Source of the DNA: a virus
Lineage: Duplodnaviria; Caudoviricetes
Virus record (IMG/VR): IMGVR_UViG_3300049008_000030
Location: 1-54,112 of that record
Reading direction: 5' to 3' (one strand)
DNA length: 54,112 bases
Shown here: positions 1 through 54,112 of the stretch, piece by piece
How the letters are laid out: each line of letters starts with the position of its first letter
Position numbering within the stretch: position 1 is the stretch's first letter
Position numbers and translations under genes: made by a program
The notes under the pieces: model-generated
Database searches by the model: none
The model's input: only the letters and a program-made list of their open reading frames with translations
Told to the model about the DNA's origin: nothing

Positions 1-23
1 ATAATAATAGTGGATTTTTAATA

Positions 24-530
24 ATGAAAAGAACAATACATTTTAATAAAGAAACAGGTTTAGTTAACTATCTTTCAGATGATGTTAAAGAAGATTTATA
101 CATTGATGGTGGTGAGGCTAATGGTAGTATAACTATACAAGGTTATGATAATTGGGTAATAGGAGATATTTTAACTACTTTGCACTGGACTGGTAGTGAA
201 GTAGGAGTACATGCTGCTCAGCCAGATAAAGATTATGTTTGGGATAAAACTACTTTTAGTTATGTATTACCTGATAACTATTTAGATACCTTAAAAACGA
301 CAAATACAGTTGAAGTTAATAGACTTGCATGGGATAAGATAACCGTAATCTACCCACTATATAAACAGCTTAACGTAGCGAGAACATCTGAAGCGGGAGC
401 AATGAATACGTGGATAGACAGCATCAGAGCTTTGGCTCAAACAGCTAAATTAGCTATAAGCGTAGCTCCTTCTATCATTGAGATAAGAGTGGCTATCACC
501 ACCTTTACCGATAATTTACAGTTAGCTTGA
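24..530 (+). CDS. Hypothetical phage protein, possibly tail-fibre assembly/chaperone-like
   Basis: 168-aa ORF just upstream of portal; C-terminal half loosely resembles tail-associated proteins. Confidence 0.35.
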   Translation: MKRTIHFNKETGLVNYLSDDVKEDLYIDGGEANGSITIQGYDNWVIGDILTTLHWTGSEVGVHAAQPDKDYVWDKTTFSYVLPDNYLDTLKTTNTVEVNRLAWDKITVIYPLYKQLNVARTSEAGAMNTWIDSIRALAQTAKLAISVAPSIIEIRVAITTFTDNLQLA

Positions 531-558
531 TCAAACTAATCCTAACAGGAAAAAAAGT

Positions 559-2718
559 ATGGAAAAATCAGAAGAACAAGAACTACAAGATAACTACTTG
601 GAAGAGTCTGAAGAGGGAAGTCAGCATAAGCCAATGGTTGACTGGAAGAATCCACCCAAAGTAGGTGATCTAAATCAAGACTACATTGATGCTAAACAAG
701 ATCATTCCATGCAACAAGCTAGGATATATCGCTGGCTAGATAACCTGAATGTGACTGGATCAGCCAGAGTAAAGAAGTTACCCGGTAGAAGTAGCCATGT
801 ACCTAAGCTAATTCGTAAGCAAGCTGAATGGCGCTATGCCTCTTTAAGCGAGCCATTCTTAAGTACTGAAGACATTTTCACAGTATCGCCGGTTACTTTT
901 GAAGATAAGAAAGGTGCAATACAGAATGAGTTGATCTTAAATAACCAGTTCAATACCAAATTATCTAAAGTAAGATTCATTGATGAGTTCGTTAGGACCG
1001 TAGTAGACGAGGGTACAGTGATTATCCGTACTGGTTGGAAGTACCGTGAGGAAGTCATTCAGATTGACGTACCTGTTTATAGTTATGAGCCTACCCAAGA
1101 TCCACAGGCTCTACAGCTACTACAGAGTGTCCACGAAGCTAGTCAGTCTGATCCACAAGCGTTTGCCAGTGTACCGGAAGAGCTTAAGCAAGCCTTGGTT
1201 ATTACGATAGCACACGGTATTCCCGTTGCTCCTATCCTGACAGGTTATAAGAAGGAAGACCAAACCAAGGTGACGGCTAATCATCCTACGGCTGATATAT
1301 GTAGGTTTAGTGACGTGGTAATAGATCCTACTTGCATGGGTGATCTGCGTAAAGCTGGTTTTGTTATTTATAGCTTCGAGACTTCTATTTCTGAACTAGA
1401 GAAAGATGGGATCTATCATAATTTGGATCGTATTACAGTATCTGATCATTCTCCGTTAATGGAGCCAGACTATATCAGTGATGTTAATACTAACTTTAGA
1501 TTCAAAGATAAACCCAGACAAAAGTTAGTGGTAAAAGAGTACTGGGGTTTCTGGGATATTCACGATACAGGTATCGTTCAACCTATCGTAGCCTCCTATG
1601 TAGGTGACACGATGATTAGGATGGAAGAGAATCCCTACCCAGATAAAGAGTTACCTTTTATCATTGTTCAGTACTTACCCGTTAAGAAATCAGTCTATGG
1701 TGAACCTGATGGTGAGTTATTAGAAGAGAACCAAAAGATTATTGGTGCTGTTACTAGAGGTATGCTTGATGTTATGGGTCGAGGTGCTAATGGACAAACA
1801 GGTATACGTAAGGATGCCTTAGACGTAGTGAATAAGCGTAAGTTTGCTAAGGGGGATGACTACGAATTTAATTCTAATGTTGATCCAAGACAAGCTTTCC
1901 ACATGCACACCTATTCAGAGATTCCACAGTCTGCTGGAACTATTCTACAGATGCAGAATGCTGAAGCAGAGTCACTGACAGGCATTAAAGCATTCTCCAA
2001 TGGCATTAGTGGGGCAGCTCTAGGAAACACCGCTACAGGCATCAGAAGTGCTTTAGATGCTTCATCTAAGCGTGAGCTAGGTATCCTGAGAAGATTGGCT
2101 GAAGGTATTACCCACATGGGTAGAAAGTTCATTAGCATGAATGCAGAGTTCTTATCTGAAGAAGAAGTGGTTAGGGTTTCTAATGCGGAGTTTGTTCCGG
2201 TTAGAAGAGATGATCTTTCTGGTGACTTTGATTTGAAATTATCTATTAGCACTGCTGAAGAAGATAACCATAAAGCAGAAGAACTGTCTTTCTTGTTACA
2301 GACGACTGCACAGTCTAGTGATCCTGAAGAAGTTAGAATGATTCGTGCAGAGATTGCTAGATTAAGAAAGATGCCTGACTTGGCTAAACGTATTGAAGAG
2401 TATCAACCCAAAAAAGATCCATTAGCAGAGAAGGAAGCTGAGTTAAGGATTCAATTATTAGAGGCACAGGTACAGACTGAGAGAGCTAAAACACAAAGTC
2501 ATGGTGCTACTGCTGTATTGGATCAAGCTAGGGCTGCAACTGAGCAAGCTAAAGTAAGGCATTATAATAGTTCTTCTGATCTTAAAGACTTAGAGTTTGT
2601 AGAAACCGATACCGGCACTACACAAGAACGTAAGTTACAACAGTCAGGCGCACAAGCAAGAAGTAATATGGATCTGGAAATGCTTAAGCATCACTTGGGT
2701 CAGAAGACTACTGCATAA
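559..2718 (+). CDS. Portal protein (N4 gp59-like)
   Basis: 719 aa; PKLIRKQAEWRY, EYWG, NPYPD...PF and AESLTG motifs of N4-like portals; synteny. Confidence 0.93.
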   Translation: MEKSEEQELQDNYLEESEEGSQHKPMVDWKNPPKVGDLNQDYIDAKQDHSMQQARIYRWLDNLNVTGSARVKKLPGRSSHVPKLIRKQAEWRYASLSEPFLSTEDIFTVSPVTFEDKKGAIQNELILNNQFNTKLSKVRFIDEFVRTVVDEGTVIIRTGWKYREEVIQIDVPVYSYEPTQDPQALQLLQSVHEASQSDPQAFASVPEELKQALVITIAHGIPVAPILTGYKKEDQTKVTANHPTADICRFSDVVIDPTCMGDLRKAGFVIYSFETSISELEKDGIYHNLDRITVSDHSPLMEPDYISDVNTNFRFKDKPRQKLVVKEYWGFWDIHDTGIVQPIVASYVGDTMIRMEENPYPDKELPFIIVQYLPVKKSVYGEPDGELLEENQKIIGAVTRGMLDVMGRGANGQTGIRKDALDVVNKRKFAKGDDYEFNSNVDPRQAFHMHTYSEIPQSAGTILQMQNAEAESLTGIKAFSNGISGAALGNTATGIRSALDASSKRELGILRRLAEGITHMGRKFISMNAEFLSEEEVVRVSNAEFVPVRRDDLSGDFDLKLSISTAEEDNHKAEELSFLLQTTAQSSDPEEVRMIRAEIARLRKMPDLAKRIEEYQPKKDPLAEKEAELRIQLLEAQVQTERAKTQSHGATAVLDQARAATEQAKVRHYNSSSDLKDLEFVETDTGTTQERKLQQSGAQARSNMDLEMLKHHLGQKTTA

Positions 2719-2851
2719 GTATATGTAAGACTATACTTATATAGTATAGAAGTGTATTATACCGTCTAGGTCAGCTGAGTTTGGCTGTTAGATACTTTTA
2801 ATCATCTCAGTAACTTCCAAGTAAGTTACGAGGACACAAGCGAGGATAGTC

Positions 2852-3184
2852 ATGTCACACATTGAAGAAGTAGAAATTGGTATTGAGCAAGCTAGAGCAA
2901 TGATTTCTAGGGCAACTGCGTTAGCTAATCTGTTTAGCAATAAGGATTTTAAATTGGTTATTACAGAAGGCTACTTAAAAGAAGAAGCCGTTAGACTGGT
3001 ATTGCTAAAAGCTGATCCAAGTACATCTAGTGAAGAAATGCAAGATAGCATTGCTGATGGTATTACTGCTATTGGCCACTTCAATCAGTATTTAAGAACC
3101 ATACAAGCACTAGGAAGTATGGCTGCTAAGTCTCTTGGTGAATACGAAGACTTACGTACTGAACTATTAGACGAGGGTGAGTAA
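2852..3184 (+). CDS. Conserved N4-like protein (gp58 position)
   Basis: 110 aa, GAGGA RBS; N.DFK.VI.EGY...EAVRLV motif; between portal and scaffold-like gene. Confidence 0.7.
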   Translation: MSHIEEVEIGIEQARAMISRATALANLFSNKDFKLVITEGYLKEEAVRLVLLKADPSTSSEEMQDSIADGITAIGHFNQYLRTIQALGSMAAKSLGEYEDLRTELLDEGE

Positions 3185-4272
3185 TGGCTTTAGATACTGA
3201 AGTACAAGCTGATGACTTAGATTATCTATCTATGTCCGATGATGACTTAGGGGAGTATCCAGAAGATACCCTAGCCCAAGAAGCTGATGAAGCTGAGATT
3301 GGTTTTACTGGTGAAGTTGAAGTAGCAGGAGCAAGGCCTGCTACAGACGAAGAGACTGAAGCTGCTGCTGAAGTAGATGGAGATTCTGTAGAAGGTCCTG
3401 AAGAGGAGTCTGAAGAAGAAGGGGATGACGAAGCAGAAGAGTCCTCAGAGTCTACAGAGTTAGACTTTGCAGAAGAGTTTAAGAAACTTACCGCACCATT
3501 TAAAGCTAATGGTAAGAACATGCAGATCAACACTGTTGATGAAGCTAGAACCTTGATGATGATGGGTGCTAACTACAACAAGAAGATGGCCGGTTTAAAA
3601 CCGTCTCTGCGTATCTTAAAGACGCTGGAGAACAACGGTCTTCTTGATGAAGACAAATTAAATTACTTGATTGACCTCGATAAAAAAGATCCTGGTGCAA
3701 TCAATAAACTAATGAAGGACAGTGGTATTAATCCACTGGACTTAGAAGAAGACGGTGCTAGTGCTTATAAGCCCAAAGCTTACAATGCTACCAATAGAGA
3801 AGTGGAACTTGATTCTGTACTCGATGACATTCGAGATACACCTACATTTAAAGACACTATTGATATTGTTGGTAATAAGTGGGACGACAGTAGCAGGAGG
3901 GTTTTAGTAGAAAACCCGTCTATCATTAAAGTGATCAATGATCATGTCTCGGCAGGGATATTTGAGCAAATCACAACTAAGATAGAAAAAGAAAGAATGC
4001 TAGGAAAACTGAATGGTGTATCTGACATTGAAGCCTATAAACAAATAGGTGACTTAATGCAGTCTGCGGGTGAGTTTAATGCTAAGAAAGCAGAGGTAGT
4101 ACTCCCAACTATTCAGGCTACGCCTGTACAGAAGGCTTCAAATATTGATAAGAAACGGGCAGCAGCCTCCACTGTTAAGACGGGTAGATCACCTAAGTCT
4201 AATCAAGAGTTTAATCCCTTGGCTTTGTCTGATGAAGAGTTCGCTAAATTATCTGAGAGTAATTTCTCTTAG
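3184..4272 (+). CDS. N4 gp57-like protein (often annotated tape measure; probable scaffold)
   Basis: Acidic N-terminus, PFKANGK and MGANY.KKM motifs; directly before capsid gene. Confidence 0.8.
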   Translation: MALDTEVQADDLDYLSMSDDDLGEYPEDTLAQEADEAEIGFTGEVEVAGARPATDEETEAAAEVDGDSVEGPEEESEEEGDDEAEESSESTELDFAEEFKKLTAPFKANGKNMQINTVDEARTLMMMGANYNKKMAGLKPSLRILKTLENNGLLDEDKLNYLIDLDKKDPGAINKLMKDSGINPLDLEEDGASAYKPKAYNATNREVELDSVLDDIRDTPTFKDTIDIVGNKWDDSSRRVLVENPSIIKVINDHVSAGIFEQITTKIEKERMLGKLNGVSDIEAYKQIGDLMQSAGEFNAKKAEVVLPTIQATPVQKASNIDKKRAAASTVKTGRSPKSNQEFNPLALSDEEFAKLSESNFS

Positions 4273-4303
4273 ACCATGCAAATTTATTTAGGAATGATAT
4301 AAC

Positions 4304-5779
4304 ATGCCTTTAACTTATAATGCACCCGTAACAGGTGCGCAGACTGGTACACCTTCTACTGTTGGTACGCAAATTCGTACTGATTTTTATCAAAAGAAAG
4401 CGTTAATTGAAGCACGTAAATTACAGTTCTTCGGTCAGTTGGCTGATGTGACTGCTATGCCCAAGAATATGGGGAAGACTATTAAGCTTTTCCATTACTT
4501 ACCTATGCTCGATGATGCCAACATCAATGATCAAGGTATTGACGCTGCGGGTCTTAGTGTTGCTAATGAAGTAACTATTACCGTGAGTGGTCCTAATGTT
4601 AATGGTGATGCAGGTAAAGGTTCACCTATCTACTTCGCAGGTACTGGCACTGATGCTGCTACTGCTTTGACTGCTGCTCAAGCTCTTGTTGTTGCATGGG
4701 CATTGAAAGCTAAAACAGTGGGTGGTTTAGGTCTAACTGCTGGAACAACTTATGCTGTGTTATCTGTTACAGGTGCTACTACTGTTTCTGCTTATGCACT
4801 AGGCTACCGCTTTGTAGCAGGTACTGCTGTTAATAGTACAGGTAACTTGTATGGATCATCTAAAGACGTTGGAATCATCACAGGTAAGTTACCTCTGATT
4901 GGTGAGTCAGGTGGACGTGTAAACCGTGTTGGCTTTAAACGTGTTTCTATTGAAGCTACTTTACAAAAAATGGGTTTCTTTGATGAGTATACTCAAGACT
5001 CTTTAGACTTTGATACTGATTCTGAATTGTCTATGCACATCAACCGTGAGATGCTGAATGGCGCTCAAGAGTTGACTGAAGATGCTTTACAGATTGATTT
5101 ATTAAATGCTGCGGGTGTTATTCGTTACGGTGGTATTGCTACGTCTACGGCTACAATTTCTGGAGAAACAACCCTAGGTACTTCTGTATCAACGATTAGC
5201 TATAACGACTTAATGCGTTTGGAAATTGACTTAGACAACAACCGTTGCCCTAAAGCGACTACGATTATCTCTGGTACTCGTATGGTTGATACTAAAACTG
5301 TTCCTGCTACACGTTATATGTACGTTGGCTCTGAATTGGTTCCAATGATTAAGTCTATGGTTGACCCGTTCAATCAACAAGCCTTCATTCCATCACATAA
5401 ATATGCTGATGCAGGTAACGTAGTTAACGGTGAGATCGGTAAACTAAGTGGTTTCACTATCATCGTAGTTCCTGAAATGCTGCGGTGGGAAGGTGCTGGT
5501 GCTACAGTAGTTTCTAACGCTGGCTACCGTGAATCTTCTGGTAAGTACGATGTATATCCAATGCTGGTTGTTGGTAGTGGATCATTTACTACTGTTGGTT
5601 TCCAAACTGATGGTAAATCTGTGAAGTTTACAATCTACAACAAGAAACCTGGTGAAGGTAATGCAACTACAGCTGATCCTTATGGTGAAACTGGTTTCAT
5701 GTCTATCAAGTGGTTCTATGCAACTATGATCTTGCGTCCTGAGCGTATTGCTCTGATCAAGACCCTAGCTAAATGGTAA
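4304..5779 (+). CDS. Major capsid protein (N4 gp56 family) with ~90-aa insertion
   Basis: MPKNMGKTIK, NDQGIDA, GNLYGSSKD, GGRVNRVGF, DPYGETGF.SIKW, LRPERIA motifs. Confidence 0.96.
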   Translation: MPLTYNAPVTGAQTGTPSTVGTQIRTDFYQKKALIEARKLQFFGQLADVTAMPKNMGKTIKLFHYLPMLDDANINDQGIDAAGLSVANEVTITVSGPNVNGDAGKGSPIYFAGTGTDAATALTAAQALVVAWALKAKTVGGLGLTAGTTYAVLSVTGATTVSAYALGYRFVAGTAVNSTGNLYGSSKDVGIITGKLPLIGESGGRVNRVGFKRVSIEATLQKMGFFDEYTQDSLDFDTDSELSMHINREMLNGAQELTEDALQIDLLNAAGVIRYGGIATSTATISGETTLGTSVSTISYNDLMRLEIDLDNNRCPKATTIISGTRMVDTKTVPATRYMYVGSELVPMIKSMVDPFNQQAFIPSHKYADAGNVVNGEIGKLSGFTIIVVPEMLRWEGAGATVVSNAGYRESSGKYDVYPMLVVGSGSFTTVGFQTDGKSVKFTIYNKKPGEGNATTADPYGETGFMSIKWFYATMILRPERIALIKTLAKW

Positions 5780-5793
5780 TTAAGTAAGTCTAT

Positions 5794-5828
5794 TAGCCCC
5801 TCAACCTAACCGTTGGGGGGTTATTTTT
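5794..5828 (+). terminator. Intrinsic terminator after capsid gene
   Basis: TAGCCCCTCAAC/GTTGGGGGGTTA stem followed by T-run. Confidence 0.8.
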
Positions 5829-5913
5829 ACTGTTCCAAGCACAGTAAGCACTTACCTATATTAAATACTATTCCCGTAATTTGCCTGATGAAAATTAACC
5901 TAAGAGAAATACT

Positions 5914-6489
5914 ATGTTTGAAGTAAACCAAGAAGAATTATTTGAAGATGCTCCGAAAGATGAGCTTACCTTATTAAAAGAACGTGCCACCCTTATGGGC
6001 ATCCAATATCATCCTAGTATCGGTTTGGATAAGCTTAGAGAAAAGGTTACGTCTGCTCTTAAAGAGCCTGCTGCAATAGAAGGAGTATTAGTAGAAGCGG
6101 TACAGGAAGTACAAGAAACCGAAGCTCAAGTCCATGCACGTTATCGTAAAGAGGCTTCTGCTTTAATCCGCGTTAGGCTTACCTGTATGAACCCTGCCAA
6201 ACAAAGTTGGGAAGGTGAAATCTTTACAGTAAGTAACAGTGTCATTGGGACCATGAAGAAGTTCATCCCTTTTCATGCAGAAGAGGGTTGGCATATTCCT
6301 CAAGCTCTGCTGAATATGATTCAGGAAAGACAGTACCAAGCTCCCTATACGGAGAGAGGTTCTAAAGGCCAAGAGGTGCGTAAGTTTAAGTTAGTTAAAG
6401 AATTTTCTATTGAAATCTTACCTAACTTGACAGCCAGCGAATTAAAAGACTTGGCTAACCAACAAGCTATTGCTAACCGTATAGGGTAA
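5914..6489 (+). CDS. N4 gp55-like protein
   Basis: LK.RA..MGI.YHPSIG...LREKV and R.R.TCMNP.K..WEGEI motifs; synteny. Confidence 0.8.
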   Translation: MFEVNQEELFEDAPKDELTLLKERATLMGIQYHPSIGLDKLREKVTSALKEPAAIEGVLVEAVQEVQETEAQVHARYRKEASALIRVRLTCMNPAKQSWEGEIFTVSNSVIGTMKKFIPFHAEEGWHIPQALLNMIQERQYQAPYTERGSKGQEVRKFKLVKEFSIEILPNLTASELKDLANQQAIANRIG

Positions 6490-6497
6490 TTAATAAT

Positions 6498-7454
6498 ATG
6501 ACAGCCATAAGCATTACTGAAGTTACAGAAGGCTCTATACAAGGTACAGGAGCCTTTGATAAGATCATGTCTGCTATGCAGATTAGACTTGAAGAAGAGT
6601 TTAGTCAGGGTAGGATTACCGGAGATGACTATGCCAATGTGTATCTAGGAGCCATGACTGCCAGTATGCAACAGGCTGTCGCTTTTTGTTTGGGTAGGCA
6701 GCAGTCTGATGCACAGGCGGAACTTACTAGGGCTACTACCTGCAATACTATTGCTGAGAGCCTAAATATCCCTAAACAAGGTGCTTTACTAGATGCACAA
6801 ACCCTAAATACGATAAAACAAGTTGAGATTGCTACGGCTGAGATTGCGATTAAAACCCAACAAGTATTAGAATCTATTGAAAATGTTTCTATTGCCCGTG
6901 CCAAGTTAGTTAATATTCCTAAAGAGGGATCTTTGCTTGATGCACAAGTATCTAACGCAACTAAACAAGGTTTACTGGTAGATGTACAGAAGGCAGAGGT
7001 AGCTGCTCAGACTTTAGGTATTAACGCTGACATATTGAATAAACCAAAGCAAGGTGCTTTACTGGATCAACAAGTTGTTACTGCTCAAGCTGATGCTATT
7101 AATAAGGTTAGAGAAGGCGCAGTACTGGATAGACAAGCCGATAAGATCCATGCTGAAGAACTATTGCTTAGACATAAAACGATTACTGAGAATGCTCAGT
7201 ATGGTGATAATGTGACAGACATCGTTGGCGTAACTATCCCTGTAACAGGTGTAGTAGGTAAGCAGAAGCTGCTGTATAAAGCACAGACAGATGGTTTCGC
7301 TAGGGATGCTGAACAGAAGCTGGCTAAGATCATGGCTGATACTTGGAACATCCGAAGATCTACTGACAGTGGGTTAACTACTGCGGGTACAGGCTTAGAA
7401 GATACCAGCATTCAGTCTGTAATTGTTAAAGCCAAGTCAGGCATAGGGATTTAG
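6498..7454 (+). CDS. N4 gp54-like structural protein
   Basis: G.G.FD..M......L.EE...GRITG..YA.VY N-terminus and G..GKQ..LY..Q...F.RDAE.K C-terminus. Confidence 0.8.
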   Translation: MTAISITEVTEGSIQGTGAFDKIMSAMQIRLEEEFSQGRITGDDYANVYLGAMTASMQQAVAFCLGRQQSDAQAELTRATTCNTIAESLNIPKQGALLDAQTLNTIKQVEIATAEIAIKTQQVLESIENVSIARAKLVNIPKEGSLLDAQVSNATKQGLLVDVQKAEVAAQTLGINADILNKPKQGALLDQQVVTAQADAINKVREGAVLDRQADKIHAEELLLRHKTITENAQYGDNVTDIVGVTIPVTGVVGKQKLLYKAQTDGFARDAEQKLAKIMADTWNIRRSTDSGLTTAGTGLEDTSIQSVIVKAKSGIGI

Positions 7455-7458
7455 AGTT

Positions 7459-9360
7459 ATGGGGTGGTTTGATGATACTATTACTTATTCAGGTGATATA
7501 TATATTACCCACCTTATTGATAAGCTGCCTGAGAACCCTGTTAAAGCGGCAGTGCGTGAGGCTATACAGAATGACTATGAGATAGTTGATGCTGTATCCT
7601 CTGCTAGACAAAGCACTATGGGAGCTAAGGTCCTGGCTTACTACGATTTTGTAAAAGCTGAATCTATAAAAGTTAACCCTACCTTGCATCTTCCTATATG
7701 CGATTTTCCTTCGCAGTTAGGTGATGTACTACCTATTATTACGATAAGGGAGGATAGAAACAATATACTTAGTAGTGGTATGGCTTCTACGATAGAGGCT
7801 ACTACTAAGGCTCTAAGCAAAATAAATCTGAACTTAACTAGCGTTTCAAATGCGGTAAGTAGGGGCGGTGGAACGGTAAATGATGTTCATGTAATGTTTG
7901 CTGCTAATGTTTATTCTGATACAGATGGGACGGCTGAGTACTTCTTTAGATTATTTAATAAATTGTACGATCCTGTTTACGATGAGCAATGGTGGATGGG
8001 TTTTAAAGCTGTTAAGGCTACTGATTCTTTTGATGCTGCTGCGGCTGTTATAGCAGCTATGAAGGCTGTAGATGCTGCAATAGCTTCTGGAGCTGTTGCT
8101 ACTACTATAGATAGCTTAAGCTTGGATCTAGCTGCTAAGAGAAGCTCTCTTAGTACTATTGTTAGGTCTGTTGATCCTAAAGTAACAACTTGGAACTCTA
8201 ATAATTCTCCTTTGTCTCAAGGATATAAAACATACTACGTTACTAATGGTGGTGAGTACACACAGAACTTTAGTTACTTAACAGTATCAAAAGAAGTTAC
8301 CTTGGGAGTTATTGGGCCAGTAGGGCATTATGTAAAAACCCTTAGAGGTTATAATGCTACTTCTTCTACGGACACTACAAATCTGATTACATTAGATGGC
8401 ACACTACAGCATAATTTCGATTCTGTTTCGGTGTCCAAACAAATAACGCCTACGGTGTATGAAACGTATGCTATGTATGGTATGTCTACGCGCAACCAAA
8501 TTAGGTTTGATGACGGCTCTATGAAATATTTAGCGCATAGTGTTAGCGAAGGTTCTTATGCTACTTTTATAGTTCCATTGTTTACAAACATAACAAAAGA
8601 AATGAGCGATTTTAGTGAAGAGAAGTTTCTTTCCGATAGCTTAATTTTGTATGTGCAGACAGTATCTGAGGAAAAAAGAAAATGGTATCAGTCTTCTTGG
8701 TTCATGTGGCTAGTCATGATTGTAATAATCATTATCATAACAATAGTTACTTGGGGAAGTTGTACTATACAGGCTATTTTACTAGCAGAAGGGTTTATGG
8801 CTGCTGTATATGCAACAGTAATTTCTGTAGCTATAGATATAATTTCAGGTATTGCTCTTTCTTATATCATAAAGGGTGTTATCGCTATCTTAACACCCCT
8901 GATAGGGGCAAAAGCGGCTACTGCACTAACTTTGGTAGCTGTCATAGCTATAACGCTTTATACAGGTTATGGTGATGCTAAGTCTTTGGCTGATCTACCT
9001 TGGGCGGAGGTACTACTGAAAACGAGTGCATCTGTTATAGATATAGCGTCTAGTGTAATGCAGGTTGAAAATAAAGAAGAGCTTTTAAAACTAACTGCTG
9101 AAATAACAGGGTTTGCTTTCTACTCTGATATGGTTAATAAAGAGTTAAAAAAAGGCTGGGATTTACTAGACAGTTCAATAGATAACCTACTGTACAGTAC
9201 AGTCAATTCTGTGCTTCTCGTTAAAGAAACTCCTGATGATTTTTATCAACGGACTATACATCAAGGTAATGTGGGTATGCTGGGCATAAGTGCAGTATCT
9301 GACTATACCCAGAATAAATTAGTACTACCTAAAGAATTTCCTTCTTACCTTACGGCGTAA
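7459..9360 (+). CDS. N4 gp53-like protein with hydrophobic C-terminal segments
   Basis: KWYQSSWF followed by TM-like stretches; ETPDDFY.RT motif; synteny. Confidence 0.7.
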   Translation: MGWFDDTITYSGDIYITHLIDKLPENPVKAAVREAIQNDYEIVDAVSSARQSTMGAKVLAYYDFVKAESIKVNPTLHLPICDFPSQLGDVLPIITIREDRNNILSSGMASTIEATTKALSKINLNLTSVSNAVSRGGGTVNDVHVMFAANVYSDTDGTAEYFFRLFNKLYDPVYDEQWWMGFKAVKATDSFDAAAAVIAAMKAVDAAIASGAVATTIDSLSLDLAAKRSSLSTIVRSVDPKVTTWNSNNSPLSQGYKTYYVTNGGEYTQNFSYLTVSKEVTLGVIGPVGHYVKTLRGYNATSSTDTTNLITLDGTLQHNFDSVSVSKQITPTVYETYAMYGMSTRNQIRFDDGSMKYLAHSVSEGSYATFIVPLFTNITKEMSDFSEEKFLSDSLILYVQTVSEEKRKWYQSSWFMWLVMIVIIIIITIVTWGSCTIQAILLAEGFMAAVYATVISVAIDIISGIALSYIIKGVIAILTPLIGAKAATALTLVAVIAITLYTGYGDAKSLADLPWAEVLLKTSASVIDIASSVMQVENKEELLKLTAEITGFAFYSDMVNKELKKGWDLLDSSIDNLLYSTVNSVLLVKETPDDFYQRTIHQGNVGMLGISAVSDYTQNKLVLPKEFPSYLTA

Positions 9361-9430
9361 ATAATATGGCTACGCTACTACAAACTAAAGAACTTACTAC
9401 ATTACTACTTAACATAGGATAAAAAATATT

Positions 9431-9934
9431 ATGGGACAATCTATCTGGGATAGTTTAGGTAACTTTAAAACTAACAACTATGACTCTTTCGGGGCTGGTA
9501 CATTAGGTTCTTCGGCAGGGCAGGGTGGTATCGGTGGTCTTAATACTTTCGGTAGCGGTTATCTTAAATCACCACTATCGGAAAATCCAGAGGGTTTCGG
9601 TACGTTTGGTTTGAATAGTGCAGGTGGACCACCAGCAAAGGGTTTTGATACCCTTGGCTGGTTTGGGGCTGGCGCTCAAGGTCTATCAGCATTGGGTTCC
9701 TTACTACAAGCCTATAATGGCTCTAAGCAAGTAAAACTAGGTAGAGATAGTTTTAATTTTCAAAAGAGTGCTTATAATCAAGACTCCGCTAACCAAGCAA
9801 AGATGGTCAACTCTGAGTTGCAAGACAGACAGCAATCCAGAATATCCAGTACTGGTAATAACAATGCAAATGGTGTGTATGATTCTCTTGGATCATACAT
9901 GGATCGAAACAGAGTAACAGTAAACCCAATCTAA
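9431..9934 (+). CDS. N4 gp52-like virion/ejection protein
   Basis: Gly-rich, Cys-free, NQAK..N..L.DRQ..R motif; synteny. Confidence 0.7.
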   Translation: MGQSIWDSLGNFKTNNYDSFGAGTLGSSAGQGGIGGLNTFGSGYLKSPLSENPEGFGTFGLNSAGGPPAKGFDTLGWFGAGAQGLSALGSLLQAYNGSKQVKLGRDSFNFQKSAYNQDSANQAKMVNSELQDRQQSRISSTGNNNANGVYDSLGSYMDRNRVTVNPI

Positions 9935-9943
9935 GGAACTATT

Positions 9944-11134
9944 ATGTCTGAACCTATCACTTGGAGAAGCGTGGCTGCTCCTGACATGAGATCATCTGCT
10001 GCAATTATGAATGCTGGCAATGAGTCCATTAACCAAGGTATTACTTCCTTAGCTGCTTTAGCTAAAGGTTATGCTGATGAGCAAAAGGGTATTGCTGTAT
10101 CGAATGCTGTAGCTGATATGAGTAACGCTACTAATGAGGCTGATCTTGGGTCTGCATTTGCTGCTCACTCAGCTAATCTTAAGGATCATGGTATTGACCT
10201 TAAAGAGCTTATTGCGGCTAGACAAGCGCAACATACGTCCAATAACAGTGATGCTGAACTTGCGGCTCGCCAAGCTTTGAATGCTTCTGCTATAGCGATG
10301 AACAACTCTACTATAGCGGGTAATGACGTACGACAGGCAGGTGATCTTATAGACAATAATACTAAGCAAGGTGTATTGGATAATCAGGTACAGGCATTTG
10401 GTGATGCACATAATACAGTTCTCTCTAATATAGCTAACAACAATGCACAGACCGCTATTGCACAAACCAATGCGAATACTAATGCTTCACAAGCTAAAGC
10501 TGCTATTAATGAACTAGCGCTGAAGAGGAGTCTAGTAGAAGCTACGGAGAAAGCACAGAATAGATTCGTAACACTGGGTCAGGATGTAAATTATCGCAAT
10601 GCTGACGGTACTTCTAATATGGGTATGATAGTAGATACTATGCAAAAAGAGGGGTATACCATACCCAACATTGGTGCTGGTAAGCAGCTTAGTGATAATC
10701 TAGGTGACAGAGCAAATAAACTTGCTGCTGCGGCTAAGGAGGCTGAGGTCATTACAGATCGTGAAACTAAGAAGTACGAGCAAACCATAAAAGATGCGGG
10801 TGACTCTAGGAAAGCCTCTTTAAAATCTAGGATAGATGGGCTTGATACTGATACTCTTACTTCTCCTTTTGGGGGCGGTGATCGTGAGAAATTTGATGGA
10901 GCTTCTGTGCTTACATCCGCTTATGCAGCTCAGGCTAGAGATGATTCCGGTAAGATGGGGCCAATACCTACTACAGTTCTTGATAAAATATACGATCTAC
11001 ACTCTAGTAGTGGTGACATAAAAACAAAAGAGTATACGAAGGATGTAGAAGGGTATGTGGCAATGCAAGAGCAGAAATATCAAATAGGTCTTGGTAAACT
11101 TAAAAAAGAGGTAGTGAATATTCCTAATAGGTAA
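9944..11134 (+). CDS. N4 gp51-like ejection protein
   Basis: PITWR.V N-terminus; Cys-free, Ala/Asn-rich helical; synteny. Confidence 0.65.
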   Translation: MSEPITWRSVAAPDMRSSAAIMNAGNESINQGITSLAALAKGYADEQKGIAVSNAVADMSNATNEADLGSAFAAHSANLKDHGIDLKELIAARQAQHTSNNSDAELAARQALNASAIAMNNSTIAGNDVRQAGDLIDNNTKQGVLDNQVQAFGDAHNTVLSNIANNNAQTAIAQTNANTNASQAKAAINELALKRSLVEATEKAQNRFVTLGQDVNYRNADGTSNMGMIVDTMQKEGYTIPNIGAGKQLSDNLGDRANKLAAAAKEAEVITDRETKKYEQTIKDAGDSRKASLKSRIDGLDTDTLTSPFGGGDREKFDGASVLTSAYAAQARDDSGKMGPIPTTVLDKIYDLHSSSGDIKTKEYTKDVEGYVAMQEQKYQIGLGKLKKEVVNIPNR

Positions 11135-11220
11135 AGCCTCTGCTTACCCAGTATGTATTTATTAATTCCTTTTTACTTTCAAAACTTGTATTCTGGATGG
11201 CTTTCTATAAGGGGTCATCC

Positions 11221-11739
11221 ATGAATCAACCACTACCGCCAGTCGAACAAGCAAAAGTATTCTTCTTCTTTTTATTAATTACCCTAATGATACCTATTGG
11301 TATAGGTGTTCTGTTAATACTGGTTACATTGTGGGGCTTATATAAGATGCGAAGTACCTATGATTTTAGTTACTTGGATACTGTAAACATTATTCACAAA
11401 GGTCTTGCTGGTGTAGTTGCTGTAGGATTAGTGCTTAGTGCTATGGCTAGTAAAGAGCAAGTAGCTATAGTGCTTACATTAATGATCTACCCTGTGTACT
11501 ATTTTTTACTTACTACTCTATTCTATACTCCACTAAGTAAGCATAAGGAATGGGTAGTAGCTAATGGTATATTCTCTACTACTACAGCAGAGTCTAAGCA
11601 TACAAGGACTACACCATTGATCTCATTCGGTAAGACTGCTTCAATAGCTGATGAGTTGATTAAGTTAAATAACCTAAAAGAAGCCAATATAATTACACTA
11701 GATGAGTTTAATACACTACGCAGTAAGTTGTTGAGTTAA
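11221..11739 (+). CDS. Membrane protein with C-terminal SHOCT domain (moron-like)
   Basis: Several hydrophobic segments; SIADELIKL..L...IIT.DEF...RSKLL SHOCT signature; start 11221 preferred over 11197 (AGGGG upstream). Confidence 0.75.
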   Translation: MNQPLPPVEQAKVFFFFLLITLMIPIGIGVLLILVTLWGLYKMRSTYDFSYLDTVNIIHKGLAGVVAVGLVLSAMASKEQVAIVLTLMIYPVYYFLLTTLFYTPLSKHKEWVVANGIFSTTTAESKHTRTTPLISFGKTASIADELIKLNNLKEANIITLDEFNTLRSKLLS

Positions 11740-11745
11740 ACCCTA

Positions 11746-11812
11746 GACTTCAATAATACCTAGCCTCCCCTAGCTCGTAGAGCGTATGGGGTGGTTAGGT
11801 ATTATTGAAGTC
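11746..11812. repeat. 67-nt long imperfect palindrome/hairpin
   Basis: Perfect 17-bp arms GACTTCAATAATACCTA/TAGGTATTATTGAAGTC; apex GCTC-GTA-GAGC. Confidence 0.9.
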
Positions 11813-11917
11813 AACTGATGATAGACGTTAATTAAATAAGATATTTTTAACTCAAGTAGTTAAAATGTAATACATCTACTATAACTTGTAAGCCAATACT
11901 CACATAACGGACACATA

Positions 11918-14900
11918 ATGACCCCAGAATCACTACAACCCACACAAGGTTTTGCAAACACATCAAGCGGTAGTTTCGTAAATGTATCTAGTGATGGTTT
12001 TGCAAATACGTCAAGTGATGGTTTATTGCCTCCAGACTCTAATACTTCTTTGCTGGAAAATAAGATGAGAGGGGTTGCTACTGCTTCTGATGCTAAGAAG
12101 CATTTCCTAGATCCATCTTCTTCTATAGATCCTACGCTAACTTCACTCAAGTATCAGACTGTCGTAGATGGCGATACACTAAAGAATAAGTTAACTGGTG
12201 AAAAGAGTCGTATAACTCAGGGTGAGGAAGATACAGGATTTAGGTTTAATCCTTGGGAGGTCAAGCACGGGGACAAATTCGATGCTACTGCGGCTGCTAG
12301 GATACTTGACCAAAGGAAGGCTATTGCCAAAATTAATGGTTTACCTCTTGATTACATTCCTGATTCAGCGGTATATGGCAGAGGCGAAAACGCTAAGAGG
12401 GTATTCGGGGATCTACTTAAAGAGACAGGCGACTTCAATCTTGTAAAGACAGGTAAAATAGATATACACGATAGACCTGTAACAGAAATTTTTGCTCCTG
12501 GCTCTGATCAATCATTAGTGGCTCCTATGAATACAGAAGAGCTTAATGCTGATTACAACTCACGACACAATATAACAGGGCGAGGCATAAATGTACTCAA
12601 GAAAGCTGCTGAAAGAGAGGAAGCTACTAAGTACTCAGTTAGTGATGCTAACAGGGAAACACTGCTAGGTGGTGCAGTCAATCTTGTGGCTGGAGGAGCT
12701 GTTGCTGCCTCAGATCAGATATACAACATGGCTAAATCCCCTTTTGAGTTGCTAGGTCAGTTTACAGAACATGGTATTACCAACAAACAAAGAGAGCTGT
12801 CTGCTGCCTTAACTACCAAACAAGAAGCTGCTGGTAAAACAGGTACTACGTATACACCTACTGCTGAAGAACAAGCTATCCTTGAAACACCAGCACAGAC
12901 TTTCATGCGGGAAAATCTTAGACCTGTTCTTAATGGTGAGCGTAATATTTCTGCTAAAGATTTAATGGCAGGACTTAATACCGTAGATCCATTACAGCAA
13001 AGTATTCATGAGAAGCTACAGGAAACTGCTTTTGTAAAAGAAAATATTACAGATAAACTTACTGCGATGCAGGAAGGTAATAGAAGGCTTTATAACTCTG
13101 CTGGCTCAGATGAGTTATATAAAGAATCTAAAGGTCTTTATAACGACTCTGTTGAACCTACCTTTGTTGAAGGTGTGCAGAAGTTTAAGAAGGGTCATGT
13201 AGTTGATGGCTCCTTACAAATGGTTGATGCTATTGCTAATGCGGGAGCAGGTATCCTTAGAGTAGGAGCCAATAACAAGCAAGCGGTAGCCGAAGAAGCA
13301 GGTAAACAAATAATTAATTCCTTTGCGGCATCTAAGGCACTACTTGCAACAGCCCTTGGAATGTACACAAATACTGATTCAGAAATAACAGATAATTTTG
13401 TTAAAGAAAATGGTAGATACCCTGAAGGTAGGGAAGTTGATAACATCCATGCAGCCAGTTTTTTATCTGCAATGGCAGATTCCTATACTGATAAGTGGCT
13501 TACATCTAAACCAGGTATAGCCCTAGCTATACCCAGAGAATTTATAACTGAGGCAGGTCAAAACTTTCTTGAACAGGATGCAGCTAAACAGGGAGCATCT
13601 AAGATAGATCGGGGTGAAGTCTTTGCTAGTGGTACTATCGGTGCATTGGCAGCTGGTGGTCATTCGGTAATAACCAGCCCTGAAGCAGCTATCATAGAAG
13701 CTGCTCAGGGCGTAGGTAATATTGCTGGTGGCGCTATTTCAGGAGCTAAAAAGGCAGCTCCTACTATTCAGTGGGCTGCTCAAGCATTGGGTGACGCTGG
13801 TAGAGAGTACGGTAACGTACTACCTGATGGATTAGCAGAAGGAATGTCTGATGCTACCAAAGCTGGTTTAGCGAAACTTACTGGGGCTTTAACAGGTATG
13901 CCGACAGACTCTTTAGGGAGTGGTCTGAAAGCGGCTGGTTCATTAGCAGCTCATGCAACTAAAGAAGGCGCTAAAGCTGTTGGTGGTGCTGTAGGTGATT
14001 ACCTTGATTCAGCTTTTCCTATTTCTTCTCAAGCCATCAAGGACTTTAAGGCATCTAATCTAGTCCCAGATAAGATTAGTAATGCTGTAGATGCAGCTAA
14101 ACAAGAAGTTACAGATGCAGTTGATGAGGTAAATTCATCTACGGCAACACCTATGCCTATGGCTGATGTACTAAAGCAAGCCTCTGAAACAAAAGATCCT
14201 AGGCAGACGTTAAAAACGATGCTACAGACTGGAAACAGTCCTGCCGCTGATACTACCCCAGAAGATCGTAAAGCGTTTGTAGACCTGGCTACTGAGCATA
14301 ATACAGCGCTTGTTACGACAGCACTAGATATGGGTAAGCAGGACAAATCTGGTATGTCTGAAGCTGAACGCCAAACAGTCGTAGACAAGCAAGGAGAATT
14401 GCTTGCCGAGTTCAGAAAGAACAAAGAAACCATTGATGGTATCAAAGCTTTTAATCCAGAAGCAGATACTACGGATACTGACTTATCAATAGTAGCAAAA
14501 GCAACAACACCTGAACTAGCAAATCATCCTGATACGCTTCAAGCTATTGATCGTACTATTCGTAGTATGCGTCAACCTAATAAGGTTAGTATTGAGCAAG
14601 CAGAATCTTTACAAGCTAAAGCAACACTGACACCAGAACAGACTTCTGTAGTATCTGCTTTCATTGCAACCCAGACAGCAAAGAATGAACTTAAAAGTAT
14701 GTCCAAGGTTGGTGATGAAGTAATCTATGGTCAAAAGGCTGAGAATGGTAAGAAGGGCTTCCTTGGTATGGTAGAGCATCAAGCTATTATTGCTGATGCC
14801 TTGGATCAAAATAATATACCGGCTGCACAAAGTGCATTGGATGGATTCAAGTCATTTGCAGCTAGTCAGGCTAAGAAAGCAGCGAGTCTTACTGCCATGA

Positions 14901-17900
14901 GTGTAGCAGCAAAGGCAGAGAAATTCTCAGAGGTTAAGGCTCTCGACAAGCAGTTCAAAGAGGACTTCCCTACATTCCAACCGCTTAACAATCAAGCATC
15001 AACTGCTTTTTTAAACCTTGCTAATACTGTTGGTAAGGAAGCAGACATGCTAACTAACGCTGTAGCTGAAGCTGAGTTGCATATCAAGTTAGGTACTACA
15101 GAAGCTAAAGCTGTACCTGTTAATCAAGAAGCATCCATAATAACACCCGTAGGTACAGACAATGCAAAACTCACTAGCTCCTTGGATTCAAATACTACTC
15201 AAGCAAGCGGAACTGAACAAGGAAGTGATACCAGTATTGATACTGGATTAGAATCAGCTTTGGTTGTAGATCCAGTAATCAACAACACAACCGCAGAGCA
15301 GGTAACTACTGATACCAGTGGTAATGCTGAAGAAGAATCAATAACTGATCCTGTGGCTAAAGTAGCTGATGCAACTGAAGAGACTACAGCGGATACTACC
15401 TCAGAGGGCCTAGGTAAAGTTAGGTCTATTGCAGAAGCTATAGCCAAATACTACGGGCTACCTGAATTTAGTAACATATTCATAGGTGATCGAACAGCTC
15501 CATCAGGTAACAAATCACGGGCTTGGTACACACACGATACTGCTAATGGACATAGCCTTGGATTGTCTAGTGAGATAGTTAGCGCACTTTCATCACCAGA
15601 TGCAAGGCTACAAGCCGCTGCATTAGAAACTCTTCATCACGAACTAGGTCATCACGCAGCCGTGTCTCTGTACGCTAGTGCCTCACCTGAAGTTAGGGCA
15701 GCCGTAGATGCAGATTATGCTAAGTTTGTTGAGGAGTCCAAGACGCGTACACCAAGAGAGTCTATAGCTGCACGTAATACTATTATACGTGGTCAGGCTG
15801 TACGTGACAGGGTACGTGACCCATCACTGCCTCCTTTGACCAAGGAGCAGAATGACTACATTGCTGGCTATAGCATTGACTTCCAAGAGTGGTTAGCAGA
15901 TGAAGGTGCTAAGTATTTACTTGATCCCACTTCTATCGCTAAACTAAATCCACACACTCAAGGACTAATTCAGAAGATAGCTGCGTACTTACAAGAACTT
16001 ATCGGTAAGTTCTCTAAAGAATACGCTGTAGGTGGTGAGGGTGTAAAAGCTTTCTATAAAGAACTAGAGGATAGGCGTGTACTAGCTCGTATTAAAGAGT
16101 TATCTAAAACAAAGAATCTTACAAAGGCTCCTCCTTTTTTAATCGCTGTAATCGACTACATTGTTACTTCTAACACATCAAAAGATTATTCTTACAAACA
16201 GAACAATCATACCATTTCTGTTTTGGAAGCTTTACCTGATAAAGCCACTAACTTGGGTACACAGTCACTTGATAGCACTAGAAAGTTCTTAACAGGTAAG
16301 AAACTAAGTGACTACTACATAACCAAAGTACTCGATAAAGTTAGTAAGTACAGTGCGTTAATAACGACCCCTAATTTCTTCAGTACACTGAAAGATGCAG
16401 GTGTTAAAGAAGCACTCGGACTAACTCCAGAACAACTTAATGGACTAGCTGCGCTAACTACATTTGTAGATAAATTTGCTGAGACATTCAAAGAAGATAC
16501 CTTTACAGCTGACAGGGAACCGTTTTCAGAAGGTCTTAGCAGAAACCCTGCCTTCTATTTTATGAAGGAAAAGGGTAGAGATCCCTTTGATGAAAACTTT
16601 GTAAGTACTCTAGCAACGGTTGCTTATTCTTGGGTTGTTAATAATGCTAATAACCTTATTCAGCATAATGACGAGGGTATTAATAGGTTACTGGGTAGAG
16701 ACAGTAAGAGTAAAGTATCGGATCAAGAGCGTGAATTGTTAAGTGATAAACAGATCCTTAAGTCTGCTCTGATAACCAGCTTAGGTAAAGAGATTGTAAG
16801 TTCTTTGGGTCTTACCTTTAATACTAAAGCTGATGGTTCTGTTGAATCAAAGATGGTTGAAGCCTTGGGTATCTATGCAGTGAATACCTTGGATCACATG
16901 GGTATACTAAATAAGTCTGTGGCAATACACAAAAATATATTTCTTGCCATGAAGAATGGTAAACCTATTCCTGAAGTTAAAACACCTGCTACAGGTCAGA
17001 ATGCAATCTACTTCACAGGTGTGGCTACTACGGTTACACCTGTTAAGGATAAAAGCTATAGTAATACTGAGCTTAGTGAAAAGGTACAGAAGCTTGTAGA
17101 TGACAACCGTACGAGTAAAGGCTTGCTTACTGAGTTATTTGATTACAAACAACAAAGAGCGTTGCCCTTGCTTGTAGCCCCTACACTTAAGGATGTTCCT
17201 AAGCGTATAAAACGAGGTATTAAAAGGATACCTGAAAGGGTACGTAAAGCCCTGCATAAGTACAACTCTAATGCGTTTACCATTAACATGGGTAATCATA
17301 CTGTTTTGGATTTCTTGGAGCGTGAGCAGCAATTACGCATCTTTAAATACAATGAAAATTTAGAGGGTGTACATGATGTAAACATTAAATCTGTACAAGG
17401 AACCAATAGAACTGCTAAGAATGAGCTTGAAGCTTATCATCAATTAGTTGAACACTTGAAGCTACAGCCAGAGGGTATGTCTACACCCATGTACTTCATG
17501 TCTTCAGTCTGGAAGAGTGGTAGAGCAGGTATGGAAGGTTTGATTAATCCTCAAGCCAGTAAATTCTTTAGGCACATGATAGGTATGGCATCTTGGGAAT
17601 CTACGATTGATAGCCCTGAGAAGCTAGAGCTATTCAAGATAGCCGTTGCTGAAGCACTTGGATCAAAGGTAGATAGACAATCAAATGAAACCTCACTAGA
17701 AGCCTTTGATAGGCTACGCAATCAACCAGAAATACGAGATGGTGTTGCCAGCATTAAGTATCTTAATTCTGGTGTAGAGTTCTCTGCTGAACAGAAGCTT
17801 GCTGCACAGGAAGATATTCTAGCAGCGATTGAGAAAGGTGGTAGCGAGATGTACACGCTGGAAGCTTTAACAGCTCTTGCTACTTATTCAGAGACAGAAT

Positions 17901-20900
17901 CATTTACTACTAGAATGACTAAAGAGGTTGATGGTGTCACTAACGGGGTCATTATTGGTTTGATTCAGTTGGGAGGTTATAGACCTAAAGAGTTATTAGA
18001 GTTCTTAAAAGCTGGTGGTTTATCTGAAGATCCTAATTTTGTCTATGGTGAATGGGTAGCTAAAAACGGTAGTATGGATAACTACCAACGCATAGCAGCT
18101 ACGCTGGTTAAGTATATGACTACCTTTCGTAAAGAGCTGGATGCGAAAGACAAGAGCGGTATTGCTAAGGAGTTTACTACTAAAGAACGTGGGGACAGGG
18201 ATACTTTAGATGGTATAGAGTTCTTCATAGGTGACTTAGGGACTGCGAATGAGCTGACTAAAGCAGCCAGAGACTTAGCTAAAAATCCTGTGATGATTAC
18301 CAACTTCGGTTCAGCTATGAAGAATGTTGTCGAAGGTCTTGGTATGGGTACAGTTGAGAACTTTTATAGTATGCTTGAGGATGCTAGGGATAATCAAGTA
18401 GCTCTTGATAAAATATCAAAACAACTAAACAAAATTCTTAAGCTTGAAATACCACATAAAATCTTAAAGGCTTCGTATCTTCTTGATGTAGAGGATACTA
18501 ACGAAAATGAGGCTCTTAAGTTTAAACTTAGTAAAAACGAAACAGAAAAGTTCCAGAAGCTTGTAGCTACTTCTATTGGTTCAGGTATGAGCCATAGTAT
18601 TACAGAACATTTCCAACCATTCATTGATAAGAGAAAAGGATTAAACAATGCCATGACCTTGGTTCATGCTGCATTTATGATTAAGTACGATGCTGCGTAT
18701 AAAGCAGCTAGAGATCTTAAGGGATCTAATCTATCCAAAGAAGAAGTGAATGCTTTGGTTAAAACATTAGAACCCTCTATGGCTTCCTTTGATCATGCTA
18801 TGTCTGATGGAGAAATGGACACTGAACTGCTTGTAGCTTCTAATGAGAGTAAGACAGTTCTTATACCAGACCCAAAAAGACCGGGGGAATTTATCCCTGA
18901 TCCAGCATACACTGTGCAAGTAAACGCTAAGAAGAATCTACCACATGGGCCTAAGAGTGTTACTGCTCATGGTTCAGTAAGCTACTTTGGTTTCCCTGGC
19001 GTGGGTTCTGTTATCAAAGCTATCCATAGTTCTGATGGTGCTGTGCAATATAAACTGATGGAAACGTCTTCGGTATTGAATGTCCATGACGCTGATGTAT
19101 CAGGTATAGATGGTGCTATGGTTATGGCACAACGTCAGAACCTAGCCTTCAAAGAAATGAATGAAGATTACTCTATGCGAGCTTCTATACAGAAGTCATT
19201 GCTTAGAGCTATGAAAGAGCTTACCCCTGCTGAAGTAAAGCAGGTTGAGGCTTTACTACAGATAACTAATGATAAAGCTGAGGGGTTTCTTGGACATGAC
19301 TTTGTTAGGGCAGAAGGTGAAGGTAAGAGTAGAAAGACTGTAGCTAAGTACAAGACTATCGATGCGTTTGTTACTGAGTTTACCGACACAACCAAGATAG
19401 ACTTAGCAGCTAAGAAAGCATTGCTGGCTAGTATTAAGACTTGGGTACAGTACAATTTAAATCATGGAGGATATGTAGTCGATGAAGATTCCGAAGCTTT
19501 TTTTGCAACATTAGAAGAGATGGAAAGTTCCTTAGAACAGGAAGATGCAGCTATCAATGCTATGATGAAAGAAGAAATTGCTCAGATGAAGAAGGCAGAA
19601 AGGAATCGTATTAGCGGTAAAATTAAATCTTCTGCTACAGAAGATATAGATATAGCTAACTTTGTTGCTGATTCCTTGCCTATCACTATATCTGCTTCAA
19701 CAGTGAACTCAATCTTTGATGAGTTGGGTAAGCTTGATAATGTAACAGATCCTACAAGCCATACAGAGAATCTAAGAACTGTCTTGAATCAGTCTATTAG
19801 ACAAGTACTGAATCCAATGGAGTTACTGGTTCGTAAGCTAGGTCAGACTAATAGCGGTGTACTGTCGAAAGGTAAGATTTACCTTAATCTTGGTAACGCT
19901 GCTAGGTTACATACTACTGATCAGTCTGCTCAAGAGGTCTATGTCCATGAGCTTGTTCATGCGGTAACTGCGGCTGCACTCGCATCAAACTACTGGTTAC
20001 GTAAACAAGCCAGAAGCTTGTATGAGAAAGTACAAGACCAAATTACTCCAGAGAGTTTCTTGGATTATGATGGGCAAGGTAATATCATTGTTCCTGCGGG
20101 TAGTACAGAGGAGCAGACTATAGCCAAGGCTAAAGCTGTCTATGATCATATCTTTGATAACAACGATATTGCTAAGCTTAGTTATACGAACCCGATCACT
20201 AATGAAATAGTGCCAATTCAGTACAGCAATGGCTTACTTGAGTTTGTAGCGATGGGTACTACCAATGCTAAGTTCATTAAGATATTGGCAGGCATTAATA
20301 CCAATAAGTCTAAACGTGATCCACTAACCTATGCAGATAGAGTGTATAACGTATTCATCGGCGCAATTAATTCTGTGCTAAGTTTGATTAACAAAACCAA
20401 AGATCCAGCAGCGAATGTTGCTTTGATGAAACTGATGCACAAGTTGGCTAATGCCAACCAAGTTAAATCCAATATCATCATGCGTAAGTTTGAAGAGAAT
20501 GGTCACTTGGAAGATATTGTAAACTCTAAGCTGTATAAGGCATTGGCTTATTCTGCTTTAACCAGTAGTCAACTACTCAAGGCTAGAAAGAATAAAACAC
20601 TCTCTGCTGTGGGTAATATGATTGGTTTGAGTCAGGATACTAGCTTTGAAGCCTATAAGAAGGTAGCCGGTAAGTTAGCTCGTAGACATGGTAATTCGCA
20701 TAGAACTATTCTGTCTCAGTTAGTGACTGAAGCTGAAGGTATTACTGCTATATCGTCTGCGTACCTGCACATGCTGTCTAAGTCTAATATGCTTATTGAT
20801 CAACTTAGACGTTTGCAAGCACAGAGTGTGACTAATCAAATACTGGGTAGCTTTATTGTAGGTATGCCTTCTAAGAGTGAGGGTATAGCGATTACCAAGG

Positions 20901-23239
20901 TAATGCTTAAGACTGACATGAGTAGCTTGATTGATCATGGATATGCTTGGGATAAGATGTTTGGGCTACTTAAAAGTAAATCCAAGTTGGCTACAGAAAT
21001 TAAATCTGTAGAACAACAGTTGCAAGCAGCAGCACCTAGTAACTTTGACTACTATAAAACACAGGCTGCAACCTTGGGTTACATGATGGTTAATGGTCAA
21101 CCTCTTAAGTGGGGTACAAAGATTAACGCTGTTAACATTGCACACTTAGGTGGTACAGGTAAAACAATAGAGGGTGACTTAGCAGCTATTGAAAAGTATG
21201 TTGATATTCTTGCTTCGCTACATGCTATCAAGTACTCAGATAAAGATCATGTTAAAGACTTTGTAACTGTAGCTGAGAGAGAGTTTGCTAAGGATAAAGA
21301 TAACAATGGGGTGATGTTAAGTTACTTGGTTCATAAAGACTTGAAAGCCAGAGCCTTAGAAGAGTCTTTTGAAGGTCAGAAAGAGCTGATGTTTAAGGGT
21401 TATACCAAGGAGATTTATAATCCAAGAGTTAGTATTGAGGTGGCCCCGGATAATGCGTATCTTGACCTCAAAGTTGATAAGCTTGGTAATGTTATATCAA
21501 CTGAGACAAAAATGAAGGCTAAGGGGTATATCAAAGTGAGGGGTGCTATGTCTAAAGACCCTACTGATCTAAACAAAGAACCTATGAGTTTGTATGTCAA
21601 TAAAGATGGTGATACAGCTACCTTTAATAAGATGGGAGTATCGTTGACTAGCAACAGACGTAAAGGCCATGATCTAGGTGCTGGTTACTCTAGTATGGGT
21701 GTGATTAATCCTGCTTTACTTGGTTCGTGGGATACTGCCCATGCTACGTCAAAAGGACAGAAGATACTTGCTAGTGCTGACTATGCTGATTTATCTAAGA
21801 TAGATAACAATAATCTATTGGTTCCTGTTGAGAACGCACAGCATGAGATTGTGGGTTATCGGTATTTAATGAATGAAGCTACTAAGGATGACCTATTAGA
21901 TAAGGAAAATGGTTTTGCTAAAGTCTTAGGGGCTATGGAAGGGAGTATTGTAGATAAGCGGAACTCTAAGCAGATTAACAACGAAGTCGTTAATTTAATG
22001 CGCGAAGATTTCTTGGCTAACTATGAGAAAGATCCAGACTTGTTTATTAAGTTTAGTTCCCATTCACAAAATGCCGATGATCGTGAGCTGTATGCCATGC
22101 TACCTGCTGATATGCGTAAGGAGATTAAAAGGGTTTGGGGGAGTGATGTGATGTATGTCCGAGCCAATATGTTTAGAGCCATTTTCGGTTTCCGTAAGTT
22201 TACGGTTACTGAAGGCTCTAAGGAGGAGGACGAGGCGAATGCTATGCACGAAGGTGTGCTTACCAATTTTAGGATTGCTCTTAGAGATAAGCTTAGAACG
22301 CCTACAGCTAAGAAAGGTGAGATCGCTTTACAAGAAATTGCAAAGGAAGTGAAGGATGCTATTGTTATTAAGTTGGGTGGTACGTTGTATAACAACATCA
22401 TTAGTAATAACTGGTTGTTATGGGTTAAGGGTGTAGGTCGGTTTTCTATCGTGAAAGATCAAGCGATGTTTCTTGATGCTGCTAGGCAGTACCATAAAGA
22501 TGTAGCCAAGCTGATGGAGCTTGAGAGGTCTGTTAGGATTAACCCTAAGCTACAGAATAGTGCTAATGTGAAGGCTAAGATCAATAGTCTTAAAGATCAC
22601 ATGGCTCATAATCCTATTTCCTTCCTGATGGACTCTGGTGTGTCTCAGACAATCATTGAGGATGTTGATACGGATGAGAGCCAGTACACTTACAAGGGCA
22701 TGCTTGAAGAGAAGTTAGCTCCATTAGTTGCAAGAGTACCTAAACCACTAAAGACGCTGGCAAGTATTGCGTACATGAACCATGATACTAAGCTGTATAA
22801 ATTCATGCGTGAAGCCACACAGTTAAGTGATTTGGTAGCTAGGGCTACACTGCATAAGCATAATATAGAAAAGAAGGGTATGAGTGCTGTAGACTCTATT
22901 AATGATATTAAAGATACCTTTATTGACTATGCTGCACCGACCAGTAAGCAGATACAGTATCTTAATGATACTAACTTCTTGTCGTTCACTAAGTTCTTTA
23001 TACGTTCACAGAAGATCATCTATCAGACCTATGCTCATGCACCTGCAAGAGCATTAAGTCTGCTTGGTTTTGAAGATGTGTTTGGTGAGTTATCTACTAT
23101 CAATGATTCAAATATCATTAATACTAGCCTGTTGGGTAGGATCAATAACCCAGTAGCTATGGCAACTGATTTAGTGGTTCCACATACCTTTGGGTTAATT
23201 CCTACAGGTACAGGAGGGGGTTCTTATATACCAGAGTAA
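11918..23239 (+). CDS. Virion-encapsidated RNA polymerase (N4 gp50-like vRNAP)
   Basis: 3773 aa, no Cys found on reading; GR..M...NPQASK..R, motif A EVDGVTNG, motif B RDLAKNPVMITNFG, motif C NVHDA. Confidence 0.96.
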   Translation: MTPESLQPTQGFANTSSGSFVNVSSDGFANTSSDGLLPPDSNTSLLENKMRGVATASDAKKHFLDPSSSIDPTLTSLKYQTVVDGDTLKNKLTGEKSRITQGEEDTGFRFNPWEVKHGDKFDATAAARILDQRKAIAKINGLPLDYIPDSAVYGRGENAKRVFGDLLKETGDFNLVKTGKIDIHDRPVTEIFAPGSDQSLVAPMNTEELNADYNSRHNITGRGINVLKKAAEREEATKYSVSDANRETLLGGAVNLVAGGAVAASDQIYNMAKSPFELLGQFTEHGITNKQRELSAALTTKQEAAGKTGTTYTPTAEEQAILETPAQTFMRENLRPVLNGERNISAKDLMAGLNTVDPLQQSIHEKLQETAFVKENITDKLTAMQEGNRRLYNSAGSDELYKESKGLYNDSVEPTFVEGVQKFKKGHVVDGSLQMVDAIANAGAGILRVGANNKQAVAEEAGKQIINSFAASKALLATALGMYTNTDSEITDNFVKENGRYPEGREVDNIHAASFLSAMADSYTDKWLTSKPGIALAIPREFITEAGQNFLEQDAAKQGASKIDRGEVFASGTIGALAAGGHSVITSPEAAIIEAAQGVGNIAGGAISGAKKAAPTIQWAAQALGDAGREYGNVLPDGLAEGMSDATKAGLAKLTGALTGMPTDSLGSGLKAAGSLAAHATKEGAKAVGGAVGDYLDSAFPISSQAIKDFKASNLVPDKISNAVDAAKQEVTDAVDEVNSSTATPMPMADVLKQASETKDPRQTLKTMLQTGNSPAADTTPEDRKAFVDLATEHNTALVTTALDMGKQDKSGMSEAERQTVVDKQGELLAEFRKNKETIDGIKAFNPEADTTDTDLSIVAKATTPELANHPDTLQAIDRTIRSMRQPNKVSIEQAESLQAKATLTPEQTSVVSAFIATQTAKNELKSMSKVGDEVIYGQKAENGKKGFLGMVEHQAIIADALDQNNIPAAQSALDGFKSFAASQAKKAASLTAMSVAAKAEKFSEVKALDKQFKEDFPTFQPLNNQASTAFLNLANTVGKEADMLTNAVAEAELHIKLGTTEAKAVPVNQEASIITPVGTDNAKLTSSLDSNTTQASGTEQGSDTSIDTGLESALVVDPVINNTTAEQVTTDTSGNAEEESITDPVAKVADATEETTADTTSEGLGKVRSIAEAIAKYYGLPEFSNIFIGDRTAPSGNKSRAWYTHDTANGHSLGLSSEIVSALSSPDARLQAAALETLHHELGHHAAVSLYASASPEVRAAVDADYAKFVEESKTRTPRESIAARNTIIRGQAVRDRVRDPSLPPLTKEQNDYIAGYSIDFQEWLADEGAKYLLDPTSIAKLNPHTQGLIQKIAAYLQELIGKFSKEYAVGGEGVKAFYKELEDRRVLARIKELSKTKNLTKAPPFLIAVIDYIVTSNTSKDYSYKQNNHTISVLEALPDKATNLGTQSLDSTRKFLTGKKLSDYYITKVLDKVSKYSALITTPNFFSTLKDAGVKEALGLTPEQLNGLAALTTFVDKFAETFKEDTFTADREPFSEGLSRNPAFYFMKEKGRDPFDENFVSTLATVAYSWVVNNANNLIQHNDEGINRLLGRDSKSKVSDQERELLSDKQILKSALITSLGKEIVSSLGLTFNTKADGSVESKMVEALGIYAVNTLDHMGILNKSVAIHKNIFLAMKNGKPIPEVKTPATGQNAIYFTGVATTVTPVKDKSYSNTELSEKVQKLVDDNRTSKGLLTELFDYKQQRALPLLVAPTLKDVPKRIKRGIKRIPERVRKALHKYNSNAFTINMGNHTVLDFLEREQQLRIFKYNENLEGVHDVNIKSVQGTNRTAKNELEAYHQLVEHLKLQPEGMSTPMYFMSSVWKSGRAGMEGLINPQASKFFRHMIGMASWESTIDSPEKLELFKIAVAEALGSKVDRQSNETSLEAFDRLRNQPEIRDGVASIKYLNSGVEFSAEQKLAAQEDILAAIEKGGSEMYTLEALTALATYSETESFTTRMTKEVDGVTNGVIIGLIQLGGYRPKELLEFLKAGGLSEDPNFVYGEWVAKNGSMDNYQRIAATLVKYMTTFRKELDAKDKSGIAKEFTTKERGDRDTLDGIEFFIGDLGTANELTKAARDLAKNPVMITNFGSAMKNVVEGLGMGTVENFYSMLEDARDNQVALDKISKQLNKILKLEIPHKILKASYLLDVEDTNENEALKFKLSKNETEKFQKLVATSIGSGMSHSITEHFQPFIDKRKGLNNAMTLVHAAFMIKYDAAYKAARDLKGSNLSKEEVNALVKTLEPSMASFDHAMSDGEMDTELLVASNESKTVLIPDPKRPGEFIPDPAYTVQVNAKKNLPHGPKSVTAHGSVSYFGFPGVGSVIKAIHSSDGAVQYKLMETSSVLNVHDADVSGIDGAMVMAQRQNLAFKEMNEDYSMRASIQKSLLRAMKELTPAEVKQVEALLQITNDKAEGFLGHDFVRAEGEGKSRKTVAKYKTIDAFVTEFTDTTKIDLAAKKALLASIKTWVQYNLNHGGYVVDEDSEAFFATLEEMESSLEQEDAAINAMMKEEIAQMKKAERNRISGKIKSSATEDIDIANFVADSLPITISASTVNSIFDELGKLDNVTDPTSHTENLRTVLNQSIRQVLNPMELLVRKLGQTNSGVLSKGKIYLNLGNAARLHTTDQSAQEVYVHELVHAVTAAALASNYWLRKQARSLYEKVQDQITPESFLDYDGQGNIIVPAGSTEEQTIAKAKAVYDHIFDNNDIAKLSYTNPITNEIVPIQYSNGLLEFVAMGTTNAKFIKILAGINTNKSKRDPLTYADRVYNVFIGAINSVLSLINKTKDPAANVALMKLMHKLANANQVKSNIIMRKFEENGHLEDIVNSKLYKALAYSALTSSQLLKARKNKTLSAVGNMIGLSQDTSFEAYKKVAGKLARRHGNSHRTILSQLVTEAEGITAISSAYLHMLSKSNMLIDQLRRLQAQSVTNQILGSFIVGMPSKSEGIAITKVMLKTDMSSLIDHGYAWDKMFGLLKSKSKLATEIKSVEQQLQAAAPSNFDYYKTQAATLGYMMVNGQPLKWGTKINAVNIAHLGGTGKTIEGDLAAIEKYVDILASLHAIKYSDKDHVKDFVTVAEREFAKDKDNNGVMLSYLVHKDLKARALEESFEGQKELMFKGYTKEIYNPRVSIEVAPDNAYLDLKVDKLGNVISTETKMKAKGYIKVRGAMSKDPTDLNKEPMSLYVNKDGDTATFNKMGVSLTSNRRKGHDLGAGYSSMGVINPALLGSWDTAHATSKGQKILASADYADLSKIDNNNLLVPVENAQHEIVGYRYLMNEATKDDLLDKENGFAKVLGAMEGSIVDKRNSKQINNEVVNLMREDFLANYEKDPDLFIKFSSHSQNADDRELYAMLPADMRKEIKRVWGSDVMYVRANMFRAIFGFRKFTVTEGSKEEDEANAMHEGVLTNFRIALRDKLRTPTAKKGEIALQEIAKEVKDAIVIKLGGTLYNNIISNNWLLWVKGVGRFSIVKDQAMFLDAARQYHKDVAKLMELERSVRINPKLQNSANVKAKINSLKDHMAHNPISFLMDSGVSQTIIEDVDTDESQYTYKGMLEEKLAPLVARVPKPLKTLASIAYMNHDTKLYKFMREATQLSDLVARATLHKHNIEKKGMSAVDSINDIKDTFIDYAAPTSKQIQYLNDTNFLSFTKFFIRSQKIIYQTYAHAPARALSLLGFEDVFGELSTINDSNIINTSLLGRINNPVAMATDLVVPHTFGLIPTGTGGGSYIPE

Positions 23240-23250
23240 ATAGGCTTAAG

Positions 23251-23271
23251 GAGTAGGCTTAATGCCTACTC
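23251..23271. terminator. Hairpin at the convergence of late and middle transcription
   Basis: GAGTAGGC-TTAAT-GCCTACTC between converging stop codons; weak U-tracts. Confidence 0.6.
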
Positions 23272-23272
23272 T

Positions 23273-23713
23273 CTACTCACCTATAATACCGTGTGCTTTT
23301 TCTACTGCTCTAATCAAGGCTAGGACTTCTTTGTCTACTGCAAAACCATCAACCCCATGCACTTCATCATCGAGGGCATATATCTCCTCATCGCTCAATG
23401 GCTCAGGAGCTGGCGGTACCATGTAAAGTGGAATCCAGCCATGTTCCATTTTGCCGCTGTTTTCAAAGTACACTAACCCGGTGGTCGGTTCACAAAACAT
23501 CCAAACAACAGGCTCTTGCTCAGGTTTTGGTGTTGACCATTTTTCTTTTAACATAGCATTTTCTGCTGTTAATCTAGCAACTTGATCTAGCAAGTATTGG
23601 ATGCTATCTTTCTCAGGTTGGGCAAATATTTCCTCGGCTTCATTTATAATATCAATGTAGTCTGCCACATCTGCCTTTACTATCCTAGCCAACAAATCTC
23701 TTTCTTTACTCAT
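23273..23713 (-). CDS. Hypothetical protein (MSKER family paralog 1)
   Basis: 146 aa, GGAG RBS; EQEPV, W.PLY..PP, PLSDEEI, RAVEKAHGI motifs common in phage accessory proteins. Confidence 0.7.
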   Translation of the reverse strand: MSKERDLLARIVKADVADYIDIINEAEEIFAQPEKDSIQYLLDQVARLTAENAMLKEKWSTPKPEQEPVVWMFCEPTTGLVYFENSGKMEHGWIPLYMVPPAPEPLSDEEIYALDDEVHGVDGFAVDKEVLALIRAVEKAHGIIGE

Positions 23714-23724
23714 GACTTAACTCC

Positions 23725-23790
23725 TTAGCAAAACCAAAGCACAATAGATGCAAACAGCAAACACGCACAAAATATATTTTCTTTACTCAT
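23725..23790 (-). CDS. Putative 21-aa hydrophobic peptide MSKENIFCACLLFASIVLWFC
   Basis: Manual translation; GGAG upstream; start overlaps upstream stop. Confidence 0.4.
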   Translation of the reverse strand: MSKENIFCACLLFASIVLWFC

Positions 23791-24044
23791 CATCGACTCC
23801 AAATCTTGTGGTGCGTTTCGGCATCTTTAATGCCTTGTTTGTACCATTTTAAGTTAATCTCATCGCTCTGTTTTAGGGTATAGCTAGTATCAAAGTGCTT
23901 AGTGTTAATTAATTGCACCACTTCTTCATCACTCAAAGGCTCTCGTTTTGGTTGGGCAAGTAGTTCTTTAGTTTCTTTTACTAACTGTCTATTTACATCA
24001 TCATTTAATAGACCATAAAATAATAACTCCCTTTCTTTACTCAT
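23790..24044 (-). CDS. Hypothetical protein (MSKER family paralog 2)
   Basis: Shares MSKER.LL, AQP and EPLSDEE with 23273-23713. Confidence 0.65.
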   Translation of the reverse strand: MSKERELLFYGLLNDDVNRQLVKETKELLAQPKREPLSDEEVVQLINTKHFDTSYTLKQSDEINLKWYKQGIKDAETHHKIWSR

Positions 24045-24406
24045 AACCCCGTCACTCTATAAAAAGTATGCCTACCCACTCTAGCAGTAATCTTGCCATT
24101 AGGTCGCTTGCTACGCTCCCAGCTATCAGCATCCCCCACAATAGATTTGTTAGTGATTGACGACTTTGCCATTGCTTCAAAATGTGGGCGTATCGCAGTT
24201 GGTACGCGCTTGTAAGTTACACCTGATAACTTGCACAGGTTTTTCTTAGAGCGTTTAGCACGGTTAATAGCGGCTGATCCTATACTAACCACGCCGCTAA
24301 TACTTTCACCTTGCGCCTCGCTCCACATGATTTGTGCAAGGCATGCTGTCTCTGATGCTTTGGTTAGCGTTGGTATAAGTAGCAGCGATAGTAATAACAT
24401 TTTCAT
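24041..24406 (-). CDS. SleB/Hydrolase_2-like cell wall hydrolase with signal peptide
   Basis: CLA....EA.GE...G........NR and G.H.FY motifs; MKMLLLSLLLIPTLTKA leader; GAGGA RBS before ATG 24406. Confidence 0.8.
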   Translation of the reverse strand: MKMLLLSLLLIPTLTKASETACLAQIMWSEAQGESISGVVSIGSAAINRAKRSKKNLCKLSGVTYKRVPTAIRPHFEAMAKSSITNKSIVGDADSWERSKRPNGKITARVGRHTFYRVTGL

Positions 24407-24520
24407 AAATATTCCTCTTCTAAACGGTACACCCAACAAGAGTCGAACTTGTATCACCTGTCATCACGGACCTGCGTTTTATCCTATTAAACTATGGGTA
24501 TATATTAGGTAATTGGTGAC

Positions 24521-24664
24521 TTAAAAAGGTAATTCAAAATAAGAATCGTAATCTATATACTCTTCACTATCCTCCTTGCGTTTCTCTCTTTTGCAGGCAT
24601 TGCAAGCGCAACTACCGTCATCCCCTTCGTTCCAGGGCGCTCCGCATTCATTACCTTCGTTCAT
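24521..24664 (-). CDS. 47-aa Cys-containing hypothetical protein
   Basis: Manual translation MNEGNECGAPW...CACNAC...ELPF; ATGA overlap with upstream gene. Confidence 0.5.
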   Translation of the reverse strand: MNEGNECGAPWNEGDDGSCACNACKREKRKEDSEEYIDYDSYFELPF

Positions 24665-24858
24665 AACACTTTCCCGCCTTCAGGTTTTTCGTACAAAGTA
24701 ATCCCTCTGAATCCGATATTGCCGTAACCAAATCTTCGCTCTACATAATCCTTAGTTACGGCTCTGGCGTGATCCTCATCTCTTGCTTCTACAAAAAGCA
24801 CCTGCTTGCCGAAGTTGCAATATGGGACACGCTGCCAAACTACACGGTATTCGCTCAT
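24661..24858 (-). CDS. Hypothetical protein
   Basis: 65 aa; ATGA-coupled, GAGG RBS. Confidence 0.6.
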   Translation of the reverse strand: MSEYRVVWQRVPYCNFGKQVLFVEARDEDHARAVTKDYVERRFGYGNIGFRGITLYEKPEGGKVL

Positions 24859-25097
24859 TTCAACCTCTCTTTAGCTAATTCCTTAGCTGCTGGGATGTCT
24901 GCCGAAGATAAGCTTGCTACACAGGAAGCTATAAGTACTCCCATCATCAGCAACGCTATAAATAGCATCCAAACCTTTACAATTAGCTTTAATATGTTAC
25001 TGATATTATTTGGCTTAACTTTGTTAATTCCATCAGTATCATTGCTAAATTGCTTAACCCAAGCTTTATCAGCCCACTCTTTCATCATTAAATTCAT
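24855..25097 (-). CDS. Hypothetical membrane protein
   Basis: 80 aa, one TM-like segment, GGGGA RBS. Confidence 0.55.
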   Translation of the reverse strand: MNLMMKEWADKAWVKQFSNDTDGINKVKPNNISNILKLIVKVWMLFIALLMMGVLIASCVASLSSADIPAAKELAKERLK

Positions 25098-25281
25098 AGT
25101 ATTCCCCGTATAAAATTAGTGTTTTGTGTGTGAATAAATTACCCAAACCATGAAGGTTATCGACATAAAATAAATGAGTTCACTCATGACTTATTCCACA
25201 CAGCTGCTCTAAATGGGTTTACTTTCTTACGCTGTTTGTTTGTTGGCTTATTCATAACTACTTTTTTGTTAAGTAAATAAA

Positions 25282-25305
25282 ATAAGGGGAGGAAACCCCC
25301 CTTAT
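25282..25305 (-). terminator. Intrinsic terminator
   Basis: ATAAGGGG...CCCCTTAT stem with T-rich tail on - strand. Confidence 0.65.
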
Positions 25306-25327
25306 GCGTTAATTTGCTATATTTCGG

Positions 25328-25621
25328 TTAAGCTACTTCTAATAGTTTTTGTTTGAGCAAGTAGCCCTCTAAAACGCAGATTTTTTCTTTCGCAATAGCT
25401 CTGGCAATCTTACGTCCGATCTCTTCATTGAAGTTTTCAGGGATAGCGCAAGCAGATTCACCGTGAACAGTGAAGCCATTCTTAAGTGTAAGCAGGCAAG
25501 ATGTAAAAGTTGTGCCTTCAAATAAGTGATACTGTTCACCAACAATAACTGCTTCAATATCAGCAGGCATAATCCAGGGCGCAGTTAAGCCCTTGTCTAT
25601 AATTTCTAATTCGCTGTTCAT
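25328..25621 (-). CDS. Phage Gp49/Gp66 family protein
   Basis: CLLTLKNGFTV.GESAC..PENF.EEIGRKIA.....I..LEGYLLK signature. Confidence 0.85.
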   Translation of the reverse strand: MNSELEIIDKGLTAPWIMPADIEAVIVGEQYHLFEGTTFTSCLLTLKNGFTVHGESACAIPENFNEEIGRKIARAIAKEKICVLEGYLLKQKLLEVA

Positions 25622-25678
25622 TAGTTACTCTCATTAAAGTTAATGGGTGTATCGGGAAGCATTACCTTCCCGACTTGG

Positions 25679-25831
25679 CTAAAGCTCTCGTACCGCTTTT
25701 ATTCCTATACCTACTAGGATTATTATTCCCAGTAAGGATAGGAAACCGCCTAAGATGCTAGCAGCAGCAAATATTGCTAATACTAGGATTATTAATCCTA
25801 GTATTGCTGCTCCTTCACATAGCGCAGACAT
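25679..25831 (-). CDS. 50-aa two-TM membrane peptide
   Basis: Manual translation MSALCEGAAILGLIILVLAIFAAASILGGFLSLLGIIILVGIGIKAVREL. Confidence 0.55.
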   Translation of the reverse strand: MSALCEGAAILGLIILVLAIFAAASILGGFLSLLGIIILVGIGIKAVREL

Positions 25832-25838
25832 GGCTGGA

Positions 25839-26201
25839 TTAGTTAAAGATAGTGTTAGGTGCTGCCACTGGTGTGTCTTCCAGTTCCTCTTCTTCAGCCT
25901 CTACTAGATCCAATGGACCTGTAATTTCTTCATCCAAGTCTTCTTCTTCTTCTTCTTCTAGCTTTGCTTCTGCTTTAGTTGCAACAGAGACCAAGTTAGC
26001 TACGTTGTGGTAAGTGTTTTTTACGCCTGTTCCTGTAGGCTTGCTCTTAGGTATGATGTCTACTGTTGCAGTAGTGCCGTTTACGCCTCTACCGGCAGTC
26101 ATGCCTACTTCAACATCTGTGTTTGTAAGATCTATTCCTTGATCGCTTACGAAGCTGACAATGGCTTGTTTAATCTCTGAGCTATCTAGTGTGATTTGCA
26201 T
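25839..26201 (-). CDS. Conserved N4-like protein (follows SSB region)
   Basis: MQI.L...EI..AI..F...G and TAGRG.NG.TA.VDI motif; acidic tail. Confidence 0.7.
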   Translation of the reverse strand: MQITLDSSEIKQAIVSFVSDQGIDLTNTDVEVGMTAGRGVNGTTATVDIIPKSKPTGTGVKNTYHNVANLVSVATKAEAKLEEEEEEDLDEEITGPLDLVEAEEEELEDTPVAAPNTIFN

Positions 26202-26211
26202 TTGTTTTCCT

Positions 26212-26613
26212 TTATGGTTTTAGTGTGGCTGTGATTGTTATTTCTACTCTAGGATTGTCTTTACTGATTTCCCCGAACGATTGTGATGATTCCGAGATAA
26301 AGGTAATTGAGTCATCTATTAGTTTTCCGAGTTCGACTAAAGCGTCCTCGAAAAACTTTTGATGGATAGATACCACGTTACTTACATCGAATTTTCTTTT
26401 ATCTTTTGGGTAAACTGTGTAGTGAATCTTTGCAGTAGTGAACTCTGGTAGTGCATTAATTTGCGCTGCTAGAGTCTTTTTGTATTCTACTTTGGCTTTA
26501 TTCAGTATATGGAAATGAGCATTTCTATAGACGTTTAAATTCAAAATAAACATTTTGTTTTTACTGACCCTCACCCGTAAAGGTGAGGCTATAGTAAATT
26601 TCCTTGTAAGCAT
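26212..26613 (-). CDS. RusA-like Holliday junction resolvase
   Basis: LNLN.YRN, R.FD.SN......KF..DALV..G...DD, NPRVEI motifs. Confidence 0.75.
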   Translation of the reverse strand: MLTRKFTIASPLRVRVSKNKMFILNLNVYRNAHFHILNKAKVEYKKTLAAQINALPEFTTAKIHYTVYPKDKRKFDVSNVVSIHQKFFEDALVELGKLIDDSITFISESSQSFGEISKDNPRVEITITATLKP

Positions 26614-27344
26614 TAATTAAACATACTCGATGCCGGAGCAGGTTTATTTGCTAATGGCGGCATACCTGCTTGCGGTCTGCTAACTCCTGATGCACCTTTG
26701 GCTTTGTTTTGTACAACACCTTTATGGGTGGTTTCCCAAGTAGTATGGAAGGTTGCTGTCTTTTCGCCAGCACGGATTTCAGCAGTCGTTAGACCGTCAC
26801 GAGATCTAAAGAATTTATCAATCTCGTTGATCTCACGGGTTTCGCCTGTTGGCTCATAAGCACCAGTACGGTCATTCTTAGCTGTTTTATCTACGATCTG
26901 TTTCAGTACTCCGACCTTAACTGTAGCGCCTAGTAGATCCATGATCATGTCTACTTCTGTTGGTACTTCTTTGCTGACAGCAGCATCAAAAACTTTGATT
27001 ACCTTTTTAGTAGTATCAAGTTCGGTTATGCTTTTGCTTATAGCTAACAAGCACATAGAATCAACTTGAGAGAAACCAGGTAAGTAATGCTCTGCACCGT
27101 CTTTATCAGTGTAGGTAGTCTTGTTACCCTTGGCATCGCCAGAGGTAATATAGATGGTGCTGCGTAGTGTTTTGTTACCTGATTTTAGTACTAGGTTTAC
27201 GTTCATGGCTCCACCTTTGGATTTACCAACCCAAGCTGTGTCGATGGTCATGTCGTAAATGTCAGAGTCTAACAGGTAGCTTCCGCCGCCTATAGTATCA
27301 GTTTCAGCTACTACGTTGGTAGGTTTAGATAAAGTATTTAGCAT
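26613..27344 (-). CDS. Single-stranded DNA-binding protein (N4 gp45-like)
   Basis: D..GG...L.S..Y, YLPGF, PTGETRE.NEI.K.F, T.AEI motifs; short hydrophobic C-terminus. Confidence 0.88.
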   Translation of the reverse strand: MLNTLSKPTNVVAETDTIGGGSYLLDSDIYDMTIDTAWVGKSKGGAMNVNLVLKSGNKTLRSTIYITSGDAKGNKTTYTDKDGAEHYLPGFSQVDSMCLLAISKSITELDTTKKVIKVFDAAVSKEVPTEVDMIMDLLGATVKVGVLKQIVDKTAKNDRTGAYEPTGETREINEIDKFFRSRDGLTTAEIRAGEKTATFHTTWETTHKGVVQNKAKGASGVSRPQAGMPPLANKPAPASSMFN

Positions 27345-27400
27345 TGTATTGGTTTCCTTGTATTATTTATGTGTTTGTTGTTTATGTTTTTTAAGCAGCT

Positions 27401-27568
27401 TTATTCGCAATCCATGTTTTCTACAACCTCTTTGGCCTGACCAATGAGCTGTTCAATTTCGGTGTCTATGTTAATACAACCTTTAACCATGTTTTCTAAA
27501 TCTGCTAGCATTAAAAGAAGGTTAAAGCGATCTTTCTTGTTTAGCCAGTATTTATTATACTTTTTCAT
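27401..27568 (-). CDS. 55-aa hypothetical protein
   Basis: Manual translation MKKYNKYWLNKKDRF...MDCE fills the gap between ATPase and SSB. Confidence 0.5.
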   Translation of the reverse strand: MKKYNKYWLNKKDRFNLLLMLADLENMVKGCINIDTEIEQLIGQAKEVVENMDCE

Positions 27569-27572
27569 TTTG

Positions 27573-28199
27573 TTAAGTAGCTTTAGCTACTGGGCCGTAG
27601 TACTGTTCAATTCTGTCCAGAACATTCTGAATATCGTTGTCGATGTAAGTCTCTTTTCTTTCCCACATACCTAGTGGACCACGAATACGTTCATTAACTG
27701 TTTCTTTCGTTAGCTTGGTTTGATAGACGTATTTGAATCCGTTGATCTCATCATCTTCTGTAATATCAAGGAGCGCTGATTTCATTTCAGTCAATTTAGG
27801 TAAGGCTACTTTCTTAGTACTGACTACATTGGTGAAGTAACTTTCGATTCCTTGGTTCATTAATGATCCTTTAACCTTTACTAAGGTTTCAGAGATCATT
27901 TCAGATTCATTGAGTACGTCAAGTGTATGTCCAAGGAACACTACTTTCTTAGTAGAGTTGGCTACATACTGTGACATCAAGTTCTTAAAGAACTGAGCGT
28001 ATTCACCCCACATTTTCATACTGTTTGCTGAATTAAGTACGTAGTTGGATTCATACATATCCATTAAGTACGTTACTGTATCCACGATGATAGTATGAAT
28101 CTCTGGATTAGCTTCCGCAGCCGTAAATCCATCATAGACCTGCATAGGATCAGTGATGGTGTAGCTCTTAAACTTGTTGGCGAAGGGTAAACTTTTGTT
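27573..28199 (-). CDS. AAA ATPase (N4 gp44-like), exon 2
   Basis: Walker B IIVDT, WGEYAQFFK, VKGSLMNQGIESYF, ERIRGP.GM; lacks Walker A, which exon 1 supplies. Confidence 0.88.
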   Translation of the reverse strand, partial: NKSLPFANKFKSYTITDPMQVYDGFTAAEANPEIHTIIVDTVTYLMDMYESNYVLNSANSMKMWGEYAQFFKNLMSQYVANSTKKVVFLGHTLDVLNESEMISETLVKVKGSLMNQGIESYFTNVVSTKKVALPKLTEMKSALLDITEDDEINGFKYVYQTKLTKETVNERIRGPLGMWERKETYIDNDIQNVLDRIEQYYGPVAKAT

Positions 28200-29161
28200 C
28201 CTAGTGTTCATGTTACTGCGCTACTGTAACATCGAGCTTTTAACTCAGCTATAGCTTTCACTATAGAGCAGACTATATCATCATAGCTTAACGCTATGCC
28301 TACTACTTCCACCTCGCTTGAGGTGTACTCTACTCGCTTATTCTACCCTATCGTTAGGGTATATGCTTTCGATAGTCGTTGAGGATTACTTAATATTTTT
28401 GTAAGTTTGACCTTTCACAATTTTAGCCATTGCTGTTATAGAGGTTCCAAACATTAGTGCTAACGCTGTAGCACTAAAGTCTTTATCTCGCGGGATAAAC
28501 ACAGAGCGTACATATCTAACTTCCTCTTCAGTAAGTTTAGATTTATCTTTTAAGTTTGCTAAACATTTCTGCTTAGTCTCAGAAGTTTTATACGTTTGCT
28601 TTGTGTTTATACCCGCTTTATTCAAGCCAGTTCTAAAAGCATGTTGGATGTTCTCTTTAGGAGTACACCACTCAAGGTTACTTACATCATTATTTAATTT
28701 ATTACCATCTATATGGTTTACTTGGGTTTTCCCTTCAGGGTTGGGTAAAAAGGCTTTAGCTACAAGCTTATGAAGCATGAGAGTTCTATTTACTACACTC
28801 ACAGCTCTATACCCTCTATTATTTACTGTTGTGGCAAGCTCTTTTTCTGGTTTAAGTATTTCTTTAAACTCACCAGAAAACACCATGCCCTTACCAACCA
28901 AAGGTATTTTTAACTTTGATTGGCTGTAAATTCTACCTTCCGAAGTAACTCTGTATATCCCAGATGCCATGTCTTCAATATGCTCTTTCATTTTAATTCT
29001 CAATTTAAAAATGGTAGCCTTATTTTAACACAGAATTAAATTAACTACTAAGTCTTTCCTGCTGATTACCCAATCCTACGGCTTGTTCATCACCTTTCGG
29101 TTATACGTAGGCTCTAAGGGCTTTCCAGCATTTCAATAGGTTTAAAGAGAACTAACAGTTA
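28200..29161 (-). ncRNA. Group I intron (IA2-like), 962 nt
   Basis: P AAAUGCUGGAAAG, Q AAUCAGCAGG, R UCAACGACUA, S GAUAUAGUC; P1 GAGAAU/GUUCUC with U-G; terminal G at 28200. Confidence 0.9.
28386..29003 (-). CDS. Intron-encoded HNH homing endonuclease
   Basis: HKLVA.AF.PNP....QVNHIDGNKLNN.VSNLEW.T..EN..HA; C-terminal HTH-like segment. Confidence 0.92.
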   Translation of the reverse strand: MRIKMKEHIEDMASGIYRVTSEGRIYSQSKLKIPLVGKGMVFSGEFKEILKPEKELATTVNNRGYRAVSVVNRTLMLHKLVAKAFLPNPEGKTQVNHIDGNKLNNDVSNLEWCTPKENIQHAFRTGLNKAGINTKQTYKTSETKQKCLANLKDKSKLTEEEVRYVRSVFIPRDKDFSATALALMFGTSITAMAKIVKGQTYKNIK

Positions 29162-29272
29162 ATTCTCGCAATTTAAGTACATGACTCCTTCTGGGTTTCT
29201 GATGTTTCTTAAGCTTGCACTCTTTCCGGTAGTACTCTTACCTGAAATAAGTACGATGTTGTTATTTGCCAT
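29162..29272 (-). CDS. AAA ATPase, exon 1 (37 codons)
   Basis: Manual translation MANNNIVLISGKSTTGKSASLRNIRNPEGVMYLNCEN with Walker A GxxxxGKS. Confidence 0.88.
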
Positions 29273-29292
29273 ATTATTCTCTACTGGTTAAG

Positions 29293-31452
29293 TTAAGCGG
29301 CTACAGATAAAGCTTTCTTTGAGATTGCTTTTGCTGCAGATACTAAGATTGTGGACACAATTTCTGCATCATCTAATTTGTTTGGTAGTTTGTTGTTAAG
29401 AGCCAATAAGTTATTACGTATTGAATCCAATCCCATACCAGAGTCTACAAGAACTAAAGCATACTTGATTAACTGGTTGCTTCTATTACCTTCCCCGGTA
29501 TTGTTAACGAACCAGCGCTCTAAATTGCTTAGAGACTGTAGATCCAGTACACGTTGTTTCTGTGCATCACTCTTACTTGTTTTAGGGATAAACAATAGAG
29601 CATCCAGTAACTCACCATCGTTGTACCAGTAGTTACCTTTATGGGTTAGCCACTTTCTGCTTCGTTGGTTGGTTGCTGTATCTACTTTGAATGGGAGCCA
29701 ATCAAAGATATTTGCCATGAAGCTTTTGAACTCATTGCCGTCTAGGGCTAACTTATGCGATAGCGGTAGAATTATTCTAAAGCGATTCTCATTGGGTGTA
29801 TGGCGTTTAGTGGTGTATATTAAGAACTTGTAGTCTTGTAACAGCAATTTAGCTGTGTCTACAGAGACTTCGCCATCAACATCAATGACCACCATGTTAA
29901 ATCCAGGTATTACATTATCCTCTAATCTATAGTTACCTATGAAGTTATGGTTCGCCCAGTGTAAATTAGGGTGGTTAGTCATCTGGTGAAGTTTATCAAA
30001 GGGAGCCAAAGCTACTTCGTAGTTTTCAGCAAGTTGTGTACTATGCGACAGAATCATCTCATTCAAATTGGTTTGCTTCAAAGATTCTCCTTTCATAAAT
30101 TCAATACCTTCAATATAGTGTTTCTTAATGATGATATTGTTCTTGTAACCATAGGCTATTGCCAAGGTCATTAACTCTCTTTTCTGAGCTTCGCTACCTT
30201 TATAAAAAGGTAAGTCTTCCACTAAGTCTACGTGAGTTACTTCACGGTTTATTTCGGCAATGTACTTAGCCAGTTTTACATAGTTACGATCTCTAGTTAG
30301 TATTTTTGAGAACGCTTTACCTGAGTCTTCTACCAGCTTAATAGCGTTGTAGAGTATCTCTTCGGTAATCTCAAAGCTACCGGCAATAAAGGCATACGTA
30401 CCTGCAAGCTTTAAGGCTTTAAAGTACCTATGACTTAACTCCGCTTTTTGTATTTCTTCATGTTCTGGAAATGTTTCTGCTAGCTTTTCACAGTGCATTT
30501 TGTAGCTTAGTAGTTCAATACTAACTTCCCTGGACATAAGCGTAATCTTGTTAAAGTTTACTTTATCTGCAAGGTTGCCCAGCATATCAGACAAGTCAAC
30601 TAAGTCTTGTATGTCTGATTTGTCAGTAAGTATGTCGTATACTTGTTCTGGTGTAAGCTCTGCAACATTAGGCATCTTTCTACCAAAGCCAAATAAGCAG
30701 CGTCTAGCGTAGCCAGTGTCTAGCATGGAATAGAACTCTTCTTCTATCTTGCTGCCATTAAATAACTTAGAAGGTGTACCGAACAGCATAAGATTGGTAG
30801 GGGTTCTACCATCAATCTCTTCACTTCTAATACTTTCAGCAGTATTTTTAGTAAGCTTTTGTTTTACTTTACCTAAGTCAAATAATTCTAAGAAGACCGT
30901 AAAGGCTTCTGTATTGCCTAGCAAGTTACTACCTAGCTCATCCATCTCAAAGTTTACTGAGCCAGCATTAGCCATTAGTATCTTATGGCGCATTTGTTTG
31001 ATGGCAGGGGAAGATCCACTATCGAATGAGAACGCAAGCTCACCTGCTCTTTCAAACTCTTTTTGTACTTTGAGCAATTCTTCATCTGGATCGGTAGACT
31101 TCTTGTTAGATCTTTTTACAGCTAGTTTTGCTAGGTTCTCTTCGCTGACTAAAGGGAAGGTACTGCTTAAGAATGTCTCTCTGAATTTGTGCAGTACTTG
31201 CTCTTCTACGATAGTGGTTGCATGACCTTTACCAAAACCGCTAGTAGCTAGATTTATGGCATACAGACTTACTGGGATGATGCCTCTATCCGGTGTCTTA
31301 ACCGCACACCGCATCATAGAAGCCACTTTAGTAAAGTAGTATGCAGTTAAAACTCTAAAAAATAATGGGTCTTCACTTTGTGTTTTTTTGCATAAAACTC
31401 TTACAAGTTTTTCTGCTGGTTCAAAGTAACTCACCCCAGCTAAGTCTTTCAT
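29293..31452 (-). CDS. DNA primase (N4 gp43-like)
   Basis: NLATSGFGKG, MDE.GSNL, IDVDG, YTTKRHT...RFRI.LP, C-terminal G.RSNQLIKYA. Confidence 0.9.
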   Translation of the reverse strand: MKDLAGVSYFEPAEKLVRVLCKKTQSEDPLFFRVLTAYYFTKVASMMRCAVKTPDRGIIPVSLYAINLATSGFGKGHATTIVEEQVLHKFRETFLSSTFPLVSEENLAKLAVKRSNKKSTDPDEELLKVQKEFERAGELAFSFDSGSSPAIKQMRHKILMANAGSVNFEMDELGSNLLGNTEAFTVFLELFDLGKVKQKLTKNTAESIRSEEIDGRTPTNLMLFGTPSKLFNGSKIEEEFYSMLDTGYARRCLFGFGRKMPNVAELTPEQVYDILTDKSDIQDLVDLSDMLGNLADKVNFNKITLMSREVSIELLSYKMHCEKLAETFPEHEEIQKAELSHRYFKALKLAGTYAFIAGSFEITEEILYNAIKLVEDSGKAFSKILTRDRNYVKLAKYIAEINREVTHVDLVEDLPFYKGSEAQKRELMTLAIAYGYKNNIIIKKHYIEGIEFMKGESLKQTNLNEMILSHSTQLAENYEVALAPFDKLHQMTNHPNLHWANHNFIGNYRLEDNVIPGFNMVVIDVDGEVSVDTAKLLLQDYKFLIYTTKRHTPNENRFRIILPLSHKLALDGNEFKSFMANIFDWLPFKVDTATNQRSRKWLTHKGNYWYNDGELLDALLFIPKTSKSDAQKQRVLDLQSLSNLERWFVNNTGEGNRSNQLIKYALVLVDSGMGLDSIRNNLLALNNKLPNKLDDAEIVSTILVSAAKAISKKALSVAA

Positions 31453-31461
31453 GGGTTTTTC

Positions 31462-31791
31462 CTAATGTAGTATGTGTTGGGGTTTTTTGTTTTGTTGTTT
31501 CATGAGTTTCTGTTCTTCATAAGAAACCTCTACAACCTCCATTTCCTCTAGCGCAGCCAGAATGACTACCTCTACAAGTTCAGTAGCAGATTTTTCGTTT
31601 TCGTCTTTAAAGGTTTGTTCGGCTATAGTCCAGCCCTCCTCAGAGTTTTCAAAGGACGGTGATAGTGCGTAGCAAACCCCTAGACCTTTTGGTTGGCAGC
31701 AGTATTTAATAACTGGTTCACCATCGTCTGTGGCATCTAACATGACGAGGATTTGTCCGTGCTTAGTATTTTCGTATAGTTTTGCAAACAT
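31462..31791 (-). CDS. Hypothetical protein
   Basis: 109 aa; FAKL.....GQILV motif seen in phage hypotheticals. Confidence 0.6.
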   Translation of the reverse strand: MFAKLYENTKHGQILVMLDATDDGEPVIKYCCQPKGLGVCYALSPSFENSEEGWTIAEQTFKDENEKSATELVEVVILAALEEMEVVEVSYEEQKLMKQQNKKPQHILH

Positions 31792-31845
31792 TATGTTTCG
31801 CTTTTTGTAGTTTATCGGGGATGTTTAGTATATAGACTAAGTGGC

Positions 31846-32508
31846 TTAAGACAAGTCTTTTGATTTATATGGGCAATCAAAATAGGCTGTGCCTACAGGG
31901 AGGTTATCCCGGTCGATGCGCCCATTCCATATTCTGCTTAAGGTAGTTCTACTTTTATCTGTACCCATGTAAGTGTTAATAGCTTCTATCAGTTCCTCCA
32001 TTGTTTTCTTGTTTTTTGGGTTCTGCCTATTAAAGTTTTTCCAGTCTGTATGAGCATAGATAATAAAGTCATACATATACTGGGTTAGCTTGGTAGTATC
32101 AGATTTCTTTGGTGTGTTGCTCCTTACAGTAAGTTTTTCTGGTTCTGTGGTTGAACCAAGTAAATTATGTACTACAGTTGTAGCTTCAGATAGCGCGTCA
32201 GAGATAGTCTCAGATAACATACCCACAATTCTAGGTGCTATAGCCAAGACAACAGTTTTTAGTAGTAGTTGTAGCATCGCATAATCCTCGTTGAGTGTTA
32301 CCCTTTGATACGCAGATAAAAGTAGTAGTGTAGGTTCTTGGTCACTGGGTGGCATTACTACGCAGTAGTCTCCAAAGCCTGTTTCAGCAGCTTGAGTGGT
32401 AGCTAGGTGTAGACTCTCTGGGCATAGCCTTAAAGACCTAATATTCTCTTCCCAGTACAGAATGTCATTGTGTATTCCCCAAACTCCATTGTACTTTTGT
32501 ATGATCAT
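31846..32508 (-). CDS. Hypothetical protein with possible C-terminal DNA-binding helix
   Basis: 220 aa; DTTKLT...D.I and SRTTLSRIWNG. Confidence 0.5.
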   Translation of the reverse strand: MIIQKYNGVWGIHNDILYWEENIRSLRLCPESLHLATTQAAETGFGDYCVVMPPSDQEPTLLLLSAYQRVTLNEDYAMLQLLLKTVVLAIAPRIVGMLSETISDALSEATTVVHNLLGSTTEPEKLTVRSNTPKKSDTTKLTQYMYDFIIYAHTDWKNFNRQNPKNKKTMEELIEAINTYMGTDKSRTTLSRIWNGRIDRDNLPVGTAYFDCPYKSKDLS

Positions 32509-32520
32509 TTCAGTTATCCT

Positions 32521-33555
32521 TCATAGTCTTCCTGCTTCAGCTAAGGCAGCTCGTTGTTTACAAATAGTAGAAAAGTCACAGTAGTTACACGCCTTAACCT
32601 TGCCCGGTACTTCGAGGACTACACCAATGCCTCCTTTACTCGCCATGAACATAGCAGCTTCATAGCTGTCATCAAAGTTTTTGGTAGCCTTGGCTAGCTT
32701 GTAAGGGTTAGAGTAATACTTGTATTTAGTTGGGTCTTCCCATAATTCTTTAGAAGTACATTCAGGAATTTCTTCTTCGGGTTTACCTATGGCAGCGTCT
32801 AACTGCCTAAGTTTGTTGGTAACGAATCTTTCAGTTTCTTGTATCGACATGAGTGGAAACATCTTTTGTAGCATTTCTGCTTTAGGGTACAAAGGATTTG
32901 CTCGTGCAGCCATTGCTGTCCAGTCTTTGAAGTAGTACAAGATGGATAGCTGATCATCAGTAATCTTGGTTGGATTCAACCATTTATAGATGCTGCCTTG
33001 TTTGATGTAGGCATCATCGTTACTACCGGAGATATAACCAAAGGTTTTAGTGGTTTTCAGGTCGGTAACTCGACCATCAACGATAAGGTCATACTGTCCT
33101 GTAATCGTCCACCTATTAACCTTACGTTGCATTCTACCTTCAACATAGACTGGTATAATCTCTTTGCCTGCTATTGCATGGGCTTTAAGCTCAGACTCCG
33201 AAGGATTGATTCTTAGTTGACTGATGACCTTATCAGGGTAGCCAAGAGCTTTCATGGATCGCTCATAATTATTCTTCCAAGCATCCTCTAAGCTGGCATG
33301 GATCGCTTGTCCTACCCTACTTGCCATTCTTGAACTCAGGGTTTGTAGGGCTATTTCTGGGTTATCTACACTCTTGGCTAAGAAGCTAAACGCTAGTTGT
33401 TTTACTGGTTTAAGTAAACTGGTAGCTGATATGGTGAATGGATCAGGGTTATGTGCGTATTCGTCATTAGCCAGCCATACGGCTAATGCTAATGGTATGT
33501 TGGAATCATTTGTATATAGCTGCATAGTATCCTCTATTGAAAATTTGTAGGACAA
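32521..33555 (-). CDS. PD-(D/E)XK (Cas4-like) exonuclease (N4 gp42-like)
   Basis: LAVWLA.D.Y, ISATSLLKP, ITGQYD...D.K, Q.SIY.WL, C-terminal C..C...C; true start may be the second Met. Confidence 0.85.
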   Translation of the reverse strand: MSYKFSIEDTMQLYTNDSNIPLALAVWLANDEYAHNPDPFTISATSLLKPVKQLAFSFLAKSVDNPEIALQTLSSRMASRVGQAIHASLEDAWKNNYERSMKALGYPDKVISQLRINPSESELKAHAIAGKEIIPVYVEGRMQRKVNRWTITGQYDLIVDGRVTDLKTTKTFGYISGSNDDAYIKQGSIYKWLNPTKITDDQLSILYYFKDWTAMAARANPLYPKAEMLQKMFPLMSIQETERFVTNKLRQLDAAIGKPEEEIPECTSKELWEDPTKYKYYSNPYKLAKATKNFDDSYEAAMFMASKGGIGVVLEVPGKVKACNYCDFSTICKQRAALAEAGRL

Positions 33556-33575
33556 ACCGAAGGTTTGCTTATAAG

Positions 33576-33797
33576 TTATGTCGGTATCGTTTTAAGCTTG
33601 TTTACCGCCTCTGGGTTGTTATTGTAGTCCGACCCCATCCAGATATTCGCGTAAGATAGGTATACCCATACTCGTTTAGATGTCCCATCGGAGAATGGTA
33701 TGTCTTCTTGCTTGTAGAATTGCTGTGGTGTTTCCCCATCACACATAACGCTATAATGTGTGGCCCCATATTTTTGGTTAATTTCCTTAGGTGTCAT
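33576..33797 (-). CDS. Hypothetical protein
   Basis: 73 aa, GGGGA RBS; GATHY motif. Confidence 0.6.
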   Translation of the reverse strand: MTPKEINQKYGATHYSVMCDGETPQQFYKQEDIPFSDGTSKRVWVYLSYANIWMGSDYNNNPEAVNKLKTIPT

Positions 33798-33824
33798 AAA
33801 TCTTCCCCATAATTAATTGTTTGC

Positions 33825-34685
33825 TTACAGTTGGTGTCTGTACTGTGACCACCCTTTACTGTTTCCTGATAGTCTATGGCCTGAAATAGAGAGGGCTGTT
33901 ACACCTTTTGTACTGAAGCCACTTATAGGTGTCAGTACACTTTCAAAGGGTGAAGCGTGTATGGGTGTTGAGGTAGCTAATTTATCAAAGATTGCGAAAG
34001 CTTTACCTATCGAGCTGTTTGTGTTTCTGTAAGACACCTGAGCTATGCAGCTTACTGATACTTGCTTGGCACTATAACTGCTTAAACCGTTACCATAGAT
34101 TAGCTCACCAGTAGAGGATCTATTGTGTTCTACGTAGGGCGTATGCCATTCACCTTCAGCAAGCTCTTCTCTATCGCAGTTATCTAAAGCAATCCTCAGT
34201 TTCTTAGCGACTGCTTGGATCTCAGGTTGAGCATCTTTGTGGTCACGTAACGCTAGGAAGTTATCAAAGCTGGTAGAGGTCACGATGGTCTTCATGTAGG
34301 AGATGTACTCAAGGTTTCTATTGGCAAGCTGCTTATGTACGCCTACAGCGTTAAGCAGGGTTGCACCTAATAGATTGATATGTCCACCGATGATCCATAA
34401 GGACTTAGCTAGAAAGCGTCTTACACCGGTAAGTTCTTCCTTGGCTTGCATACCTGATTGGTTCTTGCCCCAGTAAATAGGAACAAACATATTCTTACGA
34501 ATATTACTGATCATGGTTTTGACTGGGATAGCTCTGCTAGATGCTGCATTACGGGAAAACTCCCGATGTGTCATCATTTCTGCATGAATGATCCGAGGGT
34601 ACTCCAGCTCCAGTGTTGTCACTGGCATACCCTTATGGCTAGATGCTGCAATTACTTTTACTGTGGTGCTGTTATCAATATTCAT
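33825..34685 (-). CDS. thyX: Flavin-dependent thymidylate synthase
   Basis: YPR.IHAE.MTHR.FSRNAASSRAIP, HKQ.ANR, AQPEI, HASPFE. Confidence 0.92.
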   Translation of the reverse strand: MNIDNSTTVKVIAASSHKGMPVTTLELEYPRIIHAEMMTHREFSRNAASSRAIPVKTMISNIRKNMFVPIYWGKNQSGMQAKEELTGVRRFLAKSLWIIGGHINLLGATLLNAVGVHKQLANRNLEYISYMKTIVTSTSFDNFLALRDHKDAQPEIQAVAKKLRIALDNCDREELAEGEWHTPYVEHNRSSTGELIYGNGLSSYSAKQVSVSCIAQVSYRNTNSSIGKAFAIFDKLATSTPIHASPFESVLTPISGFSTKGVTALSISGHRLSGNSKGWSQYRHQL

Positions 34686-34688
34686 CTT

Positions 34689-34970
34689 CTATTGTCCCCG
34701 TATAAAATTAATGAGTGGTCTAGGAAATACTTTAGTAATCTTTATATTAGCTGCATGTAGAGCTATTTTTAGCCCTTCTATCTCATGCTCTAATTCGTGT
34801 AAATGTTTTAGTAGCGCTTGGTTCCTTTCGTCTTTAGCGTGATTGTTAAGCGTTAATATATTCTTTGACCTGGTGGTATAATCAAGTTCATGCTCTACCA
34901 GTTTCAGTGCTTTAGCCAATTCATTGCATCGTATCTTATGGCGATAGATGAATGCGGTTATCCTATTCAT
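34689..34970 (-). CDS. Hypothetical coiled-coil protein
   Basis: 93 aa, GAGGAG RBS, overlaps polymerase stop. Confidence 0.55.
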   Translation of the reverse strand: MNRITAFIYRHKIRCNELAKALKLVEHELDYTTRSKNILTLNNHAKDERNQALLKHLHELEHEIEGLKIALHAANIKITKVFPRPLINFIRGQ

Positions 34971-36096
34971 TTATTAACTCCTCTAAATATTTTTTATGGG
35001 CTGCTCTACCGATTGCAGTTATTTCTGCTTGGGTAGAGCGGTTAGGTAGTTTTGCTGATACTTCCCATGAGGGGTAGAAGATCTCTGCGGTAGCACTGAT
35101 CTTTACGATGTCATGTCGTATCTCTGGTAAGCCTGTCCAAGACATGCACTCAATAAGATTATTGTTGAACCATTCAATACATTCAGCGTTGTCTGCTACT
35201 GAGAAGTACTGACTGTCATGGATCGCACAGATAGGTAGAATGTCTAGCGCATAGGGAGAACCCCATATACGCCTTTGAAATGCTACTGCTGCTCTGCTAT
35301 TAAGCATCCCATAACTTTGTCCTAAAGCATTACCTGCTGTCCTAGATTCAGCTTTAGCTTCATAGGGTACTGAGCTACTGGTTAAGATTGATTGAGCCAA
35401 GATAGGTGTTCGTAGTCTTAGTCCGAAGGCTAGTTTTACGTAGCCGTTCTTAGTAGCTTCGATTAATTTGGTTTGTACCCACTCATCGGATACCTTATAA
35501 AGCTCGTGGTAGTTTCTTTCTATTTCTAGTGCTTCTAGTTTTTTGAAACCAACATTAGCAATTAAGCCATGATAGGTCCCCCCGTAGGTTAATAAAAAAG
35601 TTGGTGCTTTTGATGCTTGTCTTAGCTTAGGAAATAAATCTGCTATTGAGTTTATGCTTTCAACGGTATCTATGATTCCAGCTAGTTGATCCCTAAAGTA
35701 AGCAAACGCTCTTAGGCTGTGACCATCATAGCCATCGGTATACACCTTTAGTTTGTTAGGGTCTTTCGTAGTAAGAGCAGATATCTTATCTTCCAAGGAA
35801 TCAAAATCTGCTCCTATCATTACTCTACCTTTGGGGGACTTGAAGCATGACTTTATTAACTTGCCATAGGTAGATCCACTAGGTAAGTTAGTTAAATTGG
35901 GATTAGAGCTAGATTGCCTACCCGATTTCGTTCCTGTTATATTGAAGTTACCATGAAGATAGTAATTACCATCTTCCTTTAGTACGCTATTCTCTTTGAG
36001 GGCTTTAATGAATGTACCGAGTATCTTAGCTGCCTCTGCATATTTAATGAGTGCTTTAAGTACTCTAGCTGCTTGTATGGCTTCATCTCTGGTCAT
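34963..36096 (-). CDS. DNA polymerase family A, C-terminal catalytic part
   Basis: GT.SGR.SSSNPNL.N.P, motif A GADFDSLE, motif B RQASKAPTFLLTYGG, motif C IHDSQY; own GAGGA RBS. Confidence 0.93.
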   Translation of the reverse strand: MTRDEAIQAARVLKALIKYAEAAKILGTFIKALKENSVLKEDGNYYLHGNFNITGTKSGRQSSSNPNLTNLPSGSTYGKLIKSCFKSPKGRVMIGADFDSLEDKISALTTKDPNKLKVYTDGYDGHSLRAFAYFRDQLAGIIDTVESINSIADLFPKLRQASKAPTFLLTYGGTYHGLIANVGFKKLEALEIERNYHELYKVSDEWVQTKLIEATKNGYVKLAFGLRLRTPILAQSILTSSSVPYEAKAESRTAGNALGQSYGMLNSRAAVAFQRRIWGSPYALDILPICAIHDSQYFSVADNAECIEWFNNNLIECMSWTGLPEIRHDIVKISATAEIFYPSWEVSAKLPNRSTQAEITAIGRAAHKKYLEELINE

Positions 36097-36129
36097 GTGT
36101 ATAGTTCCTCATAATTATTCTCCTCATCT

Positions 36130-36320
36130 GTTAGGTTGCACATTGAAAACATCTGGTTACTGTCCCATTAGACGCACCGCGCGATACGTTTAAAGTCGAT
36201 TTTCTATTCCGCTTTTGAGTGCTGCAAGACTCTCAAAACATTAGCTTTTTGGCAGTGCTTGCAACTCCCCAAAAAGCACGGTCAATTTCCTTCGCAAATG
36301 TTTTCAATGTGCAACCTAAC
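36130..36320. repeat. 191-bp element bounded by perfect 23-bp inverted repeats (MITE-like or structured RNA)
   Basis: GTTAGGTTGCACATTGAAAACAT at 36130-36152 and its exact reverse complement at 36298-36320; three internal hairpins. Confidence 0.9.
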
Positions 36321-36326
36321 TCATCA

Positions 36327-37880
36327 TTAAACTAGATTCTCTTCAGAAATATTAAATTCCGACATTAGATACACTAGATGCTTTTTTAGTGTTTTACCTC
36401 CGGTAGCTGGCGCACCTGAGTCAGTTGAATCAATGACAGGTAGTTTCCATTGGTCATGCAAGAGTCCTTGCAAGTTTGGATTACTGTTTGGGTTAAATAC
36501 TATATCGGCAAAGTCTTCTAGTGGCTTTACCTTTACTTTTAAGAGTAGATTTTTCTTAATCATCTCCTCCTTTTGTAATTGTAGGGAATAGTCTTGGATT
36601 ACTTTACTCTGCGATAGTACAGCTAGATGCTCTGCTTGGATCTGGGTTAGTTGTTGTTCTGCTTTCAGAACTTGAGCCATGTCGATAGGCATACCACAAA
36701 GTTCTTCCTGCATAATCACTTTAACGCCGGGTAGCATTAGTTGGTTGTATATTCTGTCCTGTTGATCGTTGATCATTACGGGTAGGTTCTTATTGAATAC
36801 GAACCATGTTGCAAGACAATCCAGTAGGTTATATCTCAAGAGTTTATCTTTAGGTATTCTACGAATATCCTTAATCTCTTCTTGAGCATAGTTACCTGTG
36901 AACTCTTGGCTATTCTCTTTTAAGCCTAGCACGTTACCTGCACAACTATTGGTAGCCAGATAGGTAATGATCTGGGTGCAATGCACATCTTTAGTCATTA
37001 CTCTTATGCCTTCAATCATGCCTGCTGTATCCAGCATGCTCTCCATGAATAACTCATAGGTAAGTATCTTGGCATCATAAGTAATTTTGTGATAGATGAG
37101 AGTACCTTCATAGCTTAGAAAGAACTTTTTCAGTAAATCTTTTACTTTTTGGTTATCTTGTTGATGACCGTACCAACCATCTACAGGTGGGTGCTTATTC
37201 TCTGTGTAGTCAACACCGAAGGCAATTCCTTCATGCTGATTCCAAGCAAAGGCTATAGAGCCTATACCTGCCTTATTAAAATCCAAGCTGAAAGCTTCGA
37301 TGTCACAAGTGAGGGCAGGGTATTGGTGCAGACTATCTAACGCTAAACGTATATCGTCCAATGTATCAGGGTAATTTTCATACTTGATAATGTTAGATCC
37401 TGGTTCAGAGTAAGTTCCTGTCCTCTCTGATCCAAGTACATCAATAGCGGTAGTGATGCTACTGAGCTTGGTTGGATCGTAATAGAGTGCTTGGTAGTTC
37501 AGGGTGATGGTTGCAGACATACCTTCAAAGCCTTTGTAGGTACATTCTGTTAAGTAACCAAACATCGGTGCTGCTTTCTTTGAGCCAGTCAGTACCTTGA
37601 AGTACTCAGCATCAGCTACCAGTAAATATTTTACACCTAGCTGTTGTGTAGCCTTAGCTAATGAGTCTAGGTAAGCTTTCGCTTGTTTAACTGTTACCTT
37701 GGCTTTACCACCGTAATCTAAAGAGAAGGCAATAATATCTGTTTCTAAATAGCCTTTGTCTATTAGTGGTTCTACATAATATTGCCATAGTTTTTCTTTG
37801 TTTAGTGCTGATGCCTTAATTAGTACAGCTATTTTATAGCTATACTGTTGAGGTGGTTGATGAAACACTAGATGGAACAT
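36327..37880 (-). CDS. DNA polymerase family A, N-terminal part (3'-5' exonuclease plus start of thumb)
   Basis: ExoI CDIEAFS, ExoII YHKITYD, ExoIII YNLLD; FNPNS...L..LL and T.SG.P.TG thumb motifs. Confidence 0.92.
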   Translation of the reverse strand: MFHLVFHQPPQQYSYKIAVLIKASALNKEKLWQYYVEPLIDKGYLETDIIAFSLDYGGKAKVTVKQAKAYLDSLAKATQQLGVKYLLVADAEYFKVLTGSKKAAPMFGYLTECTYKGFEGMSATITLNYQALYYDPTKLSSITTAIDVLGSERTGTYSEPGSNIIKYENYPDTLDDIRLALDSLHQYPALTCDIEAFSLDFNKAGIGSIAFAWNQHEGIAFGVDYTENKHPPVDGWYGHQQDNQKVKDLLKKFFLSYEGTLIYHKITYDAKILTYELFMESMLDTAGMIEGIRVMTKDVHCTQIITYLATNSCAGNVLGLKENSQEFTGNYAQEEIKDIRRIPKDKLLRYNLLDCLATWFVFNKNLPVMINDQQDRIYNQLMLPGVKVIMQEELCGMPIDMAQVLKAEQQLTQIQAEHLAVLSQSKVIQDYSLQLQKEEMIKKNLLLKVKVKPLEDFADIVFNPNSNPNLQGLLHDQWKLPVIDSTDSGAPATGGKTLKKHLVYLMSEFNISEENLV

Positions 37881-37896
37881 GGTCTGTACCTCTTTG

Positions 37897-38262
37897 TTAG
37901 TGCGTTTTAGTTAGTGCTTGTTCCTTCTCTAATCTATCGGCAACCAGTTTCGTGTAGCCAATAATGTCATGCCAGCTATCGTGGTAATCGGGATCACCAT
38001 TGAGGATGCGTCCTATCTTATGTGCAACCATCTCTAACGCCTCACGTTGATCATCGGCTAAAGTTAACCAGTTGTTGCTGGTAATCATTGCTGTTTTAAT
38101 GCCTTGAGTTATCGCTGCATGGCTTGTAAAGTTACCATATCTATTGCCACGTTCTGCTAGTGTATGGTCTATATCAGTTGTTTTTATGTCATTTTTCATA
38201 TTAGGCATTGTCAATAAGTTTATTGGGGGAAAGAGCATATCTGGCCACTTTAGGTAAGCCAT
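37897..38262 (-). CDS. DUF6378-like protein
   Basis: TL.ERG.RYG.F, EALEM..HKI.RILNGDP.Y.DSW.DI.GY..LV; start may be further downstream. Confidence 0.75.
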   Translation of the reverse strand: MAYLKWPDMLFPPINLLTMPNMKNDIKTTDIDHTLAERGNRYGNFTSHAAITQGIKTAMITSNNWLTLADDQREALEMVAHKIGRILNGDPDYHDSWHDIIGYTKLVADRLEKEQALTKTH

Positions 38263-38615
38263 TAGGATATGAGCATCTCAAGTATTTGTTGTTCCTTAAT
38301 GCTGATAATAACTTTCTCAGTTAAAACCATACTTTTCCTTACTAGGTCTGATGGTTCGTAGTAACCTAGATCAGCAAAGGTGTAGCCTAAGCCTGTAGCG
38401 ATGTCTTTTAGTTGTTCTGGGAGTAGATAAATAATATCTTCATCAGAACTACAAGCATTTAGTAAGTTACGTAGATCACTTAATAAACGCATCTTTATTT
38501 CAAATAGAGTATCTATGGCTTCTTGGTTAGTGGTTGTCTCACTTAATTTATCAGCATTAAAAAATAGGCTACCTATTAAAGCGGATAGCAGGTTAGACTT
38601 CAGTGTTGCATTCAT
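38262..38615 (-). CDS. Hypothetical protein
   Basis: 117 aa, AAGGGG RBS. Confidence 0.6.
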   Translation of the reverse strand: MNATLKSNLLSALIGSLFFNADKLSETTTNQEAIDTLFEIKMRLLSDLRNLLNACSSDEDIIYLLPEQLKDIATGLGYTFADLGYYEPSDLVRKSMVLTEKVIISIKEQQILEMLIS

Positions 38616-38662
38616 TTAGGCATCCCCTTATTAGTTACAAGAGATGCCGTAGGCATTCTCTG

Positions 38663-39139
38663 TTAGTGTGTTCCTGAGTGTCCGAAGCCACCACGCCCGT
38701 TATCTACAAAGTTATCTACAAGCTCAAACTCTGCTTTGATAACAGGTAGGAAAACCATTTGAGCAATACGATCACCTAACTCAATTTTGAAGGGTTCGCC
38801 TGTTTGGTTTCTGTTCCAGCAAGATATGAATATTTGCTGTTGGTAGTCTGAATCTATTAGCCCTATCAGATTACCTAAGACGATTCCGTTCTTATGACCT
38901 AAGCCAGAACGAGGTAGTAAGGTTGCTGCCATTGTGTCAGGCATATTTATAGCAATACCTGTTGGAATTATCATTGTCTCGCCAGGATAAATCTCGGTGT
39001 AGACCCGGTTACTTTCAAACATGGCTCTAAGATCAATTCCTGCTGCGCCTACTGTTGCATAATCAGGTAGTGGAAACATACCTTTTGCTGTTGTGTTACT
39101 CAGGCGTTGGTCTAAGATTTGTAGCTGTACTCTATTCAT
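38663..39139 (-). CDS. dut: dUTPase (trimeric)
   Basis: [38 protein letters not shown]; start set at MNRVQ, downstream of terminator hairpin. Confidence 0.93.
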
Positions 39140-39153
39140 GGGGATATCCGTAT

Positions 39154-39182
39154 AAAAAAGTCCCCTAGAGTTATCTAGGGGA
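39154..39182 (-). terminator. Intrinsic terminator after nrdJb
   Basis: TCCCCTAGA/TCTAGGGGA stem then T-run on - strand. Confidence 0.7.
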
Positions 39183-39212
39183 TAGGGAGGCGTATGAGCT
39201 ACGCTAAAATAA

Positions 39213-39848
39213 TTAAGAACATTTACTATCACCACAGTTTAAGCAGGTATTACAACCATCTAAGATGACTACAGCTTTCGTACTGCAAGACTTGCATACC
39301 TGAGCATGGTCAGGGAACATATTAGGTTCAATGACTGTACCCTTAACTTTCTTACTGTTAATAGGCACAATGCTAGAAGCACCACTTTGTAGCGTATTTA
39401 AGAATATGCCAATAACGCAGCCTATCTCTTCTACGATTGATTTATAGTATTTACCTTTACCAGTTTCATGGCTTTTACCCCAGTAACCTTCAGTGTCGTA
39501 AACGGCTTTAAATTCTTCAACAATAAAGCTAACATCGTTACCTTTTCTAAACACTGCTGAGAGCGTTAACGCCATAGCATCCATCCACATTTTATGTTCT
39601 GGATTTTTGGTATTGAAGAATATTTCTCTAGGATAGAGTATGCCATCAATACATTGCGCATTTAGCGTGATGTATAAGGCATGTTTACTGTTTGCTGGTT
39701 TTAACTTAAAAGTTCTACCTATCAATATTGCTTCTCTTTCTATGAACTCGTTCATAGCAATGCTTTGTACAACTGGTTCGTTTGCTGCCGCTGTTCCCAG
39801 CTTAACACTGACGATCTTTGAGCTTATTTTTACGTTAGAATTTTCCAT
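39213..39848 (-). CDS. nrdJb: Class II ribonucleotide reductase C-terminal subunit (NrdJb-like)
   Basis: HALYIT.N, P.EIF.N.KN, SAVFRKG.DV.F.VEE.KAV.D, C..C...DGC.TCLNCG.SKC; start MENSN overlaps nrdJa stop. Confidence 0.85.
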
Positions 39849-41877
39849 AATATCCTTCTTTAATACTGTCGAATAGATTAGCAGCTGAATGAGTATCTCC
39901 GTCATAGTCGATAGTGGTATCACCCGCTACTGTTACTTCTTCGCCTGATTCTAGTACGAAAGTGTACTGAGTACTCTTTAGGTCTTCTTCTTTAACTAAG
40001 ACTCCTTGGAATACTTCAGGGTTGAAGCGGAAGGTCGTACAACCTTTAAGTCCCTTAGCAATAGCGTAATCATAAATGTCTTTGAAATCCTCGTAAGGCA
40101 TATCAGTTGGGACATTAATGGTTTTACTGATTGAGCTATCAATCCAGTATTGAGCAGCAGATTGAATATCAATATGGTGCTTTGGGTCGATCTCATCAGC
40201 ACCTTTAAAGTAATCAGGTAATGAACCAGGATTACTAGGATGAGCCGAAGGATCAAATAGATGTCTGTATAGTAGTAGCTCATAAGAAACTACTTCAAGG
40301 ACCTGTTTAGTACTCTTGCCTGCCTTAATCACATTCCTCATGTATGAGTGTGCAAAGCTAGGCTCAATACCATTACTGGCATTGTTACCTACGGATAAAG
40401 CCAATGTGCCTGTAGGAGCAATAGAGCTGTGATGCGTAAAGCGACAACCATGCTTAATAAACTCTTGCTTTAATTCTGGAGCCTCTTTCAGTATTCTTTG
40501 AATATGTACGCTTCTGGTAAACAGCACTGCACAAGGTATTGTAGTACCATCCGCATCCTTAAATTCTTCAGAGAATATAGGTGCTGCACCTTTTTCTTTG
40601 GCTAACTCTATTCCTGTTCTCCAGCCTTCAATCGCCAAAGTCTTGGTGATCTTATCTGTGAGGGCTACTGACTCAGGACTACCGTATACCATACCTAGCA
40701 TGGTCATAGCGGAGCCTAGACCCAGATAACCCATACCATGTCTACGTTTGCGTAGAATCTCATTGCGCTGTGCTTCCAGTGGTAGGTTATTCATATCTAC
40801 TACGTTATCGAGCATACGGGTAAATATGCTTACGACAGCACTAAACAGTTGAAAGTCAAAGGTAGCAGCATCAGTGAAAGGTTCACTAACAAATTTGGTT
40901 AAGTTGATAGATCCTAGTAGACAAGCACCGTTTGGGGGTAATGGCTGTTCACCGCATGGGTTGGTAGCACGGATGTCTTCACAGAAGTACAATGGATTTT
41001 CTTTATTGATTTTATCTATCAATAGAAATCCTGGCTCTGAGAAGGTGTAGGTAGACTGCATGATAATATCCCACAGTTCTACTGCCGGCATTGAGCCATA
41101 GATCTTACAGGCTACTTCACCCGCTTTATTTTTAAGGTAGTTAGTTAGATCACCAGGGAACTTTCTATAGACATACTCTTCTCTAGCATCGAAAGTTTTT
41201 CTTGTTACTGGGAAAGAGAATACCCATTCGGTATTGTTCTTTACTGCTTCAAGGAATTTATCGGTAATTAATAGAGAGATATTAAATTGTCGTAGCTTAC
41301 TGTCTTCTCGCTTGGCTTTAATGACATTTAATACATCTGGATGCTCCAGATCAAAGGTAGCCATCTGTGCGCCTCTACGTCCTCCTGCTGAGGCAATGGT
41401 AAAGCACATCTTATCGAATACATCCATAAATGGTATGGCTCCGGTAGTGGTAGCACCAACACCAGAAACCATTGCTCCGTTAGGTCTAATGGTACTAAAT
41501 TCGTAACCAATACCACAACCAGCTGAGAGAGTAATACCTGCATCACGTACACTTCCAAAGATGCCTTCAATAGAATCTTCTATGGTATCTGATACGGTAC
41601 AGTTAATTGAGGATGCACCGGGTTTATGTTCTTCAGCACCTAGATTAGATAAGGATCTACCTGCTGGAATAGCACCTACTCTTAATGCCCAAAGGAATTG
41701 GTTTTCCCAGTAGGCCTGACCGTTTTCAGTGCTGGCTAAGGCTTTAGCTACACGTTTGTAAGTATCATCTACAGTTAGATCAATCTTAACTCCTTCTTTA
41801 GTTTTTAGTTGATACTTGGTTTCCCAAGTGTCCAGCGAACCTAGTTGTAAGGGTAGTACTGTTTTTTGTTTACTCAT
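39835..41877 (-). CDS. nrdJa: Adenosylcobalamin-dependent ribonucleotide reductase (NrdJa-like)
   Basis: PAGR..SN.G, INCTVS, RRGAQM, TNPCGEQPL, IAPTGT, SISKT.N, GLKGCTTFR. Confidence 0.93.
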   Translation of the reverse strand: MSKQKTVLPLQLGSLDTWETKYQLKTKEGVKIDLTVDDTYKRVAKALASTENGQAYWENQFLWALRVGAIPAGRSLSNLGAEEHKPGASSINCTVSDTIEDSIEGIFGSVRDAGITLSAGCGIGYEFSTIRPNGAMVSGVGATTTGAIPFMDVFDKMCFTIASAGGRRGAQMATFDLEHPDVLNVIKAKREDSKLRQFNISLLITDKFLEAVKNNTEWVFSFPVTRKTFDAREEYVYRKFPGDLTNYLKNKAGEVACKIYGSMPAVELWDIIMQSTYTFSEPGFLLIDKINKENPLYFCEDIRATNPCGEQPLPPNGACLLGSINLTKFVSEPFTDAATFDFQLFSAVVSIFTRMLDNVVDMNNLPLEAQRNEILRKRRHGMGYLGLGSAMTMLGMVYGSPESVALTDKITKTLAIEGWRTGIELAKEKGAAPIFSEEFKDADGTTIPCAVLFTRSVHIQRILKEAPELKQEFIKHGCRFTHHSSIAPTGTLALSVGNNASNGIEPSFAHSYMRNVIKAGKSTKQVLEVVSYELLLYRHLFDPSAHPSNPGSLPDYFKGADEIDPKHHIDIQSAAQYWIDSSISKTINVPTDMPYEDFKDIYDYAIAKGLKGCTTFRFNPEVFQGVLVKEEDLKSTQYTFVLESGEEVTVAGDTTIDYDGDTHSAANLFDSIKEGYYGKF

Positions 41878-41965
41878 TGAGTAGTTTACCTGTGGTGGTT
41901 GGGGAGTCTAGCCATTAAACTGAGTGGCTAAGTAGTATATAGGCATTGGCTTACAAAGTTTAATT

Positions 41966-42196
41966 TTATTTTGTTGTTGCTTCTATTAAAGCAGCAAGTA
42001 TTGACGATTCTAAATCGCTAATGAATCCTGCTAATTCTGGTTCTAGGTAGCCCTCAAATGGTTCCCAGACAATTATTTCCAACTCATCTATCCAATCTTC
42101 ACCTGCATTTCTGTATTCCTCTGCGCTAACTTCATCACTAAGGAAATGCCCAAGGGCAGTCTCTAGTGCTATATCTTCTAAGGTTCTTTTAGTCAT
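41966..42196 (-). CDS. Acidic hypothetical protein
   Basis: 76 aa, VWEPFE motif. Confidence 0.6.
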   Translation of the reverse strand: MTKRTLEDIALETALGHFLSDEVSAEEYRNAGEDWIDELEIIVWEPFEGYLEPELAGFISDLESSILAALIEATTK

Positions 42197-42241
42197 GTGT
42201 ATTCTCTATTAAAATAATTATGGTATCCGTTAGGAATTAGC

Positions 42242-42250
42242 TGTTATACT
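42242..42250 (+). promoter_or_regulatory. Extended -10 promoter candidate
   Basis: TG-T-TATACT about 43 nt upstream of mini-gene. Confidence 0.5.
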
Positions 42251-42292
42251 AGCCCTGTAGTAAATTTCATTAATATAACTAAGGAAAATATC

Positions 42293-42358
42293 ATGGCTAT
42301 GGCTCCTAAAGGCAAAGGCGGTAGTGGTAAAGGTAAGGGCGGCGGTAAAGGTTGTTAA
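42293..42358 (+). CDS. 21-aa Lys/Gly peptide MAMAPKGKGGSGKGKGGGKGC
   Basis: Manual translation; TAAGGA RBS, upstream promoter candidate, downstream terminator. Confidence 0.65.
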   Translation: MAMAPKGKGGSGKGKGGGKGC

Positions 42359-42373
42359 TTAACCTTTAAGTAT

Positions 42374-42402
42374 AAAAAAAGGGAGCATATAGCTCCCTTT
42401 TT
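42374..42402. terminator. Bidirectional intrinsic terminator
   Basis: A7-GGGAGC-ATATA-GCTCCC-T5. Confidence 0.85.
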
Positions 42403-42426
42403 ATTGTTTGGTTAAATTTACTTAGT

Positions 42427-42786
42427 CTAGGGTAATTCAGCGTCAATCATTTTATCAATGAGTAATAAATTTTTAGCGTTTGCGTATTCAACCTCATGTC
42501 GCATAGCTTTAAGTGCAAGTATTTTTGTGGAGAATTGCTTTTTTCCTCCTTGTGATGCTGATGAATTTTTACTGTATATTCCGCTACCGTTTCTGCAATA
42601 GCCCGACCATGATTCACTAACTAGCATTGAATATCTATTAAAACTCCAACCCTGTACTATTTTGTCGTATTCAGTTGGTGGTAGCAAATCAGGTTCAATA
42701 GGGCTTGTCCACCTAAGTGCGGTCAAGGTTTCAGCTTTTAATATAAGCTTATCGAACTCAGCACGTTCTTTTTTAGTCATTGCCAT
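42427..42786 (-). CDS. Hypothetical phage protein
   Basis: 119 aa, AAGGA RBS; ALRWT....PD..PP and FSTK.LALKAMRH motifs. Confidence 0.7.
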   Translation of the reverse strand: MAMTKKERAEFDKLILKAETLTALRWTSPIEPDLLPPTEYDKIVQGWSFNRYSMLVSESWSGYCRNGSGIYSKNSSASQGGKKQFSTKILALKAMRHEVEYANAKNLLLIDKMIDAELP

Positions 42787-42941
42787 TATTTATCCTTATT
42801 CAGTCTTTCATAAATCCAGCGACAATCTTCATGTGAAATACTGAAGCCGTGTTTTTTACATACCTCTATTACTTCTTCAATAAAAGAATCTATTGCAGGT
42901 ACTTCTATATGTTTTTGTTTTTTTCCACTCCAGCGTTTCAT
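42786..42941 (-). CDS. 51-aa hypothetical protein
   Basis: Manual translation MKRWSGKKQKHIEVPAIDSFIEEVIEVCKKHGFSISHED...; ATGA overlap with integrase stop. Confidence 0.55.
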   Translation of the reverse strand: MKRWSGKKQKHIEVPAIDSFIEEVIEVCKKHGFSISHEDCRWIYERLNKDK

Positions 42942-43954
42942 ATATCTATATCCCTTGGGTTTAAGTTTGTGTAACGCTTAAGCGTATTCCAGTTCTCATG
43001 CAATGAGATTTGTTGTACTTCAACTATGCTGAGTTTCTTTTCAAATAGTATTGATACTGCGTGATGCCTTAAGTCATGGAAATGCAAACCAGTAATTCCT
43101 AGCATTTTACAGGATTGAGTAAAGTAAGCTCCCACTGTTTTACTGTTATAGGGGAAGATAAACTCACTTACTCTAGGTTGCCTTAATAGTATTTTGTAAG
43201 CTGTCCTTGGTAGTTTAGACATCTTGGATTTATTCTTAATGCGTGGATCTTTTAAGTTACGAACCAGTATGGTTCTATCTTCATTGTGTAGGTCCTCCCA
43301 GCGTAGTTGTACTATTTCTGATTGTCTTCTAGCAGAATAGATAGCGAACCACATTAAGTGGAGCATAGGGATATTTTGGTACTTATCATGTAAGTATCTG
43401 GATAGTTCCCATATCTCCTTTTTAGTAGGTCTTCGGGATCTGTGTTGTGCTTTAGCAATTAAGCCTTCTGAGTAGAGAATCTCTCTAGCAGTAGCGAATA
43501 TGGTTAAATCGGTATCAAGGTCTATGACACCTTTCATGGTTCGTAGTACTACGCCTAACCAAATGAGATCATTGGTAGCGGTTTGTGGTAAGCACTCTTT
43601 GTTCCTCTCACGAATATGTTGAATTAAGTCTTTATGAGTTAAGGTATGTACATTTAGTTTAGTTATGTCTCTTTTTAAGAGCTTGTTAATATCAAACCTT
43701 TTGCTTCTGCCCGATGGGCTAAAGTCTTTTAAGTATTGTTCTATGACACTACCCAGTGAAAGGTATTCACGTTTTTTATAGACTGTCTGTTCTTGTAGTT
43801 CAGTCTCTCTTCGCATACCCCAGTCTTTTGCTAGTTTTTGCTTATTGAAACTCTTCTTTTCACGATACACAACTGTACCATGTTTGCGTATCTTGATAGA
43901 ACAGTCGTAAACTATCTCACCGTTTGCCTTTATTCTTTTTACTATTGATGCCAT
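42938..43954 (-). CDS. int: Tyrosine integrase, dusA-associated type
   Basis: Catalytic set R (SARRQSEI), K (LKDPR), HxxR (HDLRH), H (SLHENW), Y (LKRYTN); start MASIVKR with GAGGA RBS (track start 43975). Confidence 0.93.
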   Translation of the reverse strand: MASIVKRIKANGEIVYDCSIKIRKHGTVVYREKKSFNKQKLAKDWGMRRETELQEQTVYKKREYLSLGSVIEQYLKDFSPSGRSKRFDINKLLKRDITKLNVHTLTHKDLIQHIRERNKECLPQTATNDLIWLGVVLRTMKGVIDLDTDLTIFATAREILYSEGLIAKAQHRSRRPTKKEIWELSRYLHDKYQNIPMLHLMWFAIYSARRQSEIVQLRWEDLHNEDRTILVRNLKDPRIKNKSKMSKLPRTAYKILLRQPRVSEFIFPYNSKTVGAYFTQSCKMLGITGLHFHDLRHHAVSILFEKKLSIVEVQQISLHENWNTLKRYTNLNPRDIDI

Positions 43955-43967
43955 GTTACTTTCCTCT

Positions 43968-44146
43968 GTCCCCATAAAATATCATGGGGACTCTGTGGGG
44001 ACAAATATAGTATTATTAACCAATAATAACTCCTTGGGAAGCCCCATGAACCATAATAAACCTGCACACCGCTTTAGTGTTGCACCGATGCTGGATTGGA
44101 CTGACAGTCGCTATTCTACTGGGCTGTAGCGTTTCATGGGGACTCT
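43968..44146. mobile_element. Putative attP with arm-type repeats
   Basis: TCATGGGGACTCT at 43982-43994 and 44134-44146; further TGGGGAC-like copies at 43968-43975 (inverted), 43996-44002 and 44041-44048 (inverted); contains dusA fragment. Confidence 0.82.
44046..44129 (+). pseudogene. dusA: Replacement 5' fragment of host tRNA-dihydrouridine synthase A
   Basis: Translates MNHNKPAHRFSVAPMLDWTD then diverges (SRYSTGL*); RFSVAPMLDWTD is the DusA N-terminal signature. Confidence 0.9.
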
Positions 44147-44372
44147 ATGCGCCCACACGCATTTTATCGAGGTAATTTGCTAGGTCGATGACATCAACTA
44201 GCCAAGGTGCTTTGTTACTTTTTACTGCTTTAAATGTTCTAAAGGGAATCAAACCTTTGTTGGCTTGATCCCTTGTGAAGTCCTCTGACCATCCGAAGTA
44301 TTTTGTTGTTACTTTCTTTAGTTCTATAAATCTTGCACTAAATTCAATCTTCAGGTCTTCTGCTGTTGTCAT
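44145..44372 (-). CDS. PrtN/pyocin-activator family protein, probable excisionase
   Basis: I.L..V...YFG, G.IPF..F....S.KAPWLV...DLA.YLD; abuts attP. Confidence 0.8.
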   Translation of the reverse strand: MTTAEDLKIEFSARFIELKKVTTKYFGWSEDFTRDQANKGLIPFRTFKAVKSNKAPWLVDVIDLANYLDKMRVGA

Positions 44373-44556
44373 TGTTTTTTGGCTCCGGCATATATAAGCT
44401 CATAGCTTCTTTTACTATGTGTGCCTCATTTTCATAGATGATATAGTTCCCTTCTTCATCCAAATACATTAGTAACAGTATATGGAATAGAAGATCATCT
44501 TTCTGTTTGAGTAGCTTTATATATTTTTTTCTTGAAAAGACGGCTTTACCTAGCAT
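44344..44556 (-). CDS. Hypothetical protein
   Basis: 70 aa, AGGAG RBS. Confidence 0.55.
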   Translation of the reverse strand: MLGKAVFSRKKYIKLLKQKDDLLFHILLLMYLDEEGNYIIYENEAHIVKEAMSLYMPEPKNNDNSRRPED

Positions 44557-44586
44557 AACAACTCCTAATAGTTATAAATTTATTAA

Positions 44587-44616
44587 GGTATATACTAGTC
44601 TCTATTTAACTATCAA
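44587..44616 (-). promoter_or_regulatory. Possible sigma70 promoter for the xis unit
   Basis: TTGATA then 16-18 nt then TATATA/TATACC on - strand. Confidence 0.35.
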
Positions 44617-44632
44617 GTTTGTGTATTTTTTT

Positions 44633-44908
44633 TTATAGGGATATTTCTAGGGTTACTTCTTGGTAAGATCTCATACCAAAACCTGTTACGTACTTAGTTT
44701 TGTAACCGTTTCGTACATGACCAGCAAACTTACGTTTTCTTCTACCAGCTCTGATTAAGTCTCTTATGGTTCCATTTATGCCAGGGTATCTTACTGTGGT
44801 AGTTAAACTAAAGTTTCCTCGGTCTACTTTGAACCAGGGACTTGTTAGTGTCCCCAGGTCCTCATCGGTTACTTCTTCTAGGTAATTTCTTATTACAAGT
44901 GTTTTCAT
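44633..44908 (-). CDS. Hypothetical basic protein
   Basis: 91-aa ORF in operon context. Confidence 0.55.
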   Translation of the reverse strand: MKTLVIRNYLEEVTDEDLGTLTSPWFKVDRGNFSLTTTVRYPGINGTIRDLIRAGRRKRKFAGHVRNGYKTKYVTGFGMRSYQEVTLEISL

Positions 44909-44938
44909 ATGTTATTTACTTCATTCATTAACAGTTTT

Positions 44939-45328
44939 CTACATCGGCTTTACATCTTTTCTACGGTACTCACAGACTTCAGACCATCTAGGGTGATTAT
45001 AAAGATTCCACCACACACTATCTTCTTCTTTTTTTACTTCCCATAATTTCCAAGGCTCTTTGGTTCCTAAAGCGTCTTCAGCGTATAAACACATTACTAT
45101 AGAGTGTGGGTGTCTTTTAGGTTCCACCACGTCATCAATATTAATATTCATTTGCTGGGCTTCGGATAATAACTCTTCATAGCTCATACTTTCAAAGTAG
45201 CCGTATTTATCGTCATAGTACATCTGGGCTAGTGTTTTTAAATCCACTTCGTTAGTAACTTTATCAGCCAGCTCGTGAATCAACTCTAGCCTTTTTTTCA
45301 TTAATCTTTCTATCTTTTCTTGAAACAT
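44939..45328 (-). CDS. Hypothetical protein
   Basis: 129 aa; C-terminal HPH...M..YA.DA..T..PW..WE...P.W....EYRRK module seen in phage proteins. Confidence 0.65.
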   Translation of the reverse strand: MFQEKIERLMKKRLELIHELADKVTNEVDLKTLAQMYYDDKYGYFESMSYEELLSEAQQMNINIDDVVEPKRHPHSIVMCLYAEDALGTKEPWKLWEVKKEEDSVWWNLYNHPRWSEVCEYRRKDVKPM

Positions 45329-45396
45329 AAGTTATTTCCTTTTATCTAGGGTAATAGTGTCTATATGAATTATGAATCAATCCATCGAAATTTACT

Positions 45397-45564
45397 TTAG
45401 CAGATGTGTGCTAATGCGTCCCAAAAGCTCTTTCTAATTTCACGATCTTGAGGGTGTTCTTCTTCCAATGTTGTAGCTATAGGGTTTTGCACAATACCTT
45501 TTAACCATCTAGCTTCTTCTTGGGTAAGACTTAGTGTTATTAATGTTTCAGTTACTATTTTCAT
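45397..45564 (-). CDS. 55-aa hypothetical protein
   Basis: Manual translation MKIVTETLITLSLTQEEARWLKGIVQNP... Confidence 0.55.
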   Translation of the reverse strand: MKIVTETLITLSLTQEEARWLKGIVQNPIATTLEEEHPQDREIRKSFWDALAHIC

Positions 45565-45593
45565 ATTTTTTATCTACATACTATGTTAAGTGG

Positions 45594-46709
45594 CTAAAGC
45601 TTTGTGGTATCTAGGTGTACTAACTTACCAAAATTTACAGATGCTATAGGGTTGTCTATACAGCACCAGATGACTGGGTACTTAGGTTCTTCTACTATTC
45701 TTCTACAGAGTAGATCTGAGAATACAAGAAGCACCGTAGGTGACTTATCTTTTAAGTAGTCAAAGACTGGCTGTAGGTTAGTTCCTCCTCCACCCATAAA
45801 TAGTACATCTTCTATTTTTTCATCTTGGTTTAGGATGGTTACTTTTTTTACTTCGGTATCAAAAGGAATGATGGTGGTTCTGATAGGATTAACGGTTTCA
45901 CGTATCCCTAGCATTTCTGTAATGAAGATTGGGAAAGACTGTACCATTGAGTAGCTAATGTCTGCTGCTATCACTAGATGATCCATTTGTTCAGAGTAGA
46001 GTCTTGGTAAATAGAAGTCAGGCATATATCTCTTGTTTGGTTTCCTAAAGGAATAATCATTAGCAGCAAAGGCAGAGAAGAAATCTTGTAAGATGACATT
46101 CCAAGGTAATAATGGATTGACTATCTTTTCAATAGCCATTAATACATCACCCGGTACAGTCCCCGGAGCATCCCCCATTAATCTTGATTGGGTCGTAGCT
46201 TTAATCAATATCTCTGTGATCTGTTCTTGGATCGCCTTTACTTCTTCAGGGTCACTGGGAACGCTGATGTCTACGTCATAGCTTTCATTGTTCTGTTCTT
46301 CTTGCTTAGAATAGATGGCAGCATAGACTTGCTCTGTTGTCATTTTATTGTACAGTGGATCACTTAACCCACCTTCAGGAAGCTCGTAAGAGCTATCTAG
46401 CAGCATGTTATTAATAACGTAGTCTGCTGCTTTATTCCAAGTAGGGAAGTGTCTATCGCCTGCTCTGGTAATATGATCAAAGGCTACATGCCAAGCTTCG
46501 TGAGCTAGTAAACCTAATTGTTGCTTAGGTGTTAATCCAAGGAACCATGTAGGATTAATCCTAAGCTCTATTCCATTAGTACAGGCTGTTGGTATTGCAT
46601 AATCTTCTATGTGTTTAAGTGAGAAGACTATGGTGGATAAGAACACGCTATTCTTGTGCATGATCAAAGCTATCTTAGCTTTGTCCAACGCATCTGAAAA
46701 TTGACTCAT
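45594..46709 (-). CDS. Metallopeptidase-vWA domain protein (N4 gp25-like)
   Basis: TACTNG, HEAWH zinc motif, WN.AADYVIN, MIDAS DISYS, GGGT. Confidence 0.9.
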   Translation of the reverse strand: MSQFSDALDKAKIALIMHKNSVFLSTIVFSLKHIEDYAIPTACTNGIELRINPTWFLGLTPKQQLGLLAHEAWHVAFDHITRAGDRHFPTWNKAADYVINNMLLDSSYELPEGGLSDPLYNKMTTEQVYAAIYSKQEEQNNESYDVDISVPSDPEEVKAIQEQITEILIKATTQSRLMGDAPGTVPGDVLMAIEKIVNPLLPWNVILQDFFSAFAANDYSFRKPNKRYMPDFYLPRLYSEQMDHLVIAADISYSMVQSFPIFITEMLGIRETVNPIRTTIIPFDTEVKKVTILNQDEKIEDVLFMGGGGTNLQPVFDYLKDKSPTVLLVFSDLLCRRIVEEPKYPVIWCCIDNPIASVNFGKLVHLDTTKL

Positions 46710-46732
46710 GGTAGTTGCCTATTCGTTGGTAT

Positions 46733-46963
46733 TTAAAAAAAGTCTCCTGATCTCATGGCTTCGTTATCTGAAATATCAGGGCAGTAGCCGTAGTTGCCAA
46801 GGTTGTTCTTCAGATACTCCCCCGCACTTACCATCTTGCTTAATGCTTGTTCTTGTTTTGGGGAACACCAGCCTTGCTTCTCAACACTACAGCCGAACAA
46901 TCTATAACCAAAGCCAAGGTTTTTTGCTTTTTCTATTATATCTATCTGATATTCTGTAAACAT
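46733..46963 (-). CDS. Hypothetical protein
   Basis: 76 aa, GGAG RBS. Confidence 0.6.
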   Translation of the reverse strand: MFTEYQIDIIEKAKNLGFGYRLFGCSVEKQGWCSPKQEQALSKMVSAGEYLKNNLGNYGYCPDISDNEAMRSGDFF

Positions 46964-46977
46964 GGCGTATTCTCCAG

Positions 46978-47178
46978 TTAGTCTCCAAAGAGTTCAAGCC
47001 AGCAACGCCAGAGAGTTTCTTTGCTTCTGGGAGTATCGTTATATATTTCATCTAACACATCCCCTAGTCTCCTAGGAGCTATTGTTGGTTCTCTGCTAGA
47101 TGGCATAAATGCCGGAATGTGTACTCCTTCATCTATGCTTTTTTGGTGTCTGTACGCTGCGTATTCATCATCAGTCAT
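46978..47178 (-). CDS. Hypothetical protein
   Basis: 66 aa, AAGGA RBS. Confidence 0.55.
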   Translation of the reverse strand: MTDDEYAAYRHQKSIDEGVHIPAFMPSSREPTIAPRRLGDVLDEIYNDTPRSKETLWRCWLELFGD

Positions 47179-47204
47179 TAGTGTTTTTCCTTAGTATTTA
47201 AAGT

Positions 47205-48230
47205 TTACAACATTCTTGAAGCATTTCTACTAGCCCATTGTTTAACTAGGGTATTGCTTATTAGCTTTGTATTGTTTTTGATAGCTCCGCTTAATGAGAT
47301 TACTTGAAACTCTACAGGCAGTCTTTCTGTGTATTGCACTAGACTATCTATATTGGTTTCAGTTATCTTATGCGCTATTAGTCCTGCTACTGCATATAAC
47401 GCTGAAGGTTCGTTAGGTATTCTTGCTGTCAATGGATTCTTGATTAGCTCCTCTACTTGAGGTAAATCATCGAAGACTTGTACGAAGCCATAGAACTGTC
47501 TTGCTGAACCTTCACCTACACAACCTGCTAACAAGGGAAGTAGATCATGCTTGATCTGTGTTTCTTGTTTAATAATGGTAGATAGAAACTCCCAAGTTCT
47601 TGGATTTGCAAAGGTTTTATCATTATGATTTGGATCGAATATCATTAGACCATCCGGCTTATAGTTAATATAAGCTTGTACTCGATAGTCTATGCCAGCG
47701 GTAGCTGCCCATTCTAACCAATGCTTAGGATTGATCTTTAATTCAAGATGAACCAATCGAGATTGCATAGCAGTAGATAGTCTATTGGTAATAGCGTTAT
47801 CGGTTGCTAAGTTACCTGCGGCTACGATAGCTACGTTCTTATGTAACTTAAACTCACCTACCATTTTATCTAAGATAAGTTTGTAAGCTGCACTTTGTAC
47901 GCTTAAGGGTGCTGAATTAAATTCATCTAAGAATAATAACCAACCGTTGTATCCTTTGGGTAATGGATCTCCCTGAATAGGGAAGGCGGTCATTGGCGCA
48001 TAACCACATCTGGTCCTATCGGTATTGAATGTAGGCATTCCCAAAAGATCTGTGGGATCACATTGAGATAGCCTAAGATCAATTACTTTTAAACCAAACT
48101 TTTTAGCTAACTGATAAACTAAGCTGCTCTTAGATGTTCCAGGTGAACCAGATAACATTGTGACTAATCCTGCTCTTAATACCTTTTCCATCAGAGCGGG
48201 TGCTTGATGGGTATCGACTGTTATAGGCAT
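47205..48230 (-). CDS. MoxR-like AAA+ ATPase (N4 gp24-like)
   Basis: GSPGTSKS Walker A, IDLRLSQ.DP.DL.G, LFLDE Walker B, AAGN, PRTWE. Confidence 0.9.
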   Translation of the reverse strand: MPITVDTHQAPALMEKVLRAGLVTMLSGSPGTSKSSLVYQLAKKFGLKVIDLRLSQCDPTDLLGMPTFNTDRTRCGYAPMTAFPIQGDPLPKGYNGWLLFLDEFNSAPLSVQSAAYKLILDKMVGEFKLHKNVAIVAAGNLATDNAITNRLSTAMQSRLVHLELKINPKHWLEWAATAGIDYRVQAYINYKPDGLMIFDPNHNDKTFANPRTWEFLSTIIKQETQIKHDLLPLLAGCVGEGSARQFYGFVQVFDDLPQVEELIKNPLTARIPNEPSALYAVAGLIAHKITETNIDSLVQYTERLPVEFQVISLSGAIKNNTKLISNTLVKQWASRNASRML

Positions 48231-48592
48231 TGTTGTTCCTTGGTTATGTTGTGCTTTAGATAGATTAGTTTAGCTAGCGTAATTATTTCTTGATTTACTG
48301 TTTTGTGGTCTTGTTGTTGATCTGAGGCGTACTGTTCAGCATAACCTTCTAAGTAATCTAAACTACTGCTTGAGCATGTAGTACCTTTAGCGCAGTCAGT
48401 TCTACCAATTAATTTTGCAGCCTCTTCATTTTCAATGAGCCTTACGGAGAATTTTTTAACTGCTTCAGTCAATCCAGCATAAGCTGCTTCAGCTTTTACT
48501 TTGCGCTGTGCTGATTCAGTATTGGTAGCATAAACCAAGCTTGAGTAACTTGGACCTTTCTTAAAATTTATCTCTACGTGATATTTATTCAT
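48221..48592 (-). CDS. Hypothetical protein
   Basis: 123 aa, GAGG RBS. Confidence 0.6.
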   Translation of the reverse strand: MNKYHVEINFKKGPSYSSLVYATNTESAQRKVKAEAAYAGLTEAVKKFSVRLIENEEAAKLIGRTDCAKGTTCSSSSLDYLEGYAEQYASDQQQDHKTVNQEIITLAKLIYLKHNITKEQQCL

Positions 48593-48780
48593 TAGTTAAC
48601 CTCTCTGGTAGTTGTTGTTTGGACCTTAGGTAGCAGGATATATACGGCTGGTTACTGTTTCAGGCGTTCAGTGAGTGCTACTCACCTTCCTTTTGTATGC
48701 GGGAACTTCACCTAGGATTTTTTGAAGCCACTTTGCTTACTCAATAACCATGCGTATAATCCCGCTTTTCTATTGTCAAA

Positions 48781-49029
48781 CTAAAGTTTTGGTGAACGCC
48801 TTGTATTCTTAAAGGTTGGTGATCTATCGAGTGATTTGTAGAACTCATGTAATCGTGAGTTCTTGTAATCATTCGGGTGGATTGCACAGTTGACATGGTA
48901 CTTGGTTCCGTCTTCGGGAAGCTCAAATATATATACTCCTTGGTTAGTAATGGTGTAGTCACCCTTCTTGTTGTATATTGCTAAGTAGATTTGTTTTTGT
49001 AACCATTCTTTTAGCTTCTTCTTATTCAT
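48781..49029 (-). CDS. Hypothetical protein
   Basis: 82 aa, overlaps upstream stop. Confidence 0.5.
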   Translation of the reverse strand: MNKKKLKEWLQKQIYLAIYNKKGDYTITNQGVYIFELPEDGTKYHVNCAIHPNDYKNSRLHEFYKSLDRSPTFKNTRRSPKL

Positions 49030-49225
49030 AATTCAGCTTTATAAATTCTGGGTTTACATCAATGTACTGTGTAATCTTAATGAACTCATCACCGTGACTA
49101 TCTGTTGATAGATCACGTTCCTGGTAGCCATCAGTATCGTAGTCATGGCTGACTATCTTCAAACCATCTTGATCGGCTATTACTTGTTGGATAATGCCAC
49201 CTTCTACGATTAAAATTACTTTCAT
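49022..49225 (-). CDS. Hypothetical protein
   Basis: V.GG..Q.V..D....DYD.D motif common in phage small proteins. Confidence 0.6.
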   Translation of the reverse strand: MKVILIVEGGIIQQVIADQDGLKIVSHDYDTDGYQERDLSTDSHGDEFIKITQYIDVNPEFIKLNYE

Positions 49226-49449
49226 GCCGCTCTCTTATTAAGGGTTAATATGGGCCTTGTAGACTTACGTTGTGTGAAGTACTTTAGGGTGTTTTCATCT
49301 AAGGCTTTTTTCATTTTGACGTAAGCAATGCTTACTGGAATGCCTAGACTATCTAGGTATGTTTTAAATTCTTCAGAGGTAGAACTTTCTTTAAGTAAGA
49401 TTAAAGCAGTTCCTTCTGTCAGTTTGGTAGTGTTTTGTTGTGTTGTCAT
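49222..49449 (-). CDS. Hypothetical protein
   Basis: 75 aa; ATGA overlap with next gene. Confidence 0.55.
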   Translation of the reverse strand: MTTQQNTTKLTEGTALILLKESSTSEEFKTYLDSLGIPVSIAYVKMKKALDENTLKYFTQRKSTRPILTLNKRAA

Positions 49450-49531
49450 ATAGGTTATGTATAGTAATAATTGGGGTGATTTGGTTTTTTAGCATATAGG
49501 TTTGATGTTTTTTAAACTTCTCTGACTAACC

Positions 49532-49564
49532 AAAAAAAATTAATGAAAGCAGCCGAAGGCTGCT
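49532..49564 (-). terminator. Intrinsic terminator after RNAP2
   Basis: AGCAGCC-TTC-GGCTGCT then T-rich tail on - strand. Confidence 0.7.
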
Positions 49565-49577
49565 CTCAAATTTGTTA

Positions 49578-49851
49578 TTAACTAAGCGCGTACTCTGAGT
49601 TCAGAATCTCTGCTGATAGGTTATGTGAAAGTTTTGTGTACTTCACTGGCTCACCTATTAACTGCCCTAATATGTCCCCTAAGATGTCTTTAGAAGCTAT
49701 GTCAGCTAGTATTAATACGTAGTTCTCCCTTACCTTTTGGATATGGTTAGGTGATGCGAAGTACGCATCGTGGATAGTTACCATTTCAAAGCCTTGAGCA
49801 TGCGCCATACGTACCATTTCACGTACAACATAGGCATCTACTGAATGTACT
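49578..49851 (-). CDS. RNA polymerase II subunit 2 (N4 gp16-like), exon 2
   Basis: Frame reads VHSVDAYVVREM...VTIHDAY (motif C)...SEYALS. Confidence 0.9.
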
Positions 49852-50914
49852 CAAATGTTAAATCAAGACGTTACTCTTGACCCTTAAATATATTATAAAT
49901 AGCAGCATTTCCTACATTAAACTTAGCTGAGATCTCTACACCGTTAAGACCTTCAGCATGAAGCTGAAGTATCTCTTCTACATCGGTATGAGATAACCTT
50001 ATGTTAGGATGTTTACCGTAATTGTCTCTGTTGGTTGCGAAACCTACGTTAACTTTTGCAGAAACAAACTGACACGTTGTTGGGCTGTATATGTGAGGAT
50101 GTATATTAAGTTGTTCAGATAGAATATCTTTATCTATATGTAGTCCCTTAACCCATCCATTAGCTAGACCCCACTCAATAAATGCTTGAGGGTTATCACG
50201 CCATTCTTCACATACAGTCACACCCATCCCCATATACCATTGATACCCTTGACCATTTTCGTTGTAACACCTATCCATCATGCCTCTGTAGGCTTTATAT
50301 AATGGGTGAGTATTACTTGCTTTGCGGTAGCCGTGCTTTGTTTTTCTAGCAAGTTCTACACAACCACATGAAGGTGTCTCAGGATCTAGGGATTGGTACT
50401 TCTTAGTTTGATGTTTGATCGTATTGGCTCTAGCAGTATGTGGTTTTCCACAGTCGCACTGATATACCCAAAACGCATTTCCTATAGCATCTTTATGTAT
50501 GAACTCTTTGGCTACTAATGACCCAAACCGCTCGTTGGTTATATCTACTATAGGTCTTTTTGCTCTGGTTTTTGCTATTTTCATTGGTTTTCCTTATTAA
50601 TCAATACAATGTAATTATACACTGAGTTGATGTGTTAGGAAAGCTACTATTTATATTTAAGTCTCTGATTTTCATCAGAGTATCGGACTATATCTTCACC
50701 CTCTTTTCAGTAGGGGCAAGGCACTTCGGATCTCACTTGAGTATCCTACGAACATTATTGACCAGCAATACTGGCTTCTCGTTCTAGTCTCTGAACCTTC
50801 AAGAATATTACTACTCTTGCTTGGCTGCTGATTAGCATAGGAGTTACCCCTAAGCCTTCCAGCAATTCACCTTGTTTTCTTCTCACCCTCTCGGATGCGT
50901 GACGCAGTTACGCT
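49852..50914 (-). ncRNA. Group I intron (IA2-like), 1063 nt
   Basis: P AAUUGCUGGAA, Q AAUCAGCAG, R GUUCAGAGACUA, S AAGAUAUAGUC; P1 ACGU/GCGU with U-G; terminal G at 49852. Confidence 0.9.
49871..50584 (-). CDS. Intron-encoded Cys-rich HNH-like homing endonuclease
   Basis: FG.L, W...CDCG, SCGC, M..RCYN, G.TVC.EW, IDKD, YSP.TC.FV...N; C-terminal HTH. Confidence 0.85.
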   Translation of the reverse strand: MKIAKTRAKRPIVDITNERFGSLVAKEFIHKDAIGNAFWVYQCDCGKPHTARANTIKHQTKKYQSLDPETPSCGCVELARKTKHGYRKASNTHPLYKAYRGMMDRCYNENGQGYQWYMGMGVTVCEEWRDNPQAFIEWGLANGWVKGLHIDKDILSEQLNIHPHIYSPTTCQFVSAKVNVGFATNRDNYGKHPNIRLSHTDVEEILQLHAEGLNGVEISAKFNVGNAAIYNIFKGQE

Positions 50915-51630
50915 ACGTTTGCTATAAGTGGTATGTTGTATGTACTTGGCTCATTTATCTCTGTTACGTAGGTGAAGGTAGCCTTGTTTAGCTCGGCTAC
51001 CTCAATCTTCTTATACACTTCTACCTTTACAGGTACATACGCTGTATGCCCATCAGGCAATGTCCAAACATGAACAAAAGTATCTGGGTCCCAACATTTC
51101 AGTATGTCAGACATCATCTCCATAGGTCCCGGACACTCTTTCTCTAGCGTTGCATAGAAGGCAGCAAGCTCTGTAGTATCCTCACCGAAGACATTCTTAG
51201 GCTCTTGTTTAGACCCATAGAACACTGTCATTACAGGTGGTTTTATACCATCTCTGGTATATCCACCTAGGCTCAATAGATTCATGGTATCAGTGACTTT
51301 GTTATAGAAGTCCTCCCGTTTGCCTGTATTTATTAAGTTGGTATTCTTGGCTGTAGTCCTACAACCCGTTAGGCAAGCCATGAGCTGTAGACCTGATTGC
51401 GTGGCATCAAGACCTACCATATAGCCTGTAGCTACGCCCATTTCAGCATCATACTTGGCTCGAATAGCCTTTAGATACAGATAAGGATCATCTGCATCTA
51501 GTGACAATTCTTCAAGGTTTGCTTCATTGTCTTTTACCCACTGGATACGTTCATCCCAGGTTAGCTTGTCTAATCCGTAGCAATTTGCTATGTCGATTAG
51601 TATGTATTCATACCCTGTAAATTTCTGCAC
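50915..51630 (-). CDS. RNA polymerase II subunit 2 (N4 gp16-like), exon 1
   Basis: F..YEY.LIDIAN.YGLDK..W.ERI.W, motif A LDATQSGLQ, motif B R...K...MT.FYGS, W.LPDG; GTG start. Confidence 0.92.
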
Positions 51631-51631
51631 G

Positions 51632-52558
51632 TTATACTCCTTGGATTATTTCTTGTTTAGCAAGATTGATTAGACTCTTCTTATAGTCAGTTGATTGGAT
51701 GTTGATGTGGTATCCAACTGAGTAGACTCTACCTCGCTTGTCATACTTCCAAGTGATGTAGAACTCGTTACCCTTGCCTAACATCATGTTGTAGATTTCT
51801 ACTGAAGTTTCTACCATTATAGTATGGTTAACTTTTCTTTGCGTTAGAGAGACTTTAGTAAGCCCTCTTTTCTTGGCTTCAGAGAGTTCTTTGTACTCTT
51901 CTTCGTACTCTAAAGCACTAATATCTAAAGATAGTTTTATACTGTTTAAGATGTTTAATACATCTAATGCTAGTGGTTGTTCGTGGTGATTACCTTTACC
52001 TAGAATTACTGAGTCTTTCTTGGTTAAGTAACCTGAAGAGCTGTTACTGGTTATCTTGTTAGGTATTACCACCAATGGTGGTAAGTACTTGGTTTTCTCC
52101 AACTTAATTTGAGTTGTTTTATCTAATGAATAGTTACTACGTATCATTAATGAGCCTGTTTCACTATCACTTGCTGCAATAACCTCGTACAAGTTAGAGA
52201 AGCAGACTACAGCTACCAGCTCTGCTGCTGTCTGTATACCAGCAACGAAGTCTTCATAGGCTAAGAACTTAGCCAAAGGAGACACTACTTGTTGATAGCT
52301 AATGTCATGACTGAACGGTATTACTGATACCAGGATATTGTTAATAATATCTACTGGATCAATGTGCTGTATCTTGGCTATCCTTTCACTCTTTGAGTTC
52401 CAGTATTCACCTTCAAAGTACTCTTCAATGAACCCTACAGCTTTAGCTATGGGGCGTTCTAATCCTGTACGAATATCGGCTAAGATACGTGCATTGTTGT
52501 TGTGCTTACCGTAGGTATCTTCTAAGATTACCTGCTCTAATCTATTTAAGAAATCCAT
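51632..52558 (-). CDS. RNA polymerase II subunit 1 (N4 gp15-like)
   Basis: YLPPLV..P...N..SGYLT, N.H....LD.LN..N, FY....YDKRGRVY..GYH.N.Q. Confidence 0.92.
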   Translation of the reverse strand: MDFLNRLEQVILEDTYGKHNNNARILADIRTGLERPIAKAVGFIEEYFEGEYWNSKSERIAKIQHIDPVDIINNILVSVIPFSHDISYQQVVSPLAKFLAYEDFVAGIQTAAELVAVVCFSNLYEVIAASDSETGSLMIRSNYSLDKTTQIKLEKTKYLPPLVVIPNKITSNSSSGYLTKKDSVILGKGNHHEQPLALDVLNILNSIKLSLDISALEYEEEYKELSEAKKRGLTKVSLTQRKVNHTIMVETSVEIYNMMLGKGNEFYITWKYDKRGRVYSVGYHINIQSTDYKKSLINLAKQEIIQGV

Positions 52559-52575
52559 GCTTTACTCCTGATATG

Positions 52576-52605
52576 AAAAAGATAAGGCTACCCTTGCAGG
52601 TAGCC
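52576..52605 (-). terminator. Intrinsic terminator
   Basis: GGCTACC-N6-GGTAGCC with T-rich tail on - strand. Confidence 0.65.
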
Positions 52606-52613
52606 ATTAGGAT

Positions 52614-52862
52614 TTACAGTGCTATGTCAGGCATATCTTCTGATACGTCAGGGATGACGTGAATACGCCCTACTAAGTTTAATGTGAAGTTTGCATCAGC
52701 TTTACATTTGTTGATGATGCTGCGCTCTACACGGTCAGTTAACTCAAGTGGAATGCCCTTGCGAAGACGATACTCATTACCTTCAGTATCAGTGAAGGTT
52801 ACGTTGATAAATGCGTCAGCTTTAGATTGACGATTGTTAGTTGAATCTGTTTTGAAAGCCAT
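52614..52862 (-). CDS. Small early protein, possibly N4 gp2-like RNAP II cofactor
   Basis: MAF...KADAFIN...GIPL; AAGGA RBS; next to RNAP1; family call is a weak resemblance. Confidence 0.45.
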   Translation of the reverse strand: MAFKTDSTNNRQSKADAFINVTFTDTEGNEYRLRKGIPLELTDRVERSIINKCKADANFTLNLVGRIHVIPDVSEDMPDIAL

Positions 52863-52969
52863 GTTAAATTCCTTAGTTAAATTACAATTAGTTAGGGATT
52901 ATTCCCTTTATTAAGAAGGTTTTGATCTTGTTATGTTTAGCGAGTGGCTCATCCTTGAGCCAATAGTTG

Positions 52970-53299
52970 TTAAGTGAGGTGCTGATCAAGGAAAGACTTA
53001 ATCGTCTCACCATGACACCGTTTTGGAGTGCAAAAGCAACCTAGCGTTACCGGTTGTACTTTAGCTAGGGCATATATCTTACGTAGCTCGTTCATCACCC
53101 CGTTATCGCTATTTTGTATCTTGTTGTCGAACCATTCTTTATATAGATCACAGACACGATCTCTCTCTTCTTGGCTTGTATTCTCCATTACAAATGGATT
53201 GCCTAAAGGGCTTCCCCTACCTATGTAGATTGCCCCTTTGTCCCACTTCTTACCGATGGTAATAGTGGCTTGTTTTTGATCTGTACGTATGTAAGCCAT
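52970..53299 (-). CDS. DUF4326 domain protein
   Basis: YIGRGS.LGNPF and LGCFC.PK.CHG. Confidence 0.85.
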   Translation of the reverse strand: MAYIRTDQKQATITIGKKWDKGAIYIGRGSPLGNPFVMENTSQEERDRVCDLYKEWFDNKIQNSDNGVMNELRKIYALAKVQPVTLGCFCTPKRCHGETIKSFLDQHLT

Positions 53300-53311
53300 T
53301 ATGTTTCTCCA

Positions 53312-53548
53312 CTAAATACTGAGGGTTACTAAGTTTATGTCTGATCCCCAAGAATCTGACGTAACGTGAACTGTTGCGTGTTCTCGCAGCATAGCCATCA
53401 ACTTCGTGCTGTTGTACTCTTTAGGTACAACAAAACCATACTCATTGAACGATACACCTGTACCGTTAAGGTCTATACCATTGCTTATTAAAAGACTTTT
53501 TAATTTTTCAATAACAATGTTACGTTCTATACCAGCTATGTAAGCCAT
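53312..53548 (-). CDS. Hypothetical early protein
   Basis: 78 aa, GGAGG RBS. Confidence 0.6.
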   Translation of the reverse strand: MAYIAGIERNIVIEKLKSLLISNGIDLNGTGVSFNEYGFVVPKEYNSTKLMAMLREHATVHVTSDSWGSDINLVTLSI

Positions 53549-53549
53549 A

Positions 53550-53867
53550 TTAGAATTCCTCCCAAGGTATGTTATTAACCTCTAAGAAAGACGTTAAAGG
53601 TTTATATAGACTTCCCCATTTGTTAGCTCTTATGACAGCGTCATTTTCAAACGCATCTACTACAAATGATTCGATATATTCAGGAATGGTAGCAACCAAA
53701 ATAGTACTACTTACCCAATCAAGAAATTCTTTAGCTGTTGGATAAGCGTTTTCTGCATATTCCTTTTCAGCCATCGCAATAGCTTCTTTATCACCTATTG
53801 TTTCTGTACGTATTGCCATACCTGCTATTACCGCAGCTGATAGATTAAATTTAATGTCAAGACCCAC
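53550..53867 (-). CDS. Hypothetical early protein
   Basis: 105 aa, GTG start with GGAG RBS. Confidence 0.6.
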   Translation of the reverse strand: MGLDIKFNLSAAVIAGMAIRTETIGDKEAIAMAEKEYAENAYPTAKEFLDWVSSTILVATIPEYIESFVVDAFENDAVIRANKWGSLYKPLTSFLEVNNIPWEEF

Positions 53868-54112
53868 GATGATTCTCCAATGTTAATGTAATGATATTTC
53901 CTTTATTAAGAATGAGAAATAACAAACTGTTGATAGTCTATGTACTATTAAGAAACAATAGACTTCTATAGACTTATGAATAAGTTAGGTGATTGTTGCC
54001 TAGATGTAGACAGTGTGGAAATACATTGGGGTATATCAAATGTGTTAAAGTGAAACTCCCTTTCCCTTCACCACTCCAGTTTGTGTTACTTGTATAACTA
54101 TTCCCTTATAGA

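Follow-up and report, generated by a model that had tools for sequence, protein, structure and literature searches.

An orphan inverted-repeat element resembling a MITE at the junction of a split DNA polymerase gene in an N4-like phage

Invertible promoters, such as fimS and the Bacteroides invertons, consist of inverted repeats of ~20-30 bp that frame 100-300 bp upstream of a gene. In phages, hairpins are found between replication or early cistrons, where they are processed or bound by the polymerase, as is the case for the intercistronic RNase III sites of T7 and for the T4 gp43 operator. The Correia and ERIC elements, for their part, are families that number from tens to hundreds of copies in a host genome and have a recognisable consensus, Correia elements coming with a TA duplication.

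MITEs are described in a review of 2024 as elements of less than 500 bp, bounded by inverted repeats of 4-30 bp, with direct repeats in young copies and stable stem-loop transcripts (PMC10969869). The same source reports that RNase III cuts Correia-containing mRNAs at the inverted repeats (PMC10969869); this cleavage and the ERIC insertions that alter mRNA decay are the described consequences of co-transcribed MITEs (PMC10969869, PMC2649163). In viruses, a catalogue drawn from NCBI viral and IMG/VR sequences (vMITEs), for which elements were retained by MITE-Tracker at its default settings or by 95% identity to a cellular MITE, gives MITEs as rare (0.01% of viral sequences) and suggests transfer in lysogeny as their likely route (PMC11602168). 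Independently of any such element, family A polymerases split between their exo and pol parts have been described in T7-like phages (PMC10201439), and we found HNH genes inside N4-like polymerase genes in annotated records. Among the matches listed, our literature search returned no description of the split site of the N4-like polymerase; it also found no mention of MITEs in Schitoviridae.

Here, we analyse a 191-bp inverted-repeat element of an uncultured phage, whose DNA polymerase gene is split in two at the place where the element lies. The observation itself is real, and the element looks like an orphan MITE-like insertion in an insertion hotspot; the bolder readings that make it an RNA are unsupported.

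The element and its genomic setting

The window, i.e., the whole stretch of 54,112 nucleotides that we analysed, is an IMG/VR virus record estimated to be 73% complete. Judging from its gene content, it is a fragment of an N4-like (Schitoviridae) podovirus: it carries genes for a 3773-aa virion RNA polymerase, the two RNAPII subunits of N4 type, a portal, a major head protein, an SSB and a primase. The element and the genes around it are laid out as follows, the minus strand being the mRNA strand.

36327-37880, minus strand: N-terminal half of the DNA polymerase, 517 aa, with a UDG-like region, the 3'-5' exonuclease and the start of the pol domain
36321-36326, minus strand: left abutting hexamer TGATGA, candidate target-site duplication
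36130-36320, minus (mRNA) strand: whole inverted-repeat element, 191 bp, non-coding, bounded by a perfect 23-bp inverted repeat
36298-36320, minus strand: 5' arm of the inverted repeat in the mRNA-strand view, 23 nt
36153-36297, minus strand: interior of the element, 145 nt, non-coding, with three short hairpins
36277-36244, 36238-36213 and 36189-36172, minus strand: the interior hairpins, as read from the sequence
36130-36152, minus strand: 3' arm of the inverted repeat, 23 nt, perfectly complementary to the 5' arm
36124-36129, minus strand: right abutting hexamer AGATGA, as read from the sequence
36097-36129, minus strand: spacer from the element to the start of the C-terminal half, 33 nt, with GAGGAG and GAGGA
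34963-36096, minus strand: C-terminal half of the DNA polymerase, 377 aa, with palm and fingers (PF00476 positions 72-357)

A first-pass annotation of this DNA, made from the letters alone, had described a perfect 23-bp closing stem, and this stem is indeed there. The arm sequence GTTAGGTTGCACATTGAAAACAT is found at 36130-36152 on the plus strand and at 36298-36320 on the minus strand with 0 mismatches, and it is unique in the window: when up to 3 mismatches are allowed, the 54-kb sequence contains two matches, which are the arms themselves, and 0 of 100 shuffles contained any. Among the 29 inverted pairs of the window this one ranks first (26 nt at 96%), the next perfect pair being 13 nt long, and one G-U pair on the minus strand lengthens the stem of the element to 26 pairs. 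Six-frame translation shows stops in all six frames and no frame open across the 191 bp, and the ORF list holds no ORF of at least 40 aa that fills them, which bears out the earlier remark that no credible ORF is present. The near-duplicated flanks that had also been pointed out, TGATGA and AGATGA, are present and identical at 5 of 6 positions; by our own binomial estimate the probability of such a likeness by chance is ~0.005, yet ATGA-type strings are expected at stop/start junctions. A longer duplication between the left and right flanks is not significant (score 9; 538 of 5000 shuffles and 7% of genomic control pairs score at least as high). The GC content of the element is 0.41-0.415, compared with ~0.39 for the phage and 0.36-0.42 for the flanks, and the element is not AT-rich relative to its surroundings, which would have been a MITE trait. 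The element is known from one assembled contig.

Two other repeats of the window were observed in passing. A 25-nt inverted repeat (11746-11812, 92% complementary, with a 17-nt loop) lies in the interval that separates the ORF at 11197-11739 from the virion RNA polymerase gene, which begins at 11918. A direct repeat of 32 nt with the core TCCCCGTATAAAATTA, its copies being 78% identical, occupies 25103-25134 and 34695-34726; the latter copy is directly upstream of the thyX start (minus strand), and could be a phage promoter or leader motif.

The two ORFs that flank the element had been read as polymerase halves, and they align end to end and in a single frame on the phage N4 gp39 locus (N-terminal half at 742-2226, C-terminal half at 2227-3312, contiguous). 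This is consistent with their domain matches, i.e., PF01612, which is weak (E 7e-4), and phrog_17 DNA polymerase (4.9e-59) for the N-terminal half, and PF00476 for the C-terminal half. Since the PF00476 match begins at position 72, the split lies inside the pol domain. In cultured relatives at ~55% identity (N4, pVco-5, BUCT194), the polymerase gene is unsplit. As a separate observation, the ribonucleotide reductase of the window is seemingly in two pieces as well (39213-41877, minus strand): an ORF of 680 aa corresponds to phrog_84 positions 202-784 and one of 236 aa, with a TSCPD domain, to positions 810-973, and the two overlap by 89 nt in different frames, which may mean that the gene is split, that it is frameshifted or that the sequence contains an error.

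The N-terminal half of the polymerase ends in ...EENLV, with a TAA stop at 36329-36327. The spacer on the other side of the element contains GAGGAG (36125-36120), after which comes a mini-ORF of 9 codons in another frame (36112-36083), and GAGGA (36110-36106), located 9 nt 5' of the ATG of the C-terminal half, for which it is likely the ribosome-binding site. On the minus strand, the stop of the N-terminal half is thus 6 nt before the stem, while GAGGA is 20-24 nt and the ATG 34 nt after it.

The phage also carries a lysogeny-type module on the same strand:

42938-43975, minus strand: tyrosine recombinase/integrase (PF00589, 3.2e-20; phrog_1)
43982 and 44134: 16-nt direct repeats, in the gap between the integrase and the Xis-like ORF
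44145-44372, minus strand: Xis/PrtN-like ORF, 75 aa, upstream of the integrase, a by-eye reading

The identity of the recombinase to temperate-phage integrases does not exceed 55%, and the 16-nt repeats at 43982 and 44134 probably mark attP. The recombinase was found in none of the four related N4-like records that we searched, of which three have a completeness of 90% or more. Among bacteria it has one relative, a partial one in Ca. Methylobacter favarea (79% over residues 6-117). Lysogeny genes have been reported for 54 N4-like genomes (PMC10654107). The integrase/Xis module of this phage may hold wider interest than the element itself. The window also contains free-standing HNH endonuclease genes in its replication and early regions (28386-29003 and 49871-50584); both match PHROG entries, and only the one at 28386-29003 matches Pfam HNH_3. 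An ORF at 45594-46709 has the PHROG label HNH, and Pfam identifies it as a DUF2201 metallopeptidase/VWA.

The polymerase junction in relatives and the search for other copies

IMG/VR contains only one close relative of this phage (L004; 89-91% aa and 80-86% nt identity). Its polymerase is split in the same way, into ORFs of 517 and 379 aa that overlap by ATGA, and the element is absent. The difference between the two phages can be delimited as a broader insertion:

36097-36338, minus strand: insertion in the broad sense, 242 nt compared with 8 nt in L004, from the junction sequence, the alignment and the blastn blocks

Indeed, after the shared ...TCTGAAGAG, L004 has 8 nt (GACTTAAC) before the ATG, while the window has 242 nt, made up of 18 nt in which a new stop codon lies, the element (191 nt) and the spacer (33 nt). 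This difference designates the element as an insertion or a replacement in the lineage of the window. The presence/absence polymorphism that is a MITE trait is therefore observed through L004, with extra differences in the flanks: the empty site of L004 is not what would be left by removing the element and one duplication, as the 18 nt on the left and the 33 nt on the right differ too. We considered the spacer as a relic of the ancestral end of the N-terminal half and rejected it (score 8 against L004; 850 of 5000 shuffles and 600 of 5000 random 33-mers of the window score at least as high).

We then compared this junction more widely by a profile search, which gave 60 IMG/VR loci, 54 of them with both polymerase halves. 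The gene is unsplit in 39 of these 54 loci, which as a rule lack 16 codons there by comparison, and it is interrupted at the same place in the other 15; these counts are of contigs and not of events, several split loci being near-duplicates. Among the 15, one (L063) has an ambiguous frame change without insert, one (L018, on the same contig as L004) has an insert of -1 nt, and one (L076) has an insert of 8 nt, again with an ATGA overlap. Six loci have larger inserts, of 381-412 nt, four have inserts of 770-771 nt, and there is one locus with 1490 nt and one with 2082 nt. All 12 inserts of at least 381 nt hold same-strand ORFs of at least 53 aa, recurrent families included, and none resembles the element, which was seen neither in L004 nor in any of the 14 other split loci. 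Because all the other inserts of at least 381 nt hold small ORFs, we consider the polymerase junction an insertion hotspot.

The cassettes found at this junction recur in the uncultured N4-like phages L023-L035, L044, L046, L060 and L067, and their families include those with the signatures MS.FKLSDLGEK... (124-136 aa), MKHIY(F/L).ARKEEE... (73-85 aa) and ...NHIYMYARL.... Within 3 kb of the element, the window differs from L004 by two further small insertions, both at gene boundaries:

34689-34970, minus strand: 93-aa ORF, just downstream of the C-terminal half of the polymerase, absent from L004, without Pfam or PHROG match
33576-33797, minus strand: 73-aa ORF, just downstream of thyX, absent from L004, without Pfam or PHROG match

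Other copies of the element were sought in several collections. Used as a query against its own 54-kb record, the element DNA matches itself alone. In IMG/VR, the exact 23-mer of the arm, a two-arm pattern of 12+12 nt and each of two interior 20-mers gave 0 matches, and so did the two-arm pattern and a 20-mer of the arm in GTDB species genomes, where the C-terminal half of the polymerase has no relative either. By blastn, the PLSDB plasmids gave none and the INPHARED phages gave only noise at E = 10 among the 20 of 36 matches listed; five related phage records gave one match of 20 nt at 90% (E 0.04) and no copy of the element. The element is also absent from the genome of Ca. Methylobacter favarea, and among 401 genomes of its order, 8 have matches of 20-37 nt with per-genome E values of 0.002-0.008, which is the chance level. 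In the JGI metagenomes, the 20-mer of the arm has 1 match, for ~1 expected by chance at that collection size according to our own estimate. It is located in a metagenome contig of 1386 bp (L013), itself an IS3-family element with orfA, orfB and an A-run between them. We rejected this IS3 lead and treated the match as chance: it shares 20 nt only (25 nt at 96% on one side), and lies inside the coding region of orfB and not at an IS end. More generally, a match between the arm and IS ends had been put forward as a way of tracing the element, and no IS with such ends came out of the collections searched. As the scans of the collections required exact words, diverged copies could escape them, and with neither a second copy nor a parent IS found, membership among MITEs is unproven.

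Origin and possible roles of the element

The explanation that we favour, tentatively and with a confidence that falls a little short of even, is that the element is a recent, single-copy, non-coding MITE-like insertion into a polymerase gene whose split is older than the insertion, at the stop/start junction of its halves. A MITE was one of several options raised by the first-pass annotation, and a good part of what it implies is observed: the element is short (191 bp, for a limit of 500 bp) and ORF-less, its inverted repeats are perfect, exactly terminal and, with 23 bp, within the ~4-30 bp of MITEs, the abutting hexamers, a candidate target-site duplication, agree at 5 of 6 positions, and the close relative lacks it; the want of a second copy stands against this option. 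The element would have arrived by transposition, possibly while the integrase- and Xis-bearing phage sat in the host chromosome. The tyrosine integrase, the Xis-like ORF and the attP-like repeats make a prophage stage possible, in which the phage would be exposed to host transposons.

An ATGA stop/start overlap implies translational coupling of adjacent genes, and a helix of 23-26 bp is a typical RNase III substrate. A scan of the element found no sigma-70-like promoter and no intrinsic terminator on either strand (phage-specific promoters being outside its scope). An intrinsic terminator formed by the closing stem was rejected as well: the stem is followed by AGAUGAGGAG, which has no U-tract, and the scan finds no terminator there. 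As no terminator or promoter was found, we infer that the junction block is transcribed as one message. After a MITE-like insertion, the element would thus be co-transcribed with the replication genes, and its arms would pair into a perfect helix of 23-26 bp, bringing the stop of the N-terminal half close to the ribosome-binding site and start codon of the C-terminal half. The ATGA coupling would be replaced by independent initiation of the C-terminal half at GAGGA-N9-AUG. With its 23-26 bp, the stem predicted on the minus strand reaches the roughly two helical turns expected of an RNase III substrate, and the host enzyme might cut it, as happens to Correia elements inside Neisseria mRNAs. Most likely, the element would be a passenger that the phage tolerates and not a regulator under selection; the lack of significant structure in its interior, the absence of an Rfam hit and the lack of promoter and terminator fit a passenger and not a dedicated RNA.

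On the other hand, the element could be a selected RNA device, its helix serving for RNase III processing or for insulation, so as to separate the messages of the two halves and set their ratio, or its inner loops binding a protein such as the polymerase itself. T4 gp43, which binds its own mRNA and thereby autoregulates, is a precedent for the latter. We regard this as unlikely overall. The position of the element, exactly between two cistrons that are kept translationally coupled in relatives, speaks for such a device, and the perfection of the arms could reflect selection for pairing. The folding energies point the same way as far as the strand is concerned: a 211-nt stretch with the arms folds at -78.6 kcal/mol on the minus, i.e., mRNA, strand (z -7.8, a stability that none of 200 shuffles equals), compared with -64.5 kcal/mol on the plus strand (z -6.5), and G-U pairs favour the minus strand, one extending the stem to 26 pairs and two in the third hairpin. 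Without the arms, the 145-nt interior reaches -40.1 kcal/mol on the minus strand, with a z-score of -1.5 (17 of 200 shuffles as good), and a z-score of -0.4 on the plus strand (64 of 200 shuffles as good). The interior thus shows no significant structure compared with shuffled sequence, which counts against a selected RNA, as does the absence of the element from L004 and from the 14 other split loci.

The three interior hairpins drawn by the first-pass annotation exist as strings, exactly as described, but taken together their stability is no better than that of shuffles. Moreover, in the minimum-energy fold the two "related loops" form pairs between them, both of them holding a palindromic UUGCA core, so that the drawing of twin hairpins is one of several alternatives. 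The twin-loop motif occurs in the window at chance level only. As a gapped pattern, it has 1 viral and 6 genomic matches in the collections, none with stems or extended similarity, for a chance expectation of ~8 genomic matches (our own estimate). A covariance scan of 35500-37000 against Rfam 15 gave best E values of at least 2 and nothing at the gathering score; the sole hit that touches the element, snoU2-30 (36083-36133, E 3.8), overlaps its last 4 bases only. With an interior comparable to shuffles, a motif that does not recur and no Rfam match, the idea of a non-coding RNA or decoy with twin protein-binding loops is not supported. Other RNA and DNA structures were considered and set aside. 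Known RNA families are limited to the Rfam noise at E values of at least 2, and ARAGORN finds solely a tRNA-His at 24426-24501. An integron attC site is defined by RYYYAAC ... GTTRRRY in that order and measures ~57-141 bp; the ends of the element, GTTAGGT...ACCTAAC, are core-like heptamers in the opposite order, and its 191 bp do not fit either. An RNase III-excised RNA that would control the downstream subunit, another option of the first-pass annotation, is mechanistically plausible because a perfect helix of 23-26 bp would lie inside a polycistronic message.

A third explanation, to which we also give a low probability, does without a transposon: the 242 nt would be the scar of an illegitimate recombination or of a cassette deletion, and the inverted repeat would derive from fold-back or template switching. 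Different small-ORF cassettes do occupy this junction in different relatives, the differences from L004 extend past the inverted repeat on both sides, and no family of copies was found in the collections searched, all of which speak for a scar. A decayed gene cassette was rejected as a candidate: when the element was compared by tblastx and blastn with every fetched locus and with the remainder of the window, no coding remnant and no similarity to the cassettes were detected, which argues against a scar. Fold-back duplication usually copies adjacent local sequence; it does not usually leave unique DNA framed by a perfect terminal repeat of 23 bp, and the arms match nothing local.

Much less probable is an inverton, in which the 23-bp repeats would serve as recombination sites and the flipping of the 145-bp interior would switch the catalytic half, possibly in link with lysogeny. 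The geometry is like that of known invertible promoters, and the phage has its own tyrosine recombinase 6.6 kb away, absent from all four related records searched. This recombinase, however, resembles temperate-phage integrases and sits beside an Xis-like ORF and its own attP-like repeats, and nothing else in the window is like the arms at up to 3 mismatches. Nor is the invertible switch that had been proposed earlier supported by the scan, in which neither orientation carries a sigma-70-like promoter or an intrinsic terminator. More broadly, we hold it very improbable that this is a rare temperate N4-like phage in which the element is a switch on the catalytic half, be it an inverton or an RNase III-gated insulator, that uncouples the polymerase halves; if it were, replication would be held down in lysogeny and released on induction. 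Finally, an assembly artefact is hardly credible, even with the element in a single contig and one independent relative without it, as short-read or MDA chimeras would typically invert and duplicate local sequence rather than frame 145 unique nt with a 23-bp repeat, and the ORFs on both sides have kept their integrity, including a correct stop codon and a ribosome-binding site.

Comparison with known elements and split genes

On present evidence, the element defines no new RNA class or mechanism. If the MITE-like reading is true, an essential gene that is split has tolerated a miniature inverted-repeat element at the place where its stop and start overlapped, the locus shows the conversion of a coupled gene pair to independent initiation, and the junction stands out as an insertion hotspot of general reach among uncultured N4-like phages.

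The intercistronic hairpins of T7 and T4 are kept among relatives and are much shorter, whereas the element is absent from its closest relative. The inverted repeats of fimS and of the Bacteroides invertons are of similar length, but the element has neither an internal promoter nor an adjacent dedicated invertase. The split, or "genes-in-pieces", replication genes of phages resemble this locus, where two neighbouring cistrons likewise make up a single polymerase and mobile DNA occupies the break. They differ in that the occupant is non-coding at this locus, and not a homing endonuclease or a small ORF, and in that the break falls inside the pol domain.

Among the mobile elements themselves, the vMITEs are likewise miniature elements bounded by inverted repeats in phage genomes; in contrast to the catalogued ones, this element has no cellular counterpart in the collections searched. 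The element also resembles the Correia (CREE/nemis, Neisseria) and ERIC (enterobacteria) elements, which are likewise short and non-coding, have long terminal inverted repeats, lie between or beside genes and form long hairpins in transcripts. They are multi-copy families with a consensus, whereas the element is an orphan phage copy without detected relatives, likened to them by description. By this analogy, it would behave like a co-transcribed MITE of the Correia/ERIC type, without assignment to any family, and could serve as a test case for the RNase III processing of long co-transcribed hairpins in phage messages.

Follow-up and report, generated by a model that had tools for sequence, protein, structure and literature searches.

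An uncultivated N4-like phage has probably acquired, and now maintains, a complete dusA-specific recombination module, with which it would integrate at the dusA gene of its host. The anatomy of this module, the family membership of its integrase and excisionase, relatives of the integrase at bacterial dusA genes, a near-identical candidate attB, and purifying selection were all observed. The phage is represented by a linear, incomplete, metagenome-derived record, and the whole stretch of DNA analysed here (54,112 nt, hereafter the window) makes up ~73% of the genome.

Phage backbone and recombination genes

Judged by its gene content, the window covers most of an uncultivated N4-like (Schitoviridae-type) phage genome; phages of this group have genomes of ~70–76 kb with terminal repeats. 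N4-type genes identified by profile searches were those for the virion RNA polymerase (vRNAP), portal, capsid, primase, single-stranded DNA-binding protein (SSB), DNA polymerase, a VWA/ATPase pair, and an N4-like RNA polymerase. Two of the hallmark genes are located on opposite sides of the module:

11918–23239, + strand: vRNAP, 3773 aa (phrog_2206, E = 0), on one side
51632–52558, − strand: N4-like phage RNA polymerase subunit (phrog_2166 'N4-like RNA polymerase', E = 3.1e-74), on the other side

The small RNA polymerase subunits, N4-type SSB, portal, and major capsid protein were all present (phrog_2166, phrog_743, phrog_1216, phrog_1357; PF00940), and PF13876 (N4 Gp49 family) was also detected. 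The claim of an earlier note on this DNA that the phage is N4-like is thus borne out by vRNAP, portal, capsid, N4-type SSB, and phage RNA polymerase. N4-like phages have long been regarded as strictly lytic because their early transcription needs an RNA polymerase injected with the virion.

The genes of the module and its immediate neighbours are as follows:

42376–42402, no strand: bidirectional terminator-like hairpin closing the integrase transcription unit
42427–42941, − strand: variable cargo, consisting of two small ORFs of 51 aa and 119 aa that immediately follow the integrase gene
42938–43954, − strand: dusA-associated tyrosine integrase (int), 338 aa from its MASI start, within a longer ORF reaching 43975
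44145–44372, − strand: PrtN-domain recombination directionality factor (RDF; RdfN-type excisionase, xis), 75 aa (PF11112 PyocinActivator/PrtN, E = 1.8e-13; phrog_1300 'excisionase', E = 3.3e-18)
44344–44556, − strand: 70-aa ORF that overlaps the RDF start, travels with the module, and is kept in the related contig L135

The integrase (PF00589, E = 3.2e-20; phrog_1 integrase) had been described as an intact tyrosine integrase, and the ORF at 42938–43975 (− strand) indeed encodes the complete catalytic set, with R210, K235, H293, R296, H319, and Y328 invariant in our alignment (A1). Its start is likely at 43954, since the homologues all start at MASI. In tblastn searches, int was 55% identical to its counterpart in LR797314, and 37.3% (E = 4e-58) and 36.7% (E = 1e-56) identical to the integrases of mEp460 and BcepIL02, respectively, at 97% coverage. 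The latter two have been named as members of the dusA family (Farrugia et al. 2015, PMC4482086), and on these alignments int is a member of the dusA-associated integrase (DAI) family. In NCBIfam, neither int nor the RDF matched an entry with a specific name.

The RDF gene sits across attP from int, and its matches to PF11112 and phrog_1300 confirmed the PrtN-like xis that had been proposed for this 75-aa ORF. The closest phage match of the RDF was again LR797314 (52% identity), as for int. RdfN, a protein with the PF11112 domain, has been experimentally proven to be an RDF (Durand et al. 2021, PMC8409611), and prtN is present in 60 of 94 dusA islands (Farrugia et al. 2015, PMC4482086). The 70-aa ORF had no Pfam or PHROG match. 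On the other side of the module, the stop codon of int overlaps the start of the next ORF (ATGA), the 119-aa ORF matched phrog_28248, and the stretch containing these small ORFs (42415–42935) is missing from L135. A 37-nt match of 42366–42402 to contig C84 of the bacterial genome G275 was considered as a CRISPR spacer and rejected, being only a terminator hairpin shared by the two sequences.

The attachment region and its candidate bacterial partner

The ~190-bp spacer that had been reported between int and xis was found at exactly 190 bp, and the order xis–attP–int is likewise present in LR797314 and L135. The region contains the following features:

43955–44144, no strand: attP region, 190 bp, between int and the RDF gene
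43968–44003, no strand: P-arm cluster of arm-type repeats, GTCCCCAT (43968–43975, inverted), ATGGGGAC (43984–43991), and TGGGGACA (43996–44003)
44046–44129, + strand: replacement dusA 5' end (dusA'), with an ATG start, 22 DusA-like codons, then five non-DusA codons and a stop (TAG, 44127–44129)
44078–44112, no strand: predicted attP/attB common core, 35 nt, with one mismatch (34/35) to dusA of an uncultured Methylococcaceae metagenome-assembled genome (MAG)
44134–44146, + strand: P'-arm copy of a 13-nt arm repeat, conserved in L135

Arm repeats were located on both sides of the core, as the earlier note had it: the 13-mer TCATGGGGACTCT had exactly two copies in the window, which start at 43982 and 44134. 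Its heart, TGGGGAC, had six copies in 54 kb, four of them within 43968–44143, compared with a mean of 2.39 in shuffled sequences, where six copies were reached in 3 of 100 shuffles. A partial repeat copy at 44042–44049 overlaps the dusA' start codon, and similar CCCCAT/ATGGGG motifs were found at the equivalent position in an integrase remnant of Ca. Methylobacter favarea and in the IMG/VR contig L138.

The dusA' fragment and int are divergent, with the int start at 43954 and the dusA' ATG at 44046 on opposite strands. The 27-aa peptide encoded by dusA' matched the DusA of Methylococcaceae MAG G275 with 13 of 16 identities (BLASTP, E = 3e-9), and the matched gene is a DusA equivalog (NF008774, E = 3e-151). 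Over the 35-nt block, the codon phase of 44046–44112 was the same in silico as that of the G275 dusA, supporting a replacement 5' end that would be in frame with the best candidate host gene. The core has a single copy in the window and spans the same ..APMLDW.. codons as in all aligned relatives; identity outside 44078–44112 falls to about one third on either side. The published dusA att consensus is a semiconserved 21-bp sequence. DusA likeness in the spacer had been predicted correctly, but not its end at ...GACAG (44107): identity continues to 44112 because the best-matching DusA reads ...WTDSR. We therefore place the predicted crossover somewhere inside 44078–44112 and no more finely than that. 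Sigma-70-like sites were not enriched in the region (5 found against 10.6 expected from shuffles), so the proposal that the phage also supplies a promoter follows the precedent of the family.

A search with dusA' had been suggested as a way to name the host, and its best candidate was the 34/35-nt match in the Methylococcaceae MAG. A 26-mer of the core matched 40 of 301 genomes of the order containing the Methylococcaceae at ≤3 mismatches, the best with one mismatch, and the reversed 26-mer used as a control matched none of the 301. The 25-mer 44088–44112 occurred once in 185,579 species genomes, in the Methylococcaceae MAG matching the core, and an exact 38-mer of the dusA' stretch had no match in the species-genome collection. 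The host is thus probably a methane-oxidising member of the Methylococcaceae, and the target dusA most likely belongs to a low-GC bacterium of this family. The candidate host MAG itself contained neither N4-like genes nor a close integrase; weak integrase fragments on its contigs C106 and C144 (33–35% identity) were set aside as they were not adjacent to its dusA.

Relatives of the module and the case for integration

When int was searched in two scans across the whole species-genome collection, Methylococcaceae ranked top in both. Ca. Methylobacter favarea has a broken remnant (79% identity over residues 6–117), and an uncultured Methylococcaceae MAG has a full-length homologue (60%). Each is located divergently beside a DusA equivalog (loci L003 and L103), so relatives of int are integrated at real dusA genes. 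Among viral sequences, LR797314, a 36-kb genome of an uncultured freshwater phage, runs from PrtN through an attP, which contains a dusA' fragment and arm repeats of its own, to int. The IMG/VR contigs L002 and L138 (int 63% and 62%, respectively) also have a divergent dusA' fragment. These three share with the window the closest integrases (55–63%), the RDF (52%), and the PrtN/attP(dusA')/int layout with arm repeats, but they lack N4-like genes within 10 kb of int, and the arm-repeat sequence is lineage-specific in each. At the nucleotide level, the module had no match in the phage collection.

A second copy was in the metagenome contig L135, where the block from the 70-aa ORF through xis and attP to int was 87% identical in nucleotides. 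The integrases were identical at 313 of 339 positions (92% aa), with dS of 0.45 and dN/dS of 0.093, and dN/dS for xis was 0.19; these values indicate long-term purifying selection. The arm motifs were unchanged in L135, and the four changes in the VAPMLDWTD codons of its dusA' were all synonymous in frame. Since L135 carries the same module with its arm sites kept, the module is under selection and is most unlikely to be an artefact of assembly. L135 is only 4 kb long, has a different RNR class, and is not demonstrably N4-like. Its core variant had no near-exact host dusA, the only match among 401 genomes being at 3 mismatches.

These comparisons make it extremely unlikely that the window is a chimera, with an N4-like contig falsely joined to a piece of some unrelated temperate phage, a possibility that the earlier note had raised. 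In favour of a chimera, the record is a linear and incomplete assembly from a metagenome, and close relatives covering the module region were lacking in IMG/VR (one match at 35% for the VWA gene, none for the ATPase gene). However, N4 hallmarks flank the module (vRNAP, DNA polymerase, and primase on one side and the N4-like RNA polymerase on the other), so a chimera would need two false joins. Strand, GC content, and AT skew are also continuous: the module is co-oriented with the N4-type genes on both sides, and its GC content of 0.366–0.369 compares with a range of 0.366–0.438 across 1.5-kb bins and with 0.395 for the window as a whole. The overlap of the int stop with the next ORF and the independent reproduction in L135 of the module with its immediate neighbours on both sides argue against a false join as well.

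It is also very improbable that int serves another purpose, for instance to resolve replication multimers at a site of its own or to integrate somewhere other than dusA, with the dusA-like stretch as an inherited relic. The dusA' frame is kept through synonymous-only change in conserved codons, and the core matches a real dusA at 34 of 35 nt with sharp edges; both of the nearest bacterial relatives of int are at dusA, and the RDF has been retained under selection.

In the favoured reading, integration at dusA, the linear genome would circularise, and Int would bind the core at 44078–44112 together with the cluster of ...CCCCAT/ATGGGG... arm sites and recombine the core with its matching sequence in the dusA 5' end of the host. 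At attR, int would then lie divergently beside a rebuilt in-frame dusA, to which the phage contributes the first 22 codons and presumably the promoter. At attL, five phage codons beside the RDF gene would be fused to the former dusA 5' end. The RDF gene is co-directional with the upstream phage genes, so excision would be coupled to the start of the phage transcription programme. An integrated phage would presumably have to restart its cascade without injected vRNAP.

Searches for an integrated copy gave negative results in the collections covered. Neither attL/attR junctions nor N4-like prophages at dusA, which had been suggested as a check, were found. A capsid scan of the whole species-genome collection yielded two loci, neither on a contig with a dusA-type integrase, and the capsid gene was found in 0 of 401 genomes of the order containing the Methylococcaceae, although the same query was positive in the control genomes G001 and G002. 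No CI/Cro/S24-type repressor was detected among 50 ORFs by Pfam or 25 by PHROGs, in a window from which ~27% of the genome is missing. Of the earlier description of a temperate phage with a dusA attP, integrase, and RDF, the anatomy stood, but no junction, prophage, or repressor was found to match its claim of integration. With neither an N4-like copy at dusA nor a repressor found, lysogeny is inferred, as are the host, the promoter, and the means of latency.

The same results would also fit a view in which the cassette is real and intact but the phage is lytic in practice, having obtained the module from a co-infecting temperate phage and showing at most rare, unstable, carrier-like integration without immunity or stable lysogens. 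We regard this as unlikely. Besides the missing repressor domain and prophage, it would fit the fact that the nearest carriers of int are not N4-like, and that the block shared with L135 stops sharply at about 44536 and 41971 with different genes beyond, as expected of a mobile cassette. On the other hand, the long-term purifying selection on int and xis, the conserved arm sites and dusA reading frame, the fully ameliorated GC content, and the overlap of the genes with their neighbours all argue against it, and a repressor could lie in the unseen 27% of the genome or, as small ones often do, escape Pfam.

Integration at dusA could also be reconciled with the missing repressor if an N4-like prophage needed no dedicated one, and the phage formed lysogens of lake methanotrophs (Methylococcaceae) with a latency unlike the lambda type; this is an improbable proposal. 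Early promoters would respond solely to the RNA polymerase injected with the virion and middle promoters solely to the phage RNA polymerase, so a copy at dusA would be silent by default. Because the RDF gene is downstream of the phage's middle-type genes, excision would follow whenever the cascade reawakens.

N4-like genomes can integrate. In a MAG of the Burkholderiaceae (G001:C129), we identified an N4-like prophage of 76 kb that is bordered on both sides by an exact 50-bp repeat of the 3' half of tRNA-Cys, in agreement with the proviruses reported by Zheng et al. 2023 (PMC10654107). It resembles the phage studied here in its N4-like genome, its capsid (62–65% identical), and a tyrosine integrase at one end, but the integrase is unrelated and the target is tRNA-Cys, marked by the 50-bp repeat, rather than dusA.

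Comparison with known dusA elements and N4-like phages

Evidence for lysogeny among N4-like phages has so far been bioinformatic, and this contig provides a fully specified, testable case, in which the integrase, the RDF, a 190-bp attP including its arm sites, and a 35-nt candidate attB in a Methylococcaceae dusA are all given. The contig further suggests Methylococcaceae methanotrophs as hosts for an N4-like phage, a link of ecological interest in communities that oxidise methane. Among the matches listed in the methanotroph literature, there were no N4-like or Schitoviridae terms. The literature search found no paper joining 'N4-like' with 'dusA', and a co-mention of 'Schitoviridae' and 'dusA' was unrelated.

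Zheng et al. 2023 (mSystems, PMC10654107) reported 54 integrase-bearing N4-like genomes, some from freshwater, and 40 proviral regions, mostly in Moraxella. Those genomes resemble ours in combining a lysogeny hallmark gene with an N4-like backbone. Here, in addition, the att site, the RDF, the arm sites, and a candidate attB of the host are defined, and 'dusA' is absent from the main text of that paper. Being 73% complete, our contig may fall outside the high-quality set described there.

The dusA elements described by Farrugia et al. 2015 (PMC4482086) and Durand et al. 2021 (PMC8409611), such as IMEVchUSA3, Prophage 03 of P. protegens Pf-5, and mEp460, have the same integrase family, a PrtN-domain RDF of ~75 aa across attP from int, an attP with an in-frame replacement dusA 5' end, and an int that is divergent from dusA after integration. 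The swap of DusA N-terminus and promoter and the separation of int from the RDF gene on integration, which had been proposed for this phage, are published properties of these elements (Farrugia et al. 2015, PMC4482086; Durand et al. 2021, PMC8409611); of these, the in-frame 5' end was found here. The mechanistic side is already textbook knowledge for dusA elements; what is gained is a good test case rather than a new principle. The recombination kit and integrase-bearing N4-like phages have each been described before, and what is new is their combination. The int described here is only ~37% identical to the integrases of the named members. Known dusA elements are P2-like or lambdoid prophages or mobilisable islands, whereas the module described here resides in an N4-like podovirus that encodes a virion RNA polymerase.

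The integrase, the excisionase and the attP between them

The integrase, the excisionase, the spacer of ~190 bp, the DusA-like peptide and the arm repeats reported in the earlier note were all found in the window, and the int-to-xis spacing was exactly 190 bp:

42938-43954, minus strand: tyrosine integrase gene, int (PF00589, E = 3.2e-20)
43955-44144: attP
44046 (ATG) to stop at 44129, plus strand: dusA', the replacement dusA 5' end, encoding a DusA-like peptide
44145-44372, minus strand: the RDF gene, xis, encoding a PrtN-domain protein of 75 aa (PF11112, E = 1.8e-13; "excisionase" in PHROG)

The dusA' peptide was identical to real DusA at 13 of 16 residues (E = 3e-9). This likeness stood, but the end assigned to it at 44107 did not, as identity to the best dusA reached 44112, 5 nt further. 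Exactly two copies of a 13-nt arm repeat were present in the window, one on either side of the core, and copies in inverted orientation also existed. The heart of the repeat, TGGGGAC, occurred six times in the window, four of them inside 176 bp of attP, and six copies anywhere were reached in only 3 of 100 shuffles. Promoter-like hexamers, whose frequency here was no higher than in shuffles, preceded dusA' (43998-44027) and int (44040-44012). At 42294-42402, between the module cargo ORFs and a 76-aa ORF, a plus-strand Gly/Lys-rich ORF of 21 codons preceded a strong bidirectional terminator hairpin.

A second copy of the module was recovered in one metagenome scan on the 4-kb contig L135, which repeats the ORF70-xis-attP-int block at 87% nucleotide identity and runs on into a homologue of the 76-aa ORF. 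The two integrases shared 313 of 339 residues (dS 0.45, dN/dS 0.093), dN/dS for xis was 0.19, the arm motifs were identical, and all four differences within the VAPMLDWTD-encoding part of dusA' were synonymous. At the sequence level, this pattern of conservation is the one predicted for a functional attP obliged to restore a functional DusA. The two small ORFs that follow int in the window (42415-42935) are missing from L135, which also differs from the window in ribonucleotide reductase class and is too short for an N4-like assignment.

An N4-like genome with an embedded module

The window record is linear, with 54,112 bp, an overall GC of 0.395 and an estimated completeness of 73%. It encodes a virion RNA polymerase (vRNAP), a portal, a major head protein, an N4-type primase, an N4-type SSB, a DNA polymerase, a VWA/ATPase pair, an "N4-like RNA polymerase" and an N4 Gp49 family protein, and by this gene content it is an N4-like phage. 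Because its capsid protein was at most about 50-62% identical to those of isolated phages, and 73-90% identical to a few short IMG/VR contigs, the phage belongs to a divergent, uncultivated lineage.

11918-23239: virion RNA polymerase, ORF of 3,773 aa (family match, E = 0)
49578-49817: 79-aa ORF beyond the intron and HNH ORF, resembling an RNAP C-terminal fragment
49871-50584: HNH endonuclease ORF in the RNA polymerase gene
50663-50922, minus strand: group I intron in the RNA polymerase gene (RF00028, 74.6 bits)
50908-51630: ORF upstream of the intron and HNH ORF

The phage RNA polymerase gene was split (49578-51630), and PF00940 matched one unspecified ORF in the Pfam batch scan. The DNA polymerase consisted of two ORFs (36327-37880 and 34963-36096) matching successive parts of phrog_17, and no intron was reported by Rfam in the 230-nt gap between them. 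The capsid protein (491 aa, 4304-5779) aligned with the capsids of genomes G001 and G002 in two separate parts, covering residues 3-88 and about 178-490, which suggests an additional segment of ~90 aa in the window lineage.

A chimeric assembly or an independent passenger element, the case that the earlier note had raised against itself, did not agree with the surroundings of the module. N4 hallmark genes flanked it on both sides, its strand, GC and AT skew were those of its neighbours, and the int stop overlapped the start of the following ORF. Judged by this context, the module is an embedded part of the phage genome. Since the window has a single copy of the dusA-like core, the region reads as attP rather than as an insertion into the phage bordered by two junctions.

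The circularised phage genome would recombine with host dusA via 44078-44112. After integration, attR would hold int, the P arm and a new 22-codon dusA start fused to the host gene, while attL would hold the former dusA start fused to five phage codons, adjoining the RDF gene. The integrase gene may have a promoter of its own inside the P arm, the arrangement in the characterised family member. The RDF gene would be transcribed from phage genes upstream, and excision would therefore follow reactivation of phage transcription.

Target site, candidate host and searches for integrated copies

Methylococcaceae ranked first in two global integrase scans with one genome per species. In Ca. Methylobacter favarea, a broken integrase remnant (79% identity over residues 6-117, with a stop codon) adjoins a full dusA divergently, and a full-length homologue with 60% identity lies likewise divergent beside dusA in an uncultured Methylococcaceae MAG. 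Each of the three dusA genes inspected was a DusA equivalog. The 26-nt core was found with up to 3 mismatches in 40 of the 301 genomes of the Methylococcaceae-containing order (one mismatch in one genome, two in six), compared to none for the reversed control. Comparing the dusA' stretch with bacterial dusA genes, as the earlier note had proposed for naming the host, gave a match of 34/35 nt over 44078-44112 in a Methylococcaceae MAG, with about one third identity on either side. The 35-nt block is in frame, because the best-match DusA reads ...WTDSR, and the 25-mer at 44088-44112 occurred once in 185,579 species genomes, in the same MAG. A methanotroph host is plausible for the window phage.

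A weaker, third link to the host than those of the integrase and the core may come from 11161-11965, which covers the gene for a 180-aa membrane protein and its flanks just upstream of the vRNAP gene. Over 805 nt, it had 70% identity to a 4-kb contig of bacterial appearance, encoding a ParE/Phd pair and a porin-like protein, from a genome in the Methylococcaceae-containing order; matches were found in 2 of 401 genomes of this order versus 0 of 401 in the control order, that of G001. The membrane protein gene may be a host-derived moron. A SHOCT domain matched one ORF in the Pfam batch scan. The candidate host contig (L119 1-100; G275:C124) begins 54 nt upstream of the dusA ATG, and repeats of the AGTCG(C/T) type occur three times in this stretch. 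The contig might owe its dusA 5' end to a different dusA element, an origin that the contig break would mask.

The search for N4-like prophages at dusA yielded none. The capsid scan of the species genomes gave two loci only. The first, Larsenimonas suaedae contig6 (L004; 74,886 bp), has N4-like capsid and RNAP genes and the size of a whole phage, and no PF00589 match was reported for it. It resembles an unintegrated N4-like phage genome caught in a bacterial assembly. The second is a ~76-kb N4-like prophage in the Burkholderiaceae MAG G001 (G001:C129, about 216-76430; L097/L098), flanked by a perfect 50-bp direct repeat that corresponds to the 3' half of tRNA-Cys. At one end lie an integrase gene, unrelated to that of the window, and an ORF resembling an excisionase; compared with N4, the prophage genes are in a circularly permuted order. 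Judged from this organisation, the prophage shows that N4-like genomes are capable of integration. In the candidate host order, the capsid gene was found in 0 of 401 genomes, while the same query gave matches in G001 and G002. No N4-like genes were found in the candidate host MAG, and no repressor-type domain was found among the 50 window ORFs scanned with Pfam.

Comparison with known dusA elements and N4-like phages

The window integrase matched 177 phage records, including mEp460 and BcepIL02 (each about 37% identical), whose integrases were listed as dusA-associated (Farrugia et al. 2015, PMC4482086). According to that study, dusA elements insert at the dusA 5' end and bring a replacement 5' end, their att sites measure 26-28 bp and share a semiconserved consensus of 21 bp, and 60 of 94 dusA islands had a prtN homologue. 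Using deletions, complementation and a mini-element, a later study showed that RdfN, a PrtN-domain protein of 76 aa, acts as the RDF in dusA elements; int and rdfN were placed on opposite sides of attP, and integration was described as giving dusA a new promoter and restoring its reading frame (Durand et al. 2021, PMC8409611). The best match of the window RDF was LR797314; its integrase is 55% identical, and an attP containing a dusA' fragment and arm repeats of its own separates the PrtN gene from int. L002 and L138 (integrases 63% and 62% identical) have a divergent dusA' fragment like that of the window, and L138 shares CCCCAT-type arm motifs. Since no N4-like genes were seen near int in these three closest carriers, the module was probably acquired from ordinary temperate phages.

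Among N4-like phages, 54 genomes with lysogeny hallmark genes and 40 proviral regions have been described, and horizontal gain of integrases was suggested (Zheng et al. 2023, PMC10654107); the main text of that paper makes no mention of dusA. One of five complete related N4-like UViGs checked had an integrase (L101, 75 kb with terminal repeats; G005:C1:48888-52376), a tyrosine integrase of 379 aa that differs in type from that of the window. No paper linking N4-like phages with dusA was found in the literature searched. The dusA module itself is already fully characterised in other systems. Because both this module and N4-like proviruses and integrases have been reported, the window represents no new kind, and it adds to the known kinds a well-defined, testable att system with a plausible methanotroph host.
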